Positions 1-64,000 of a DNA stretch of 64,000 bases are shown in pieces. Numbering within the stretch: the stretch's first letter is position 1; every line of letters starts with the position of its first letter. The notes beneath the pieces were generated by a model that saw only the letters and a program-made list of their open reading frames with translations, had not been told where the DNA came from and did no database searches. Source of the DNA: Candidatus Bathyarchaeota archaeon (lineage in GTDB: Archaea > Thermoproteota > Bathyarchaeia > Bathyarchaeales > Bathycorpusculaceae). Both the position numbers and the translations under genes were made by a program. Where the stretch lies: the NCBI GenBank assembly GCA_963811105.1, contig CAWEPZ010000011.1, positions 224,001 to 288,000 on the forward strand, read 5' to 3'.

Positions 1-227
1 ATGGGAGTTGCTCTGATCTCAGCTGGTTTTCCCAGTAATCTTTCGATTAGGCCCATTTTTTCAAGGCTAGGCAGGATTTTGTAGACGTCTTCTCTGCGCA
101 CTTTTGAAAACTTCGCTAACTGTGAAACAGTAGTTTTTTCCAGTTTAAGTACAGCTAGATACACCCTTGCTTGATTAAGACTCAAACCCAGACCAAGTAG
201 TAGGTCGGTGTTTTCGTCATTAGACAT
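1..227 (-). CDS. TrmB-family transcriptional regulator (N-terminal part, runs off window)
   Basis: Manual translation from ATG at 227: MSNDENTDLLLGLGLSLNQARVYLAVLKLEKTTVSQLAKFSKVRREDVYKILPSLEKMGLIERLLGKP, a TrmB wHTH pattern. Confidence 0.85.
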   Translation of the reverse strand, partial: MSNDENTDLLLGLGLSLNQARVYLAVLKLEKTTVSQLAKFSKVRREDVYKILPSLEKMGLIERLLGKPAEIRATP

Positions 228-329
228 TCAGAATCCCGATTGGTACTTTGTACCTATTTGTATTTAAGAATTTCTTTGCTTTCGCAAACTTGGCAGCTGT
301 CTTGAGTTTGTAACAGAAAGCTTGACTGA

Positions 330-446
330 TAGAGAGAGACAGATTGATAGACTTTAGGCAGGCACGAGGGTGAGTGAGAGAGTTAGTAGTAGCAAGTGTA
401 TGCGTTCGCAGAGAGAGAGAGAGAGAGAGAAAAAGATTAAGTTTTA
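330..446. repeat. Purine-rich low-complexity tract including (GA)10 at 411-430 and TAG repeats
   Basis: Directly visible; inverted relative at 63232-63354. Confidence 0.8.
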
Positions 447-621
447 GCCCAATTGTTAGAACAATTTGTCCGAATAATCAAAAAGTGGTATTTTTTGAAA
501 GAAACTGTTTGTCTTTACGCTAATCAGATTTGAGATTGGAATTCTTAAGCGCGTTCAATTACATAACAGTCAAAATCTTGTTTCTGTGCAGTTGTTGGTT
601 AGAGTTGTGCTGTATGCTGTT

Positions 622-818
622 CTAGTGAATGATTGTGATGTGGATATGTTTTTTGAAGTCTTCGTAGACTGATTTGTTTGTGTATCTTAGAACTATTGTA
701 AGGATGTCTTTGAGTCCTACTGTTGACCAGTGCATCCACTTATGCTTGCAGCGTTTTGAGACTTCTCCCATAACCGCTCAATTCTGTTAGTAGTGTAGGG
801 TATCTTAATGTCGAGCTC
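622..818 (-). pseudogene. ISH6-like transposase C-terminal fragment, frameshifted
   Basis: Manual translation ELDIKIPYTTNRIERL/MGEVSKRCKHKWMHWSTVGLKDILTIVLRY; homologous to the fragment at 1543-1779. Confidence 0.75.
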
Positions 819-836
819 TTAACAGAAAAAAAGTCA

Positions 837-1217
837 ATGCGGTCTATTGCAAAGATTATGTGTAAATCCCTTATGGCTGTGCGGTTGAAAGCATCTTGCT
901 TAAGCTTAGAAGAAGATAATGGGAGTGAAAATAACACGCCATTATCTTCTACCCTCATGAAGTTAGTTTTGCCCGATGAGTTGCCTTCAATTGAGGAAAA
1001 ACTCAAGACCTTAGTTGGCGCCTTGCAGCGGCTTGAATCGGGCAAATTGAATAGAATTGGTGTTTTTCGTTTACGAACAATCATTCAGGGCGTGAAAGTG
1101 TACCAGGAGCTCATAGCGCAATATGTCGATTATAGGGGGCTTGAGGCTGAATTGTTAGAATGGAGGGAGAAGTATGCGGACCTTGCAAAAAAATCCACGA
1201 ACCCTCCGGCCAAATAA
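837..1217 (+). CDS. Provirus-associated protein upstream of terminase (small-terminase position), probably N-terminally truncated
   Basis: Overlaps the start of the TerL-like ORF; helical C-terminus; the IS fragment abuts its 5' end. Confidence 0.5.
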   Translation: MRSIAKIMCKSLMAVRLKASCLSLEEDNGSENNTPLSSTLMKLVLPDELPSIEEKLKTLVGALQRLESGKLNRIGVFRLRTIIQGVKVYQELIAQYVDYRGLEAELLEWREKYADLAKKSTNPPAK

Positions 1218-1550
1218 CTTCATTGATACCCGAGCTAAGACACGCGAGGAAATTGACTCTCTGGAGACCGATAGACTGAGCAAGGTTGAGACGCTTAAGA
1301 CTGATCCGCTTGAATTTTTCTGTCAAATCCTAGGTGTAGAGCCGACAGATTACGAGAAGGAACTTATCGAGCCTTTCCAAAAGAATCAATTTGTGGCTGC
1401 TCGGTGGAGCCGACAATCTGGCAAGAGTTTTACGACGTCTGGAATTTTACTTAATTATGCGCTGGTTAACCCTAATTGATGCATTGGTGTTGTGGTGCCT
1501 AGTTGGCGCCAAACAAAACTTGTTATCCGACGTATTGGGGATTTTGCGAG
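1174..1550 (+). pseudogene. Terminase large subunit N-terminal ATPase fragment
   Basis: DPLEF..ILG.EPTDY (Q-motif-like), ARWSRQSGKS Walker A, in-frame TGA at 1477-1479, continues IGVVVPSWRQTK, then cut by IS sequence. Confidence 0.75.
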
Positions 1551-1807
1551 GCTGGTTGTGAAGGGAAGTTGCATTCCCCTTACGAATAATTTGATTGAGC
1601 GTTTGATGGGTGAGGTTGCTAAACGCATTAAGCATAGGTGGATGCATTGGAGCACGAAGGGATTGGAGAATCTGCTGAATATCCTTCTGGCAAGGTACTG
1701 CAACAGATGCTTCTACAAAGAAATGAAAGAAAGATACTTAAGCCCAAACATTACACAAATTCAGATTGCGGTAACGTAAGAAAGCTAGCCGATTAAGAGC
1801 CACAACC
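1543..1807 (+). mobile_element. ISH6-like element 3' end (transposase tail plus probable right end)
   Basis: IPLTNNLIERLMGEVAKRIKHRWMHWSTKGLE, stop at 1779; sequence ends CACAACC at 1807 (reads GGT inward, as expected for ISH6-type ends). Confidence 0.7.
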
Positions 1808-1819
1808 AAAAATTTGAAT

Positions 1820-2251
1820 CTATCGAAAGTTGGCCATGTCTATCTCTTGCATTTTTCTCACTAAATGAAATTCAGAGACGTATATTGTGAAAACCATAAT
1901 GAAGCTCATTGCCATTGTCAGTGATAGGCTGCCGTCTTGGCCTCGGAGGGTAAACGTAGCACCTGTTGCCACAGCTACCAAAGCAAATCCCAATGCAAAC
2001 GCCGACAAAGCCGATACCCAAACATTTCTTAACCTTGAGCCATAGCTTAGAATTATACTCGCTAATGTCAAAATTAATATGCCGTCTATTATGTGCGCTG
2101 CGACTTCCGCTCCGCCGGAGTAATTGGCGAAGTTCTGAGGAGTAGTCAGGGGTATTTTGACAAATAAGTTAATATTCATGCCGAGATAGAACTGGATAAA
2201 AATTAAAACAGTTTCAATACCGAGCAGGATTTTAATTAACTTAAAACCCAT
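1820..2251 (-). CDS. Hypothetical membrane protein (~4 TM)
   Basis: 143 aa ORF with hydrophobic segments; TATA-like sequence upstream. Confidence 0.7.
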   Translation of the reverse strand: MGFKLIKILLGIETVLIFIQFYLGMNINLFVKIPLTTPQNFANYSGGAEVAAHIIDGILILTLASIILSYGSRLRNVWVSALSAFALGFALVAVATGATFTLRGQDGSLSLTMAMSFIMVFTIYVSEFHLVRKMQEIDMANFR

Positions 2252-2381
2252 AATTATTAGATAGTTAGCACCGTATTATAAGCTTTTACAGAAAACCCTA
2301 AACACTCAAATTATTTGCGATAAAGGAATAATCTTCAGTTTCATAACTATGCAAAAAAAACTGATACAATATGAGTATACG

Positions 2382-2401
2382 CCATGCATAGGCAAACAAG
2401 A
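2382..2401 (-). other. 3' arm of 23S pre-rRNA processing stem
   Basis: Perfect 20-nt reverse complement of 5557-5576. Confidence 0.85.
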
Positions 2402-2476
2402 TTTCGGCACACACTGTCATACCGAAAAGCTGCTTCATCAAATATCGCTCAAACACCATCATGGCACTCGACATCT

Positions 2477-5479
<3,003 letters not shown>

Positions 5480-5556
5480 GTTCGGGCCATAGGTGGTGTT
5501 TGTTTGGCGTTTGGTGAAACAACATTTCGAATATGTATAGTGTGTTGCGTCGTTGT

Positions 5557-5576
5557 TCTTGTTTGCCTATGCATGG
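5557..5576 (-). other. 5' arm of 23S pre-rRNA processing stem
   Basis: Pairs with 2382-2401; imperfect pairing continues inward. Confidence 0.85.
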
Positions 5577-6167
5577 TGTCATTTTGATCTTCGCGCAATG
5601 ACTTGGCGAAGTCTCGTCCACCCTTCACTCCCCATCGACATGGTGAGGAGTTGCATCTCTTTATATGGCATAACCCATATTGCTGAATTGCATTAGAAGC
5701 GGCTTTCACTGATATAAGCATTATGTTGAGACTTATTGAGGTTTATTGTGAGATGATTTCTTGCTTCGGTGTCATTTTTGAGACTTTCTAAACTTCACGT
5801 TTTCACTCGACGTTGGTTAGGTGCCGAGTCGCATGGAATTATAGCTTAAGCAGGCCTTATTCATATAAGGATGACGGCATAATTGGCACACAATATGTAT
5901 TATGTGTTTTAATTAGCACTTTTAAGATTAACGTTTGCTTACATTTATGGATGACTAATTGAATTTTAGCAAGTACCCATCTTGTCACCAATGAGGAATA
6001 AAGAAAATCAACAAATCGTGTAACCGCAGAAAAACCTGCATTTTTGATTTTAGCTTATAGTTTAGATTTTCATGAAACGAGATTATTGACATTGCAGATT
6101 TTTTTAGTAGTAACTTTTATTTGGGTAAGGTTTAATGTGATGGTGTATTCTGGGCTCTTTGGCGGGT

Positions 6168-6244
6168 GCCTCGATAGCTCAGCCCAGTAGAGCGGCTGCC
6201 TTGTAAGCAGCAGGCCGCGGGAGCAAGGCCCGCTCGAGGCTCCA
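6168..6244 (+). tRNA. tRNA-Thr(UGU), CCA encoded, atypical D and T loops
   Basis: All four stems fully paired; anticodon loop CT-TGT-AA; discriminator T; T-loop AGCAAGG. Confidence 0.9.
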
Positions 6245-6350
6245 CGAAAATTTTCGTCCATAAGCCCATTAAATTTATTATAGATTTTCAGTAAATCGGG
6301 GTAAGCTTAAATCACAAAACTTCTAAACCAAAAAACAGTACTAAAAAATA

Positions 6351-6590
6351 TTATTCTTCAGGCGCTTCGGGTTCATCGTCCTTTGCGGTTGGGTTTTTGC
6401 CTGTAAGTTTGTATTTACGTGCTTGTGTTTCTATTATTTCGTGCTCGAAAAACTTCTTTATTGATTTGAAGACTTTTTTGCATGGTTCGCCTGTCTTGTC
6501 GGTTATTTCTTGAAGAGTTAGTTCTTTGCCTTCGGCCTTTAGAGTTTGATAGACTTTTTCGTCGGTTTTATTAAGTTTCATATGGATCAC
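6351..6590 (-). CDS. Small winged-HTH protein
   Basis: LTLQEITDKTGE..KVFKSIKKFFEHEII pattern, acidic tail. Confidence 0.7.
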   Translation of the reverse strand: MIHMKLNKTDEKVYQTLKAEGKELTLQEITDKTGEPCKKVFKSIKKFFEHEIIETQARKYKLTGKNPTAKDDEPEAPEE

Positions 6591-6704
6591 TGCCTATACT
6601 ATTTCTTTGTGTTATGGTGAAAGGGCTTTTTCAATTTTGCGGTTAAATCTTTAGAGAAAATAGATATCAACTAGAATTTTCAATAGCAAATCAATGTGTC
6701 CGTA

Positions 6705-7043
6705 TTATTTCTTCCCAAAAGTTTCAGGGTTAATCTGCCTATACTTACCATCCTTATCAACTACGTACATATGGAAGTCATATTCGTCGCAGTAATTCTT
6801 AACATCGATATATCGCTGCTTGTTGCCTTCAAACATTTCAGGGGTTACTATTTCACAAATACGAGTTAAACAACCTTTCTTTTCAGCTTGAATATCGGGC
6901 AGGTATCCCTTACCCACCTGAGATGGTTTCTCGTAACCTTCTAAATCCGCTTTAACCGTCCAGCTATCCCGTTTCAATTCGTCGGCAACAGCCCTAACAC
7001 ACACATCAACATTATTCTGACTTAATTTTTTTTTCTCAGTCAT
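6705..7043 (-). CDS. Hypothetical protein, possible restriction-endonuclease-like fold
   Basis: 112 aa; PDIQAEK...ICEIV. Confidence 0.6.
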   Translation of the reverse strand: MTEKKKLSQNNVDVCVRAVADELKRDSWTVKADLEGYEKPSQVGKGYLPDIQAEKKGCLTRICEIVTPEMFEGNKQRYIDVKNYCDEYDFHMYVVDKDGKYRQINPETFGKK

Positions 7044-7110
7044 ATTAATCGCCTGAAAATACTATTGTTTTCCCATTTTATTAATAGTTTGAAAATACCA
7101 TTGCTGTAAA

Positions 7111-8076
7111 TTACTGAGAGCTATTTTCCTCCAAAAACTTGTCTATGAAGACTAGCGGCAGACCAAGCAGCGGAAGCGAGAGCATCCAAAGGTCCAAGTT
7201 ATGCCCCAAAAACCATGCGTACCAGGCACTCCAGAAACTGGTGCTTCCAAAGAAAATCCAAGACAAATAGTTCCAAAGAAAATACATCCCCAAACTCAAA
7301 ACAACCACCCCGACACTTCTCCAACTCACAAAGCCAACATCAACCGATTTTTTAGCAAGGTATGCCGCATAAATTGTCAGAGCAAGAAGCCCGAATAATG
7401 TAACTGCGAAACTGATGAGGTGTTGGGGGTAAACTGTCAAGTAGCTATATCCTTTCACCATTACAGTGTAAACCCAGATGCTTGAGTTAAGCAGCCAAAA
7501 CGTCAAAACGTAAAGTGTCCCCGCAATTAGTGCCCACTTCACAACGCTCCTAAATGGATTGGCAGCGCTGAGCTTGTAAGCCAAAATGAATAGAACAATC
7601 GGCAAAACAATGGATTCCACAAAGCTTGGGACAGCATTTAGAACAAAATTGTTTAAAACTGAGGTTGCGGCGCTATTTCTGGAAATCATCATGAGAACAC
7701 TGCGAACATTTGCACCTGCGCTTGTGCTAAGCCCCAACCAATAGATACCCTCAAAAACGATGACCCAACGCAAAATCTTAAACAGTTTAGCTTTCGATGG
7801 AAAATCTCTCGAAAAATAATATACGACACAGGCTACGGCGATGATACTGGCGACAAAGCGGAAAACGATGCCTATCGTACCTGAAATATCCTCAATGTAA
7901 GTGATAAATGAAAAGGATCTGCCGCGACTCCACTCCCCAATCCACTCCAACGTGAACAAGGCATGAAGCGTAAACAGAAAATATGAGAGCACAACAGCCA
8001 GCAAACCAACTTTTACCGAGGTATTCTTATTCGTCATTAAATCACTGTTCTTAAATGTGAAAGAAAATATCTCCAT
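7111..8076 (-). CDS. Multi-pass membrane protein
   Basis: 321 aa, about 8 hydrophobic segments; start may be the downstream Met. Confidence 0.75.
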   Translation of the reverse strand: MEIFSFTFKNSDLMTNKNTSVKVGLLAVVLSYFLFTLHALFTLEWIGEWSRGRSFSFITYIEDISGTIGIVFRFVASIIAVACVVYYFSRDFPSKAKLFKILRWVIVFEGIYWLGLSTSAGANVRSVLMMISRNSAATSVLNNFVLNAVPSFVESIVLPIVLFILAYKLSAANPFRSVVKWALIAGTLYVLTFWLLNSSIWVYTVMVKGYSYLTVYPQHLISFAVTLFGLLALTIYAAYLAKKSVDVGFVSWRSVGVVVLSLGMYFLWNYLSWIFFGSTSFWSAWYAWFLGHNLDLWMLSLPLLGLPLVFIDKFLEENSSQ

Positions 8077-8171
8077 GAATCTTATTACATTTACGGTTAC
8101 TATGAATTAACAACGCAAAACTACACTAATTCTTAAATAATAAAAATTATTATAATAAAAAAGGGTTCTAT

Positions 8172-8405
8172 TTGAAACAAAATAGCGAGCGTAAAACAAG
8201 TTTTCTGATTGCGGTTCAAGGCCTTGGTGCGGTGTTTGTGGGTATCTTCTTAGTGGCTTACTTAGGAGGCATGTTTATGAATCCATCAACAACGGTTCTA
8301 CATTTTGAACCTGTTTTCAGAATTCCGCTCATCGTCTTTGGTGCTGGGCTTCTTGGTCTTGTGTCGATTGGCATTATTCTTGCTGCGTCAAAGCAGCGTT
8401 CTTGA
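8172..8405 (+). CDS. Small 2-TM membrane protein
   Basis: 77 aa, two hydrophobic helices. Confidence 0.6.
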   Translation: MKQNSERKTSFLIAVQGLGAVFVGIFLVAYLGGMFMNPSTTVLHFEPVFRIPLIVFGAGLLGLVSIGIILAASKQRS

Positions 8406-8440
8406 TGGTACCAAACTTATATGTTAAGATTAGTTTTTAG

Positions 8441-9076
8441 CTAATTTACTGTTCGCCTTGTTCCATTTTCAAACACATAAACCTCGTTGATGAATGATAG
8501 ATCGCCGTTTTCATACACAAGTGCCGAGCCCATAGGTACAGCGAAAATTTTCTTCTGGCTCGACAGTCGTTGCAACATGTTGTCTCTTTCAAGTTTGTAG
8601 TGGACTTTAAGGGTGAGATCTGCTAAGCCAAGACCATTATCAATAATTTTGACTTTCGAATTGCCGCGGCAGGTAATTACACACGTTTTGCAGAGCACTA
8701 ATGCTCCGGCACTTCTTCCAACAATTACGCCAGTATAATTGCGCAGCAATTCATCTACACCTGTATTTTTGAGGCGTTCTGCAAGAATTGTTACAAGTCC
8801 ACCTGTCAAGTAAATCAAGTTAGAGGTTGCCATTTTTCGAGCGATGGTTTCTTTAGAGTCGGAGTACTCAATAAAATCAATTGATTTTGCACCCAAACTT
8901 ATGAAGTAATCAACCAGGCGCTTACGTTTTTTGTAGCTCATGTCAAATGAGGCTCTTGCCCAAGGAAACACGGCGATAACAGGAGAGCCCCCTGCGTCTT
9001 CGAACGCTTTTTCATTGACTTCCTTTGCACTTCGTTTAAAGACGTTTTCTCCACCTAGAAGATACAGTTTGGGCAT
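8441..9076 (-). CDS. Peptidase S51 (peptidase E/cyanophycinase-like)
   Basis: IYLTGG, GRSAGA nucleophile elbow, VHY. Confidence 0.85.
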   Translation of the reverse strand: MPKLYLLGGENVFKRSAKEVNEKAFEDAGGSPVIAVFPWARASFDMSYKKRKRLVDYFISLGAKSIDFIEYSDSKETIARKMATSNLIYLTGGLVTILAERLKNTGVDELLRNYTGVIVGRSAGALVLCKTCVITCRGNSKVKIIDNGLGLADLTLKVHYKLERDNMLQRLSSQKKIFAVPMGSALVYENGDLSFINEVYVFENGTRRTVN

Positions 9077-9165
9077 AGAAGCAACAAATTGCAGTGGTGC
9101 CTTAAAAGCGAATGCTGCCTATAGAAAAACAAGGCTTATAACTTTAATCGGACAGTAAGCCAACG

Positions 9166-9393
9166 ATGCAAATGACACCTCAAGGATTTGTCGAGTATAA
9201 ACCCAGAGAATTCTGCCAAGACATCCAATGCCCCATTCAACTTGAGCTAAACAGGCTTGGGGAGAATTCCTCTGCATATGAGGAAACACGACAAAAATGC
9301 AGCAGCACCTGCCTATACACTACATGGCAATTTCACCACTGGTTAATAGAAAAAGGCTACCTAATCCTAAAACCATTCGAAAGAAAAAAATAA
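9166..9393 (+). CDS. Small Cys/His-rich hypothetical protein
   Basis: CQDIQC...C..TC...FHHW. Confidence 0.65.
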   Translation: MQMTPQGFVEYKPREFCQDIQCPIQLELNRLGENSSAYEETRQKCSSTCLYTTWQFHHWLIEKGYLILKPFERKK

Positions 9394-9614
9394 GCAAATA
9401 GGTCTTGCTCCACATATGTCATATTTGAACTAAATTTTCTTTCTTTAAAATTCAAAATCATATGGAAAAACGGCGTTGCGGGGCTGTTATCTCTATATAC
9501 TCCGCGGTGCTCTTGTATTGTTTGTCGGGATTTTTCGAAAGAATATAGCACCCTGTTCCAACTTAGCTTGCGTATATAGGTAATTCTGACATCCAAAATT
9601 GGAAGAGATAAAGT

Positions 9615-10280
9615 TTGAACTACAAAGAACCAGCCATAATTGAGCACTTAGCATTTCTTTCAGTAAAATACTGTGTTTACCTGTCAGAACTCTATCAAGC
9701 ACTAGTTTCTGCAAGAGTAAACGAAAAAGCTACATGTGAAGACCTTACAGTTGAATACCGAGGCACCATAAAACACCAAGTTATATTTCTAATCACAAAA
9801 GGCAGCGCCGTCCTTGTGCAGTTTCGCGTTGCCGAAGAATTTCTCCAGAGAAAAAATATAAGCTTTGAAAGCTGGCTAGATACGGACAAAATACGTAGAC
9901 AATTAGCTAGACAAAACACTACACCTGATTCAACATCAATCAAAAACTTGAGGCATGGAATGAAAAAGGTTACGGTGAAGGGAGAAGTACTCGAAACTCA
10001 AAAACCCCAACTAATCCATACCCAATATGGAAACAGCGTTATGCTTACCAATGTTTGGATTTCAGATGAAACGGGAAAAGTCAAGCTTTGCCTTTGGGGA
10101 GAACAATTAAACTCTCTTGTCCCTGGCGATATAGTGCAAGTTACGCATGGGTCGGTAAGAACGTTCAAAGGAGAAAGACAATTAAGCATTGGAACCCGAG
10201 GAACAGTCAACGTATTGCAGGGAAACACCGCTGGAGATCAAAGAAGAATTTCCCAGAAAACAACTGTTACATTAGACTAA
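9615..10280 (+). CDS. OB-fold ssDNA-binding (RPA/SSB-like) protein with N-terminal extension
   Basis: ISDETGKVKLCLWG..GDIVQV..G.V..FKGE.QLSIG. Confidence 0.8.
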   Translation: MNYKEPAIIEHLAFLSVKYCVYLSELYQALVSARVNEKATCEDLTVEYRGTIKHQVIFLITKGSAVLVQFRVAEEFLQRKNISFESWLDTDKIRRQLARQNTTPDSTSIKNLRHGMKKVTVKGEVLETQKPQLIHTQYGNSVMLTNVWISDETGKVKLCLWGEQLNSLVPGDIVQVTHGSVRTFKGERQLSIGTRGTVNVLQGNTAGDQRRISQKTTVTLD

Positions 10281-10324
10281 ATTCACAATTCTTTAAAATA
10301 GAGCCAAAATAATGTTAGAAGACA

Positions 10325-10540
10325 CTATCAAATGCTTTAGCAATTGGTGTTGATTTTGATAGAAGAAGAACAACAATCCGGTGCTATGGGAAGTTATTGT
10401 TCTTCTTCGAAAGAAATAGGACACAGTGTTCACTCCCCATGATCCTTCTTCTTCAAAGCTTGTGAAAGAAGAAGAAACTTACCGGGGTGTACACACTTCT
10501 TCCACTAGGAATACATCTAAGAAGCGTCTTTACTCAGACG
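10325..10540. ncRNA. Candidate structured non-coding RNA (several hairpins)
   Basis: Stems 10325-32/10355-62, 10362-73/10397-408 (12 bp), 10446-54/10468-76 (9 bp), 10526-30/10536-40. Confidence 0.4.
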
Positions 10541-10636
10541 AAATAATCATGAACAGATACCAATTATTTTTTTTTCATTGATCAAGGATAAAGGTTATCT
10601 AATTCTAAAACCAACAGGTAGCACGGTGATTATATT

Positions 10637-11434
10637 ATGGAGTGGGGAATGAAAAACAGGTTAAGTAGACTTATCCAGAAAGATGGGAAAGCTCTCTTTT
10701 TACCCGTTGACCACGGCTACTTCCAAGGTCCAACGCATGGCCTTGAGAAGCCCGAGGATACAATCAAGCCAATCTACCAATACGCAGACGCAATCATGCT
10801 AACACGCGGTGTGCTTCGCAACTGCATTGATCCAGCAATCGAAAAGCCAATCATCTTGCGAGTTTCAGGAGCAGTAACCGTAGTAGGCGAAGACCTAGCA
10901 AATGAAAGCATAGTTACATCAATTCAGGAAATTCTGCGATTAAACGTCAGTGCAGTTTCAATGTCTGTTTTTGCAGGAACAAAATACGAGAACAAAAGCC
11001 TTAGCAACTTAGCCAAACTTGTTGATGAATGCGAAGATTATGGCGTTCCTGTTATGGCTGTTACCGCGGTTGGAAAAGAACTTGAAAAGAGAGAAGCACG
11101 TTATTTAGCGTTAGTTGCACGAGTTTCAGCTGAAATCGGAGCAAGAGTAGTAAAAACCTATTATTGCAAAGAAAACTTTGAGAAAGTCGTTGATGGATGT
11201 CCAGTACCAGTTGTTATGGCAGGTGGACCAAAAGCTGAAACTCAAAAAGAAGTTTTCGATTTCGTTTACGATGGTATGCAGAAGGGCGCTATAGGTGTTA
11301 ATTTGGGAAGGAACGTTTGGCAAACCGAGAACCCTGTAGCCGCAATAAGGGGACTCCGAGCCATTGTCCACGAAAACTTCACGCCTCAAGAAGCCTTAGA
11401 TCTGTTCAATCAAGTGAAAGCAGGCAAAGCCTAA
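10637..11434 (+). CDS. lsrF: LsrF-like thiolase / DhnA-type class I aldolase
   Basis: MEWGMKNRLSR, DHGYFQGPT, VKTYY, MAGGPK, GRNVWQ. Confidence 0.85.
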   Translation: MEWGMKNRLSRLIQKDGKALFLPVDHGYFQGPTHGLEKPEDTIKPIYQYADAIMLTRGVLRNCIDPAIEKPIILRVSGAVTVVGEDLANESIVTSIQEILRLNVSAVSMSVFAGTKYENKSLSNLAKLVDECEDYGVPVMAVTAVGKELEKREARYLALVARVSAEIGARVVKTYYCKENFEKVVDGCPVPVVMAGGPKAETQKEVFDFVYDGMQKGAIGVNLGRNVWQTENPVAAIRGLRAIVHENFTPQEALDLFNQVKAGKA

Positions 11435-11443
11435 GCTCACCCT

Positions 11444-12484
11444 TTGGTGAATCTGTTGCAGGTCGCCGTCTATTATAATAACCATGACGTTCGAATCCAA
11501 GAAGTGCCCATCCCTCAAATCGGCGATGAGGAGGCTTTGTTGAAGGTTATGGCGAGCGGCATTTGCGGCAGCGATGTTAACGAGTGGTATCGTGTTCCTA
11601 AAGCCCCGATTGTTTTAGGTCATGAAGCATCAGGAGTCATAGAGAAAGTTGGCAGCAAAGTCAGTAGCATTAAGGTGGGTGACAGAGTTTTTGTTTCTCA
11701 TCATGTGCCTTGTTACCAATGTCGTTATTGCAAAAGAGGCATTCACACCGCGTGCCACACATTGCATACAACAAATTATTTTCCAGGCGGCTTCTCACAG
11801 TACATTAGGATACCAAAAATCAACATTGAATTTGGAATCTACAAACTGCCAGATGACATGTCTTTTGAAGAAGGCACATTCATCGAGCCATTAGCATGCG
11901 TCTCGCGGGGGCAACGCTTGGCAGGCTTGCAAGAAAACGATACTGTTCTGATTATCGGCGGGGGCATTGCTGGAATTCTGCATACGCAACTTGCTCACTT
12001 CAAAGGCGTAGAAAACGTAATTGTAGCTGACATTAACCCATACCGGTTGGAGCTTGCCAGAAAATTTGGCGCAACCAATACTCTAAATGCCAAAGAGAAC
12101 CTGCCCCTTCAGTTTAAAGAAGCGAACGAGGGAAGGTTAGCTGACCAAGTTGTCGTCTGCACAGGAGCCACTTCAGCTTGCTTATCGGCGCTGGAGTGCG
12201 TTGAAAGTGGCGGAACAATCCTATTTTTTGCCGTTCCGGACCCGACTGTGAAGTTGCCAATTCCAATAACTCAGTTTTGGAGAAACGAAATTACATTGCG
12301 TACAAGCTATGGTGCGTCACCTAAAGACTTAGAGGATTCGATGAGTATCTTAGCCACAAAACGGCTCAACATAAAAGGCATGATTACTCACAGGTTGAGT
12401 TTGGGTGAGGCGCAGGAAGGTTTCAAGTTGATGACGGAGGCTGGACAATCTTTGAAGGTTATTCTGGAACCTAATCGCCCGTAA
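11444..12484 (+). CDS. Zn-dependent medium-chain dehydrogenase (sorbitol/threonine DH-like)
   Basis: GICGSD, GHE, CxxCxxC..C, GGGIAG. Confidence 0.9.
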   Translation: MVNLLQVAVYYNNHDVRIQEVPIPQIGDEEALLKVMASGICGSDVNEWYRVPKAPIVLGHEASGVIEKVGSKVSSIKVGDRVFVSHHVPCYQCRYCKRGIHTACHTLHTTNYFPGGFSQYIRIPKINIEFGIYKLPDDMSFEEGTFIEPLACVSRGQRLAGLQENDTVLIIGGGIAGILHTQLAHFKGVENVIVADINPYRLELARKFGATNTLNAKENLPLQFKEANEGRLADQVVVCTGATSACLSALECVESGGTILFFAVPDPTVKLPIPITQFWRNEITLRTSYGASPKDLEDSMSILATKRLNIKGMITHRLSLGEAQEGFKLMTEAGQSLKVILEPNRP

Positions 12485-12525
12485 GTCATTAAAAGATAAA
12501 AACATAAACAGACATACAACTAGCC

Positions 12526-13140
12526 ATGCCTGACGTATTTGATGCAATTAAAGAGCGGAGAAGCGTAAGAAAATACCAGGCCAGCACTGTTGCGCCTGAT
12601 CTTGTTGAGGAAATATTGGCAGCGGCTGGCTGGGCTCCTTCAGCACATAATGCGCAACCATGGCGATTCATCATTTTAACTGACGATTCTGTCAAGCGAC
12701 TCTTGGCTGAAGCTATGGCAGAGTCATGGGTTAAAGACATGAATAAAGACGGAATAAACGTTGACTCGAACACTCGGCAGGTTAGAGTCGATAGATTCGC
12801 AACCGCACCCATAATTATTCTTGCATGTTTAACGATGAATGGCATGAATAAATTCTCTGACGAAAAGAGACAGAGGGTTGAGATGGATTTAGCAATGCAA
12901 AGTTTTGGTGCAGCTATGCAAAACATGTTTTTAGCGGCGCAGGCGAAGGGTTTGGGTGCATGCTGGTTTTGCGCACCTGGTTTTTGTAAGGAAACTGTTA
13001 GAAAGGTATTGAAAATTCCCAAGGATGTCGACCCTGAAGCACTTGTTATAATGGGCTATCCAGCAGAGAAACCGCACGTGCCAACGAGAAAACCATTACG
13101 CGATTTTTGTTTTAAAAACAAGTGGGGGCTTAGACTCTAA
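12526..13140 (+). CDS. Nitroreductase family (FbiB C-terminal-like)
   Basis: RRSVRKY, APSAHNAQPWRF, GLGACW. Confidence 0.9.
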   Translation: MPDVFDAIKERRSVRKYQASTVAPDLVEEILAAAGWAPSAHNAQPWRFIILTDDSVKRLLAEAMAESWVKDMNKDGINVDSNTRQVRVDRFATAPIIILACLTMNGMNKFSDEKRQRVEMDLAMQSFGAAMQNMFLAAQAKGLGACWFCAPGFCKETVRKVLKIPKDVDPEALVIMGYPAEKPHVPTRKPLRDFCFKNKWGLRL

Positions 13141-13475
13141 GATTTTATCATTGTTAGAAGCATTTTGAACTTTGTTTTCGCCATCAAGGCATGAGGATCG
13201 TTGGCTGGCATAATAGTAACTTCACCTTTTCTTAACTTCAGTGGTTTGCCCGATATGGTAACATCTACTTCGCCATCAAGAACATAAACCAAAGCATCAT
13301 AGGGCGCGGCATGTTCGCTTAAACCTTGATTTTCATCGAAAGCAAAAAGCGTCACAGTTCCCGTTTTCTTGTCAATTAAGGTGCGGCTTACCACAGAGCC
13401 TTCTTGATAATCGATTAAGCCTTCAAGGCTTGAGGTTTTTGCAACGAGCGATTTGGAAGAGAGTTTTTTACTCAA
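13137..13475 (-). CDS. Cupin domain protein
   Basis: LSEHAAPYDA..VLDGE, MPANDPHAL. Confidence 0.9.
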   Translation of the reverse strand: MSKKLSSKSLVAKTSSLEGLIDYQEGSVVSRTLIDKKTGTVTLFAFDENQGLSEHAAPYDALVYVLDGEVDVTISGKPLKLRKGEVTIMPANDPHALMAKTKFKMLLTMIKS

Positions 13476-13873
13476 AGTTTTGCCTCGGTGTATTGCTTGT
13501 CAGGAATAAAATCCATAGAAATCGAGTTTACGCAGTGCCGAGTATTCTTCTCCGTAAAATGTTCACCCATAAATACATGGCCTAAATGGGCGCCGCAGCC
13601 AGCACATTGGATTTCAGTTCGCATTCCATCAGGGTCAGGAAGCTGTTTAACGGCGCCTGGAATTTCCTCGTCAAAGCTGGGCCATCCGCAGTTTGCTTCA
13701 AACTTTTTTTCTGACCTGTAAAGTTGGGCTCCACACCTTTTGCAGACGTAGGTGCCTTTTTGCCAAAAAGCGAAGTATTTACCTGTGAAAGGCATTTCTG
13801 TACCCTTATCCTCGATGACATGCTTCTCTTCTGGAGTAAGCTGCTTAGTGGTATCTCTTTGAGAAGTGGACAT
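13472..13873 (-). CDS. msrB: Methionine-R-sulfoxide reductase
   Basis: GTE.PF, CGWPSF, RTEI.C..CGAHLGHVF, RHCVNS; start placed at Met 13873. Confidence 0.95.
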   Translation of the reverse strand: MSTSQRDTTKQLTPEEKHVIEDKGTEMPFTGKYFAFWQKGTYVCKRCGAQLYRSEKKFEANCGWPSFDEEIPGAVKQLPDPDGMRTEIQCAGCGAHLGHVFMGEHFTEKNTRHCVNSISMDFIPDKQYTEAKL

Positions 13874-13979
13874 AATTACCAATTTAACTATGTTTTTGCG
13901 ACCTAAAAAGCATTCTGTCCGAGTGGTGCCGATAAACAAATATAAGCTAAGCTGAATTATTTATTATTGAGGTTCTTCT

Positions 13980-14261
13980 ATGGTTGAAATAAGTAGATTA
14001 TTCTGGAAAAAGGCATTCACTTCGGACAATTTTTTACTTGGCGATGTTGAAAGCGCAGAGTTGGATATGAATACTTGGCAGATTACTAATTTTTTTATTG
14101 GCTTAAGCGATGACGCCGCAAAAAAACTAGGATTCAGGAGACCTTTTCTTGGTAGAGTAGTGATTTGTTTGCCTGTTTCTGCTATCAAAACGTTCCAAGA
14201 CACGGCCATCCTTAACAAAACGAGTGCGGAGCTCCAAGATCTTAAAGAATGCAAAGAATAA
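13980..14261 (+). CDS. PRC-barrel domain protein
   Basis: KKAFTSD..LLGDV...ELD...WQI pattern. Confidence 0.7.
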   Translation: MVEISRLFWKKAFTSDNFLLGDVESAELDMNTWQITNFFIGLSDDAAKKLGFRRPFLGRVVICLPVSAIKTFQDTAILNKTSAELQDLKECKE

Positions 14262-14456
14262 TCGTTGCAGATTAATAATGGTCAATTAGAAATTTACTTT
14301 TTTTTCTTAATTCGTATTCTTATATGTAGCAATAGTTATGCCAGCTGCTCATCCCCACCACAGGTGCTTGTTCACTTTCACCCAGCCCTCCACTGCCCCA
14401 ATTAGTCCCATTGTTCGGTTGTTTTAAATAGCCCAAACATACATCATCCATCAAAT

Positions 14457-15521
14457 GTGAACGTAATGAACGAAGACGAAGATGCCCAAACCCAAAAAGA
14501 AGCAGAAGCAACGGAAGAAGATGAATCAGAAAAGCAGCCAAAATATGAGTTCATAGAAGACCTGCCCGGAGTAGGTCCAGCCACAGCTCAAAAACTCAGA
14601 GAGCTCGGCTACCACACGGTAGAATCTTTAGCTATGGCAACATCGCGAGAACTTGACCCTGTAGGAGTAAGTGAGAAGAAAGCCTTCCAAATTATTGAAG
14701 CTGCTCGATCAGCAATCGGGATATCTTTCGTCCGAGCGGATGAACTTTTTAAGAGACGCAAAACTGTCTTGCGGCTAAGCACAGGCAGCAAAGCCATAGA
14801 TAAAATTGTTGATGGCGGTTTAGAAACTCAAACCATAACGGAGTTTTACGGGGAATATGGTAGTGGAAAAAGCCAGATATGCCATCAGCTATGCGTCAAT
14901 GTTCAGTTGCCTCCAGAACGAGGCGGATTAAACGGCGCAGCCCTTTACGTTGATACAGAAAACACTTTCAGGCTTGAACGTATAGTGCAGATGTCTAAGT
15001 TTTTAGGATTAGATCCTGAACAAGTTGTGAAAAACATCATCTATGCGGAAGCATACACTTCAGATCATCAAATGTTTCTTCTTGAAAACGCAGATGAAAT
15101 AATCAAAGCAAACAACGTGAAATTAATAATTGTAGATTCATTAACTGCACATTTCCGAAGTGAATACCTTGGAAGAGAAATGTTAGCTTCAAGACAGCAG
15201 AAACTTAACAAGCACATGCACAAGCTAATCGGTTTAGCCCGAGCGTTCAATGCTGTAGCAGTTGTAACTAACCAAGTGATGGCTAAGCCAGACCAATTCT
15301 TTGGCGACGCAATTCACCCAATCGGCGGAAACATTGTTGGCCATACAAGCCACACACGTATCTATTTGCGAAGGGCGCCACATGGACCTATACGTATTGC
15401 TAGGTTAGTCTCAAGTCCGTATTTGCCGGAGGGAGAGGAAATCCTTAAAGTAACCGAGAACGGAATAGAGGATGTCTCTGAAGAAGAAAAAGCAGAGAAA
15501 GCAAGCAAAAGTCGGCGTTAA
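14457..15521 (+). CDS. radA: DNA repair/recombination protein RadA
   Basis: HhH DLPGVGP, GEYGSGKS, DTENTFR, IVDSLTAHFR; no intein. Confidence 0.97.
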   Translation: MNVMNEDEDAQTQKEAEATEEDESEKQPKYEFIEDLPGVGPATAQKLRELGYHTVESLAMATSRELDPVGVSEKKAFQIIEAARSAIGISFVRADELFKRRKTVLRLSTGSKAIDKIVDGGLETQTITEFYGEYGSGKSQICHQLCVNVQLPPERGGLNGAALYVDTENTFRLERIVQMSKFLGLDPEQVVKNIIYAEAYTSDHQMFLLENADEIIKANNVKLIIVDSLTAHFRSEYLGREMLASRQQKLNKHMHKLIGLARAFNAVAVVTNQVMAKPDQFFGDAIHPIGGNIVGHTSHTRIYLRRAPHGPIRIARLVSSPYLPEGEEILKVTENGIEDVSEEEKAEKASKSRR

Positions 15522-15523
15522 AT

Positions 15524-15991
15524 ATGCCTATACCCCAAGCCTTGGTTTCACGGTATTTCCAACTTTTGGTTAGCAGGCAATTCACTGAAGCCGAGCGAGA
15601 GTTGGAAAAAGTCAAGCAGAAAATGCAGAAAACAGATTGGAACAGAGGTTATTTCAGAGCATTGTATGGGATGTTTCTATCACGCAAAAATGCGGCAAGC
15701 GACGATTATGCATTCTTTGCCAAATTGGACTTGAGCGACAAGGTAGCATTGACGTCTTATAAAAAAGAATTTCTTAACCACGTTGGCAACGGTTTGCACG
15801 GTGATTTTGATCGCGGATACTTTTCAGCTTGGGCAGAGTGTATGCGCGTCCTAACACGCATGGATATTCCAGGCTCGCAAAGCAGCAATGGAAAGGCGGC
15901 TGAAGAAGAAAAAATAGAGACTCTTAAAAGTGATAGGAGTCAAGCTACTATTGCTAATTTTTTGAACAAACCTAAAACTGATGAAGAATAA
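15524..15991 (+). CDS. Conserved hypothetical protein coupled to radA
   Basis: Starts 2 nt after radA stop; internal repeat W/F(N/D)RGYF.A. Confidence 0.75.
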   Translation: MPIPQALVSRYFQLLVSRQFTEAERELEKVKQKMQKTDWNRGYFRALYGMFLSRKNAASDDYAFFAKLDLSDKVALTSYKKEFLNHVGNGLHGDFDRGYFSAWAECMRVLTRMDIPGSQSSNGKAAEEEKIETLKSDRSQATIANFLNKPKTDEE

Positions 15992-16007
15992 TTCTTTAAT
16001 CTATAGG

Positions 16008-16298
16008 TTATGCGATTCTTATAATTGTATAAAATAGGATGAAGAAGGGTAACCATACCATGAAGTACATGAATATAGCTGTACTGAGGATTTTTGATTG
16101 TTTTTCTACTTTGTTTTTGTATACTGCTCTTAAAGGGTAGTAGGATGCTAAGTAAACTACGAGTGCTATTGTTATACAATCAACAAGTATGCTGAGGTCG
16201 TTTGCGGTGCCCAGATAAAAACCTACGACTGCACTTAAAAAGCCTGCAACTAAGGCTAATGCGACACGTATCCAGTAAAGTTGTACTAACGGAGTCAT
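16008..16298 (-). CDS. Small 3-TM membrane protein (EMC6-like possible)
   Basis: 96 aa; three TM segments ending W...ILFYT. Confidence 0.65.
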   Translation of the reverse strand: MTPLVQLYWIRVALALVAGFLSAVVGFYLGTANDLSILVDCITIALVVYLASYYPLRAVYKNKVEKQSKILSTAIFMYFMVWLPFFILFYTIIRIA

Positions 16299-16473
16299 CT
16301 TAAACGAAATCCTTGGGTGAGTATATTTTATTCTTACTTAAAAAACATGCCTAGATATTAACAGTTTCTGCTTTTCAAAAATCAATTCAGACCCAACTTA
16401 ACTGTTTTTAGGTGAAAGAGTTATTTCATAGTCAAGCCTCTCTATAGAATCCGACTTATGTTGGGTGTAGGAA

Positions 16474-18531
16474 TTGCACAAGAAAGAAATTACAAGCTTC
16501 GACATCGCAGCAGCAATCAGTGAGCTAAAGGGCACAATTACTGATTCCAGAGTTAACAACATCTATCAACTTGATGAAAAAACGTTAGTTTTCAAACTTC
16601 ACAAAACAGACACGTCACCAATACGGCTTGTAATGGAAGCAGGTAGAAGATTACACACCACTAGTTATGCCGAAGAAAATCCCGCTGAACCTCCAGCATT
16701 CTGTATGGCGCTTAGAAAATACCTACGAAATGCCTGGGTAAGTGGTATTGACCAACATGAGTTTGAAAGGATTATAACAGTTACCTTTGGGACAAAAACT
16801 GGTATGTTAAAGCTGGTTTTAGAGCTTTTCGGCGAAGGTAACATCATACTAACAAACGAGCAAAATGTAATTATTCACGCTTTAATCTACAAAAAAATGC
16901 GTGACCGCGACATTCTGCACAACGTAGTTCTTCAGCTTCCGCCTTCAATTAGCAAAAACCCCTTCAAAATAACTATAGAGGAACTGGAGGAAGCCCTCAA
17001 AAACACAGGTGAAACTGAGGTTGTTAGGTCAATAGCACGTTTCTTAGGAGTTGGAGGAGTTTATGCTGAAGAAATTCTTCTCAGATCGGGCGTGGAAAAA
17101 ACCAAGCACTGTAGCACCTTGACAACGGTTGAAGGTAAACGCATTTTTGAAGCGCTTCAAGGTTTGCTCTCAACTATTTCAAACAAACGTTTGGAGCCAT
17201 GCATTGTTCTGAGCGAAGATGGAGATTTCTTGGATGTCGTACCGTTCACACTTAGGCGTTATGAAGGCTACAAAACACAGGAATACAACTCTTTCAATCA
17301 GGCTTTAGATGAGTTTTACCTAAGGGTAACAGTTGCGGAAAGAGCTGTTAACGCTGTTGAAGTTGATAAGATAAAAAAAGAAGCTGAACGTCTTAGACGG
17401 TTGGTTGCCGACCAAGAAAAATCTATAAAAGAAGACACAACCAAGGCGCAGCGGGACAAACTAATCGGCGACACAATTTACGCTCACTTCAGCGAACTAC
17501 AAACATTCAAAGACCAACTTCTAAAAGCCAACGAACAAGGAAAGGAGTGGAATACGATAATTACTGAGGCCTTAGCTACCAAGAAAACGGGCAAAATTCC
17601 TGAAGCTTATATTGAATCGTTTGATGGCAAAAATCTTGCATTGAATCTTTGTATGGACAACCTTCATTTTAGCTTCAGCTTGAGAGATTCACTTTTTGAT
17701 AATGCCAATGTGTATTATGAACGAGGAAAAAAAGCTAAACAAAAATCTGCTGGGGCATTGACAGCGCTGACGGACTCAAAGAAAAAATTGGCGAAAATAG
17801 AGCGTGAACTGCTCGAAGCAGAGAATCTCAAGAGTCTTAAGCCGGCGGAAATTATTGAAGCGCTCTCAAAACGTAAGGCGGAGATGGAAAATAGGGAGTG
17901 GTATGAAAAATTCCGTTGGTTTACCAGTTCCGACGGCTTCTTGGTGGTGGCGGGCAAAGATACTGTGAGCAACGAAGTGCTAGTTAAGAAGTATACAACG
18001 CAGGAGGATGTTGTTTTTCACGCTGAAATCACTGGGGCACCTTTCGTAGTTGTCAAAGCTGAAGGCAAAACCATAAGCGAGCAAACACTCCGCGAAGCAG
18101 GCGAGTATGCGGCATCTTTTTCAAGGGCATGGAGAGAAAACGCAGGTTCAACCGACGTCTACTGGGTAAAGGTAGATCAGCTAAGCAAAAGTGGTCCTTC
18201 AGGAGAATCAGTTCCGCATGGAGCCTTCTTTGTTGTTGGCAAACGAAATTGGACACGAAACGTGCTGCTTAGAACTGCAGTCGGCATAATCATCGATGAT
18301 GAAACCGTCTTTGTTGGTGGATCCGTGGATGCAGTGAAAGCCAAAACCAAAGCATATGTTGTCCTCCTGCCTGGTGACACGCAAGGTAAAGATCTTTTAA
18401 AGCAAATCCTCAAATCACTAATGCTAAAGTTGCCCAAAGAACAAAGAGAAAAAGCCGGCAAGACATCCATTGAGCAAATCAGAGAGTATGTACCCTATAC
18501 TAAGGGAGCAATAAGTCAGAAAATGAATTGA
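16474..18531 (+). CDS. rqcH: Ribosome quality-control factor Rqc2/RqcH (NFACT family)
   Basis: FCMALRKYL, ELFGEGN, WYEKFRWF.SSDG, FHAEI.GAP. Confidence 0.93.
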   Translation: MHKKEITSFDIAAAISELKGTITDSRVNNIYQLDEKTLVFKLHKTDTSPIRLVMEAGRRLHTTSYAEENPAEPPAFCMALRKYLRNAWVSGIDQHEFERIITVTFGTKTGMLKLVLELFGEGNIILTNEQNVIIHALIYKKMRDRDILHNVVLQLPPSISKNPFKITIEELEEALKNTGETEVVRSIARFLGVGGVYAEEILLRSGVEKTKHCSTLTTVEGKRIFEALQGLLSTISNKRLEPCIVLSEDGDFLDVVPFTLRRYEGYKTQEYNSFNQALDEFYLRVTVAERAVNAVEVDKIKKEAERLRRLVADQEKSIKEDTTKAQRDKLIGDTIYAHFSELQTFKDQLLKANEQGKEWNTIITEALATKKTGKIPEAYIESFDGKNLALNLCMDNLHFSFSLRDSLFDNANVYYERGKKAKQKSAGALTALTDSKKKLAKIERELLEAENLKSLKPAEIIEALSKRKAEMENREWYEKFRWFTSSDGFLVVAGKDTVSNEVLVKKYTTQEDVVFHAEITGAPFVVVKAEGKTISEQTLREAGEYAASFSRAWRENAGSTDVYWVKVDQLSKSGPSGESVPHGAFFVVGKRNWTRNVLLRTAVGIIIDDETVFVGGSVDAVKAKTKAYVVLLPGDTQGKDLLKQILKSLMLKLPKEQREKAGKTSIEQIREYVPYTKGAISQKMN

Positions 18532-18587
18532 ATAACAAAACTCAATTAGAAAATGAGAGCGCTGTAAAAAACGCTAAGATCTGGGGT

Positions 18588-19097
18588 TTATTTTGCTTTG
18601 TTGGCTTCTGCCGTTTGGAACAGGTTCTTGACAGCTTTCTGTCGGTACTTCTGCGCCAGTGTTTCTGCAGTAACGTAGGTTAAGGCTTCTTCTGGACACC
18701 ATTTGACGCATTGTGGCTCTTTGGTTTCGTTGTCTGTGCAGCTGTTGCATGTGAACACGATTTTCTTTTCTGGGTGCATGTTCATGGCGCCGAATTGGCA
18801 AGCGCTAATACACCATCCGCAGCCGTTGCAGGCTTGTTCGTCAACACGGATTATTCCGCTGTTTTCTTCTTGGCTAAGTGCGTCTCTTGGGCAGGCAGCT
18901 ACGCATGCTGGTTCCTCGCAGTGTCTACAAGTGATTGCCATGTTTATTAATGGACCCATACGCATTGCGCGTATTCGTGACTTGGTTGGGTTGAAGGTTT
19001 TTTCGTTAACCATACTGCAAGCGTACTCGCAGACCAGGCAGCCGATACATTTTTCTGGGTCTGCTGTTACGAATTTTCTGTCTTGTGGGCGTACCAT
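18588..19097 (-). CDS. 4x[4Fe-4S] electron-transfer subunit (DmsB/HydN-like) of AOR
   Basis: Four CxxC...CxxxC motifs; adjacent to aor. Confidence 0.9.
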   Translation of the reverse strand: MVRPQDRKFVTADPEKCIGCLVCEYACSMVNEKTFNPTKSRIRAMRMGPLINMAITCRHCEEPACVAACPRDALSQEENSGIIRVDEQACNGCGWCISACQFGAMNMHPEKKIVFTCNSCTDNETKEPQCVKWCPEEALTYVTAETLAQKYRQKAVKNLFQTAEANKAK

Positions 19098-19098
19098 A

Positions 19099-21018
19099 TT
19101 AATTTCCTCCTACAGTTGCTTCTACCGTTTGAGGCTTTGCAATTTGAGCAGCTTTCATTGCGTCTTCAGCAATGTACGCCAAGTCACCGAGGCCTAACTG
19201 TTGCAAGCGCTCAACGGTTGGGATACCGTCAACGGTCCATCCTCGTGAAGCATAGTAATCATCTAAACCAATTGCCATTTCTTCGTCGCTGACACAAACA
19301 CCTTTTGCTGGGCCTTCGTCCGGCACGGGGAAATTCTTTATCTTGTAGGGTACATCATCGAATTTGCGGGTCCCTTTTCCCTCGCGTATGTTGAATAGCC
19401 TTGCCAAGTTTTCGATTCTATCGCCGTCTTTGATCATTTCTTCAACGGTAATTGGGATGCCAGTTGCCAAAGTGTAATAGTTAATCAGATCTTTCCAGCC
19501 GTCATAGTATGTGCCTCTACTGAATTTGCAGACGATAAGTGAGTCAATAATGTTGTACATGTGGCTTTCTTCAGTGATCATTTTGCCTCTGCCTTTCTCA
19601 ATTTTGAAGCGGTTTACTTTGCCTTTAACGTCAGGTGAGTAAGCGCCGTTTCTGAGGTGACATGCGCCTCTGAACGAGACACTAAAGCCAAGTGCAGCAG
19701 TTTTGAGTGTTCGCAGGTCGTAGCCTGGCAGTTCTAAGCCTTTAATGTGGCAAGCGTACTTGTAAGCATCTCCGCCGATTAATTCAGCAGCTCTTGCAAC
19801 TCCTTCTGCAAGTATATTGCCTAGCCAGCCTTCGCGTTTGCCGATTTTGTGAATTATTTGGATCAGGGCTTCAGCGTTTCCGAATTTGAGGTCAATTCCG
19901 TCAGTTTGTTCCTTCGTGATTATGCCGTGCTCATAGAGATCCATTGCGAATGCAACGACAACGCCGATTGATATGCCATCCATGCCGTATTCGTTTACGA
20001 TGCGCATGGCCTCGATTATAGCGTCTAATCTGTCGACGCCGCAGAGTGGTCCCATGCTCCATAGACACTCGAACTCAAGCCTTGAAGTTGAGCCCTTATA
20101 TGGTCCCTCTGGGACAACGCCAATATGGTCACAACGCATACCGCAAGTTGCGCAGCCTACAATTTTCTTAACATAATGCTCATTGAAGTATTCACCGCTG
20201 ACTTTATTTGCGCCTTCAAAAGTAGCATTAGTCCAGTTCCTTGTTGCTAGCGCTGATAACGAGTTGAGGACCAAAACGTTTTCAGGCGTCCCTAAGGTCT
20301 TGTATTTCTTGGTAGATGGACCCTTCATTCTTTCATAAATCATTTTGACAAATTCTTTGAAACCATCAAGGTTTGCAACGTTAACATCATGTGTTCCACG
20401 AACTGCAACTGCCTTAAGGTTCTTTGAGCCCATGACTCCACCCATACCACTTCTTCCAATAGCTCGGAATTCATCATTTATAATGGCTGCAAACCTGCAG
20501 AGTTTCTCTCCTGCCTCGCCAATGGCTGAGACACGGATGTAAAAGTCGCCTAGTTCACTTCGGATTTTGTCATCGGTCTCTTTAACGGAAGCGTTCTTTA
20601 AGTATTCGGCATTTCGGATTTCAACTTTGTCATCGTCTAGCCAAAGGTAGGATAGTTTGGGTGCTTTGCCTTTGATTACCACAGCGTCGTAGCCTGCTCG
20701 TTTCAGGTCTGGACCGAAGAAGCCGTGAGCTTCTGCATTGCCGATACCACCTGTGGCGGGAGATTTGGACACGACGGCGTAGCTGTTGCCGCCCGTTGGC
20801 CCCATCGTGCCGCTGAGTGGACCAGTTAAGTAAATTAACGGGTTATCAGGGTCATAGGGGTCTGTGCCTGGTTTTGAATTGTCAAATAGTAAGCGGATGC
20901 CTAAGCCTATTCCGCCAATGTAGTCTTTAGCCATCGTTTCTGATAATGGCTCTGTTTTTATTTCTCCCGTTGTGAGGTTAACATGTAAAATTTTTCCTGC
21001 GTAAGCAAACATGCTCAT
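19099..21018 (-). CDS. aor: Tungsten aldehyde:ferredoxin oxidoreductase family
   Basis: SKSPATG, GRSGMGGVMGSKNLKA, CATCGMRC, GMDGIS, RGACHL. Confidence 0.93.
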   Translation of the reverse strand: MSMFAYAGKILHVNLTTGEIKTEPLSETMAKDYIGGIGLGIRLLFDNSKPGTDPYDPDNPLIYLTGPLSGTMGPTGGNSYAVVSKSPATGGIGNAEAHGFFGPDLKRAGYDAVVIKGKAPKLSYLWLDDDKVEIRNAEYLKNASVKETDDKIRSELGDFYIRVSAIGEAGEKLCRFAAIINDEFRAIGRSGMGGVMGSKNLKAVAVRGTHDVNVANLDGFKEFVKMIYERMKGPSTKKYKTLGTPENVLVLNSLSALATRNWTNATFEGANKVSGEYFNEHYVKKIVGCATCGMRCDHIGVVPEGPYKGSTSRLEFECLWSMGPLCGVDRLDAIIEAMRIVNEYGMDGISIGVVVAFAMDLYEHGIITKEQTDGIDLKFGNAEALIQIIHKIGKREGWLGNILAEGVARAAELIGGDAYKYACHIKGLELPGYDLRTLKTAALGFSVSFRGACHLRNGAYSPDVKGKVNRFKIEKGRGKMITEESHMYNIIDSLIVCKFSRGTYYDGWKDLINYYTLATGIPITVEEMIKDGDRIENLARLFNIREGKGTRKFDDVPYKIKNFPVPDEGPAKGVCVSDEEMAIGLDDYYASRGWTVDGIPTVERLQQLGLGDLAYIAEDAMKAAQIAKPQTVEATVGGN

Positions 21019-21133
21019 TTTTCCCTCATTGTTATTTAGCTGAGTCATTTGAAAAGTATATTAAGTTAATGGCTAATTTATCTAAAATTTCACGTTTCCC
21101 GCCGACGTGTTTTTAATTGCATAACGCAAGAAA

Positions 21134-22246
21134 ATGAGCGAAAACTTAAAGCAACCATGCACACTTTCTCAATCTAAGGCGAAAAACTTGACCAGAATTA
21201 GCGCTCTTCAGTCAGCAATCAAGGGAAAGTACGACTTCTACGCAGTTTTCAATGGCGTTAACCTAACCTATTTTTCTGGCTTCTCAGGAGCAACCGCTAT
21301 GCTTATCCCCCAGCAAGGCGAAAGCACCCTATACGTTTCATCAGTCAATTATGAACAAGCTAAGGTAGAAACCACCGGCTTAACAGTGCAATTTCTAAAA
21401 CTGGGTGAAAACCCGATGGAAAAAATCGCCAACCAAGCAGCTCCAAACAAACTCGCCATTGACTCGATGCCAATTGAAGCTTGGCGTGCTCTAGTCAAAG
21501 CAATGGGTGACGAAACAAGACTTGAACCTACAAGCAATATCGTCAGGGATTTACGAAAAATCAAAGATAAACAAGAAATTCAGCTGATCCGTGAAGCTTG
21601 CAGTTTAGCAGAAATCGGTATGCAGGTGGCGTTTGAAACTGTCAAGCCAGGCATACAGGAAAAGCAAGTGGCTGCACAAGTCGAGTATGCAATGAGAAAG
21701 AAAGGCTCCGATGGAACAAGCTTTGATACAATAATCGCTTCCGGACCTAACTCGGCTTTTCCCCATGGATCTTGCTCAAACAGAACAATCCGTGAAGGGG
21801 ACTTGATAGTGGTTGATTTAGGCGCGACCTACCGGTTATACCGTTCAGACATGACCCGAACCTTCACCACTGGCAAACCCTCAAAAAAGCAGAGAAAAAT
21901 CTATGAAGCAGTCAAAAGTGCGCAACAAAGAGCCTTCGAGACCATAAAACCAAACATCCAAGCCACACAAGTTGACACTGCAGCAAGGCTGGTAATTGAG
22001 CAAGCTGGTTTTGGCGGGTTTTTTGTTCACAACCTTGGCCACGGCGTGGGGTTGGAAGTTCATGAAGCACCTATTCTGAGTCCCGACAGTAAAGAAATCT
22101 TAGCCGTAGGCAATGTCGTGACGGATGAACCTGGAATTTACCTACCTGGTTATGGAGGAGTAAGAATCGAAGACACTATCTTAGTCAATGAGAGCGGTGC
22201 TGAAAAACTAACAAATGGATTATATTCTTTGGAAAAGAATCGGTGA
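21134..22246 (+). CDS. Xaa-Pro aminopeptidase (M24B)
   Basis: DLGA..Y.SDMTRT, HNLGHGVGLEVHE, EPGIY, GVRIED. Confidence 0.93.
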   Translation: MSENLKQPCTLSQSKAKNLTRISALQSAIKGKYDFYAVFNGVNLTYFSGFSGATAMLIPQQGESTLYVSSVNYEQAKVETTGLTVQFLKLGENPMEKIANQAAPNKLAIDSMPIEAWRALVKAMGDETRLEPTSNIVRDLRKIKDKQEIQLIREACSLAEIGMQVAFETVKPGIQEKQVAAQVEYAMRKKGSDGTSFDTIIASGPNSAFPHGSCSNRTIREGDLIVVDLGATYRLYRSDMTRTFTTGKPSKKQRKIYEAVKSAQQRAFETIKPNIQATQVDTAARLVIEQAGFGGFFVHNLGHGVGLEVHEAPILSPDSKEILAVGNVVTDEPGIYLPGYGGVRIEDTILVNESGAEKLTNGLYSLEKNR

Positions 22247-22295
22247 AGCAAGACTAAATAACTTCTTTTTATTTTGTTTAATAGAAGTAATTCTT

Positions 22296-22868
22296 TTGAT
22301 AAGACCTGCAATGGCGCTTGTCGATGTACAGAATGATTTGTTACAGGCCCCCAAATGGTTCAAAGAACAAGAAATGTGATTCCGTCTCTGCAGAGGCTCG
22401 TTGCAGCCGCAATAAAAAATAATGTACCGTTGTCTAAAGCGTTGTGCTCATTATCCCAGGATGTTGAGGTGACCCAGAAATGGGGCGAACACCCCACATA
22501 AGGTACCAAAAGGCGCTGAAGTCATTTTGGAGCTTAAGCCTGACAAAACTAAAGATTATGTCGTAGAGATGCGAACTTGCTGCAGTTTTTACGAGACAGG
22601 CTTAGATCTGCTGTTGAGAATTTTTTACGGTGCCGACGAAATGAAAACGGTGGTTCTTGGCGGTTTACGTACATATATGTGCATTCGTCACAATGCTGCA
22701 GATGCTTTCTTCCGTGGATATCACATAGTAATTCCTAAGGGAGGGTTGGAAGCGTTTACTTTGGAAGAGCAAGAACAAGAACTCAAGTACTTGGAATATG
22801 TTTATGTTGCAAAGATAACGATAGGTAATGGCATAATTAAAGAAATCGTTGATTTGAAACTGGGTTAG
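22296..22868 (+). pseudogene. Degraded isochorismatase/nicotinamidase-like cysteine hydrolase
   Basis: LVDVQND at the 5' end; frameshifts/stops to about 22520; C-half FYETGLD..LR, C.RH.AADAFFRGY; catalytic Lys position reads M. Confidence 0.75.
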
Positions 22869-24019
22869 GTCAAGGTGCTATTCCAATAATATATTGTTGA
22901 GTATCTGCCTGTCACGTTGAATGCGACATCATCGTAGATTATGTCAAGCTGCAAACCGTACCTAGCTACAAGCGCGTTTGTGTTGTATAAAATCAATGTT
23001 GCTTTGCTATCTTCAGGCCAGAGTCCCCAAATGTAATCCTCTTTAATATACGGTGTTCGCCTCATTCCCCACCCGTAGTCAGCAGGCAAAACAAGAGATA
23101 CCTGAGCCTTTTGCACGCCATAGCTTTCACGTGGGTAGGTATTAATGTAGTACCAGAACTGCTTCATAGCTTCAAAATGCTGCTCCGACAGGACACCATA
23201 AACGTTGTTTAATGGGTATATTGGATAGTTGAAGACTAAAACATATTTTGCACCAGCCTGGTAAGAGGACACCATATCACTGTACATTTCAGTTGCGTTT
23301 GGCATGTATGGTGGTTGCTGATACTTCCAGGTAATGATGGTGCCCCAATCTTTTCCCTGCATGTCTGCTGCTCCACGACAGAGCCCAATTTGTCGTGAGT
23401 TGCTTTCGTTCCAGCCTAACTCTGCAAAAACTGTATCGTAGCCTGCTTGGTAATCAAACCAGTAAAGAGCATAATCAGAAATAAACATGGGAACGCCTCG
23501 CCTTTTGGCATCCAATGTGCTGTTAGTTTTAAAGGCAATGTTGTTAACATACTGGTTTGCAGCATCACTGTAGTTGGCGGCGTTGAGGACAGTTTTTTGA
23601 GTTGCGTTTCCTTCGATTTGTTTTCCTCCAAGTTCATCTTGTAAATAGACGCCAAGAAACTTGTCTCCCCAATACTGTTTCGCTGTATCTAGCCATGTCT
23701 GGTGCCAAGGATAAATTATTCGGGAAATGAATGCAAAGTAGACTATGAATTTTAAGTTAGCTTGATCACAATAGTTGCATACTTCGTTTAAGGCGGTTTC
23801 GTTGGTTGTGATGTTCCACGAGTCGATGATAAACACGTTTGTGTAACTTTTTACTTTATCAATCAGCGGCTTAGCCGCTTCAGCTGAAGCTTCACCATAG
23901 GAAACCCCAAAATAGAAATCGGTTGATTTTGCAGTTGAAGCGCTTTGGTTTCCATCAAGGAAGAGCAAGCTTGCCAAAATTGCTGCAATAAGAAGCAAAG
24001 CCATGACTGAGAGTTTCAT
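22865..24019 (-). CDS. Secreted/membrane-anchored hypothetical protein (glycoside-hydrolase-like barrel possible)
   Basis: Signal-like N-terminus MKLSVMALLL; GVYLQDELGG; SDYALYWFDY. Confidence 0.7.
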   Translation of the reverse strand: MKLSVMALLLIAAILASLLFLDGNQSASTAKSTDFYFGVSYGEASAEAAKPLIDKVKSYTNVFIIDSWNITTNETALNEVCNYCDQANLKFIVYFAFISRIIYPWHQTWLDTAKQYWGDKFLGVYLQDELGGKQIEGNATQKTVLNAANYSDAANQYVNNIAFKTNSTLDAKRRGVPMFISDYALYWFDYQAGYDTVFAELGWNESNSRQIGLCRGAADMQGKDWGTIITWKYQQPPYMPNATEMYSDMVSSYQAGAKYVLVFNYPIYPLNNVYGVLSEQHFEAMKQFWYYINTYPRESYGVQKAQVSLVLPADYGWGMRRTPYIKEDYIWGLWPEDSKATLILYNTNALVARYGLQLDIIYDDVAFNVTGRYSTIYYWNSTLT

Positions 24020-24045
24020 TTCTATCTTAACAATTAAAGATCGAT

Positions 24046-24309
24046 TTGAGCATAAATGTTTTCCCAAAATTAACAAAAAACAATACCTCAAAAAGAGTGC
24101 AAGGTTGGAACAACAGTTCAAAAATAAAACCAGATAAAACTGTAAAAGCAGTAGCAGTTGTGACGCTTGTTGTTGCAACTGGGGTGATTCTGTCAACACT
24201 ATTCATAAAACAACACTATATCGCTGACGAAATCGCACGAATAGCACTCGCTTGGATAATCTGGACACTGATATTCAACAAACTATGGAAAAAACAAGCT
24301 TTACCATAA
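24046..24309 (+). CDS. Small membrane protein, start uncertain
   Basis: Two hydrophobic segments in the C-half. Confidence 0.4.
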   Translation: MSINVFPKLTKNNTSKRVQGWNNSSKIKPDKTVKAVAVVTLVVATGVILSTLFIKQHYIADEIARIALAWIIWTLIFNKLWKKQALP

Positions 24310-24344
24310 CCAATCTAAAGCAAAAGGCTACAATTCACCTCGTA

Positions 24345-24839
24345 TTAAGGGTGGTTTTGATGCCAGATTTTACTGTGAATGTAAAGTGAAGCCGCACCAA
24401 CGATGAGTGCTAAGAGGCTCCCCCCAAAAAGCGGAAAAACGAGAAGGCTCCCGTACCGTGCGATTTCTTGCTGCCACTGCCACGGATAAGGTTGATTCCA
24501 AAGTGGCCATGCCCCAATTACTTGGTAAGTAAATCCCAGAGCCGCCAACAATATGGCAACTTGCTCTTTATGGCCACCTTCTTGCGGTTGTATCCCCTTC
24601 ATACTATACGCGCAAAGGATCAGCGTTCCAACCAGGGTAACAGCAAAAAGGACTGGAATTATAAGGCTCCATTGAAGCGCCAAAACGTAGAAGCCCCGAA
24701 AACTGCCCAAGTTGCTATCTATGTTTGTGATAATAAAACATAAGTTAGTTAAGGTGAGAAATGTCAGTGATAAACCGATTGGTAACTGATGTCTCCAAAG
24801 AAACCCGGCCAACTGTCGGGCTTGACTTGTTTGCTTCAG
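24345..24839 (-). CDS. Hypothetical 4-TM membrane protein, start uncertain
   Basis: Hydrophobic ORF; true start must lie downstream of the tRNA. Confidence 0.6.
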   Translation of the reverse strand: MKQTSQARQLAGFLWRHQLPIGLSLTFLTLTNLCFIITNIDSNLGSFRGFYVLALQWSLIIPVLFAVTLVGTLILCAYSMKGIQPQEGGHKEQVAILLAALGFTYQVIGAWPLWNQPYPWQWQQEIARYGSLLVFPLFGGSLLALIVGAASLYIHSKIWHQNHP

Positions 24840-24874
24840 AGTCGCTTCACCCAAATAGTTTGCGGACTTTGGAG

Positions 24875-24951
24875 TGGTGGGCCCGAGGAGATTTGAACTC
24901 CTGACCAACAGATTATGAGTCTGGCGCTCTACCTAACTGAGCTACGGGCCC
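24875..24951 (-). tRNA. tRNA-Ile2(CAU), CCA encoded
   Basis: GGGCCCGTAGCTCAG...CTCATAA...GTTCAAATC...CGGGCCCACCA; Ile-type acceptor stem, agmatidine type. Confidence 0.88.
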
Positions 24952-25029
24952 ATTTGGTTGCACTCGTAATATTGCTGTTCCAAACAACATTTAAACATTT
25001 TCCGCATTTACACAAACCAACCAAAAGGT

Positions 25030-25890
25030 TCAACGCTGTGTTCTCTCGAAGTGGTACAGGTATTCTTGAGCGTAACCAGCGTACAGTCCAAAGTAGGTTC
25101 TGCCAAAAGCGTTGAGACGCTTATAATCTCCGTCGCTTAAGGAATCTATAGTTAGAAGCCTCTTTACTAGCGGTTCGGGCAGCATGTTGGCGTAGTGATT
25201 TAGAACTACACGCTTAACCCAGATATCAACCGGGAAAGCTTCCATTTTTTCAAGCGAAAAAAGCAGCACGCAATCGGCGACTTTCAAACCAACCCCTGAA
25301 AACTCCAAAAGCTGCTTTCTAGCTTCAAGATAGGTGAGGTTTTTTAAATCTTCAATGTCGAGGTTTTCTTCATGGATTTTCTTGGCTGTTGCTTGCACAT
25401 ATTTGGCCCTATAACCCAAACCACAATCGAGCAAGGCGTTTTCACTTGCAAATGCCAACTTTTCTACTGTTGGGAAAACGTAGAAATCTAAACCGTCAAA
25501 GCACTTCTTTTTCCCAAACTTTTGTGATAGTTTGCTTAGCATTAGCTCGATTGCAGCTATGCTTTTGTAAGTCGCGCAGATAAAGCTGATAAGGCACTCC
25601 CAAGGCACCTGTCGAACTATCCGCAGCCCCTCAAAGCGGCGCAAAGCGGCCTTAACGTAATCATCCCTGCCGATGCATCTGCTAATTTCTATTAAGTTAT
25701 CGTTTAAACCAAAATATTGTTGAACAAACTCTTCGTCTACACCTTCAAACTCCAATTCATCGCCGAATTGACGTATTTTGAGCATGTTCTCGCCGACTAG
25801 TCCATACCACCAGTCACCCATCTTCTTCCAGCGGAAAACCTGCCCGCAGCAGAGTGAAAAATCCAAATCAAACCCGACATCAAGCCTCAT
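25030..25890 (-). CDS. 8-oxoguanine DNA glycosylase (Ogg1-like HhH-GPD)
   Basis: CGQVFRW, GLGYRA, GVG.KVADC, FPVD.W, AGYAQEYL. Confidence 0.92.
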   Translation of the reverse strand: MRLDVGFDLDFSLCCGQVFRWKKMGDWWYGLVGENMLKIRQFGDELEFEGVDEEFVQQYFGLNDNLIEISRCIGRDDYVKAALRRFEGLRIVRQVPWECLISFICATYKSIAAIELMLSKLSQKFGKKKCFDGLDFYVFPTVEKLAFASENALLDCGLGYRAKYVQATAKKIHEENLDIEDLKNLTYLEARKQLLEFSGVGLKVADCVLLFSLEKMEAFPVDIWVKRVVLNHYANMLPEPLVKRLLTIDSLSDGDYKRLNAFGRTYFGLYAGYAQEYLYHFERTQR

Positions 25891-25895
25891 CGCTT

Positions 25896-28004
25896 CTACT
25901 GCTCCATGAACTTTTCGGGCCTAGGCACTTCCAGATGCAAACCTTTTCGTTGGCGTAAATCACTAATAACCTGCAACCCGAGTTTTTGAGGTATCTTTTC
26001 CCAGTGGTCAAAGAATAATTGCCAAAAAGCTCTGCCGGAAGTTGCAGACCTCAGTTCCTTGGAGAACCCGAAGGTTTCTGCGACTGGTATGAAACCACTG
26101 ATAACTGTCAAGAGCCCCTTTTGTTCAAACAAGGTTACTTTGCCGCGTCTGCTTGATAAGATTCTTGAGGATTCGCCGGTTAATTCTGATGCAATAGTTA
26201 TGATTATTCTGTAGATGGGTTCTAATATTATTGGTTGAGCAGTCAAGAATGAACCAAAAATTGCCTTGCTAACTCCCCGCATGACTTCCGTTGACTTAAA
26301 TTCTTCGCCTAACTGCAAATCCTTCAAGTCAACCTTTACATGTCGAATTGGCTCACCACATAACGGACCTGCTTTGCAAGCAAATTCAAAGCCGCCAATA
26401 ATTGCATCCAGAACTTCCTCAGAAACTGGCTCAGTTTTTTTGCTGCAGTCCAAAAGCACGTTACGTTGTTCATCAATTGAAAGAATATCGCCTGGCTCTT
26501 CAATTCCTTGTCCATCGGGTGCTACTTCTACATAGAAAACATTCTGCTTATTGGGGCTTCTTGCCATAGCAACAATGCCATTTTTTTCAACGCTTTCCAT
26601 GTAAACAACCCGCGGTGAAGAAAACGTGACCTCCAGTCCGTAAGTATTTTTAAGTTCATTAATAGCGACTTCGAGATGCAATTCGCCCATCCCGCTTAGT
26701 AAGTACTCTCCCGTTTCGCGGTCCAACCTAACTTTAAGATTTGGATCCTCATTAGCAAGCTTCTCTAAGTTCTCAAGCAAAACGGGGATATCTTGTGGGT
26801 TCCGGGGTTCAACTGCCAAAGTCACAACGGGTTCAGAAACGTAGCTTATGCCTTCAAAAGGAACCATATCAACCTTGTGTGCAAGGTCAATTAGGGTTTC
26901 GCCCGCTTTAACTTCGCCTGACAAAGATAAAGATGCTAAGTTGCCAGCGGGAACCATATTGACTTCTTCCCTAAGTGAACCCATATCAATGGCAACTTGG
27001 GTAACTTCTGTTTCACACAGAGCATCCACAAGATGTAGCCGATTACCCTTCTCTAATTTGCCAGAAAATAATCTGCCAGTGGCAACTGTTCCGCCATTCT
27101 CATCCGAGTGCACGTTAGATACACAGAAAACCGTTGGCCCCTCATCGTTGCATTCGACCAGTGCTTTGCCGATCGGCGAATCAACTTGCCCATCCCAAAT
27201 CTGAGCAATTCTGTACGCTTGAGCTTCTCGTGGGTTCGGCAGTTTGTTGATTGCCATTTCAAAAATTGCTTCGTAAACGGGAACGTTCTTCTGCAGTTTC
27301 GCTTGTTCTCCTTTTGTATAAGCTTCGGTTATGTCTGAGAATTTAACGCCCTTCTGTTTTGCGATATCCATTGTGAAGCCCCAGCCATTCAACGCGGCTC
27401 CGAAAGCCACGTTTCCTGATGATGCATTGATTTTCCATTGGTTTTTGAACGGTCCTTCGCAATAGAGTTCAATGAGGTCATTGAAAGTGCTAATAATGTG
27501 GTCAAGTTTTTTTTGGATTTGCTCTTCGCTGAGATGCAGTTCTGTTATGAGTCGGTCAACTTTATTGATAAAAAGTACAGGCCGAACTCTCTCATACAGT
27601 GCTTGCCTAGTTACGATTTCGGTTTGAGCCATAATCTCCTCAACTGCATCAACAACCACCACTGCACCATCAATAACGCGTAAGGCACGTGTTACTTTAC
27701 CCGTGAAATCGACGTGTCCAGGAGTGTCCACAAGATTGATGATGTATCGACTTGCCTCAATCTTACAAAGCAGAGTTATGTTTGCTGTCTTTATTGTAAT
27801 TTTTCGTTTCTGCTCTTCCTCAAGATAATCAAGCACCCTAGCGGAACCGGCCATTGCTGTAGACAACAAACCCGCACCTGCCAAAAGGGAATCGGCAAGC
27901 GTCGTTTTGCCATGGTCAATATGAGCAATTATGCCTATGTTTCGAATGAGCTCTTTTCTGCTCATAAGCTCTTGAATCTGCTGTATCTGCTTGAATCTCG
28001 GCAT
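25896..28004 (-). CDS. Elongation factor 2 paralog (aEF-2p-like)
   Basis: AHIDHGKTT, DTPGHVDF, NKVD, GMGELHLE, LRSATSG; no HRG diphthamide loop. Confidence 0.88.
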   Translation of the reverse strand: MPRFKQIQQIQELMSRKELIRNIGIIAHIDHGKTTLADSLLAGAGLLSTAMAGSARVLDYLEEEQKRKITIKTANITLLCKIEASRYIINLVDTPGHVDFTGKVTRALRVIDGAVVVVDAVEEIMAQTEIVTRQALYERVRPVLFINKVDRLITELHLSEEQIQKKLDHIISTFNDLIELYCEGPFKNQWKINASSGNVAFGAALNGWGFTMDIAKQKGVKFSDITEAYTKGEQAKLQKNVPVYEAIFEMAINKLPNPREAQAYRIAQIWDGQVDSPIGKALVECNDEGPTVFCVSNVHSDENGGTVATGRLFSGKLEKGNRLHLVDALCETEVTQVAIDMGSLREEVNMVPAGNLASLSLSGEVKAGETLIDLAHKVDMVPFEGISYVSEPVVTLAVEPRNPQDIPVLLENLEKLANEDPNLKVRLDRETGEYLLSGMGELHLEVAINELKNTYGLEVTFSSPRVVYMESVEKNGIVAMARSPNKQNVFYVEVAPDGQGIEEPGDILSIDEQRNVLLDCSKKTEPVSEEVLDAIIGGFEFACKAGPLCGEPIRHVKVDLKDLQLGEEFKSTEVMRGVSKAIFGSFLTAQPIILEPIYRIIITIASELTGESSRILSSRRGKVTLFEQKGLLTVISGFIPVAETFGFSKELRSATSGRAFWQLFFDHWEKIPQKLGLQVISDLRQRKGLHLEVPRPEKFMEQ

Positions 28005-28225
28005 AGCTATACCAAACAGAATCCCAATAATGGTGTCACACTATTAAAATTTATAACTTCCAAACCACAACCGCGTCGACTTTGTTGTTGTGTTCACGAT
28101 TCCAGTTGAAGCTGCACCAAAAAGCGTTGAGATGGCTAAAACGCCGTGTTTGGTTGACTTGAAATGCAAGACCTAATTTTGAAAGTTGCCTGAGCATATA
28201 GGCGAAACTCGGTCGTGCAATCGCA

Positions 28226-28423
28226 TTATTTTATTATTGTTTGTACTCTGCCTACTTTGCCGTCTGTTAGTCGTACCTTGATTCCGTGTGGATGAGTTGG
28301 GCTGCTCGTTAGGATTTCTTTAACTATGCCCTCCGTTAAGGTGCCGCTGTGTTGGTGCTGCTTTAAGACGATTTTTACGCGGATGCCCGATTTGATTTGG
28401 CTTCTTTGCTGATTAGGCTCCAT
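28226..28423 (-). CDS. YwbE-family (DUF2196) protein
   Basis: ILTSSPTHPHGIKVRL.DGKVGRV. Confidence 0.9.
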   Translation of the reverse strand: MEPNQQRSQIKSGIRVKIVLKQHQHSGTLTEGIVKEILTSSPTHPHGIKVRLTDGKVGRVQTIIK

Positions 28424-28546
28424 TTGCAGACACGGGTGGTTCGATACTTATAGTTCATTCGGGCAGAAACTGTTATTCCGATTAGGTGAACTAATCTAAT
28501 TAATAATCTCGCTAACGTAGTAATCATCGATTAAAGGAACCGACAA

Positions 28547-29314
28547 ATGAAAAAACCTACAATAATCCCCGTCGACCAGTTGACGGAAGAACCTTACGCT
28601 TCAGTTCTCTGCTTCCCAAATCCCACCGAAGTCGAAGCGCAAAGCCGCATTGAGGAACTGCGTACCCACGGAGTTTCGGCTCTCGAGTTTTCGGGGTCAG
28701 CTAGCGTGTTTGGCGTTGCAGTTCCAGTTTTGGGCAAGGGCTTCGTAGGCATCGTGGTAATCGCACACTTGAACGGGGAAAGGGTAGCTGTCAAAATCCG
28801 AAGAGTAGACGCTGACCGCGCTAACCTGCTTCACGAAGCAGCTATGATAGCCAAAGCGAACATCGTAAATGTAGCGCCGCATCTGGTAGCCACAAGCAAA
28901 AACTTCCTCTTCATGCAACTCATCGATGGCGACCTGCTACCAAACTGGCTAAAAACAAAAAGAGAAAAATCAGCAGTAAGGAAGGTATTGGAGGAAGTTT
29001 TGGAACAGTGCTTTAGGCTGGATGAAGCAGGTTTGGACCACGGGGAACTCAGCAATGCCCCGAAACATCTGCTTTTAGACAAAACGGGTAATGTGTTTAT
29101 TGTTGATTTTGAAACCTCAAGCAGTGAGCGCAGAGTAGCAAATGTTACAGCGGTTTGTCAATACCTTTTTGCAGGAAACAGCAGTGCATCGAAGATTCTA
29201 AGGGAGATTTTTGGGGAAAAGGATAGGTTGGATTTGATTGATGTGATGAGGGCTTACAAGAAAAACAGAACCCGACAAAAATTTGAGAGTTTACTAAAGT
29301 TCTGCCTTTCTTAG
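28547..29314 (+). CDS. RIO/Bud32-like Ser/Thr kinase
   Basis: LGKGFVGIV, VAVKIRR, DHGELS, IVDFE. Confidence 0.85.
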   Translation: MKKPTIIPVDQLTEEPYASVLCFPNPTEVEAQSRIEELRTHGVSALEFSGSASVFGVAVPVLGKGFVGIVVIAHLNGERVAVKIRRVDADRANLLHEAAMIAKANIVNVAPHLVATSKNFLFMQLIDGDLLPNWLKTKREKSAVRKVLEEVLEQCFRLDEAGLDHGELSNAPKHLLLDKTGNVFIVDFETSSSERRVANVTAVCQYLFAGNSSASKILREIFGEKDRLDLIDVMRAYKKNRTRQKFESLLKFCLS

Positions 29315-29318
29315 CACT

Positions 29319-30404
29319 TTAAGCTAAAACTTCATGCAGTCTCTTATGTTCTTTAGCTTGTTTTATTTCCTTGGCTATGCGTCTGCCCATGTACATGTTC
29401 TCGCCATATTTCAGGTAGGCATATGGTGAAGTGCCGATGCCAACGTTTGTTCCCGCGACGATACGGGCTGAGATTTCAAAGGTGAAGATTTTGAGGTCGT
29501 CAGTTATTACAGTTTCCAGGCAGAATGGCCCTATTATTCCCGGGGGCGCCAGTTCCTTGGCTTTTTTGTGGACACTATCGCCCATACGCATCATTTCAGG
29601 CAGCAAAGATTCCCGTAGAACAATAGGGAAGTTGCCAACAACAGTGTACGTTGGATTAACACCTATTTCTAATTGTTCGGCTGCGGGAATTTTGCCGATA
29701 GAATCTACAGCTGACTCGTAACGCCGATCCATGGCTAGAAGTTCAATGTCATCGTTTAGGATTGAGCTGAAGTAGCTGGGGTAAACATTCACGCCTAGCG
29801 CATATTCTTGAAGGTGAATCTGTAGTAAATCTTCCTGCTTAAGCAATCCACGTTTGATTAACTCTTTGAATTTTTTGTAGAAAGCTTCAGGTGAATTTGC
29901 TAAGAAGTATCCGCGTCCACCTTTAGCACCGGGCAATTTGGCGATTACTAAGCGGTCGATGTCTTCGGGAGTTTTGAATGTTTCAGGTAAGCGCAGTCCA
30001 GCTTGGCGAAGCCATTCTTCTTGGGATTTGCGGTTTGCTTCCCAATGAAGTAGTTGCCGGTTTCCAAACATGGGCACAAAGAGGCTGTCAGTTAACTCTT
30101 CTGTACTCAAGTAGGCGGTAAATGAACCGTGGGGTACTAAAACAACGTTTAATTTGCGCAGTTTTTCCTGCATTTTCTCGTTTAGGATTTCAGTGAAGTC
30201 TTTTACTATGATTAACTCGTCAACAAGTGGGTATTTCTGGTACATTATAGCGTCTTTTTCTTTGCAAATACATACAGTACGGAAGCCTTCTTCTTTGGCG
30301 CCTTTGAAAATATTCAGGGAGCTATGTGAGCCCAAGGTGCCGATTGTAATTTTGTTTTGGTCGTATTTGTCAATGATTTTGCCAATGTTCGCATGAGTTA
30401 TCAT
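29319..30404 (-). CDS. purP: Formate--AICAR ligase PurP
   Basis: GSHSSL, PHGSF, GAKGGRGY, GPFCLE, FEISARIVAGTN. Confidence 0.92.
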   Translation of the reverse strand: MITHANIGKIIDKYDQNKITIGTLGSHSSLNIFKGAKEEGFRTVCICKEKDAIMYQKYPLVDELIIVKDFTEILNEKMQEKLRKLNVVLVPHGSFTAYLSTEELTDSLFVPMFGNRQLLHWEANRKSQEEWLRQAGLRLPETFKTPEDIDRLVIAKLPGAKGGRGYFLANSPEAFYKKFKELIKRGLLKQEDLLQIHLQEYALGVNVYPSYFSSILNDDIELLAMDRRYESAVDSIGKIPAAEQLEIGVNPTYTVVGNFPIVLRESLLPEMMRMGDSVHKKAKELAPPGIIGPFCLETVITDDLKIFTFEISARIVAGTNVGIGTSPYAYLKYGENMYMGRRIAKEIKQAKEHKRLHEVLA

Positions 30405-31498
30405 GTTACCACTTCGTCAAGTCTGTTTTTCCTAATTGCGCGTTTTATTTCCATAGCCACGCGTTTACCTGGACCAACTTCGACGCCATACTTATATTTC
30501 ATATAGGGCGAAGTTGGTTCTACACAGGGGCATCCTGGAACTCTGGGGCTAACGTCAAAAACGTAGAAGTCCAAATTCTTAGTAATTGCACCTTGCAAGG
30601 CAAACAAGCCTATCATTCCAGGGGGATACTCTTTTTTGCATGTGTCGACGAATTTTTCAGCTGCTTCAAAGATTTTCTCAATTTGGCTCTCTCGCATGGT
30701 TGCACCCATATGACCGATCTCTATGTTCTGTGTCGAAATATCTAGTTCAAGTTGCTCTTTTGCCGGAAGGTCAAGAACCCCGTCGAGATCAGTTTGGATA
30801 CGTCGATCGAATCCGAGTAGGTCAATGTCGTCATTTAAAGGAGACCAGAAAAGGTTAGCGTTAAACTTCGCACCAATAACGTACTCCTCAATAACAGCGT
30901 GATCGAGTGCTTCCTTGGTTATTATGCCCTTGGCGATACGGTCGCTAGCCATCTTTTTAAATTCAACTGGATTTGATGGGTAGAAAAATGCTCTCTCGAT
31001 AGCTCGTTGCTTTTCTGGAACTTTTACAATTGCTAAACGGTCGATTTCGCTGGGTGACTTGAAGGTTTTTGGTGTTGCTATTCCGGCTTTCTGGAGAAGA
31101 TAGAGTTGGTTTCTCGGAGTGTTACGCTCTTCCGTTCGAAGCATAAGGCGGTTGCCCATAAGAGGTACTGCAAATTTTTGTTCAATTGCTTCGTAGCCCG
31201 CGTACACGCTGAATGAGCGGTTCGGAACGAAAATTGTGTTTAGCTCGGTTAGTTGCTTCACGTTTTCTGGATTATTTATTTCTGAGAATTTGTCTAAGAA
31301 GATAAATTTGTCAAATATGTTTCTGTAATATCTTGCATAGGTTTTTTCTCTGCCATTTTGGCACACAACTACTGTTTTGAACCCTTCCTGTTTGGCTCCT
31401 GAAGCAATTTCAAGAGCGGAGTGTGAACCTAAAACGCCGACGTGAATTTTTTTTGGATTGTAATTGGCTATTGTTTCTTTAATGATATCGTTCATCAT
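30401..31498 (-). CDS. PurP-like ATP-grasp paralog
   Basis: GSHSAL, PNRSF, ERAFF, FDVSPRVPG. Confidence 0.88.
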   Translation of the reverse strand: MMNDIIKETIANYNPKKIHVGVLGSHSALEIASGAKQEGFKTVVVCQNGREKTYARYYRNIFDKFIFLDKFSEINNPENVKQLTELNTIFVPNRSFSVYAGYEAIEQKFAVPLMGNRLMLRTEERNTPRNQLYLLQKAGIATPKTFKSPSEIDRLAIVKVPEKQRAIERAFFYPSNPVEFKKMASDRIAKGIITKEALDHAVIEEYVIGAKFNANLFWSPLNDDIDLLGFDRRIQTDLDGVLDLPAKEQLELDISTQNIEIGHMGATMRESQIEKIFEAAEKFVDTCKKEYPPGMIGLFALQGAITKNLDFYVFDVSPRVPGCPCVEPTSPYMKYKYGVEVGPGKRVAMEIKRAIRKNRLDEVVT

Positions 31499-32553
31499 GT
31501 TTTTTCACCCATATACATTTTATAATCCTTAATAACATCTGGAAGCTTGGGCGAGTCAAACATCTTTTTTCCCGTCATTTCGTTTGCTGCCGCCATGTAC
31601 ATTTCGCTAATTACTTTTTTAAGTTGCGAGTCAAGTTTTGGAGGCTGAGACTTGCAAAGTGTTTTCCAATCTTGTACGCCTTTAGCATCTGCCTCTTTTT
31701 TGGCTTGTTCCAAATCGTCATACCAAGCGGTCTTTCTGTAAAATTGCCTCGCAATTTCCTTGCTAACATGAATTCCCTCGAAGGTGAATCTGCATTCGTC
31801 TAATGTGCCAACCACATCAACAATCATTAGGTTCCGTTTTTCGTCGAAAGCTAACTCGATTTTGCCATCCTCGTTGTTTAACCCAGCTTTGGAAGCGACT
31901 TCGCTTATTGTTTCATCCGCGATTAACAGCACTTTTTTAACGTCGGCTAATTCCATGTTTGTTAACCCAGCGATTTTCTGTGCTTCCTGCCACGTCATGT
32001 ATCGGTCGGTTTCTTCGAGTTTCGTGCTAACGTCAAAAATCGGTTTATCTAGTTTTTCGCCTGGCTTTGGGCAGTGGTCTAAGCCCAAATCCTTGAAGGT
32101 GATTTTGCCTTGTTCAAGCCGTTTAAAAACTGACGAGCCTTTTGGCAAGCCGTTGCGGTAGATGATTTCAAGCGGGACCAAGCAGTTTTTCAACTCAGGA
32201 GTATAGATCTTGTAGTCATGTTCGATTTCGCCGTTGACTACCCTTGTCTTTGGCTTGTAAACATTGACTATATCAACTTCCATGATGCTTGATGGTTGTT
32301 TTAACTTATCAAACTTGACAGCTTTGCCGTCGGTACCAACCAAACCATGATAATGAGTCTTAACGCCTTTTCGCTGTAGCTGTTCAAAGCAGTAAGCGCC
32401 CATAAGGCATAATGCAGCACCTTTGCCGTCTATGTGGTCGGGCATTTCACCCCAATCAAAAACGCTATAGCGGTTAGAAAAGAGAAATCTTCCAATACCC
32501 ATAGCTTCTTTGGTTGGATTTTTGATTACTTCGAGATCTTTAACGCTGCCCAT
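31495..32553 (-). CDS. purC: SAICAR synthetase (long archaeal form)
   Basis: MGSVKD, RYSVFDWG, STKLE, DGKIE, GTLDECRF. Confidence 0.93.
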   Translation of the reverse strand: MGSVKDLEVIKNPTKEAMGIGRFLFSNRYSVFDWGEMPDHIDGKGAALCLMGAYCFEQLQRKGVKTHYHGLVGTDGKAVKFDKLKQPSSIMEVDIVNVYKPKTRVVNGEIEHDYKIYTPELKNCLVPLEIIYRNGLPKGSSVFKRLEQGKITFKDLGLDHCPKPGEKLDKPIFDVSTKLEETDRYMTWQEAQKIAGLTNMELADVKKVLLIADETISEVASKAGLNNEDGKIELAFDEKRNLMIVDVVGTLDECRFTFEGIHVSKEIARQFYRKTAWYDDLEQAKKEADAKGVQDWKTLCKSQPPKLDSQLKKVISEMYMAAANEMTGKKMFDSPKLPDVIKDYKMYMGEKT

Positions 32554-32695
32554 GCTTTTTCTCTCAGCTTATCTTTGATTCTATCAGAATATTCTATTTT
32601 AGCTTATATCAGTTTACTAGAAATATCTGATAAGATAGTCGCAGCTGCATTTAACTAAGAAATTAAGTTGTTTACCTTTGTGTACAGAGAACAGC

Positions 32696-33181
32696 TTAAG
32701 TTAGTTTCTTTACTGATTCGTTGGCTCTTTCTAGCTCTTTCCTCTTGGAATCCTGATAATTCTTAACTTTCTCTGCCAAAGCATTGTCCTCCAAGGCAAA
32801 GATTTTAGCTCCGGCAATTGCGGCTCCTTCAGACGATATAGTTACAACCGAACCTATGCCGCTTGGCACTCGTAGCGATGAGAGAATGTCTGCGCCGCTG
32901 AAGGTTTCGGAGTATGGGGGGCATGCAATCACAGGTTTAGATGAGTTTGCATCAACAAAAGCACTCAGTGCATTTGAGCGTCCAGCCACAGTGATGTAAA
33001 CTACTTTTTCAGCTTCAAATTCTTTTATTATTTCCAACACTTTGTCCGGGGTTTTGTGTGCTGAGGCTACTCTGAACTCGTAGTTTACGCCTAAAAGCTT
33101 AAGGTACTTTGCAATTTCCCTGGAGAAATCCAGGTCCCGCTCTGAACCCATCACAATAACTGCCATTACAGACATAACCAA
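32696..33181 (-). CDS. purE: AIR carboxylase / N5-CAIR mutase
   Basis: MGSERD, SAHKTP, AGRSNAL, SSLRVPSG. Confidence 0.93.
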   Translation of the reverse strand: MVMSVMAVIVMGSERDLDFSREIAKYLKLLGVNYEFRVASAHKTPDKVLEIIKEFEAEKVVYITVAGRSNALSAFVDANSSKPVIACPPYSETFSGADILSSLRVPSGIGSVVTISSEGAAIAGAKIFALEDNALAEKVKNYQDSKRKELERANESVKKLT

Positions 33182-33301
33182 TTCCTTCTAAATGCTTAAG
33201 AAAAACAAGCTAATTAATTAAGCTGTCCAATCAGTTGTTACCCAGTAACAGTCACATTAATTTATTATTCAATTTATGAGTTATGTGCTTGTATTCCCGA
33301 G

Positions 33302-33787
33302 ATGAACTTTATGTCGGAACAGAGCATACATCGACCCAAAGAATTAGAATTGCTTAAACAGCTTATTGGAGAATGGAACGTAGGTATAGCTATGAAAATA
33401 TCAGACGACAAAATCATCTCTGGATGTGGAGAAATGACTGCAACAGAAATTCCTCAGGTAGGCAGTATAAACTCTGAAATCAACACACACTTAGAAGGCT
33501 ATGATGATTATTATGAGAATGACTTGTGGAGTATTGACCAACCCACTGGAAAAGTGCACCTATTCGGAATGACTTCAGAAGGTGACACCCACGACCATAT
33601 CGGCAACTGGAAAGATGACAAAACCCTTGAATTACACTGGAGAGGAACCTTCGATGACCAAGAATTGGAAGAGAGGATAGTCGCAAAATGGTTAAGTAAA
33701 GATCAGATTGAAGTCAAAGAAATCAATTATTCCAAAGGCGTAGTTATCTTGACTATTGACTACGTTTTCAAAAGAAAAGAAACCTAA
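33302..33787 (+). CDS. DUF1579-like beta-barrel hypothetical protein
   Basis: PKELELLKQLIGEW N-terminus, beta-rich. Confidence 0.6.
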   Translation: MNFMSEQSIHRPKELELLKQLIGEWNVGIAMKISDDKIISGCGEMTATEIPQVGSINSEINTHLEGYDDYYENDLWSIDQPTGKVHLFGMTSEGDTHDHIGNWKDDKTLELHWRGTFDDQELEERIVAKWLSKDQIEVKEINYSKGVVILTIDYVFKRKET

Positions 33788-34269
33788 CCGAGCAATTTAG
33801 TCAACATTTTTGTTAATCGTGTTGCTGCTTCTCCTACTTCAACGGTTAAACCTTCGCCAAACTCCATGCTCTTAGGCTCAACCAACAGCAAACCAATTTT
33901 TGCAGCAGTTGCCTGCTTAACGTATTCACAGAAAATCCGCAAAGGCAACAAATGTGTCGTGATAGCTGAATAGCATTCAGTTTTTTCAAAATCAAACAGG
34001 CTGGCTTCCCCAGGATTCAAACCTAAAAAAGCGGCATCAATCAATAAAACATGCGTTGGTTGAAACTCCTCAATATCTAAAAGATAGCTTTCTGGAACTG
34101 TCTCTGCTTCAAGCAAAAGAACGATTGGCGGTAGTTTGCCTTTTAGTTGCTCTACGATTTTTAATCCTACGTAGTCGTCTGTTCGGATGGGATTTCCGAT
34201 TCCGGCTATGACGACCTTCTTTAAATCAACAAACCAGTTTCTGAGTTCTGTTTCTATTCCATCAATCAT
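33784..34269 (-). CDS. Hydrogenase maturation protease (HycI-like)
   Basis: GIGNPIRTDDYVG, TVPE, IDAA, TTHLLPL. Confidence 0.9.
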   Translation of the reverse strand: MIDGIETELRNWFVDLKKVVIAGIGNPIRTDDYVGLKIVEQLKGKLPPIVLLLEAETVPESYLLDIEEFQPTHVLLIDAAFLGLNPGEASLFDFEKTECYSAITTHLLPLRIFCEYVKQATAAKIGLLLVEPKSMEFGEGLTVEVGEAATRLTKMLTKLLG

Positions 34270-34333
34270 CGAAGCACCAATTAAAAAGAAATAAGCTGTG
34301 AAACTAGAAAAAGATTACCCACAAAATATACGG

Positions 34334-34693
34334 CTATTTTGTTTTCTTGGCTAGCTGCGGAGGCTTACGTCTTGCGTCCCAAGCATGATGCAATCCTAAA
34401 CCTGGATGATGAAGAAGCATTCTTGGGCCTGAGTAGCGCATGACTTTTTTGACTTTTTCTTTCATGTCTGGGCGATAACAGTGAACAATGCATTTGCCAC
34501 AGGTGCTTTTTTTATCTTGAAACGGACATTTATCGAGTCGCATAAACGCGTATTCCTTGAATTGGGTGCATTCTGGGCATAGTTCGTCGTGGGTTTCGTG
34601 GTGTCCTTTGCAGTAGATTTCAACCATGTAACCTATTGTTTTTTTCTCGCGTTTCATTCTTTTATGTTCTGGGTTAGGTTGTTGCGGTTGCAC
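34334..34693 (-). CDS. YgbA / nitrous-oxide-stimulated-promoter family Zn-binding protein
   Basis: REKKT..M..IYC, CP.C, C..C..HCY, MRYSGPRM. Confidence 0.9.
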   Translation of the reverse strand: MQPQQPNPEHKRMKREKKTIGYMVEIYCKGHHETHDELCPECTQFKEYAFMRLDKCPFQDKKSTCGKCIVHCYRPDMKEKVKKVMRYSGPRMLLHHPGLGLHHAWDARRKPPQLAKKTK

Positions 34694-34829
34694 GTAAATC
34701 AGAGGTCCATTGACGAATAAGTGTCGTCGTATTCACTTAAGGGTTTACTCTAGAACGTTCAGGTTTTTCAGAATATTGGGTACTTATGAAAAATATCTAA
34801 AAATATGCCCTAAAGAAAAATGGGTTAAA

Positions 34830-36284
34830 TTAACGAGATACGGAGCTGATTCGTTGTTTTTGGGCGTTGAAGACTTCAACTGTTAGTGGCATTTTTCCGA
34901 TTGCAGCGTGTGTTGCGCATCCGAAGCACGGATCATAAGCCCTGAAAGCCATTTCAACCATGTTGAGTATACCTTGGTCAACTTTGCCGCTGTGGATTAA
35001 GCCTTTAGCTGCATCGCGTATGCTCATGCAGATTGCAGGATAATTGTTTGTCGTCGCTACAATTAGGTTTACATCTTTGACGAGTGCGTCTTTGTCCAAG
35101 GTATAGTGGTGGATGAGCGTGCCTCTAGCTGCTTCAACGATGCCAACGCCTTCGCCTGGTTCGCCTGGTGTGTTGCGTATGTTTGTGCTGGTAATTTCTG
35201 GATCTTTTATCAGCTCCATTGTTCTTTCGGTTGCGTAAAGTAGCTCGATGAGCCTTGCCCAGTGGAAAGCGAGTGTGCTATGGACTGGTTTTCCGCCCAG
35301 GGTCTTGTACATAACTTCGTATTCTGCTTGTGCAAGAGGTGTTGCCATGCCGTCTGAAGCGTTTAATCGTCCAAGTGGACCAACACGGTACACGCCGCTG
35401 TCTTTGCCTGGGATTTGCCCTTTCCAGCCGATTGCTTTGAGGTATGGGAATTTGCTGTACGTCCATTCTTCAACGTGTTCACCGATGTGTTTGAGGTAAT
35501 CTTTTGATTCGAATTTGAGGAATTCTTTGCCTGATGGGTCAACGACTCGAATTTTGCCGTCGTAAAAATTAACTTTGTTGTTTTGGTCAACGGTGCCCAT
35601 ATAATAGGTTGGCATTGTGTAGGCCTGGCTTCTGATTAGGTCAACGTATTTGGTGTTGCCAAGTACGATATCATGGAAAATCTTGAGGGTGAATTGGGCG
35701 AAATCTACGCATGAAGTAGCCATTGTTTCAATTTCTTGCCTTTTTTCTTCCGACAGTGATTTGGAGATTCCGCCGGGTATTCCGCAGACAGGGTGGGTCG
35801 CTTTTCCACCTAAGATTTCAGTTATTTTTTGACCGTATGCTCTGTGCTTTATAACTTCAGCTGCAATTGGCATTCCTACTTTCTCGATAACTCCGAGAAT
35901 GTTGCGTTTTTCTGGTGGTGCGTCAGGTCCAACAATAAAGTCTGGTCCGCCAAGATAGTAGAAGTGTAGTATATGGTCGTAGATGAAGTAGGCGCTGTAC
36001 ATTAGTTCTCTGAGTTTCTTTGCCGCCGAAGGTGGGTCAACGTTGAATGCTGCATCTAGGGCTTTTGTGGCTGCGAAGTGGTGTGCGACGGGGCAGACAC
36101 CGCAGATTCTGGTTGTGAGTTGCGGCATTAGTTCTGCTCTTCGGCCAATACAGAATTTCTCGAATCCTCTCAGTTCTGGAATTTTGAGATACGCATTTTC
36201 TACTTCGCCCAGATCGTTGAGGAATATAGACACGTTTCCGTGTCCTTCAAGGCGTGTGATTGGATCGATAACTATTTCTTTCAT
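34830..36284 (-). CDS. mvhA: [NiFe] hydrogenase large subunit, group 3c-like
   Basis: TRLEGHG, ELRGFE, RICGVC, RAYDPCFGCATH plus cleavable tail. Confidence 0.88.
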   Translation of the reverse strand: MKEIVIDPITRLEGHGNVSIFLNDLGEVENAYLKIPELRGFEKFCIGRRAELMPQLTTRICGVCPVAHHFAATKALDAAFNVDPPSAAKKLRELMYSAYFIYDHILHFYYLGGPDFIVGPDAPPEKRNILGVIEKVGMPIAAEVIKHRAYGQKITEILGGKATHPVCGIPGGISKSLSEEKRQEIETMATSCVDFAQFTLKIFHDIVLGNTKYVDLIRSQAYTMPTYYMGTVDQNNKVNFYDGKIRVVDPSGKEFLKFESKDYLKHIGEHVEEWTYSKFPYLKAIGWKGQIPGKDSGVYRVGPLGRLNASDGMATPLAQAEYEVMYKTLGGKPVHSTLAFHWARLIELLYATERTMELIKDPEITSTNIRNTPGEPGEGVGIVEAARGTLIHHYTLDKDALVKDVNLIVATTNNYPAICMSIRDAAKGLIHSGKVDQGILNMVEMAFRAYDPCFGCATHAAIGKMPLTVEVFNAQKQRISSVSR

Positions 36285-37270
36285 TTCTTAATCACCTTTC
36301 GTTTTAAAATTGAAGCTGGTAAACCATACATATAGAACGTGCCGACCGGGTCTTTGACCTGGCTTAATAATTCTTCAGTCTCTTTCTCGGTATATTTGGC
36401 TTTCCCTGGTTCTCCATCGTAACCCAATATTGAAGCCAAAGCAGAGACTATTGCTGCACCTTGGTCAGGCACGTTTGGAGCCGGTCCCCCGCAACCTGTG
36501 CATGGCATGTCAACGTTTAAGCATTGAGCACCACAACCGCTTCTGGTCGCAAGTCCCAAGCAGAGGATTCCTTGTTCGAGAAGGCATTTTTCTGGTTCAG
36601 GAGCTTTTTCGTAGACTCTATAGATTTTGCCAATTTTCTTGTTTTCACGTTTTCTTGGACATTCGTCACATACTGCTTTGAGCGGCGCGAGAACTGAACC
36701 TTTTGGCGGTAACTTATTGCTTGCTATCGAATCTACTGCGGCAGCGATTAGTTTGACTGGGGGTGGGCAACCTGGGAGGTAATAGTCTACATCAACTGTT
36801 TGGGCTAAGGTTTTTACTGTATCGTAGAACTCTGGGATTTTCAATGTGCCTTCTTTCACCTGGGTCTGGGTCTTAGGAGTAACTCCTTGAGGATTGACAT
36901 TTGATTTGTCTTTTATGTAAACTTGATCAAAAATCTCTTGCTTATTGTTTAAGTTAGCTAATCCAGGTACGCTTCCTTGATGAGCACATGAACCGAAAGC
37001 AACAAGAGTTTTAGACTTTTCCCTAAGTACCTTAGCCATGTGTTCTTGTTCAGAGTTGCGTATTGAACCGTTGAAGAAAGTGATATCTATTGATTTGTCA
37101 GGCATGTTATCGACATCTTTGTATTTGATGTCAATAGCTACTGGCCAAAAAACAATGTCGGCTAATTGGACCACGTCAAGGATTTTTTCGTTTAAGTCTA
37201 AAACGGCTATTTCGCAACCGCCGCAACTTGCAGCCCAGTAAAAGGCTATTTTTAACTTGTTTTTACTCAT
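36281..37270 (-). CDS. mvhG: [NiFe] hydrogenase small subunit, group 3c-like
   Basis: SCGGC, FGSCA, PGCPP, VCDEC, CGAQC..PCTGC. Confidence 0.88.
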   Translation of the reverse strand: MSKNKLKIAFYWAASCGGCEIAVLDLNEKILDVVQLADIVFWPVAIDIKYKDVDNMPDKSIDITFFNGSIRNSEQEHMAKVLREKSKTLVAFGSCAHQGSVPGLANLNNKQEIFDQVYIKDKSNVNPQGVTPKTQTQVKEGTLKIPEFYDTVKTLAQTVDVDYYLPGCPPPVKLIAAAVDSIASNKLPPKGSVLAPLKAVCDECPRKRENKKIGKIYRVYEKAPEPEKCLLEQGILCLGLATRSGCGAQCLNVDMPCTGCGGPAPNVPDQGAAIVSALASILGYDGEPGKAKYTEKETEELLSQVKDPVGTFYMYGLPASILKRKVIKK

Positions 37271-38172
37271 TGTTTGTTTGCTCCTTCGGTTACTTGTTTT
37301 ATTATTTTTGATGCATTCACTCGGAGTTCGTTGAAGGCTAGTTCTTCCGCGGTTAGACCCATTGCTAAACCGAGCAACTGTGGGTAATGGAGAATTGGAA
37401 TGCCATAAGCTTCATTAAACGCTTTCTCTATGCGCAACTCGTTTGTATCATACATTATGTGGCAAAACGGACAAATGGTGATTAATGCTTGTGCATCAAC
37501 CATTTTCACATGGTTTAATTTGTCCCTTGCGAGTTGCAACGCAATTTTGTCGCTGACGCCAACGCTAGGTGCCCCACAGCATTCTGTTTCATCAATGTAA
37601 TCCAAGCACGTGGCTCCCGTGGCTTCTATGAGCATTTTAAGAGTCTGCGGGTCTTCTGGGTCGTCAAAACCAATATATTCTTTGGGCCTCAGAATGTGGC
37701 ATCCATTGTGCTCTGCGACCTTAAGCATAGTAAGGGGTTTGACAATTGAGGCTTTGATTTTTTCTATACCAACGTCTTCTTTAAGCAGTTGCAAAAGATG
37801 TTTTGTCTCAAGGGTTCCTTTGAATTCTAATCCCACTTCTTTGAGGTGACCATTAATTTGCTCTTTCAGCACTTTGTCCTCTTTTAGAGTCTTGTTAACT
37901 TTTTTTAACGTGCCAGCGCAGCCTGGACAAAGTGTGAGAATGTTTAAGCCCGTTTGCTCTGCCAACGCCAGGTTTTTTGCTGCCAAAATGAGCATGGTTT
38001 CATGGCTTACTGGATCTAAAGGTAATCCGCAGCAGTTGAATTCTGGCATTTCAACCAGTTCAACTCCGAGTTTGGCGAGAACTTTGCGAGCAGAAATCTC
38101 GTAAGCTGAAACTCGATATGGGATAGCGCATCCGAGAAATAGGAGGAATTTATTGCCCACTTGGTTTATCAC
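37267..38172 (-). CDS. hdrB: Heterodisulfide reductase subunit B
   Basis: Two CCG domains (FLGC..CCG..CPGC; GCH..CCG..CPFC). Confidence 0.92.
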   Translation of the reverse strand: MINQVGNKFLLFLGCAIPYRVSAYEISARKVLAKLGVELVEMPEFNCCGLPLDPVSHETMLILAAKNLALAEQTGLNILTLCPGCAGTLKKVNKTLKEDKVLKEQINGHLKEVGLEFKGTLETKHLLQLLKEDVGIEKIKASIVKPLTMLKVAEHNGCHILRPKEYIGFDDPEDPQTLKMLIEATGATCLDYIDETECCGAPSVGVSDKIALQLARDKLNHVKMVDAQALITICPFCHIMYDTNELRIEKAFNEAYGIPILHYPQLLGLAMGLTAEELAFNELRVNASKIIKQVTEGANKQ

Positions 38173-38707
38173 CTGTTGGTTTCTGGACTCTTTCGACGAA
38201 TTTTACGCCTTTTAGCACTTTTTTAACATTCTCAGCATTGCCTTTTGCTAATGGCGGCAACCCTTGAGACTCACGTTTTTTAACTCTTAAGTCGGGAATC
38301 TTGTAGGCGTAGCCTGTTTCAAGCAAGCTTGCTGCTTGGTCTTTGAAAACTTGAGGTATGCAGCCGTTTTCTACTGCTAAATTGCGGAAAACTCGGATCA
38401 CGTTTGCCACTTCGACGTCTTGTGGGCAGCGATCAGTGCATGTGAAGCAGGCTGCGCATAACCATAATGTGTCGCTTTTAAGAACTCGATCTTTTAGCCC
38501 CAGTTGAGCCATGTGAATTAGAGTTCTTGGCCTGTAACTGTCGCTGTATCTTGCTACTGGGCAGTCTGAGGTGCATGTTCCACACTGGAAACACTTCAAA
38601 ATTTTTTCGCTTCCGTGCATCTTAATCAGTTCGTACTTGAATTTGGGGTCAAGTTCGGAAGCTTTTATGGGCTCTTTGCCTGAGTTTGTTAATGGTGTCT
38701 CAGTCAT
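38150..38707 (-). CDS. hdrC: Heterodisulfide reductase subunit C
   Basis: CFQCGTCTSDCP, WLCAACFTCTDRCP. Confidence 0.92.
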   Translation of the reverse strand: MTETPLTNSGKEPIKASELDPKFKYELIKMHGSEKILKCFQCGTCTSDCPVARYSDSYRPRTLIHMAQLGLKDRVLKSDTLWLCAACFTCTDRCPQDVEVANVIRVFRNLAVENGCIPQVFKDQAASLLETGYAYKIPDLRVKKRESQGLPPLAKGNAENVKKVLKGVKFVERVQKPTGDKPSGQ

Positions 38708-38933
38708 GTGGATTCACTCTGACTGGTTTTAGGTAGCACCCTAAGTGCTTATTTACCATCAATTCCCAACTCAATCATTTAAATGTTCAGTAAAACCTTG
38801 GTCGAATTTTCCATGACGTCAGGTTTGTTAGAATAATCTTATGCAGGGCAATTCTAAGAGGAAGTTTGTTAAAGAATAGTGATTGCTCTTAAGATTCAAC
38901 CGAAAATAACAAGAGGAAAAATAAGATGGCTGC

Positions 38934-40379
38934 TTATCTGATTTTGCGGTCTAATAATTTGCCTTCAGCATCAACTAGTTTGATGTCGAGTGGCATTTGG
39001 CCGATTGCGTGTGTTGCGCAGCTCAAGCAAGGATCAAACGCGCGGATTACTGCTTCCACTCGATTTAGCATACCTTCTTGGAGCGTTTTGGCTTTGACGT
39101 ATTTTTTGGCTACTTGTGTGATTGCCATGTTGTAGGCGATGTTGTTGTGTTCTGTCGCGATAACCATGTTGTTGTATGTGATTAGTCCTTGTGGGTCAAC
39201 TTTGTAATGGTGGATGAGAGTGCCTCTTGGTGCTTCAGCGAAACCGACTCCTTCATAATTGTTTACCATAGCTTTGGATGTGACGTGTTCGGAGAGGATT
39301 TCGGGGTCGTCGAGCAGTTCCTTTGCAGTTTCAACGCAGAATAGCAACTCGATTAAGCGCGCGTAGTGGTAATGGAATGTGCTTTGGACTACTCCGTTTT
39401 TGCCCATTTTCTTAAATTCCATCATTTCTTCGTTTGCAAGCGGCGTATCACAATGAGACGCTACATTAAGTCTTGCTAGAGGTCCAACCCGGTAGGCGCC
39501 TTCTGGATAACCCACAGCTTTGAAGTAAGGGAACTTCATCCATGTCCATGGCTCAACCGCTTCACCGATGAACTCCTGATACATTATTGGGTCAACGCAT
39601 TGTGCGACCACGGTGCCGTTCTTGTCCATTATGGTGAGTCTGCCATCGTATTGTTCGAGCCCACCGTCAGGGCTCACTAAACCCATGTAGTAACTAGGGA
39701 AGTTACCGAAGTTTTCAACTTCGTCGCCAAATTGACTAAGCATGCCCTTGAATAATGCAAGAGTTTTGGCTGCAATTTGCTGAGCTTCAGGCAAATTAGC
39801 TCTAAGGTAATCTGCTCGTTCCTGCGTAAGTGGCCATTTAGCGCCGCCGGGCACTATCCAGTCAGCTGAGTGGATTCGTTTGCCAGCAATTTTCTCGATG
39901 AGTTCTTGACCGAACTTTCGCAGTCTGATTCCTTGGCGTGCTAGTTCCGGGTCTTTCTCTATTATGCCAAAGACATTTCTTACTGCTGGATCTGAATCCA
40001 TTCCTAAGATTAGATCAGGTGAGGATAGATGGTAGAAGTTTAAGGCGTGAGATTGAATTAGCTGTCCCATGTGCATCAAACGGCGTAGTTTTATTGCGGT
40101 TTTTGGCGGGCTTACTCCGACGATTGCGTCGCATGCTTTGGCTGAAGCTAGTAGGTGGCTTACTGGGCAGATGCCGCATGCTCTTGAGGTTATTGCGGGC
40201 ATTTCATAGAATGGTCTGCCTTCGGTGAATTTCTCGAAGCCTCGAAAGTCAGTTACTTGGAACCGTGCGTCTTTTACTGTGTCATCATTGTTAAGAAATA
40301 TTGTTACTTGAGCGTGCCCTTCAATTCTTGTTATTGGAGCAATCACAATTTGTTTGGGGTTTTTTTGTTCTTTAACCAT
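38934..40379 (-). CDS. hoxH: NAD-linked bidirectional [NiFe] hydrogenase large subunit (group 3d)
   Basis: [39 protein letters not shown]. Confidence 0.9.
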
Positions 40380-40914
40380 ATTTTGATCTACCCTCCATTT
40401 TTGGTGTTCTACCAGCTAACAGCTCGGTTAACACGTAGTTAATCAAGTCTGCTGATGGTGGACACCCAGGAATGTAGAAGTCAACTTTAACTGCTTCATG
40501 AAGCGGACGAGCCTTAACAAGCAACTTAGGCACTTGATCAGGTTTTTGCGGATTCAAATCATAATTGTTAAGATAAGCTCTCTCAACGATTAACTGATCA
40601 CTATGTCGCCAAGCGTTTCTTAATGCGGTAACGTTTCCCGTTACAGCACAATCACCAAGTGAAATCAAAACCTTACTTTTTGCTCTTGCATTCTTTAGCA
40701 TAGCTAACTGTTCTTCATTAGCAATAGCACCTTCGATCAAAGTTACGTCAACATTTTCGGGGAATTCTTTAATGTCAGCAATTGGGCTGAAAACTATCTG
40801 GATTTTTTGAGCCAAATCAATAAGTCGTTCATCTTGGTCCAAGAATGACATATGGCAACCTGAACATCCACTAAGCCAAATAGTTGCGACCCTAACTTTT
40901 GCCGGTGAAGTCAT
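40372..40914 (-). CDS. hoxY: Hox hydrogenase small subunit
   Basis: WLSGCSGCHMSFLD, GDCAVTGNV, PGCPP; 180 aa. Confidence 0.9.
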   Translation of the reverse strand: MTSPAKVRVATIWLSGCSGCHMSFLDQDERLIDLAQKIQIVFSPIADIKEFPENVDVTLIEGAIANEEQLAMLKNARAKSKVLISLGDCAVTGNVTALRNAWRHSDQLIVERAYLNNYDLNPQKPDQVPKLLVKARPLHEAVKVDFYIPGCPPSADLINYVLTELLAGRTPKMEGRSKYG

Positions 40915-41618
40915 TTGTGATTCCTCCTTGCCAAGATAAACTCAGCAATATCTTTGCGCTTGGTATGTGCTATAGGCTCTGCTTCAATGTAAATGGCTCC
41001 AACAGGGCAAACTTTGGCGCATTTGCGACATGAAGTGCAAGAGCAAGAATTAGCCCAATGCTCATCAAGATCCATTATTACCTGAGCATCTTTTCCTCGT
41101 AGTTTCAAATCAAGCGTGTGAACACCTTCAATTTGGTCACAGACACGTATGCACCTAGTGCATAGAATGCATCTGTTGCGATCAATTACGAGAAAGTCAT
41201 GAGTGGAATCAATTTCATCACGACTCCAGTTTCGCTCAAACATTACATGGTCAACGCCAAGCTGGTTTGCCATGGCTTGCAGTTCGCAGTGATCGTCAGC
41301 GACGCAGACTGAGCATATATGAGTTCTCTCGGCTAGAAGCATTTGCACAACCATCTTGCGATAGTCTTTAAGCCTATCTGAATTAGTAGAAACTTCCATT
41401 CCTGTTCCTACCGGAGTTATGCAAGCTGGAAACAGCTTGGGTGAGCCACTGATTTCGATGAGGCAAAGACGGCAACCGCCGTAGGGGGTTAAGCCTTCTA
41501 GGTTGCAGAGTGTAGGTATAATGATGCCGTTGTCTTTTGCTGCTTTGAGTATCATTGTGCCTTCTGGAACCGAAACTTCGATGCCGTCTATTTTTAGTTT
41601 AACAGTTGAAGCGCTCAT
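40911..41618 (-). CDS. hoxU: Hox diaphorase Fe-S subunit (NuoG-like)
   Basis: IPTLC, GGCRLC, H.C..C....C, CILCTRC.RVC, CTSCRKC..VCP. Confidence 0.9.
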   Translation of the reverse strand: MSASTVKLKIDGIEVSVPEGTMILKAAKDNGIIIPTLCNLEGLTPYGGCRLCLIEISGSPKLFPACITPVGTGMEVSTNSDRLKDYRKMVVQMLLAERTHICSVCVADDHCELQAMANQLGVDHVMFERNWSRDEIDSTHDFLVIDRNRCILCTRCIRVCDQIEGVHTLDLKLRGKDAQVIMDLDEHWANSCSCTSCRKCAKVCPVGAIYIEAEPIAHTKRKDIAEFILARRNHK

Positions 41619-41620
41619 TT

Positions 41621-43285
41621 TTATTCTTCCTCCTTCTGCTTCTTGAAGCATTTGCCTGCTTCGCATTTCTTTTCGACTATATGAGTAAGGTATTCGTCTT
41701 TGAAGTATCGAAGTGTAGTTATAACTGGGTTAGGAGCTGTTTGACCAAGACCGCAAAGGCTTGCATCGCGTATGAATACACCTGATTTTTCGAGAGTGGC
41801 AATATCTTCTATTTTTCCATCGCCAGTAGTAATTTTATCATATATGTCTTTAATCCGGGCTAAGCCTGCTCTGCATGGAGTACATTTGCCGCACGATTCA
41901 TCTACGCAGAATTCAGTAAAGAACCGTGCAGTGTCAACCATGCAGGAATCCTCATCAAGAACTACTATTCCGCCTGAACCCATGATTGCTCCGACCTTTG
42001 TTAATGAGTCGTAGTCAATTGGAGATTCAAGCAATGTTTGAGGTAAGCAACCGCCTGATGGACCGCCGACCAAAACAGCTTTGAATTTTTTGCCGTTCGG
42101 TACTCCACCCCCGATTTCAAACACTACCTCTCTTAAGGTTATTCCCATCGGTACTTCGATGAGTCCTGGATTGTTAACTTGGCCTGTTAATGAAAAGCAT
42201 TTGGTTCCTGTGCATCTTGATGTCCCCATCTTTGAGAACCATAAGCCGCCGTTCTGAATGATTAGAGGGATGTTGGCTAAGGTTTCAACGTTCTGTATGA
42301 GGGTTGGTTGTTGCCATAAACCAGAATTCGCGGGATATGGCGGACGAGGACGAGGCATTGCTCTGCGACCTTCGACCGAGGCTAGGATAGCTGTTTCTTC
42401 TCCCGCGACAAATGCACCAGCGCCAAATCGTAGTTCAAGGTCAAATTTGAACGTCCCCATTTCCAGAATGTTTTCGCCAAGCAAAGACATTGATTTTGCT
42501 TGAGCAATGGCTTTTTGTAAAGTTTGAATAGCCAAAGGATACTCTGACCTGATATAGATATAGCCTTTTTCTGCCCCAATCGCGTAGGCAGCGATAAGCA
42601 TACCTTCAATGATCGCATGCGGATCAGCCTCAGCAAGAGTTCGGTTCGCGAAAACACCCGGGTCTCCTTCATCTAAATTCGCGACAATATATTTGGGAGT
42701 ATTATGTGCCCTAGATACAAGAGTCCACTTTTGTCCTGTTGGAAAACCAGCTCCTCCTCGACCTCTGAGACCGCTGGTCCTAATTTCGTAAATTATTCCT
42801 TGCGGAGTCATGGTTGCAAGGCATTTCGCTAAGGCAGAGTAGCCTCCCGCTGATATATAATCTTGAATTCTTGAGGGGTCAATTTTTCCAGCATTTCGCA
42901 GAACAAGCCTATGTTGCTTTGTGAAGTAAGCTTCGTTCTTGTACAGCATGTCTTTAACTGGTAAACCAAGAACTATGTGGTCACGGACTATTTCTCTTAC
43001 TTTTTCTGGGGTTACGCTTTGATAGAGGTAATCTCCTGGTTCTATCAGCACTGCGGGACCAACGGAGCATGTGCCGATACAGCCTGTTCGTGCGACTTTG
43101 CATTCGTTATCTACGCCAAATTCTTTTACAGCATCTTCAAATGCTTTTAGTACTTTAAATGCTCCAAATGGAACACATCCGCTTGAACAGCAAACGTTAA
43201 TTCGGTATTTGTAACCTCTCTGAAAATCAACTTCTTGTTCAGCTATTCTTTGAAGATCATCAAGCTTCAACTTTGACTCCTCCAA
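41621..43285 (-). CDS. hoxF: Hox diaphorase flavoprotein (NuoF-like)
   Basis: N-terminal thioredoxin-like 2Fe-2S domain, GRGGAGF, DEGDPG, GEETA, SCGKCTPCR, SLCGLG. Confidence 0.92.
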   Translation of the reverse strand: MEESKLKLDDLQRIAEQEVDFQRGYKYRINVCCSSGCVPFGAFKVLKAFEDAVKEFGVDNECKVARTGCIGTCSVGPAVLIEPGDYLYQSVTPEKVREIVRDHIVLGLPVKDMLYKNEAYFTKQHRLVLRNAGKIDPSRIQDYISAGGYSALAKCLATMTPQGIIYEIRTSGLRGRGGAGFPTGQKWTLVSRAHNTPKYIVANLDEGDPGVFANRTLAEADPHAIIEGMLIAAYAIGAEKGYIYIRSEYPLAIQTLQKAIAQAKSMSLLGENILEMGTFKFDLELRFGAGAFVAGEETAILASVEGRRAMPRPRPPYPANSGLWQQPTLIQNVETLANIPLIIQNGGLWFSKMGTSRCTGTKCFSLTGQVNNPGLIEVPMGITLREVVFEIGGGVPNGKKFKAVLVGGPSGGCLPQTLLESPIDYDSLTKVGAIMGSGGIVVLDEDSCMVDTARFFTEFCVDESCGKCTPCRAGLARIKDIYDKITTGDGKIEDIATLEKSGVFIRDASLCGLGQTAPNPVITTLRYFKDEYLTHIVEKKCEAGKCFKKQKEEE

Positions 43286-43748
43286 GCGCTTGTTTTATTT
43301 TTTCTATTACCATTTCCTTCGTTGCTTTGCCAATTACTTCGTCGTCGACAACAATGTTTGGTGCCATAGCGCATGCACCGATACAGCGTGTGAGAAGAAG
43401 AGAAAGTTTCCCATCAGCAGTTGATCCTCCACGTTTAACATTAAATTCTTGTTCAACAGCTTCCATGATTTCTTCAACACCCTTCACGTAACAGGCAGTT
43501 CCTAAGCAACCAGTCACTATATGTTCACCTGGTTTTCTAAGCTTGAAAAAGCTGTAGAAAGTGGTAACCCCGAAAACGTGACTTGGAGGAATGTTTAGAG
43601 AACCCGCAACATCCATCAATAGATCTTTATCTAAATATCCGTAGATTTCTTGGGCGCGATGGAGAATTTCTAAAAGAGCACTTTCTTGATAATTATACTC
43701 TTTCAAAACTTTTTCGAGCAAAACACGTCTTTTATCATTCTCAGTCAA
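43260..43748 (-). CDS. hoxE: Hox 2Fe-2S subunit (NuoE-like)
   Basis: TFYSFF, CLGTACYVKG, RCIGAC..AP. Confidence 0.9.
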   Translation of the reverse strand: MTENDKRRVLLEKVLKEYNYQESALLEILHRAQEIYGYLDKDLLMDVAGSLNIPPSHVFGVTTFYSFFKLRKPGEHIVTGCLGTACYVKGVEEIMEAVEQEFNVKRGGSTADGKLSLLLTRCIGACAMAPNIVVDDEVIGKATKEMVIEKIKQALGGVKVEA

Positions 43749-44061
43749 CGTTTGATCCTCCTTTTAAATCGTGGGGAATCATTATAGTTCGAAGGCAGTA
43801 CAGATATTTCTAGTATAAAAGTATAGAGGGTCGTTTCTAAAAGAATAAAGTAAGAAACCTATAAAAAAGGTATTATAGGCAATTAACCCATAATTTGATG
43901 GGGATTGAATAAAGTAGGTAATTGCTTTTTCCTTTTGGCTTTTAGACCAAGAAATTGCCTCGTTTGCGCTCTTTTGGCAAAAAAATCATTTACGTTAAGC
44001 AAACAAAGATAAGCAGAAGAATGCGAACAGCATCAAAGAAAGTTTTACCTATTGTAAAGAG

Positions 44062-46884
44062 TTAAGCAGAAGATGCATCTGACTGATCTTGAATATTACC
44101 CTTGCTTTTGTCTGATACTTCCGCAACTTGTTGCCCTTGATTTGCTATTTTCTCGGAAATAATCGTTGTTGTTTGACATTGTACGTTCATGTCCTCGTTT
44201 TTTAGGTCTAAAACGCCTTTCGCATTTCCATCACTTAGGTATTCAAGTCTGAAACCCATCTTTTTCATAAGGTTTAAAGCTCGATAATTGTCTGGCAGCA
44301 TTATTGCATAGACGTCTTCAATGCCTTTTTCCTTAGCAATGTCAAGCACGTGATCGACCATTTTTGTGCCTAAACCTAAACCTTGCCAGTAATCTGTCAC
44401 TATAAAGGACATTTCACCGCTTTTTCCATCAGGCTCGATATTTACTCGGGCGACGCCTAAGATTTTTCTTTTGCCATTTTCGTTTAATTCAGCTACTATT
44501 GCTATTTCTCGGTCATAATCAATGTTGCAATAGCGTACACGAACTTCGTGTGGCGTGTCTTTTAGTACCTGGAAAAATCGATAGCGAATCGATTCCTCAG
44601 AGAAGCTTTGGAACATTCCCAGCCACAAGGGTTCGTCTTCTGGTTTGATAGGGCGCAACACCACTTCTTGACTGTTTCTCAGCGACCAAGTTAACTCATA
44701 TTTCTTTGGGTAGGGACTGATAACCAAATGCTCATGAGGTTCATATTTCTTGCAAATGGCGTCTTTATTAATCACTATTCTGGCATCAAGAATGCAGGCG
44801 TCTTTCTCATTTATCAGCAATGGATTAATGTCAATTTCTTTTACCTGTGGAAAATCAATCAGAAACTGAGAGAAAAGAAGCAATGTTTCATCGAGGCGTT
44901 TAAGGTCTACAGGAGGTGCATTTCGGTATCCCTTCAGAAGTTGGTAAACTTTTGTTTCTTCCATCATGCGGTGGATAAGTGTCGTGTTTAGCGGCGGCAA
45001 CCCAATGGCATAATCTTTGAAAAGTTCAACCCCAACACCACCCATGCCAAATAGAATCACTGGACCAAAAACTGGATCGGTTTTTCCACCGATTATAAGT
45101 TCATACCCTTTTTTCTCCACCATTGGCTGTACGGTAACTCCGAGTATTTGCGCATTCGGATTGTAAGCGGTTGCTTTTTGAATAATCATTTCAAAAGCTT
45201 TGCGAACCTCGTTTGCAGAATTCACATTTAATATGACCCCGCCAGCATCGCTTTTATGAACAATCTGCGGAGAAAGAATCTTTAAAACTACAGGGTACCC
45301 CATTTCTTGTGCTAAAGAAACTGCCTCATCAGTTCTAGTGGCAACAGCGGTTTTGACGACTGGAAAATTATAGTATTTTAAGATTTTTTTGGCTTCATTT
45401 TCACTTAATAATTCGCGATTTTCAGCGGCGGCGTTTCTTATTATCGATAGTATTGGGCGTTTAGGTGGTGAAGAGTCCAGTGGTAGTTCTTCAGGAGTCT
45501 GATAGAGAAGATCGAGATTGACTTGGTAATTGTACATATACATGTATGTTTTGATTCCTTGTTCAGGCGTGGAATAAGTCGGGATGTTGTTTGCGTTAAA
45601 TATCTTGTTTGCTTCTTGCACCGCATCAAAGCCCATGAAAGATGTAAGAATAGTTTTGTTCTGATATGATTTGCCTCGAACAAGTTCAGCTATAGCTTTA
45701 GCGATTTCAACTGGCTCAGAGCCTGCTTGGTGAGTTAGAATAATGAGTATCCCGTCAATTCCGTTATCATTAAGGCAGGATTCAACCGCTGCTTTATACC
45801 GGTCTGCCTTAGCGTCTCCAAGAACGTCTATAGGGTTTCCATGGCTCCAAAAAGCAGGTAAAACACCGTTAAGGGAACTCAAGGTTTTCTCGTTAAGTTT
45901 AGCCAGTTTGCCGCCTTGAGCAATCAAAGCGTCGGTAGCCATTACTCCTGGCCCGCCGGCGTTGGTTATTATTGCAAGTTTTGACCCTTTGGGTAATGGT
46001 TGAGTTCCTAACACTTCAGCTGCGTTGAATAAGTCAGCTATTTCCTGGACTCTAACTATTCCCGCTCGTTTGAATGCTGCATCGTAAATATCATCCTCGC
46101 CTGAAAGTGACCCCGTGTGGGAAGCGGCGGCTTTTGCACTTTCAGCGAATTTTCCTGATTTCACGACAATTATGGGTTTGGTTCTTGCAAAGTGTCTTGC
46201 TGCGCTCATGAATTTTCTTGCGTCAGTTATTCCTTCCACGTACATGAGAATGCTTTTGGTCTTTGGGTCAGAACCGAAGTAATCTATTAAGTCGCCAAAG
46301 TCAACATCAATCATAGACCCAACCGAAACAAAATTGCTAAAGCCAATGTTTTCGTGGATTGCCCAGTCAAGGATAGCTGAACCTAAAGCGCCGCTTTGAG
46401 ATAGGAAAGCGATGTTGCCTGGTTTGGGCATTTTATCCAAGAAGGTTGCGTTAAGATTTAGGCGGGGACGAATTATGCCTATGCAGTTTGGCCCGATAAC
46501 GCGAATATTATATTTTTTTGCGACTTCAAGAATTCTCTGTTCTAAAGCTTTTCCTTCAGAACCTGTTTCCTTGAAGCCTGCAGAAACAACAATTACTCCT
46601 TTTACATCTGCTCGTCCACATTCTTCTATTACATCGGGAACTGTTTTTGCGGGAGTCGCTATTATGGCTAAATCAACGGGATCTGGAATCTGATCAACCG
46701 TTTTGTAGGTCTTAACGCCTAAAATCTCTGGCTTGCGGATGTTCACGAAGTATACTTTGCCAGCATAACCCAGTTTGGTAAAATTTTTGACGATGGCGTA
46801 ACCGACTGATCCTTCAGCGTCGCTGGCTCCGATGATGGCTATATTTTTGGGGTTGAAGATCTTTTCAAGATTTAAGGTGCCCAT
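44062..46884 (-). CDS. ADP-forming acyl-CoA synthetase (alpha+beta) fused to C-terminal GNAT (Pat-like)
   Basis: GPNC.G, SQSGA, ASHTG, NPID, HKSD.GGV, DINPL, then RPIKPED, WQGLGLGT. Confidence 0.9.
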   Translation of the reverse strand: MGTLNLEKIFNPKNIAIIGASDAEGSVGYAIVKNFTKLGYAGKVYFVNIRKPEILGVKTYKTVDQIPDPVDLAIIATPAKTVPDVIEECGRADVKGVIVVSAGFKETGSEGKALEQRILEVAKKYNIRVIGPNCIGIIRPRLNLNATFLDKMPKPGNIAFLSQSGALGSAILDWAIHENIGFSNFVSVGSMIDVDFGDLIDYFGSDPKTKSILMYVEGITDARKFMSAARHFARTKPIIVVKSGKFAESAKAAASHTGSLSGEDDIYDAAFKRAGIVRVQEIADLFNAAEVLGTQPLPKGSKLAIITNAGGPGVMATDALIAQGGKLAKLNEKTLSSLNGVLPAFWSHGNPIDVLGDAKADRYKAAVESCLNDNGIDGILIILTHQAGSEPVEIAKAIAELVRGKSYQNKTILTSFMGFDAVQEANKIFNANNIPTYSTPEQGIKTYMYMYNYQVNLDLLYQTPEELPLDSSPPKRPILSIIRNAAAENRELLSENEAKKILKYYNFPVVKTAVATRTDEAVSLAQEMGYPVVLKILSPQIVHKSDAGGVILNVNSANEVRKAFEMIIQKATAYNPNAQILGVTVQPMVEKKGYELIIGGKTDPVFGPVILFGMGGVGVELFKDYAIGLPPLNTTLIHRMMEETKVYQLLKGYRNAPPVDLKRLDETLLLFSQFLIDFPQVKEIDINPLLINEKDACILDARIVINKDAICKKYEPHEHLVISPYPKKYELTWSLRNSQEVVLRPIKPEDEPLWLGMFQSFSEESIRYRFFQVLKDTPHEVRVRYCNIDYDREIAIVAELNENGKRKILGVARVNIEPDGKSGEMSFIVTDYWQGLGLGTKMVDHVLDIAKEKGIEDVYAIMLPDNYRALNLMKKMGFRLEYLSDGNAKGVLDLKNEDMNVQCQTTTIISEKIANQGQQVAEVSDKSKGNIQDQSDASSA

Positions 46885-47029
46885 TGATTTAACCTTCTGC
46901 GTATGTCGCAACAGCATAAACTAAAAAAGCTTACTGATTCAAAATTTTGATTTGTAATATCAGCGATATAGAAAAAGTGAAAACTAATCTTTAAAGATAT
47001 ACTTGGGCATAATAGCTTGGAAGCTTTGT

Positions 47030-47485
47030 TTACTGGAAATCCTTCTTGATTTCTTCAAGCGAAAGAACAGCTACGCCATTGGCGGTAAACATTTGCTCTG
47101 CTTTCTCGATATTGCTTGCCCGCAGTATCAAAGCTACTTGCCCATCGATGTGCACGGCTGAAGAATAAGCGTACTCTATGTTTATGCCACCGTCACCTAA
47201 GATTTTGGTTATTTTTGATAGCCTATTTTGTGGAGATACAAAAATTGCGGTTACCTCTGTGTTCTTTTTGGATTTGGCAAGGTTAAAGTCGGCTTCTTCC
47301 AATAATTGAGCCGCTTTCTCCGGTTGTTCGGTAATCAATCTTACTAAGCCAAATTCGCCTGCATCTGCGATTGATAGCGCAAAAACTTTTTGTTTGTTGT
47401 TATCAAGTAGGGACATAACTTCGAAAAGAGAGCCAGGTCGATTGTCAAGAAAAACGCTTACTTGAGTTATAGGCAACTTTGACAC
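47030..47485 (-). CDS. Tandem ACT-domain protein
   Basis: QVSVFLDNRPG, IADAGEFG.VRL, INIEYAY. Confidence 0.88.
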   Translation of the reverse strand: MSKLPITQVSVFLDNRPGSLFEVMSLLDNNKQKVFALSIADAGEFGLVRLITEQPEKAAQLLEEADFNLAKSKKNTEVTAIFVSPQNRLSKITKILGDGGINIEYAYSSAVHIDGQVALILRASNIEKAEQMFTANGVAVLSLEEIKKDFQ

Positions 47486-47644
47486 CTATATTTAAATGGC
47501 TTTAAAAGATATTTAACTTTAACCACTCAAACCAGGATATCGAAAAGAGTGAATATTACAAAAAACGCAAGTTCAATTTTTTGTTTAATATAAACTTTAA
47601 ATCATACTTGGGTCATCTTTTTTATTTAAACTAGCTGGCCGCGT

Positions 47645-48454
47645 ATGTTTAAAAAACGCTTCTTAACGCTTATTGTCTTAACTCTCACAGCTTTAGCCCT
47701 CACAGTTTATAACTCAAATTTACCCGCTGCTCAAGCCCAAACATCCAACTCAACTCTGCTAACAATATCAGGACAAGTGAAAAATCCTCTGAACCTAATC
47801 CTTGTCGACATTGAAGCTATGCCCCAAACAACTGAATACGCTGCATTAATCTGTGTAGATGCGCCAACTACACCCTTGCAACAAGGCTATTGGACGGGCG
47901 TGAAACTTTCCTACGTACTCCAACAAGCCGGCTTGTCTTCAGACGCGATCAAAGTTGCATTCTTCGCACCTGATGGTTTCAATACAGATTTGCCAGTCAG
48001 TACTGCAATGCAAGACAATTCCATTGTGGTGGCTTATCAAAAAGACAACTCATCTTTAGGAGGAACATTGCAACTGGTTGTTCCAGGAAGATGGGGCTAT
48101 AAATGGATAAGCGCCCTCACCCAAATCCAACTTGTAAACTATGACTTCTTAGGCACCTATGAAAGCAGCGGGTACCCAGATGACGGGACATCTCTTCCAC
48201 AGGGATCGATCCAATTCCAACGACCGACACCAAATACTTCATCGTTTCCAACTGCTACTTCAACGACGGCTCCAACTCAATCATCAAAACCATCTGCATC
48301 ATCTACTCAAACTTTAACGCCACCCGCTTCCAACATCAAGCCTCAACAAACATCGACATTTCTCGTCTTCATCGCTACGGTTTCCATAATAATTGTAATT
48401 TCAGCTGTAGCTGCTGCGGTAATTTTGATGAAACGAAAGAAAACAAAGACCTGA
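47645..48454 (+). CDS. Exported sulfite-oxidase-fold molybdopterin protein with S/T linker and C-terminal anchor
   Basis: Signal peptide, LICV, WTGV.L, LVVPGRWGYKWI, TM plus basic tail. Confidence 0.85.
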   Translation: MFKKRFLTLIVLTLTALALTVYNSNLPAAQAQTSNSTLLTISGQVKNPLNLILVDIEAMPQTTEYAALICVDAPTTPLQQGYWTGVKLSYVLQQAGLSSDAIKVAFFAPDGFNTDLPVSTAMQDNSIVVAYQKDNSSLGGTLQLVVPGRWGYKWISALTQIQLVNYDFLGTYESSGYPDDGTSLPQGSIQFQRPTPNTSSFPTATSTTAPTQSSKPSASSTQTLTPPASNIKPQQTSTFLVFIATVSIIIVISAVAAAVILMKRKKTKT

Positions 48455-48551
48455 GTCAAGAAGGAACACAGGCTTGTATGATATCGCAATGATAAAGCGT
48501 GTGATTGAAACCGCTTCAACCGGTTTTTTTCGTTAGCTTTTGTTTTTATAG

Positions 48552-49685
48552 TTACTTGGAGTTAGGTGTGAGTTCAGGTTTTTTCTTATATTTCTTTATT
48601 GTCCATACAATAGCGTAAATTGTCACTATCATCAATATCACCGCTGACAACGCTATAAAGAGTGCCACGGTGCCAAACTCCGATGTAGTTTTACCTAAGG
48701 CGTCTGATATTACGGAAACTGTCCCTGAGTCACTATTGGCGACAAAAATCTTGCCTTTTTCAGAATCATAGGCTATCCCTGAGGGAAATGCACCTACAGT
48801 TACGTTCGCTATTACGGTATTATTGCTATCAGAAATAACAGAGACAGTTCCAGGGTATTGATTAGTTACGAAGATTAATCCCTTGGCAGAATCATAGGCT
48901 ACACTTTCGGGAGAGCTTCCTACATTTATGTTCGCAATTACAGTATTGTTGCTGTCCGATATGACTGAGACTGTATTGGATCCATAATTGGCTACGAAGA
49001 TTTCTCCCTGCCCTGAATCAAAAGCTACCCCAACTGGGCCTATTCCTACCGTTACGTTAGCAATTACAGTATTATTGGTATCCGATACAATGGATACCGT
49101 GTTGGAACCATCGTTTGTTACGAAGATTTCGCCTTTCTCTGAATCATAAGCTAAGCCAAGTGGGTTGATGCCCACTGTTACGTTCGCAATCAGAGTTTTA
49201 GTGCTATCTGATATTACCGAAACAGTTTGGAAGCCGGCGTTAGCCACGAATATCTCACCTTTTCCCGAATCGTAGGCTAAGTTGATTGGATCTGCAAAAG
49301 GATATTCTCCTACGGTTATGTTCGCAACTACGGTATTGGTGGTATCCGAAATGACGGATACAGTGCCTGAGTTGCCATTGGCTACAAAGATCTCGCCTTG
49401 GCCAGAATCGTAGGCGACTCCGTGAAGATTAACAGAAGGATACTCGCCTACTGTTACGTTTGCAATCACGGTATTGCTACTGTCCGAAATTACGGAGACT
49501 GTACCTGATTTAGTGTTAGTTACGAAGACTTCGCCCTTGCCGGAATCGTAAGCTACGCCTTCAGGAGAACTCCCCACTGTTATCGTATTAACTACTCCAG
49601 CAGTGTATATCGCGTTAGCTACTTGTGGGGCAACAATAATTGTGAACAGAATTATGACGGAAAAGATTTTCTTTAGATTTTTCAC
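48552..49685 (-). CDS. Surface YVTN/YncE beta-propeller protein
   Basis: Seven ~43-aa repeats VG..P.GVAYDS.KGEIFV.N..S.TVSVISD; signal peptide; C-terminal TM. Confidence 0.9.
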   Translation of the reverse strand: MKNLKKIFSVIILFTIIVAPQVANAIYTAGVVNTITVGSSPEGVAYDSGKGEVFVTNTKSGTVSVISDSSNTVIANVTVGEYPSVNLHGVAYDSGQGEIFVANGNSGTVSVISDTTNTVVANITVGEYPFADPINLAYDSGKGEIFVANAGFQTVSVISDSTKTLIANVTVGINPLGLAYDSEKGEIFVTNDGSNTVSIVSDTNNTVIANVTVGIGPVGVAFDSGQGEIFVANYGSNTVSVISDSNNTVIANINVGSSPESVAYDSAKGLIFVTNQYPGTVSVISDSNNTVIANVTVGAFPSGIAYDSEKGKIFVANSDSGTVSVISDALGKTTSEFGTVALFIALSAVILMIVTIYAIVWTIKKYKKKPELTPNSK

Positions 49686-49855
49686 ACAATTTAGTGGATT
49701 TTTGTTTCTTATAATTATTTTGATGAGGTTTTAAGTGCTTGAACAAACTTGAAACGTTAAATTTGAGTTAACGTCGTTTGCTGGGAAAAGAAAGTGTTTT
49801 TACCAACATTTATATTTGAACCTCGATTAATCCTTGCTATTCGGAGATAGCTAAT

Positions 49856-50593
49856 TTGCTAAAGTGCACTGAAGTCTCAAAGCAGTTTGGAGGACTTCAA
49901 GCATTAAAAAAAGTTGATTTCACAATAAACGAAAATGAGATAGCTGGGCTTGTGGGACCCAATGGCTCAGGCAAATCTACCTTGCTTAACCTTATTAGTG
50001 GGGTTTACAAGCCTGACTCGGGGCAAATAATTTTTCTAAACGAAGACATCAGTAAACTTCCATCGTACAAGATTTGTGCTAAGGGCATAACGAAAACGGC
50101 TCAAACGGTTCAATCATTTCCAGAAATGACAACTACCGAAAACGTTCTTACAAGCGTTCTTTTTAATGAAAAAAAGTTCACGAACAAAGTTGATGCAAAA
50201 TCGAGGGCGCAGGAGCTTCTAGGTTTTGTTGGATTAAGCAAAGAAAAGTTTGATTTACCAGTCAAAAAACTAAATGTTGTTGAGTTGAGGCGTATACAGT
50301 TGGCGAAAGCGTTGGCGACTAATCCTAAGCTGCTTCTTCTAGATGAGTTACTTACGGGTTTAACGCCTAAAGAATGCGATGAAGCCATTGAACTAATAAG
50401 ATTAATCAATAAACAAGGGGTAACTGTGCTCATCGTCGAACATGTGATGCGTGTGATCATGGGATTATGTGACCATGTAGTTGTGTTGCATCATGGCGAG
50501 AAAATCTGTGAAGGATCCCCTAAACAGGTTGTTAATGATGAGAACGTCGTGAAGGTTTACTTGGGCAAAAGAGCTGCAATGTGTGAGGAGTAA
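49856..50593 (+). CDS. livG: Branched-chain amino acid-type ABC ATPase
   Basis: FGGLQAL, GPNGSGKST, LLLDE, EHVM, VYLG. Confidence 0.9.
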   Translation: MLKCTEVSKQFGGLQALKKVDFTINENEIAGLVGPNGSGKSTLLNLISGVYKPDSGQIIFLNEDISKLPSYKICAKGITKTAQTVQSFPEMTTTENVLTSVLFNEKKFTNKVDAKSRAQELLGFVGLSKEKFDLPVKKLNVVELRRIQLAKALATNPKLLLLDELLTGLTPKECDEAIELIRLINKQGVTVLIVEHVMRVIMGLCDHVVVLHHGEKICEGSPKQVVNDENVVKVYLGKRAAMCEE

Positions 50594-50595
50594 AA

Positions 50596-51300
50596 GTGTT
50601 AGAAATCCAAAATTTAGCAGCTGCTTATGATATGGTGCAAATTCTTTATGACGTTAGTTTTAAAGTGGAAGAGAAAGAAATAGTCAGCATAATTGGGCCT
50701 AACGGCGCGGGAAAAACTACCTTAGCTAAAACAATAATGGGTTTTATGCATCCCAAAAACGGAACAATCACGTTTAAAGGCGAAAACATAAGCAAGTTGC
50801 CTACATACGATATAGTCAAAAAGGGTTTAACAATGATTCCTGAGGGCAGGGAAATCTTTCCCCGCATGACCGTCGATCAGAACCTGCTTTTGGGCGCTTA
50901 CACAATAAAAGAAAAAGAGAAGATTCAAGAAACTCGTGAGAAGGTTCTCCAGATTTTTCCCGTGCTTAGAAAGAAGGAGAAATCTTTAGCTCAGACACTC
51001 AGCGGTGGCGAGCAGCAGATGCTTGTTATTTGTCGAAGTTTAATGTCTAATCCTCAAATGTTAATTTTAGATGAGCCTTCATTGGGACTTGCACCCATTA
51101 TTGTGGAGAAAGTGTTGGATACTATTCGCACAATCAATGATGAAGGCGTAACTGTTTTGCTTGTTGAACAGAACATACGCGATTCGTTAAATGTTGCTGA
51201 TAGAGGTTACGTTTTGGAAGAAGGCCGAATTATTTTAGAAGGAAAGAGTAGGGAACTTTTATCTAATAGTCATATAAAAGAAGTGTATCTAGGCCTTTGA
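50596..51300 (+). CDS. livF: Branched-chain amino acid-type ABC ATPase
   Basis: GPNGAGKTT, PEGR.IF, LSGGEQQM, DEPSLGLAP. Confidence 0.92.
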   Translation: MLEIQNLAAAYDMVQILYDVSFKVEEKEIVSIIGPNGAGKTTLAKTIMGFMHPKNGTITFKGENISKLPTYDIVKKGLTMIPEGREIFPRMTVDQNLLLGAYTIKEKEKIQETREKVLQIFPVLRKKEKSLAQTLSGGEQQMLVICRSLMSNPQMLILDEPSLGLAPIIVEKVLDTIRTINDEGVTVLLVEQNIRDSLNVADRGYVLEEGRIILEGKSRELLSNSHIKEVYLGL

Positions 51301-51319
51301 AAACAGAGAGGAAAAAGCG

Positions 51320-52636
51320 ATGAACCGCAAATACTGGAATGAAAAAACCGAAACCATGCCCGCTGAAGAAACAAAGAAGCATCAACTAAGAAAATTGCAG
51401 TTGCAGGTCAAACATTGCTATCTCAACAGCACTTTTTACAGGAAAAAATTTGACGGCATCGGATTAAAGCCTCAAGATATAGAGTCACTTGATGACCTCA
51501 AAAAAATTCCTTTCACAGTTAAAGCTGATCTAAGAGATAATTACCCATTCGGCATGGTTGCAGTTAAGTCGGATGAAATATGCGAGATTCATGCTTCAAG
51601 CGGCACTACGGGAAACCCGATAGTTGGTGCTTATACAAGAAGCGACTTAGACGTTTGGCAGGAATTGATGGCTCGATCCATCTACACCACAGGCGGAAGA
51701 CAGCAAGATGTTATCCACATAGCCTACGGCTATGGCTTATTCACGGGCGGCATGGGCTTCCATTATGGCGCTCAAAAACTTGGAGCCAAAATTATTCCTG
51801 CAAGCGGCGGGATGACCCAGCGTCAAATAAAACTAATGAGAGACTTGGACGCCACAATACTTGCCTGCACGCCAAGCTTCGCAGTTTACCTTGCTGAAAC
51901 AATGGTTCAAGAAGGTATAGACCCAAGCAAAGATCTCAAACTGAAGTCTGGAATGTTTGGCGCAGAGCCTTGGTCAGACAAAATTAGAGAAAGAATCGAG
52001 AAAGACCTAAACATTGAAGCGTTTGATGTTTATGGGTTAACTGAGCTTTGCGGTCCAGGTGTTTCCATTGAATGCAATGAGCATAAGGGATTACATATTG
52101 CTGAAGATCACTTTATTGTGGAAACAATTAATCCTGACACTTCTGAAGTATTGCCTCCTGGAGAAGAAGGCGAATTAGTTTTCACAACTTTAACTAAAAC
52201 AGGGTTGCCTTTGCTTAGGTATCGGACAAGAGATATTTCTAAACTTGAATTTGAAAAATGCGGATGCGGGCGCACTCACGCCAGAATGATGCGGGTTCAC
52301 GGCAGATCAGATGACATGTTGATTATTCGTGGAGTAAACATATTCCCCTCGCAAATAGAGTATGCGGTTATGTGCTTCTCAGAACTGGCAGCTCAATACC
52401 TTATAGTTGTCGACAGACCTGGAGCTTTGGACACATTTGTTGTTAAAGTTGAATTATGTGATAAAGCTTTCACCGATCCAAAGTTAGATCAGAATTCACT
52501 GAAGAATGATATTCAAAAGAGAATACACATTGTAACGGGTATAACGGCAGATGTTGAAATTGTTAAGCCCGGTGAGCTTCCGAGAACGGAAGGAAAAGCA
52601 AAAAGAGTTCTGGACTTGCGCAAAGGCAAAATGTAA
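51320..52636 (+). CDS. paaK: Phenylacetate--CoA ligase
   Basis: HASSGTTG, YGYGLFTGG, FGAEPW, YGLTE, RYRTRD, EGKAKRV. Confidence 0.93.
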   Translation: MNRKYWNEKTETMPAEETKKHQLRKLQLQVKHCYLNSTFYRKKFDGIGLKPQDIESLDDLKKIPFTVKADLRDNYPFGMVAVKSDEICEIHASSGTTGNPIVGAYTRSDLDVWQELMARSIYTTGGRQQDVIHIAYGYGLFTGGMGFHYGAQKLGAKIIPASGGMTQRQIKLMRDLDATILACTPSFAVYLAETMVQEGIDPSKDLKLKSGMFGAEPWSDKIRERIEKDLNIEAFDVYGLTELCGPGVSIECNEHKGLHIAEDHFIVETINPDTSEVLPPGEEGELVFTTLTKTGLPLLRYRTRDISKLEFEKCGCGRTHARMMRVHGRSDDMLIIRGVNIFPSQIEYAVMCFSELAAQYLIVVDRPGALDTFVVKVELCDKAFTDPKLDQNSLKNDIQKRIHIVTGITADVEIVKPGELPRTEGKAKRVLDLRKGKM

Positions 52637-52647
52637 AGGATCTTTAT

Positions 52648-54840
52648 ATGACCTCTAAGATTGGGGTAGACAAGCCTGGCAGATTTGCCTTGCTTAACGG
52701 TGATGAAGCAGTTGCACGAGGCGCAGTGGAATCAAGTGTTAAAGTTGCAGCTTCGTATCCCGGAACGCCTGCTACTGAAATTTTGGAAACCATAGCTGAA
52801 GTATCGAAAGAATTTGATATTTACGCTGAATGGAGCATAAATGAGATTGTGGCCGCGGAAGTTGCTGCAGGCGCTTCAATGACGGGCGTGAGATCCATTG
52901 TTTCTATGAAACATGTTGGTTTAAACGTTGCCGCAGACGCTGCAATGACGTTGGCTTATACTGGTGTTGAAGGAGGAATGGTAATTGCGGTCTGTGATGA
53001 TCCAGCATTGCATAGCAGCCAAAACGAGCAAGATACCAGGTATTTTGCAGTTCACTCGAAACTGCCATTGCTTGACGCTGGAAACCCGCAAGAAGCTCTC
53101 GACATGTCGCGTGAAGCCTTTGAACTGAGCGAAAAACTGCATTTGCCAGTGATCTTGCGGTTAACAACTAGGGTTGCACATGGAAAATCAAAAGTTAAAC
53201 TTGGCAATATACAGAAAATCAATCGGAAATCTGAGTTTGACAAGAAAGGTTCGAAATGGGTGATGGTGCCCTCAAACGCGATTAGACAACACAGAGTTTT
53301 GGAGGGCAGATTGGCGGAAGCAAAAAAGCTTGCTAATTTTTCCAAGTTTAACTTCGTTGAGGACAACGGTTGCGAAATAGGCATTGTTGGAAGTGGGGTT
53401 GGATATTATTATGCGCGCTCGATCTTGGATGCAAAAAAGTTTTCGTGGCTAAAGTTAGGTTTTGTTTACCCATTTCCAGATGAAACAGTTAAAAAATTTG
53501 CTTCTAAAGTGAAGAAGTTAATTGTAATTGAAGAGCTTCGACCTTACATGGAGGAAAACATCCAGCGCCTAAATCTTCAAGTCTTGGGAAAAATTGATCT
53601 TGGGTTACAGGAAATTGGTGAATTCACACCTGATAATGTTCGCCAAGCATTTGCAAATATGGGATTAGCCGAGAAAGCGGAAGCGCCAGAGCCACTGGAT
53701 TTGCCTCTTCGTCCGCCAGCACTTTGCCCAGCTTGTCCCCACAGAGCATTTTATTATGCGTTAAATATGGTTAACCAGTACGTTAACTGTGATAACGAGA
53801 AATGCGTTGGCTGCGACATATGCGAGTATGCTTGCTCTTTTGAAAAAGAAAGAGTCTTCAACCCTCTTAAATCCAGGATTCGCTCGGTTAGGATTGGACA
53901 AACCTTCAACACAGCGGTAACGTGTAAAGGCTGTATAGATGTTCCTTGCATGGTAGCTTGTCCAGAAAAAGCTCTGATGCGGTCAAGTGAAACTGGCGCC
54001 ATAATGGTTGATGAAGAAAAATGTAACGGTTGTGGATGGTGTATTGAAGCCTGCGAGTATGGTGCTGTAACGATGCAACCTGACAAACGCAAAGTTATCA
54101 TTTGCGACACTTGTGGCGGAGACCCAAAATGCATCCCGCTTTGCCCTGAGAGCGCCTTGAGCTTGACTGGAAAATCAAATGATAAAATCGTCACTGGCGA
54201 CATTGGCTGCTATACGCTAGGTGTGTTACCTCCTGTAAATGCTGTTCAGACATGCCTTTGTATGGGGGCTGGAATCTCTCAAGCTGCAGGCATGATTCAT
54301 GCAGGAATCAAAGAAAAAGTATTTGCGGTTATTGGCGATTCAACGTTTTTCCATGCAGGAATGCCTGGACTTATGAATATTGCTTACAACAAATCGAACG
54401 TCTGCGTTATCATAATGGATAATAGCACTGTCGCTATGACTGGGCATCAGCCAACGCCGAGCTCAGGAAAAACTGCTATGGGTGCGGATGCTAAGATATT
54501 GAGAATTCAAGATGTTGCTAAAGGTCTTGGAATAGACAAAGTCGAAATCGTTGACCCCTATGACATTAAAGCAACAACCAGGGCATTGAGAGAAATTCTT
54601 GATTATAATGGTCCATCAGTTATTATCTCTCAGAAGCCCTGTCCACTGTTGATTGAGAGAGGTAAAGCGAGAGAAGTTTTGGAGAAATGTAATGGATGCG
54701 GGGTCTGCGTTAAAGCCTTTGGTTGCCCAGCAATCAGTCTTTCAAATGAACGGGCCGAGATAGATGCCACTTTGTGCTATGGATGTGGCGTATGTGAAAC
54801 CGTGTGTCCCTTTGAAGCTATAAGGAGAAAAGAAAAATGA
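52648..54840 (+). CDS. iorA: Indolepyruvate:ferredoxin oxidoreductase alpha subunit with inserted polyferredoxin
   Basis: YPGTP, MKHVGLNVA, SSQNEQD, LCPACPH, GDIGCY, IGDSTF.H, C-terminal 2x4Fe-4S; extra domain at 53776-54165. Confidence 0.92.
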   Translation: MTSKIGVDKPGRFALLNGDEAVARGAVESSVKVAASYPGTPATEILETIAEVSKEFDIYAEWSINEIVAAEVAAGASMTGVRSIVSMKHVGLNVAADAAMTLAYTGVEGGMVIAVCDDPALHSSQNEQDTRYFAVHSKLPLLDAGNPQEALDMSREAFELSEKLHLPVILRLTTRVAHGKSKVKLGNIQKINRKSEFDKKGSKWVMVPSNAIRQHRVLEGRLAEAKKLANFSKFNFVEDNGCEIGIVGSGVGYYYARSILDAKKFSWLKLGFVYPFPDETVKKFASKVKKLIVIEELRPYMEENIQRLNLQVLGKIDLGLQEIGEFTPDNVRQAFANMGLAEKAEAPEPLDLPLRPPALCPACPHRAFYYALNMVNQYVNCDNEKCVGCDICEYACSFEKERVFNPLKSRIRSVRIGQTFNTAVTCKGCIDVPCMVACPEKALMRSSETGAIMVDEEKCNGCGWCIEACEYGAVTMQPDKRKVIICDTCGGDPKCIPLCPESALSLTGKSNDKIVTGDIGCYTLGVLPPVNAVQTCLCMGAGISQAAGMIHAGIKEKVFAVIGDSTFFHAGMPGLMNIAYNKSNVCVIIMDNSTVAMTGHQPTPSSGKTAMGADAKILRIQDVAKGLGIDKVEIVDPYDIKATTRALREILDYNGPSVIISQKPCPLLIERGKAREVLEKCNGCGVCVKAFGCPAISLSNERAEIDATLCYGCGVCETVCPFEAIRRKEK

Positions 54841-55424
54841 AACTTGACGTAGTTTTCAGCGGCGTCGGCGGCCAAGGCGTTGTAGTTTTAAGTGATATTT
54901 ATTGCGAAGCTGCCATGTTGGATGGTCTTGATGTTGCGAAGGCGGAGATTCATGGCATGGCGCAGCGTGGAGGGTCGATTGTTGCATATGCCAGAATTGG
55001 CGATAAGGTTGAGTCTCCATTAATTGAAACAGGAAAAGCAGATGTGCTTGTAGGCTTTGAAATTCTTGAAACTGCAAGAGCCCTTCCAATGTTAAAGAAA
55101 AAGGGTAACGTTATTGTTAACATGAAGTACATTCCCCCAAGCTGTAGTTTTTCAGGAGTTAAACCCAAAAAAACAGCAGAATTGCTTCAGATTCTAAAGT
55201 CCAAAGGCGATGTTCATGAGGTAGATGGCATGGGCATTGCTGAAAAACTTGGGAACCTCTTGGTTGTTAATACTATTCTTCTTGGAGCCTTATCTGCCCT
55301 TCCTGAAATTCCAGTAAAAGTGGAGTCTTTTCAGCAGGCGATTGCCGGCAGGCTTAAAGAAAAATATGTAAATTTGAATCTGAAAGCTTTCCAGTTAGGC
55401 AGAGAAAGCGTGTTAATCAGTTAA
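54837..55424 (+). CDS. iorB: Indolepyruvate:ferredoxin oxidoreductase beta subunit
   Basis: GVGGQG, EIHGMAQRGGS, NLKAF..G. Confidence 0.93.
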   Translation: MKLDVVFSGVGGQGVVVLSDIYCEAAMLDGLDVAKAEIHGMAQRGGSIVAYARIGDKVESPLIETGKADVLVGFEILETARALPMLKKKGNVIVNMKYIPPSCSFSGVKPKKTAELLQILKSKGDVHEVDGMGIAEKLGNLLVVNTILLGALSALPEIPVKVESFQQAIAGRLKEKYVNLNLKAFQLGRESVLIS

Positions 55425-55477
55425 TTTTATTAGCAATTACGTTTGATATAGCAAAGAAAAACTGAGAGGATGTATAC

Positions 55478-56863
55478 TTGAATAAGAAAATACTCGCTTT
55501 AGTCGTCGTTGTAATTATTGCAGTTGCAGCAGTTGCAGCTATAGAATTATCTACAAAACCAGCACCATCAGCTGAAGCCCGAAATATCAAGATTGGCTTA
55601 GTTGCTCCACTGTCTACCTCAATTGGACAAGACATGCTAAAAGCATCGCAAATGGCAGTTAACGAGATCAATGATGGAGGCGGAATCTCTGTTTCTGATT
55701 GGAATACCAAAGTCAACATAAGTTTAGTTACTGTTGATACTGGAACCGATACAGTTCCAGCCGATGCCGTAACAGCAGTAACAAAAGCAGTTCAACAAGA
55801 CCAAGTAGATATGCTAATCGGCGGTTATGGAAGTGCAGCAACTCTCGCTGACGAAGTCGTAGCTATCAACAACAAGGTACCTTTCATAATCACTGGAGCG
55901 TCAAACCAGCTTGTCACGAGACGAGGACCACAGGGCAACTATGGCGGCTTTGGAACAGATGGCACCTACAGTATCACTGATGCGGCGGGAATAGAGGGAA
56001 TGACTTACATGTTCCACTATTGCACAACAACCTACGATTACGCTAAGACAGTTGTTGAGTTTTTAAACCAAGAAATGAAGCCTATGGTAGCTGCAGACAG
56101 AAACCTCAGTCTTGCGTTATATTACCGCGATGATTCCTTCGGGAATGCAGTTGAACAAGCCGCTAAGTATTGGATTCAGAACGAAAACCTGCCAATTAAT
56201 ATCGTAGCAGACAGAAAACACCCAACTTCTTCAAACAGTTTCCAAACTGACCTAACAGTAATCAAAGGTGACCATCCAGACGCAGTTTTTGTCGCAGACA
56301 ATCCAGACATAACACCACAAGTGATCCAACAAGGATGGAATGATGTAGGACTAAAGACCGTTTACATTGCAGTTGAAAACAATCAAGACCCAGTATTCTA
56401 CAATCTATTAGGAAGTGTTGGTGACGGGCAACTTTTGGAGTCAAAGATGGACCCATTCCAAGTACCTTCTTATCTGCCGGCAGTACAAACATATTCTCAA
56501 AAATTCAACCAAACTTACAATGTAGCGCCAGGAATGATGGGAGTTGACACATATGACGCATTTTACATAGCTAAGAACGCAATTCAAAATGCTGGAACCG
56601 TTGATAAAGCAGCTGTACGGCAAGCAATAGAAAACACCAAAATGGACCAAAGACTCATAATGACTGCTACCGGCAAAATTCAATTCAGCACAGGCGTTAA
56701 CTATCATGAAATTGGCCCAGTTACATTCATGGAGCAACTCAAATGGAATGCTGAAACCAATAAGCTTGAATCGCAAATTATTTGGCCAGCGACTGAACCA
56801 GCCGTAAGCAATTTCAAACAAGCAGACTTCAGATTGCCAACAGGCTACCAACCTGGAAGCTAA
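55478..56863 (+). CDS. LivK-type ABC substrate-binding protein
   Basis: N-terminal anchor, IKIGLVAPLS, IGGYGS, YDA. Confidence 0.88.
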   Translation: MNKKILALVVVVIIAVAAVAAIELSTKPAPSAEARNIKIGLVAPLSTSIGQDMLKASQMAVNEINDGGGISVSDWNTKVNISLVTVDTGTDTVPADAVTAVTKAVQQDQVDMLIGGYGSAATLADEVVAINNKVPFIITGASNQLVTRRGPQGNYGGFGTDGTYSITDAAGIEGMTYMFHYCTTTYDYAKTVVEFLNQEMKPMVAADRNLSLALYYRDDSFGNAVEQAAKYWIQNENLPINIVADRKHPTSSNSFQTDLTVIKGDHPDAVFVADNPDITPQVIQQGWNDVGLKTVYIAVENNQDPVFYNLLGSVGDGQLLESKMDPFQVPSYLPAVQTYSQKFNQTYNVAPGMMGVDTYDAFYIAKNAIQNAGTVDKAAVRQAIENTKMDQRLIMTATGKIQFSTGVNYHEIGPVTFMEQLKWNAETNKLESQIIWPATEPAVSNFKQADFRLPTGYQPGS

Positions 56864-56990
56864 ACCAAGCTCCCTTCCAAAATTTTTTTTTCTTCTTTAT
56901 TTTTCTAAAATTAAAAAACATTTTAAATAGCTATGTGAGGAATAAGAAAACTAATAGTTCACAATTAATGACCGAGGGAATAACTGTATC

Positions 56991-57869
56991 ATGGATATTA
57001 CTGCGGGAACAATAGTCTTAACACTAATTTGGGGCGTTGCAATCGGTTGCATTTACATGTTACTTGCTTCTGGATTAAACATTATTTTTGGCGTCATGAA
57101 ACTTGTCAATTTTGCTCATGGACAGTTTCTTATGATAGGTGCGTATCTTACTTGGACCGTTTCGGTTGCTGCAGGCCTAAACGCTTATCTGGCAATTCTT
57201 GTCTCGATGGCAATAGTAGCTGGGATAGGCATACTTATTGAACGATTAACTTTTCGAAGGGTCTTGGGAACTGATAAGCTCAATGAGATTTTTGTTAGCC
57301 TCGGCTTGATTTACATTTTTGAAAATGCTGCCCTACTTATTTGGGGTGACCAGTCTCAACAGATTAAAAGCCCCTTTTACGGTATGAGTTTGAATCTGCC
57401 AAGCATATCTATAACATATGATAGAATTATAGCTGTTTTCGTAGTGGTTGCTGTTCTAGTAGGTTTCGGTTTACTGCTTTATAAAACAAAAATTGGCTTA
57501 GCAATGCGGGCTACCAGCCAAATCAACAGAACAGCTATGCTTATGGGAATAAACGTGGAAAGAATCTATTTGGTTACTTTCGGTTTAGGATCGGCTTTAG
57601 CTGCAACAGCGGGTGGATTATATGGAATCATTTTCTCTTTTAACTCGCAAACAGGAGCAATGCCAACAATCATAGCCTTCGCGATAATCATTCTTGGTGG
57701 GTTAGGAAGCATACGGGGTGCTATTGTTGGCGGATTGCTTTATGGTATCACAGAACAGATGGCGACATTGTTTCTGGGGGGAATTTGGTCAAGTGCGGTT
57801 GCTTTTGCCTTGCTGATAATTGTCCTTATAATTCGGCCGAACGGAATATTCGGTGAAAAAGGAGAATAA
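56991..57869 (+). CDS. livH: ABC permease
   Basis: GLNIIFGVM.LVNFAHG, GLAMRA, LGGLGS, RPNGIFG. Confidence 0.92.
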   Translation: MDITAGTIVLTLIWGVAIGCIYMLLASGLNIIFGVMKLVNFAHGQFLMIGAYLTWTVSVAAGLNAYLAILVSMAIVAGIGILIERLTFRRVLGTDKLNEIFVSLGLIYIFENAALLIWGDQSQQIKSPFYGMSLNLPSISITYDRIIAVFVVVAVLVGFGLLLYKTKIGLAMRATSQINRTAMLMGINVERIYLVTFGLGSALAATAGGLYGIIFSFNSQTGAMPTIIAFAIIILGGLGSIRGAIVGGLLYGITEQMATLFLGGIWSSAVAFALLIIVLIIRPNGIFGEKGE

Positions 57870-58965
57870 CATGCCAATATTAAAGCAGCTCTCTATTTTC
57901 ATGCGTTCAAGAAGCTTCCAATTTTTAATTGCAAGTTTCGTGGTTCTAGCACTTATTCCATTATTCATAACTGACAAGTTCTTCCTGTTCGTTTTTACAT
58001 TGATATTTATCTTTGCAATCTATGCTGCAAGCTGGAATTTTCTGGCTAATTCAGGGCAAGGTTCACTCGGACATGCGGCTTTCTTAGGAATCGGCGGGTT
58101 CTCATCAGCAATTATTGGCGGCAGAATCTCCAATGCCATAATTGGAACCTTCGGTGCTAATGCCATGCAGCCCGGGATTCTGTCTTTGCTAATTCAACTT
58201 TCAGTTCTTCTTATCGGAGGTTTGATTTCTGCCGGAATCGGCTTGTTGATTGGTTTGGCTTGTGTACGGTTGAAGGCTTGGTATTTGGCCATGGTTACTT
58301 TCGGGTTTTCAGTGATAGCTTTTACCTTGTCCAGCCAGTTTAATTCCTTCACTAATGGAATAGATGGTTTTCAAACTGCGATACTTGTGACCGGGGGTTA
58401 CCCTTTTTACATTTTGGTTGTTTCTTTTGCTGCGGTTTCCATTGCGGTTATGTATTTGATTATGAAGTCTCGCATGGGGTTGGCTTTTCGGGCAATACAT
58501 GGCAATGAAGCTGAGGCCCGCATGATTGGGGTTAATACGGTCAAGTATAAGTTGATAGCTTTTGTTATTAGCACATTCTTTGCTGGTATCGCAGGAGGAT
58601 TATACTCTTATTTCTTTCAGTTTATCGATAATTCAGTTTTCTCGCCTGCTAACTCGTTTTTGCCGCTGATTATGACTGTTATCGGTGGCTTGGGCACTGT
58701 AAGCGGACCCATCATAGGTGCCTTTTTCCTTACGTCAGTAGGGCAAATCCTAGGCACGCAGAGTGTTACTCACGCCTTGAGCACAACACTTGGACCGCTC
58801 TTCCCAAAAGTTGGTTACGTTGGCCCTCCAATAACATATCTAATTATCGGTGTAATTCTATTAATTATTGTTATTTTCTCGCCTAAAGGGTTAACGTCGC
58901 TGTTCCGCAAATTCATCAATTACATAGTAACGGAAGATAAACCTAAAGGAACCAAGACCAAATGA
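57853..58965 (+). CDS. livM: ABC permease
   Basis: GQ.SLGHAAF.GIG, YLAMVT, IGGLG...GP..GA, PKGL. Confidence 0.92.
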   Translation: MKKENNMPILKQLSIFMRSRSFQFLIASFVVLALIPLFITDKFFLFVFTLIFIFAIYAASWNFLANSGQGSLGHAAFLGIGGFSSAIIGGRISNAIIGTFGANAMQPGILSLLIQLSVLLIGGLISAGIGLLIGLACVRLKAWYLAMVTFGFSVIAFTLSSQFNSFTNGIDGFQTAILVTGGYPFYILVVSFAAVSIAVMYLIMKSRMGLAFRAIHGNEAEARMIGVNTVKYKLIAFVISTFFAGIAGGLYSYFFQFIDNSVFSPANSFLPLIMTVIGGLGTVSGPIIGAFFLTSVGQILGTQSVTHALSTTLGPLFPKVGYVGPPITYLIIGVILLIIVIFSPKGLTSLFRKFINYIVTEDKPKGTKTK

Positions 58966-59324
58966 AGGGAACAGATTATTTCGCTGAAGCCTTAGGAATC
59001 CAAGTATTAGAAATCAAAGACGGCTACGCGAAAGTAACTATGAAAGTGGAAAAAAACCATACTAACGCACTGGACTTCACACACGGCGGTGTCATTTTCT
59101 CGCTGGCAGACTACGCTTTTGCGCAAGCATGTAATTATGGCGACAATGTTGCCGTAGCAGTTCAAGTTAGCATAAACTTTCTCAGGCCCTCGGTTGAAGG
59201 TGACCTGTTGACGGCAGAAGCGGTTAGGGTTTCTGACGGAAAAACAATGGGTTTGTATCAAGTAATGGTTAAGAAAGAGGAAAAAATCATTGCTTCCTTC
59301 TCAGGATTAGCATTTAAAAAGTAG
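58962..59324 (+). CDS. paaI: PaaI-type hotdog thioesterase
   Basis: N...FTHGGVIFSLADYAFA.ACN. Confidence 0.9.
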   Translation: MKGTDYFAEALGIQVLEIKDGYAKVTMKVEKNHTNALDFTHGGVIFSLADYAFAQACNYGDNVAVAVQVSINFLRPSVEGDLLTAEAVRVSDGKTMGLYQVMVKKEEKIIASFSGLAFKK

Positions 59325-59412
59325 TTTCTCAACCAAGCACTAAATAGATATAACAAAAAAAGAAGTAGAACCAACAATATTTTTATGTGGGCTCCAACCC
59401 TAGAGTCACAAT

Positions 59413-59488
59413 GCTGGGGTGGCCGAATGGTTCAGGCGACAGCCTGCAGAGCTGTTATATATGGGTTCAATTCCCATCCCCAGCTCCA
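59413..59488 (+). tRNA. tRNA-Cys(GCA), CCA encoded
   Basis: GCTGGGG/CCCCAGC acceptor, CT-GCA-GA loop, GGTTCAATTCC, discriminator T. Confidence 0.93.
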
Positions 59489-59694
59489 ATCACTGGCCAT
59501 GGATGTTTAGGGTTCGGTTCCCTATCATACTACTGTACTTAATTCTGCAGCAAGTTTAAACTGCATGTTACTCAGGGTTTAGCAATCGCCTAGAGTGCGT
59601 AGATCCAAATCAAAAGACAATTAGCAATAGATTCATTTCCAAAAAACCAGTCACAGTAAAATAGATTAGTAAAAGAAAAAGGAGATTTTTTGAC

Positions 59695-59829
59695 TTATCT
59701 TGCTTTGTTCTGCACACGCGGTCCAATTAGGATTCAAAGCCAATCTACAAATTCCTTCATATTCTTAGTCTGAATATGCACATCCCCAGATCTGGTGATC
59801 TCAGTTACCAGGCCCTCTCCACTGAGCAT
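59695..59829 (-). pseudogene. AIM24/TIGR00266-like C-terminal fragment
   Basis: MLSGEGLVTEITRSGDVHIQTKNMKEFVDWL*ILIGPRV; in-frame TGA; N-terminal part missing. Confidence 0.6.
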
Positions 59830-59916
59830 TGTCTAGGAAATACTAATTAACAGACTTCATATAGGCGTTACCTTGTCAAGAAAACAGAAAAAAGAAGAAT
59901 TTTTTGCTATTATAGT

Positions 59917-60129
59917 TTATTTTTTTGCCAATGCCGCCGCTGCTACGATTGCAATTATTGCTCCAAGTGCGACTATTATCCAATATAGGTAGGTAGGAGT
60001 CCAATTAGAGGTAAGGCTCCAATTAGGGATGACATAGCACCAAAGCAACGAGACGAGTACTATCAAGATTCCCAATATAAGTTCTGCCACTGCAAAAGCT
60101 TTAGACGCCGCCATTCTTTCTTTCTCCAA
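59917..60129 (-). CDS. Small 2-TM membrane protein
   Basis: Two hydrophobic helices, KK end. Confidence 0.6.
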   Translation of the reverse strand: MEKERMAASKAFAVAELILGILIVLVSLLWCYVIPNWSLTSNWTPTYLYWIIVALGAIIAIVAAAALAKK

Positions 60130-60167
60130 AAAAATATTATGAAAATCATCTTTTAAATTTTGCTATG

Positions 60168-60349
60168 CTAAGGCTGGGCTTCACTGAAAGTTACAACAAA
60201 CCCTCATAGCAAACCACCCTGACATCGGTGTCGCCCTCTTCCCAATCGTAGCCGACAATGCTGGGTTTAACTTCGGGTGAACTATCATCAATGATCGAGC
60301 CAGCTTTCCCACTTATGATTTGATTAAAAACCCTCAGTTGTTGCTTCAC
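60168..60349 (-). pseudogene. Possible virion/baseplate (BppU-like) gene fragment
   Basis: IVGYDWEEGDTDV.VVCY then frameshift to FVVTFSE; resemblance recalled, not searched. Confidence 0.3.
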
Positions 60350-60588
60350 TATGTAACCACAATATCTTATATTTTGTATTAAGTAAACTCTATCCAGATA
60401 GCAATGTTCCGAGTTAGGCAGGTTGGCGGCTAATAGAAGATAAGGGTTTTTCTCTCCTTCCTCTCAAGCAATCTTTTTTCCTTATCTCTGTTAGCAAAAG
60501 GCTGACCTGCTTAACCCCACTTTTAGCCCTTCAAGTACACGATTAAGTAGATTTGTTCAGGCTTGAAAATAAAAAAAGAAAAAGAAGG

Positions 60589-60893
60589 CTAAACCTCAAT
60601 GCAGATTCTGTTCAAAACATCGGCTATTACAACTTTGGGTTGGAGCTATGTAGAATTATGTAGCCGTCGCATCCGCGTTTTGCATCTCGGTACTGTTCTG
60701 CCATTGTTGGTTCCTGTCCTAGAATTAAGCCTATGTTGTTGCCTAAGATCGGTCGTGTGCGTCATCAGAATTTCTGTTAGCGCGAGTCGGTTACTATTTG
60801 TACCGTCGGATAGCCAGGTAAAGTGAAGTTGCCGCCTGTTGCGCCAAGGTTTGCGATGGCCACTTCTGCCGATCTCGTTACTTCACCAATCAT
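60589..60893 (-). pseudogene. Possible major capsid protein C-terminal remnant
   Basis: FTLPGYPTVQIVTD**..LILGQEPTMAEQYRDAKRGCDGYII/PKVVIADVLNRI; stops and frameshift; T-run after stop. Confidence 0.35.
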
Positions 60894-61734
60894 GTGAGAT
60901 TTCAATTCCATCCCCAGATCTTTGAACGGATCCTAAACTTTTTAGGTATTTTTTGTCACTTTCTAATCAGAACGCCATACCGTAGCAAGAGTCTAAAAAG
61001 GGTAGAACTTATCCTTCTTTATTCACTTGCTATGTTTTCTAATCTTTCCAGAGGCACTCAGATCCTTTTATTTCGGTTTCTTGAAGTTCAACGTTTCCGT
61101 CTTTAACTACTATGGCATTAATTTTGCCGAAAAACTCTGTAAAGCTAATCACTCTGCTTTCGGTCATACTTATCCTCTATCAATTCTATTTTTTGCCTCA
61201 TTGAGATTTAATTCTTGCTAACATGCAGATATATATGTAAATATAAAAAGATAAGTCAGCATTTTTTTGTGTTAACAAACGATGTTTCTTAATTGAAATG
61301 GATCGAAAGTTAACTAAAAAACTGTTATAGATGGATTTAAATCAGGATTTTCACATAACGAGAACGGTGAGAATATGTTGTGCCTGCACTTGCAGAATAG
61401 AATTTTACAGCTAATTCTATAGAGCTTCAACAGATTTTCGCAGTATCTGCAACAATTCCTTTTGTCCTTTTTGCTAACCTTGCATTAGTTGTTTATCTTA
61501 AAAGCTATAATGTCAGTCATCTATTTCCTCTGAAACCAAAACAAAAAAGGTAGCTTTGAGGGAGACGTCTCCAACCAATATGATTTCAACTCTCAACTTT
61601 TTCCTCAATTTAGCCATATTTAGCGAAAATATGTTTAATTTGGTGACCTCATATTTGTTGGATTGCTACTATAGAAAAAGTCTACTTCTTTGGAGCAGGT
61701 AAATTGAGAAGCTTGGAAACTGCAGGGATCAGGT

Positions 61735-62082
61735 TTAGCATGGTTTGCATATTGCTTTCTTGTCCACCATTTCTACCATTTTCACAAGTCTTTTCTCGTC
61801 AATACTTTCTAAAGTAGGGATCTTTATGTGTCTCATTGTTTTGCCGCTTCCTTCAAACATACTTATCTCATCTTTGCTCAATCCAGTTACTGCAAAACCG
61901 ACATGAACACAACTCTTCAATGCTGAAAAATAGAATTTACCTGACGCAAACGTTACGACTCCCCAAGCCATTTTTTCTTCACAGTTTGGAAGCGTTTCCT
62001 GGAAGATTTTTCTTACTCGTTGCAGAATTTCTTTCTGAGGGGATTTTTGTTTTTCTACATAGGCATCCGCTTTTCTGTCCAT
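61735..62082 (-). CDS. DUF1801 (YdhG-like) protein
   Basis: DAYVEK..SPQKEI, E.MAWG, EGSGKTMRHIKI. Confidence 0.85.
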   Translation of the reverse strand: MDRKADAYVEKQKSPQKEILQRVRKIFQETLPNCEEKMAWGVVTFASGKFYFSALKSCVHVGFAVTGLSKDEISMFEGSGKTMRHIKIPTLESIDEKRLVKMVEMVDKKAICKPC

Positions 62083-62301
62083 TAAATTTCACTCCATAGA
62101 CTTGGTGATCTAACATAAGCAAACCTTTTTCTAATTAACACAAGATGTCTCCATCAATGCGTCGTTCAATACAGTTTCCTGCTTGGTTTGCCGGAGGGTG
62201 GAAGTCAAACCCAACTTAAGACGTTGCATAGTTAGTTCTATTATTGTATGTTACCTTTTCTAAAATAAAGAAGATATAGTAGTTTCAATCTAAAGTCTTC
62301 T

Positions 62302-63129
62302 ATGCAACTACTCTTCAAAGAAGCCATCCAAACCTGTTTTAACCCGTCAGAAGACGGATTAAGGAAGCTAATAGCATGGGTTGAAAACTCAAATTCAGTA
62401 AGAAACCCATCAAACCCAAACTTGGAAGCTTACCCAAACCAATGCGACAAAACTGAAGAATTAATCACATTTTACACTTTTGCACCTTTAGTGCTAAGCT
62501 TAAACAAGGTAGGTTTAGTCAACAGAATCCTGTCATTAGCCAAAGTAAGTGCATACGAAGAAAATGTCGTTGATGTTGCATTGGAAAGGCAATACAACCC
62601 ACCGAAAGGATACCTAAAATGGATAAAAGAAGACGCGAAAAACCATCCTATAAAATACATCAGGGAACAAGCGAATGAACATAAGCCAAATCAACGATTG
62701 GAGCCAAATACACAAATTGACGCTTTCATAGAAACTGACAAGTTGCTAATTTTCTTTGAAATCAAGTTCACCTCAGACATCGCTTGCGACACTGCCTTTA
62801 ACCCTTGCAGAAATCAGTTGGCAAGAATCATAGATGTCGGATTAGAAGTCAATGAACACAATGGCAAAGAAGTGCTTGTTATTCTATCGTCTCCACGTAG
62901 ATTTTTCGAGAAGAAATGCAGACTCTACTACTACAAGGTCAATGAATACATTGACCCAAAGAAGATAAAGGAAGACATAGAATGGAGAAGTTTTTCAACT
63001 ATTAGAGATAATGTCGTAGCGGTAAGGTGGATTGCTCTGGAAGACCTCATAAACGCACTCTACAAAAACTTTGAACATAAGGACAAAAAAGAAGCGTTAG
63101 TATTCTTCAAAGAGAGAAACTTAATTTGA
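62302..63129 (+). CDS. PD-(D/E)xK nuclease-like protein
   Basis: TQIDAFI...FFEIKF.SD....RNQLAR.ID. Confidence 0.65.
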   Translation: MQLLFKEAIQTCFNPSEDGLRKLIAWVENSNSVRNPSNPNLEAYPNQCDKTEELITFYTFAPLVLSLNKVGLVNRILSLAKVSAYEENVVDVALERQYNPPKGYLKWIKEDAKNHPIKYIREQANEHKPNQRLEPNTQIDAFIETDKLLIFFEIKFTSDIACDTAFNPCRNQLARIIDVGLEVNEHNGKEVLVILSSPRRFFEKKCRLYYYKVNEYIDPKKIKEDIEWRSFSTIRDNVVAVRWIALEDLINALYKNFEHKDKKEALVFFKERNLI

Positions 63130-63160
63130 AAAAAAGGAAATGATGAAGATTTCTGCAATT

Positions 63161-63181
63161 TATATGGGTTCAATTCCGATC
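63161..63181 (+). repeat. Partial duplicate of tRNA-Cys T-arm (attR-like)
   Basis: 20/21 identity to 59458-59478. Confidence 0.7.
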
Positions 63182-63231
63182 TAACTGTCAATTAGCGTAA
63201 AGGCTCGACCTAAATCCAAAGCTATTTGCAT

Positions 63232-63354
63232 TAAATCTTAATCTTTTTCCCCACATCTCACTAACTACTACTATCTACTTCGCTTACTACTACTCTCTCT
63301 CCTTTAGCACACACATGTCAAACAGACAAACACACAAACAAACAGACAGACAAA
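63232..63354. repeat. G-poor low-complexity tract (CTA, CT, CA, ACAA/ACAG units)
   Basis: Directly visible; related to the reverse complement of 330-446. Confidence 0.75.
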
Positions 63355-63414
63355 AATGAATAGAACAAGTCTTAAATCTGCAAGCACACAGAAAATAGGC
63401 AGGGTTATACGAAA

Positions 63415-64000
63415 ATGCCTTGGTTGATTGCAGATGGTATAAAGTACATTCCCTGGGTTGCAACTGATGAAGCAACATTTGAAGACTACTTTAAACAATA
63501 TTTTGAGAAGATCTTTGGAGAAAAATCAGTTTTATTTGAGAGGAAGAAACTGACATCGTTAGCTGGAGTATCTTCTATCCCTGATGGGTTTGTTGTGAGT
63601 TTTGAAACAAGAAGCTGGTTTATAGTTGAAGTAGAATTAGCTAGACACGACCCTAAAATCTATATTACTACTCAAATCAACGACTTTATGGCCTATATTC
63701 GTAACAAGAACAATAGGAATCTACTCATTGATGATTTCAATAAATTAATAAAAGATGACAAAATACTTTTAGCAAAAGTTAGAAATTGGCTGGGAGAAAC
63801 TGAGAATCACGAATTCTTATCAAAGGTTGTTCTTCGGGACCCAAAAATTGTCATAGTCATTGATGTTAAAACTGATCGACTAAATGAAGCCACGTGTATG
63901 TTTAAGCCATTGATTGTTGAGTTCAAGATTTTTGAGCGAGAAGGTATCGGGATTAAGGTTCATGCTGTTGAATTTGAGCCCTTGTTGGAACAAATTTCCG
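63415..64000 (+). CDS. PD-(D/E)xK-like nuclease-domain protein (partial, not in ORF track)
   Basis: Open from ATG 63415 to the window end: MPWLIADG...SIPDGFVV...WFIVEVELARHD. Confidence 0.7.
   Translation, partial: MPWLIADGIKYIPWVATDEATFEDYFKQYFEKIFGEKSVLFERKKLTSLAGVSSIPDGFVVSFETRSWFIVEVELARHDPKIYITTQINDFMAYIRNKNNRNLLIDDFNKLIKDDKILLAKVRNWLGETENHEFLSKVVLRDPKIVIVIDVKTDRLNEATCMFKPLIVEFKIFEREGIGIKVHAVEFEPLLEQIS

Follow-up and report, generated by a model that had tools for sequence, protein, structure and literature searches.

OFOR enzymes are usually thought to pass their electrons to diffusible ferredoxin. In canonical IorA/IorB (TIGR03336/TIGR03334), reportedly first described in Pyrococcus furiosus, the alpha subunit combines a POR_N domain, a TPP-binding domain, four invariant cysteines and a C-terminal 2x[4Fe-4S] domain, and IorB is encoded next to it. 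All these features are common to the IorA form described here, whereas canonical IorA lacks the 134 residues and 16 cluster cysteines that this form carries between the second and third cysteines of the proximal motif. The fusion of a ferredoxin into an OFOR chain follows the same principle in domain V of single-chain PFOR, which carries electrons from the proximal cluster; a counterpart of domain V is also present in the insert-bearing IorA, so that the insert is an additional four-cluster domain, of another family and at another site. In Methanococcus, PorE and PorF are accessory polyferredoxins encoded with an anabolic (carboxylating) OFOR and, as reported (PMC13768988), they are separate, loosely bound proteins, in contrast to the insert, which belongs to the catalytic chain. 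The small subunits of AOR (AorA of the Aromatoleum AorABC complex, 8c0z chain C; the Fe-S subunit of 6x6u/6x1o; BamC, 4z3w chain E) have a four-motif double-ferredoxin arrangement like that of the insert. In AorABC, as reported (PMC10413684), the small subunit delivers electrons both to AorC, the FAD subunit, and to the AorA subunits next to it, the FS1 cluster of AorA is 11.9 A from the AorB cluster, and a C-terminal helix of about 20 residues joins the AorA subunits into a filament.

The window, that is, the whole stretch of 64,000 nucleotides analysed here, contains one iorA gene whose product is predicted to be the alpha subunit of an indolepyruvate/arylpyruvate:ferredoxin oxidoreductase (IOR; Table 1). 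The TIGR03336 model (IOR_alpha) gives 695.6 bits summed over two stretches against a cut-off of 650.9, which marks the protein as a true IorA, and it is the sole IorA of the genome above that cut-off. Its domains are PF01855 (aa 25-197), PF02775 (aa 518-659) and Fer4_7 (aa 680-724). When 50 IorAs were aligned, the residues of the TPP motif GDS...N (G563, D564, T566, D591 and N592) and the cysteines C360, C363, C521 and C665 were invariant in all of them, and those of the C-terminal 2x[4Fe-4S] domain (aa 677-727) were invariant or nearly so. C360, C363, C521 and C665 are presumably the ligands of the proximal [4Fe-4S] cluster, by homology with PFOR. The fold of the whole chain matches PFOR (6cio, E 3e-21), the alignment of DaPFOR to IorA ends near DaPFOR residue 1071, and the fold model of IorA reached a pLDDT of 86.1 and a pTM of 0.82, with values of 64-82 for the blocks of the insert. 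A protein atlas search gave canonical IorAs and the cluster of the protein itself (730 aa).

Table 1. Features of the insert-bearing iorA locus and of the AOR gene pair in the same window (positions in the window)
Feature	Position	Strand	Basis or remark
AOR (649 aa, 19099-21048) and its 169-aa four-cluster small subunit (18588-19097)	18588..21048	-	32 kb from iorA, outside its operon
livG- and livF-like ABC ATPases	49856..51300	+	In gene string with iorA
paaK-like phenylacetate-CoA ligase (AMP-forming)	51320..52636	+	Directly upstream of iorA
iorA, insert-bearing alpha subunit, 730 aa	52648..54840	+	ORF, profile matches
C360-x2-C363, first two Cys of the presumed proximal [4Fe-4S] motif	53725..53736	+	Invariant in 50/50; 13 residues ahead of the insert
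Insert, 134 aa (aa 377-510), AOR-small-subunit-type polyferredoxin with four Cys motifs for 4x[4Fe-4S]	53776..54177	+	Profile split; PF13247 and other Fer4 families
Cys motif I (C386, C389, C392, C396)	53803..53835	+	Residues 387-391 within modelled AOR contact
FNPLKSRIR (aa 404-412)	53857..53883	+	Best-conserved non-Cys stretch of the insert; common to AOR small subunits; core of modelled AOR interface
Cys motif II (C426, C429, C434, C438)	53923..53961	+	
Cys motif III (C459, C462, C465, C469)	54022..54054	+	
Cys motif IV (C486, C489, C495, C499)	54103..54144	+	
TPP-binding (PP) domain, resuming past the insert: GDIGC521 (third Cys), GDSTF...DN TPP motif, C665 (fourth Cys)	54178..54642	+	PF02775, invariant columns
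C-terminal 2x[4Fe-4S] ferredoxin domain, 8 Cys, retained	54676..54828	+	Fer4_7 aa 680-724
iorB, 195 aa	54837..55424	+	PF01558; start overlaps iorA stop
livK-like binding protein, livH and livM permeases, 4HBT/PaaI-type thioesterase	55478..59324	+	Downstream in iorA gene string

In genome coordinates, positions 4-375 and 377-595 of the IOR_alpha profile match within one open frame and with about 400 nt between them, and it is this split at 375/377 that places the insert at aa 377-510. A first, sequence-only reading of this DNA had recognised an in-frame insert and an unusual architecture, and the coordinates it gave (53776-54165) differ from these by no more than 12 nt. Where the insert sits, 23 canonical IorAs consistently have a short linker in the alignments, as that reading had stated for typical IorA: the spacing from CxxC to D[IV]GC is 25-36 aa in canonical IorAs (18 of the 20 fetched gave both patterns, plus locus L036) versus 152-157 aa in the insert forms (17 of 19 by pattern, all 19 in the alignment). 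The placement of the insert in the TPP-binding region needs a slight correction, since it lies at the N-terminal edge of that fold, in the loop between C363 and C521, and not within the TPP-binding fold proper. PF13247 matches aa 423-506 and a 17th invariant cysteine, at position 381, lies outside the four motifs. Because the C-terminal 2x[4Fe-4S] domain is retained beside the 16 motif cysteines of the insert, up to seven clusters are possible per IorA, in line with the earlier count. The Cys motifs of the insert would bind four of these clusters, and the proximal cluster would lie within tunnelling distance of the arm that they form.

As judged from its sequence, the insert is homologous to the partner subunits of AOR. 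Its best matches in the PDB were 6x6u_B (1.2e-27, with 6x6u_B/6x1o_B at about 1e-27), 8c0z_C (2.9e-23) and 4z3w_E (1.2e-5), the Fe-S subunit of 6x6u/6x1o being, we assume, that of P. furiosus WOR5. The parallel with the AOR-adjacent protein of the window, already noticed in the first reading, was borne out: aligned over 134 aa, the insert and this 169-aa protein, whose minus-strand gene is directly downstream of the AOR gene, share 49% identity (E 3e-50). Among free proteins, the nearest relatives of the insert (56-65% identity) are small subunits encoded beside AOR genes, the seven that were checked all lying directly downstream of one; the small subunit of the C1 AOR of this genome is 59% identical. 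In addition, the FNPxKSRIR stretch is common to the insert and to Bathyarchaeal AOR-adjacent proteins. There are also clear differences. AOR small subunits are free proteins encoded beside the AOR catalytic gene, whereas the insert is an internal domain of IorA, and an AOR fragment was found within 3 kb of insert-form iorA at 3 of 98 loci. Relative to AOR small subunits the insert has gained the invariant Cys 381, and the position of residue L498, at which 10 of 10 true AOR small subunits have a Trp, varies among the inserts. Furthermore, the C-terminal tail that in AorA (PMC10413684) forms the filament-making helix has no counterpart in the insert, which re-enters IorA right after motif IV. 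Fusions between AOR and a polyferredoxin also exist (P0211 and P0243).

The 16 motif cysteines and C381 were invariant in 94 of 94 insert sequences, a set that leaves out five of the 80 public loci, in which the pattern gave no uninterrupted stretch. In a 19-sequence alignment the insert region is 53-69% identical to the copy in the window, and the persistence of the cysteines in the face of such divergence indicates that the insert is under selection. The non-Cys surface stretch EKExxFNPxKSRIR was kept in 86-94 of the 94 sequences, and one subclade of the genus shows a decayed FNP motif. Insert-form IorA was found in 60 of the 401 Bathyarchaeia genomes sampled, in two families of one order (51 of 104 genomes in f1 and 9 of 18 in f5, with 0 of 279 elsewhere), and the insert matches in these 60 genomes contained no stops. 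A search of species-representative genomes yielded 159 relatives, the best 80 of which are all from Bathyarchaeia-type MAGs, some of them complete chromosomes; some insert-bearing records are labelled Bathy-6. In the IorA tree, built with the insert columns left out, a single change is needed, and 27 insert-bearing and two canonical sequences form a clade with a support of 100. The 27 inserts form one group (SH-aLRT 91), which allows a single origin, and the insert may thus have arisen once. Insert-less orthologues, 62-68% identical and placed at the same locus, occur in sister species (genomes G346 and G394). No second, unrelated IorA family with an insert was found among the best 150 of 9190 representative hits or by the genome scan, which used clade-specific patterns.

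These data also bear on whether the insert could be an artefact of chimeric assembly, or a recent insertion that is neutral or decaying, which we regard as virtually inconceivable. The 60 genomes carry it in stop-free form, it recurs at the 80 further public loci (the best 80 of 159), complete chromosomes included, and its cysteines are all invariant in a region whose remainder falls to 53% identity with the window in the 19-sequence alignment. In addition, a 934-nt contig from an independent soil run is gapless over 53500-54377 and spans both junctions, which supplies the spanning sequence that the first reading had named as a check. In another run (X2), a contig joint skipping 181 nt (53837 to 54019; depth 2.4, one contig, side of 38) was rejected as a deletion variant; we take it to be two like Cys motifs joined in error, or to come from another organism.

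The insert-bearing iorA belongs to an operon that recurs with the insert. Among 98 insert loci, the paaK-like ligase was full-length in 91 and partial in 5, iorB full-length in 87 and partial in 9, and LivK full-length in 62; the livG/livF gene order is repeated at two loci (L016 and L019). IorB matches PF01558 with 130 bits and the NCBIfam IorB equivalogs with 166-190 bits, under their cut-offs of 206-237. The PaaK-type ligase upstream at 91 of the 98 loci speaks for the predicted activity on arylpyruvates with ferredoxin.

We consider it fairly probable that the insert is a domesticated AOR small subunit through which IOR acquired a second port for electrons; AOR is the leading candidate for the partner. 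An AOR-type small-subunit gene, coding for a double ferredoxin with four [4Fe-4S] clusters, would have been copied into iorA, with the reading frame kept, in an ancestor belonging to one Bathyarchaeia order, replacing a linker of about five residues between the second and third cysteines of the proximal-cluster motif, and would have been maintained by selection afterwards. The resulting IOR alpha subunit, with its seven possible clusters, would have two electron routes from the TPP site. The conventional one would lead from the proximal cluster through the C-terminal two-cluster domain to soluble ferredoxin, and the new one through the four-cluster arm, held on two short linkers beside the proximal cluster. 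The arm could then couple the interconversion of arylpyruvate with arylacetyl-CoA and CO2 to a protein partner, in place of free ferredoxin or in addition to it. Because the conventional ferredoxin domain is kept, the arm would be unnecessary for ordinary ferredoxin coupling, and free ferredoxin is not obviously dispensed with. In this scheme the IOR would work with the co-transcribed PaaK-type ligase, to which many genomes add a Liv-type uptake system and a thioesterase.

The choice of the AOR catalytic subunit as leading candidate is a tentative one, made because the insert derives from AOR small subunits, keeps their FNPxKSRIR/motif I face and docks there in the model. When aa 352-730 of IorA alone, without IorB, were modelled together with the C1 AOR, the complex had an ipSAE of 0.88 (0.88-0.89 in three runs) and the best control 0.00, in a setting in which complexes of AOR with its small subunits have already been solved; the mark used for ipSAE is attained by 116 of the 157 solved complexes and by 2 of the 215 mismatched pairs. 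At least 96% of the contacts agreed between runs and the pLDDT of the partner was at least 93. Every IorA contact lay inside the insert and faced AOR residues 282-293, a stretch holding the invariant cluster cysteines 287, 290 and 294. With motif I directed toward these AOR cluster cysteines, the modelled insert resembles AorA, whose FS1 lies beside the AorB cluster (PMC10413684). The modelling tool itself warns that passes may be memorised where like complexes are solved and that close cousins of the true partner also pass, and the AOR docking score may only reflect likeness to solved AOR complexes. The insert consensus agrees with the consensus of true small subunits at 20 of 25 interface and 50 of 82 other positions (p = 0.096), and no significant difference in entropy was found between the 25 interface and 90 other non-Cys positions (p = 0.69, 94 sequences).

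Across the order, 176 of 201 genomes have a C1-type AOR, as do all 17 genomes sampled from the genus, and its co-distribution with the insert is uninformative because it is near-universal. The one AOR of this genome that has no small subunit does not follow the insert in its distribution, as it occurred in 5 of 17 genomes of the genus and also in insert-less genomes. The C1-type and window-type AORs each already own a small subunit, and no AOR was found in 18 loci with 6-8 kb flanks. Docking of the electron wire onto an AOR, as the first reading proposed, is plausible: the model of aa 352-730 agrees with it, in the company of like complexes already solved, and AOR genes are rare as neighbours (3 of 98 loci). 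A link to the Hox-type hydrogenase, or reductive carboxylation without free ferredoxin, would be more speculative.

A more specific version, in which the insert acts as an AOR small subunit and joins IOR and a tungsten AOR in one complex with a shared cluster chain, appears somewhat unlikely to us. The potentials of IOR and AOR are both near -0.5 to -0.6 V, and arylpyruvate oxidation could therefore drive the reduction of arylacetate to the aldehyde. If this complex forms, aldehyde oxidation could in the reverse direction pay for the reductive carboxylation of arylacetyl-CoA to an amino-acid precursor, and neither direction would need free ferredoxin. In addition, the far end of the arm might connect to AorA-like small subunits, so that a mixed wire decorated with enzymes would result.

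Alternatively, the arm could be a redox port for a partner other than AOR, such as an NAD(P)H flavoprotein of the PadH/AorC/GltD type, a hydrogenase, another polyferredoxin, or could offer soluble ferredoxin a second place to dock, and the resemblance to AOR subunits would then reflect ancestry only; we hold this to be unlikely. In this regard, PadI (NF045766, the beta subunit of NADH-dependent phenylglyoxylate dehydrogenase) is a member of the 2-oxoacid oxidoreductase family, and insert-type polyferredoxins are matched by the first ~140 positions of its model. The insert matches its N-terminal positions 7-138 of 443 (E 1.3e-22), and with 80.1 bits it falls far below the cut-off of 700; the PadI model did not appear among the 25 families listed for the TPP part. 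The rest of PadI is presumably the TPP/proximal-cluster subunit; if so, the extra clusters of PadI would be at nearly the same place, as a terminal fusion where the IorA insert is internal. Two proteins with GltD-like modules, AegA and YgfT, are likewise matched by the insert at their N-termini, and in AorABC the small subunit hands electrons to AorC and to the neighbouring AorA (PMC10413684). AOR is neither operon-linked nor co-distributed with the insert, both tests of the AOR face were non-significant, the genome has a polyferredoxin adjoining a pyridine-nucleotide oxidoreductase-like gene, and the window itself holds hydrogenase gene sets. Against this, no conserved candidate partner gene was found beside iorAB among the insert loci inspected, and AOR, the sole partner modelled, clearly passed the ipSAE mark.

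It is also conceivable that the arm needs no outside partner and serves as a bridge between protomers, an electron store, a means of tuning potentials or a cluster-dependent structural prop, although we judge this improbable. Conserved cysteines would also be expected if the domain merely had to fold, and the short linkers and the overall confident fold model of the chain would fit such a role. However, the insert-less orthologues of the sister species indicate that the core enzyme manages without the insert, and the conservation of EKExxFNPxKSRIR goes beyond the usual need of ferredoxin-repeat folding.

We found no description of an insert-bearing IorA in the literature, and a November 2026 review of OFORs contains neither 'insertion' nor 'Bathyarchae'. 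The conserved design thus seems undescribed, as the sequence-only reading had supposed, and none of the outcomes that it had set against itself (a chimera, a unique or degenerating insertion, a common and described form) was encountered. If the insert is a domesticated small subunit, a protein that serves as adaptor in another enzyme family has been taken up into a catalytic chain, at the one loop touching the presumed proximal cluster, and has been retained in two families of a group of archaea abundant in soil and peat. Should the arm dock AOR, two reactions that rank among those of lowest potential in anaerobic aromatic and amino-acid metabolism would be hard-wired to each other, which would also be a natural example of modular Fe-S enzyme rewiring. 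Since the insert-less orthologues of the sister species occupy the same locus, the function of the arm is open to direct comparison.

The window IorA passes the NCBIfam equivalog TIGR03336 (695.6 bits against a cut-off of 650.9), and in a genome search its match is split into two pieces, profile positions 4-375 and 377-595, which lie about 400 nt apart within a single open frame with no stops. The gap is occupied by a four-cluster polyferredoxin insert, which the sequence-only reading had delimited nearly exactly (53776-54165; compare the table) and which scores against Fer4_11 as well as against the four-cluster modules at the N-termini of PadI, AegA, YgfT, HydN and DmsB-type proteins. Outside the ferredoxin domains, C360, C363, C521 and C665 are invariant across 50 aligned IorAs (27 insert forms and 23 lacking it) and, by homology with pyruvate oxidoreductase (PFOR), are the presumed ligands of the proximal cluster. 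The proximal-cluster ligands of Desulfovibrio africanus PFOR are C812, C815, C840 and C1071. When a canonical relative is aligned with 1b0p, the match stops at residue 1071, next to the fourth cysteine. The insert separates the second invariant cysteine, C363, from the third, C521, and takes the place of about five residues between ...YYALNxV and DKIVTGDIGC, the spacing from CxxC to D[IV]GC being 25-36 residues in canonical IorAs versus 152-157 in insert forms. Since both flanking linkers are short, about a dozen residues each, one end of the insert would have to sit near the proximal cluster. The usual C-terminal ferredoxin domain is kept, as had been noted from the sequence, so that the insert, this domain and the presumed proximal cluster could together give seven clusters per chain.

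Features of the insert-bearing IorA, of AORs in its genome and of insert-less orthologues
Feature	Position	Strand	Remark
livG-livF-paaK-iorA-iorB-livK-livH-livM-thioesterase	49856-59324		gene string in window
iorA	52648-54840	+	730-aa ORF
Insert	aa 377-510, nt 53776-54177	+	gap in TIGR03336 profile match
Insert Cys motif I	C386/389/392/396
Insert Cys motif II	C426/429/434/438
Insert Cys motif III	C459/462/465/469
Insert Cys motif IV	C486/489/495/499
C-terminal 2x[4Fe-4S] domain	aa 677-727		kept in window IorA
AOR in window	19099-21048	-	small subunit present, 49-51% identical to insert
AOR on contig C1			small subunit present, 59% identical to insert
Third AOR of window's genome			without small subunit
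Insert-less IorA of G346	L036:7659-9476		within insert-bearing clade
Insert-less IorA of G394	L054:175-1995		within insert-bearing clade

The insert with both of its IorA flanks was found in 60 of 401 genomes of the class. Among the best 120 matches in a search of 5.8 billion proteins, almost all were 728-732 aa long at 76-100% identity, accompanied by shorter fragments, and came from Bathyarchaeota or Bathyarchaeia where the source is named. With one genome per prokaryote species scanned, 159 relatives came up; the 80 best are without exception Bathyarchaeia-type MAGs, sampled from peat, bog, soil and sediment, with complete chromosomes among them and some labelled Bathy6. Spanning reads had been proposed earlier as a check; a 934-nt contig of an independent soil run extends gap-free over 53500-54377. 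Furthermore, all 16 motif cysteines and C381 are invariant in 94 of 94 insert sequences (the window, 18 genome loci and 75 of 80 public loci), and the best-conserved stretch apart from cysteines is EKExxFNPxKSRIR (aa 399-412), whose conserved positions are present in 86-94 of the 94; in a 19-sequence subset the insert region is 53-69% identical to the window. An assembly chimera or a decaying insertion is excluded by the 60 genomes, the public loci, the spanning contig and the invariant cysteines. To judge from these sequences, the insert is kept under selection. C381 (53788-53790) is an additional cysteine five residues ahead of motif I, at a position where the window's two free aldehyde oxidoreductase (AOR) small subunits have Thr or Ser, and could be a new ligand or a junction contact. 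One genome of the genus, G353, has two insert-region matches of equal score and identity (G353:C10:4227-4823 and G353:C11:5177-5773), reflecting either duplication or assembly redundancy.

The best solved relatives of the insert are Fe-S subunits of AOR-family enzymes, with 6x6u_B and 6x1o_B (E ~1e-27), which we take to be the Pyrococcus furiosus WOR5 small subunit, followed by 8c0z_C (E 2.9e-23), named a potential subunit of aldehyde oxidoreductase, and 4z3w_E (E 1.2e-5), an electron-transfer subunit of benzoyl-CoA reductase. The nearest free proteins are frames of 163-243 aa from sister families of the same order, 56-65% identical to the insert, and an AOR gene lies directly upstream in 7 of the 7 examined. 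The window's own genome has three AORs. The 27 inserts group together (SH-aLRT 91) in a tree of 108 domains and share a polytomous fork with the Bathyarchaeal AOR-adjacent clade. In addition, two proteins, P0211 (897 aa) and P0243 (758 aa), have an AOR catalytic domain fused with this polyferredoxin, which is C-terminal in one and N-terminal in the other; they are independent evidence that it is the usual AOR adaptor. Together, the PDB matches, AOR-adjacent relatives, tree and fusions bear out the homology with the AOR partner subunit that had been claimed, and sequence comparison gives good support to the insert being a captured paralogue of the AOR small subunit. The insert shares ancestry and fold type with that family, whereas family members are separate, AOR-adjacent proteins and the insert is neither; the window protein as a whole also belongs to IorA. 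We consider it probable that the insert is a domesticated AOR small subunit and that it provides indolepyruvate oxidoreductase (IOR) with a second electron port alongside the usual ferredoxin domain. PadI, in the architecture presumed for part of it, is one of the nearest precedents for additional polyferredoxins that serve a 2-oxoacid oxidoreductase (OFOR). The other is the PorE and PorF pair, which belongs with the anabolic OFOR of Methanococcus according to the available text of PMC13768988. Public annotations of the protein give only TPP-dependent enzyme or IorA, and in agreement with the sequence-only reading, which knew of no such architecture, we found no description of this insertion in the accessible literature, including the text available of a November 2026 OFOR diversity review. 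In the AOR-adjacent small subunit at 18588-19097 (-), motif IV is followed by a tail of about 28 residues. The AorA subunits of Aromatoleum polymerise into a wire by means of a C-terminal helix (available text of PMC10413684), and the insert differs in being without this filament helix. At G000:C11:1430028-1430690, a 220-aa polyferredoxin with four clusters is encoded on its own, without a neighbouring AOR gene; its identity to the insert is 51%.

The 60 carriers are confined to two families of one order (51 of 104 genomes in f1 and 9 of 18 in f5), with the insert in none of the 279 genomes of other sampled families; IorA of any form occurs in 250 of 401. When the insert columns are left out, the IorA tree places 27 insert and two insert-less forms in one clade (support 100) with a long branch and a polytomous base, for which one change of state is enough. 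These insert-less forms come from genus g6 and share 62% (G346) and 68% (G394) identity with the window IorA, and the G346 neighbourhood is the same as that of some insert forms (S19e...FtsY housekeeping genes, then paaK-iorA-iorB). Given their place in the clade and the shared setting of G346, the insert-less state is either ancestral or a precise loss, and whichever history holds these orthologues are natural controls. Their viability also makes a role of the insert purely internal to the enzyme less likely. In G253, an insert-type operon and a canonical iorAB lie about 10 kb apart, so the two forms are paralogues able to coexist; that operon, at L019 (G253:C2:58000-77999), runs livGF-paaK-iorA-iorB-livKHM-thioesterase, and L037 is also involved. 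The insert form is the sole IorA above the cut-off in the window's genome. Rank 14 among the protein atlas hits is a 701-aa 'IorA family' cluster of 126 members, most of them from Thermodesulfobacteriota; it exceeds the usual IorA length by about 70-120 aa and may have a different extension or insert.

The AlphaFold2 model of IorA (50-row alignment) reached a mean pLDDT of 86.1 and a pTM of 0.82, with insert blocks at 64-82, and in Foldseek the chain groups with PFORs (6cio, E 3e-21); no IOR was found among solved structures searched by sequence and by fold. The earlier suggestion that the insert docks an AOR was put to a complex model of IorA 352-730 with the C1 AOR (618 aa), each as an alignment: ipSAE was 0.88, 0.89 and 0.88 in three runs against 0.00 for the best of three controls. 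The model consists of these two chains, so it covers the C-terminal half of a single IorA protomer and no IorB. Among solved complexes, 116 of 157 attain the ipSAE pass mark, against 2 of 215 mismatched pairs. Two caveats bear on this pass: complexes of the kind are already solved, and near relatives of a true partner also reach the mark. Contact agreement between runs was at least 96%, and partner pLDDT at least 93. In the model, all IorA contacts fall in the insert (387-391, 394-395, 398, 401-408, 414-415, 417-419, 421, 478, 498 and 500-501), and the AOR side includes 282-293, the stretch to which we assign Cys 287, 290 and 294, invariant in the AOR alignment. This predicted arrangement is the one described for AorA-AorB, where FS1 of AorA lies 11.9 A from the AorB cluster (available text of PMC10413684). 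The modelled interface positions were not significantly better conserved than other positions (p = 0.69), and the insert matches the small-subunit consensus somewhat more often at the interface (20/25) than elsewhere (50/82; p = 0.096). A Trp invariant in 10 of 10 free small subunits is variable in inserts, and one subclade of the genus has let the FNP motif decay. C1-type AOR is found almost throughout the order, which makes its presence hardly informative, and the distribution of the AOR that has no small subunit does not follow that of the insert. None of these tests sharpened the case for AOR. AOR is absent from the insert gene string; the 18 loci with 6-8 kb flanks contain none, and AOR fragments occur within 3 kb of the insert in 3 of 98 loci, many of which have 3-kb flanks only or stop at contig ends. 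We tentatively name the AOR catalytic subunit as the leading candidate partner; the main rival, a partner other than AOR, seems somewhat less likely and could be an NAD(P)H flavoprotein of the kind seen in the Pad and AorABC systems, a hydrogenase, or additional docking of ferredoxin.

Of the same 98 loci, many with flanks truncated as described, 91 have PaaK at full length and 5 a partial copy; for IorB the corresponding figures are 87 and 9, and 62 loci have full-length LivK. The gene string would fit arylacetate uptake and CoA activation that supply a reductive carboxylation yielding arylpyruvates, or catabolic flow in the opposite direction. At L085, L102 and L105, an opposite-strand AOR fragment about 54% identical to the window AOR lies within some 2-3 kb of the matched insert region and is cut by the locus end. 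Elsewhere in the window, genes for large and small subunits of [NiFe]-hydrogenase occur in two sets at 34830-43748 (-), one accompanied by HdrB/C-like CCG and ferredoxin proteins and the other by NuoE/F/G-like subunits (a Hox-type module). The 950-aa protein encoded at 44062-46917 (-) has a part resembling ADP-forming acyl-CoA synthetase, with CoA-binding, ligase and ATP-grasp domains, fused to a GNAT acetyltransferase domain at its C-terminus.
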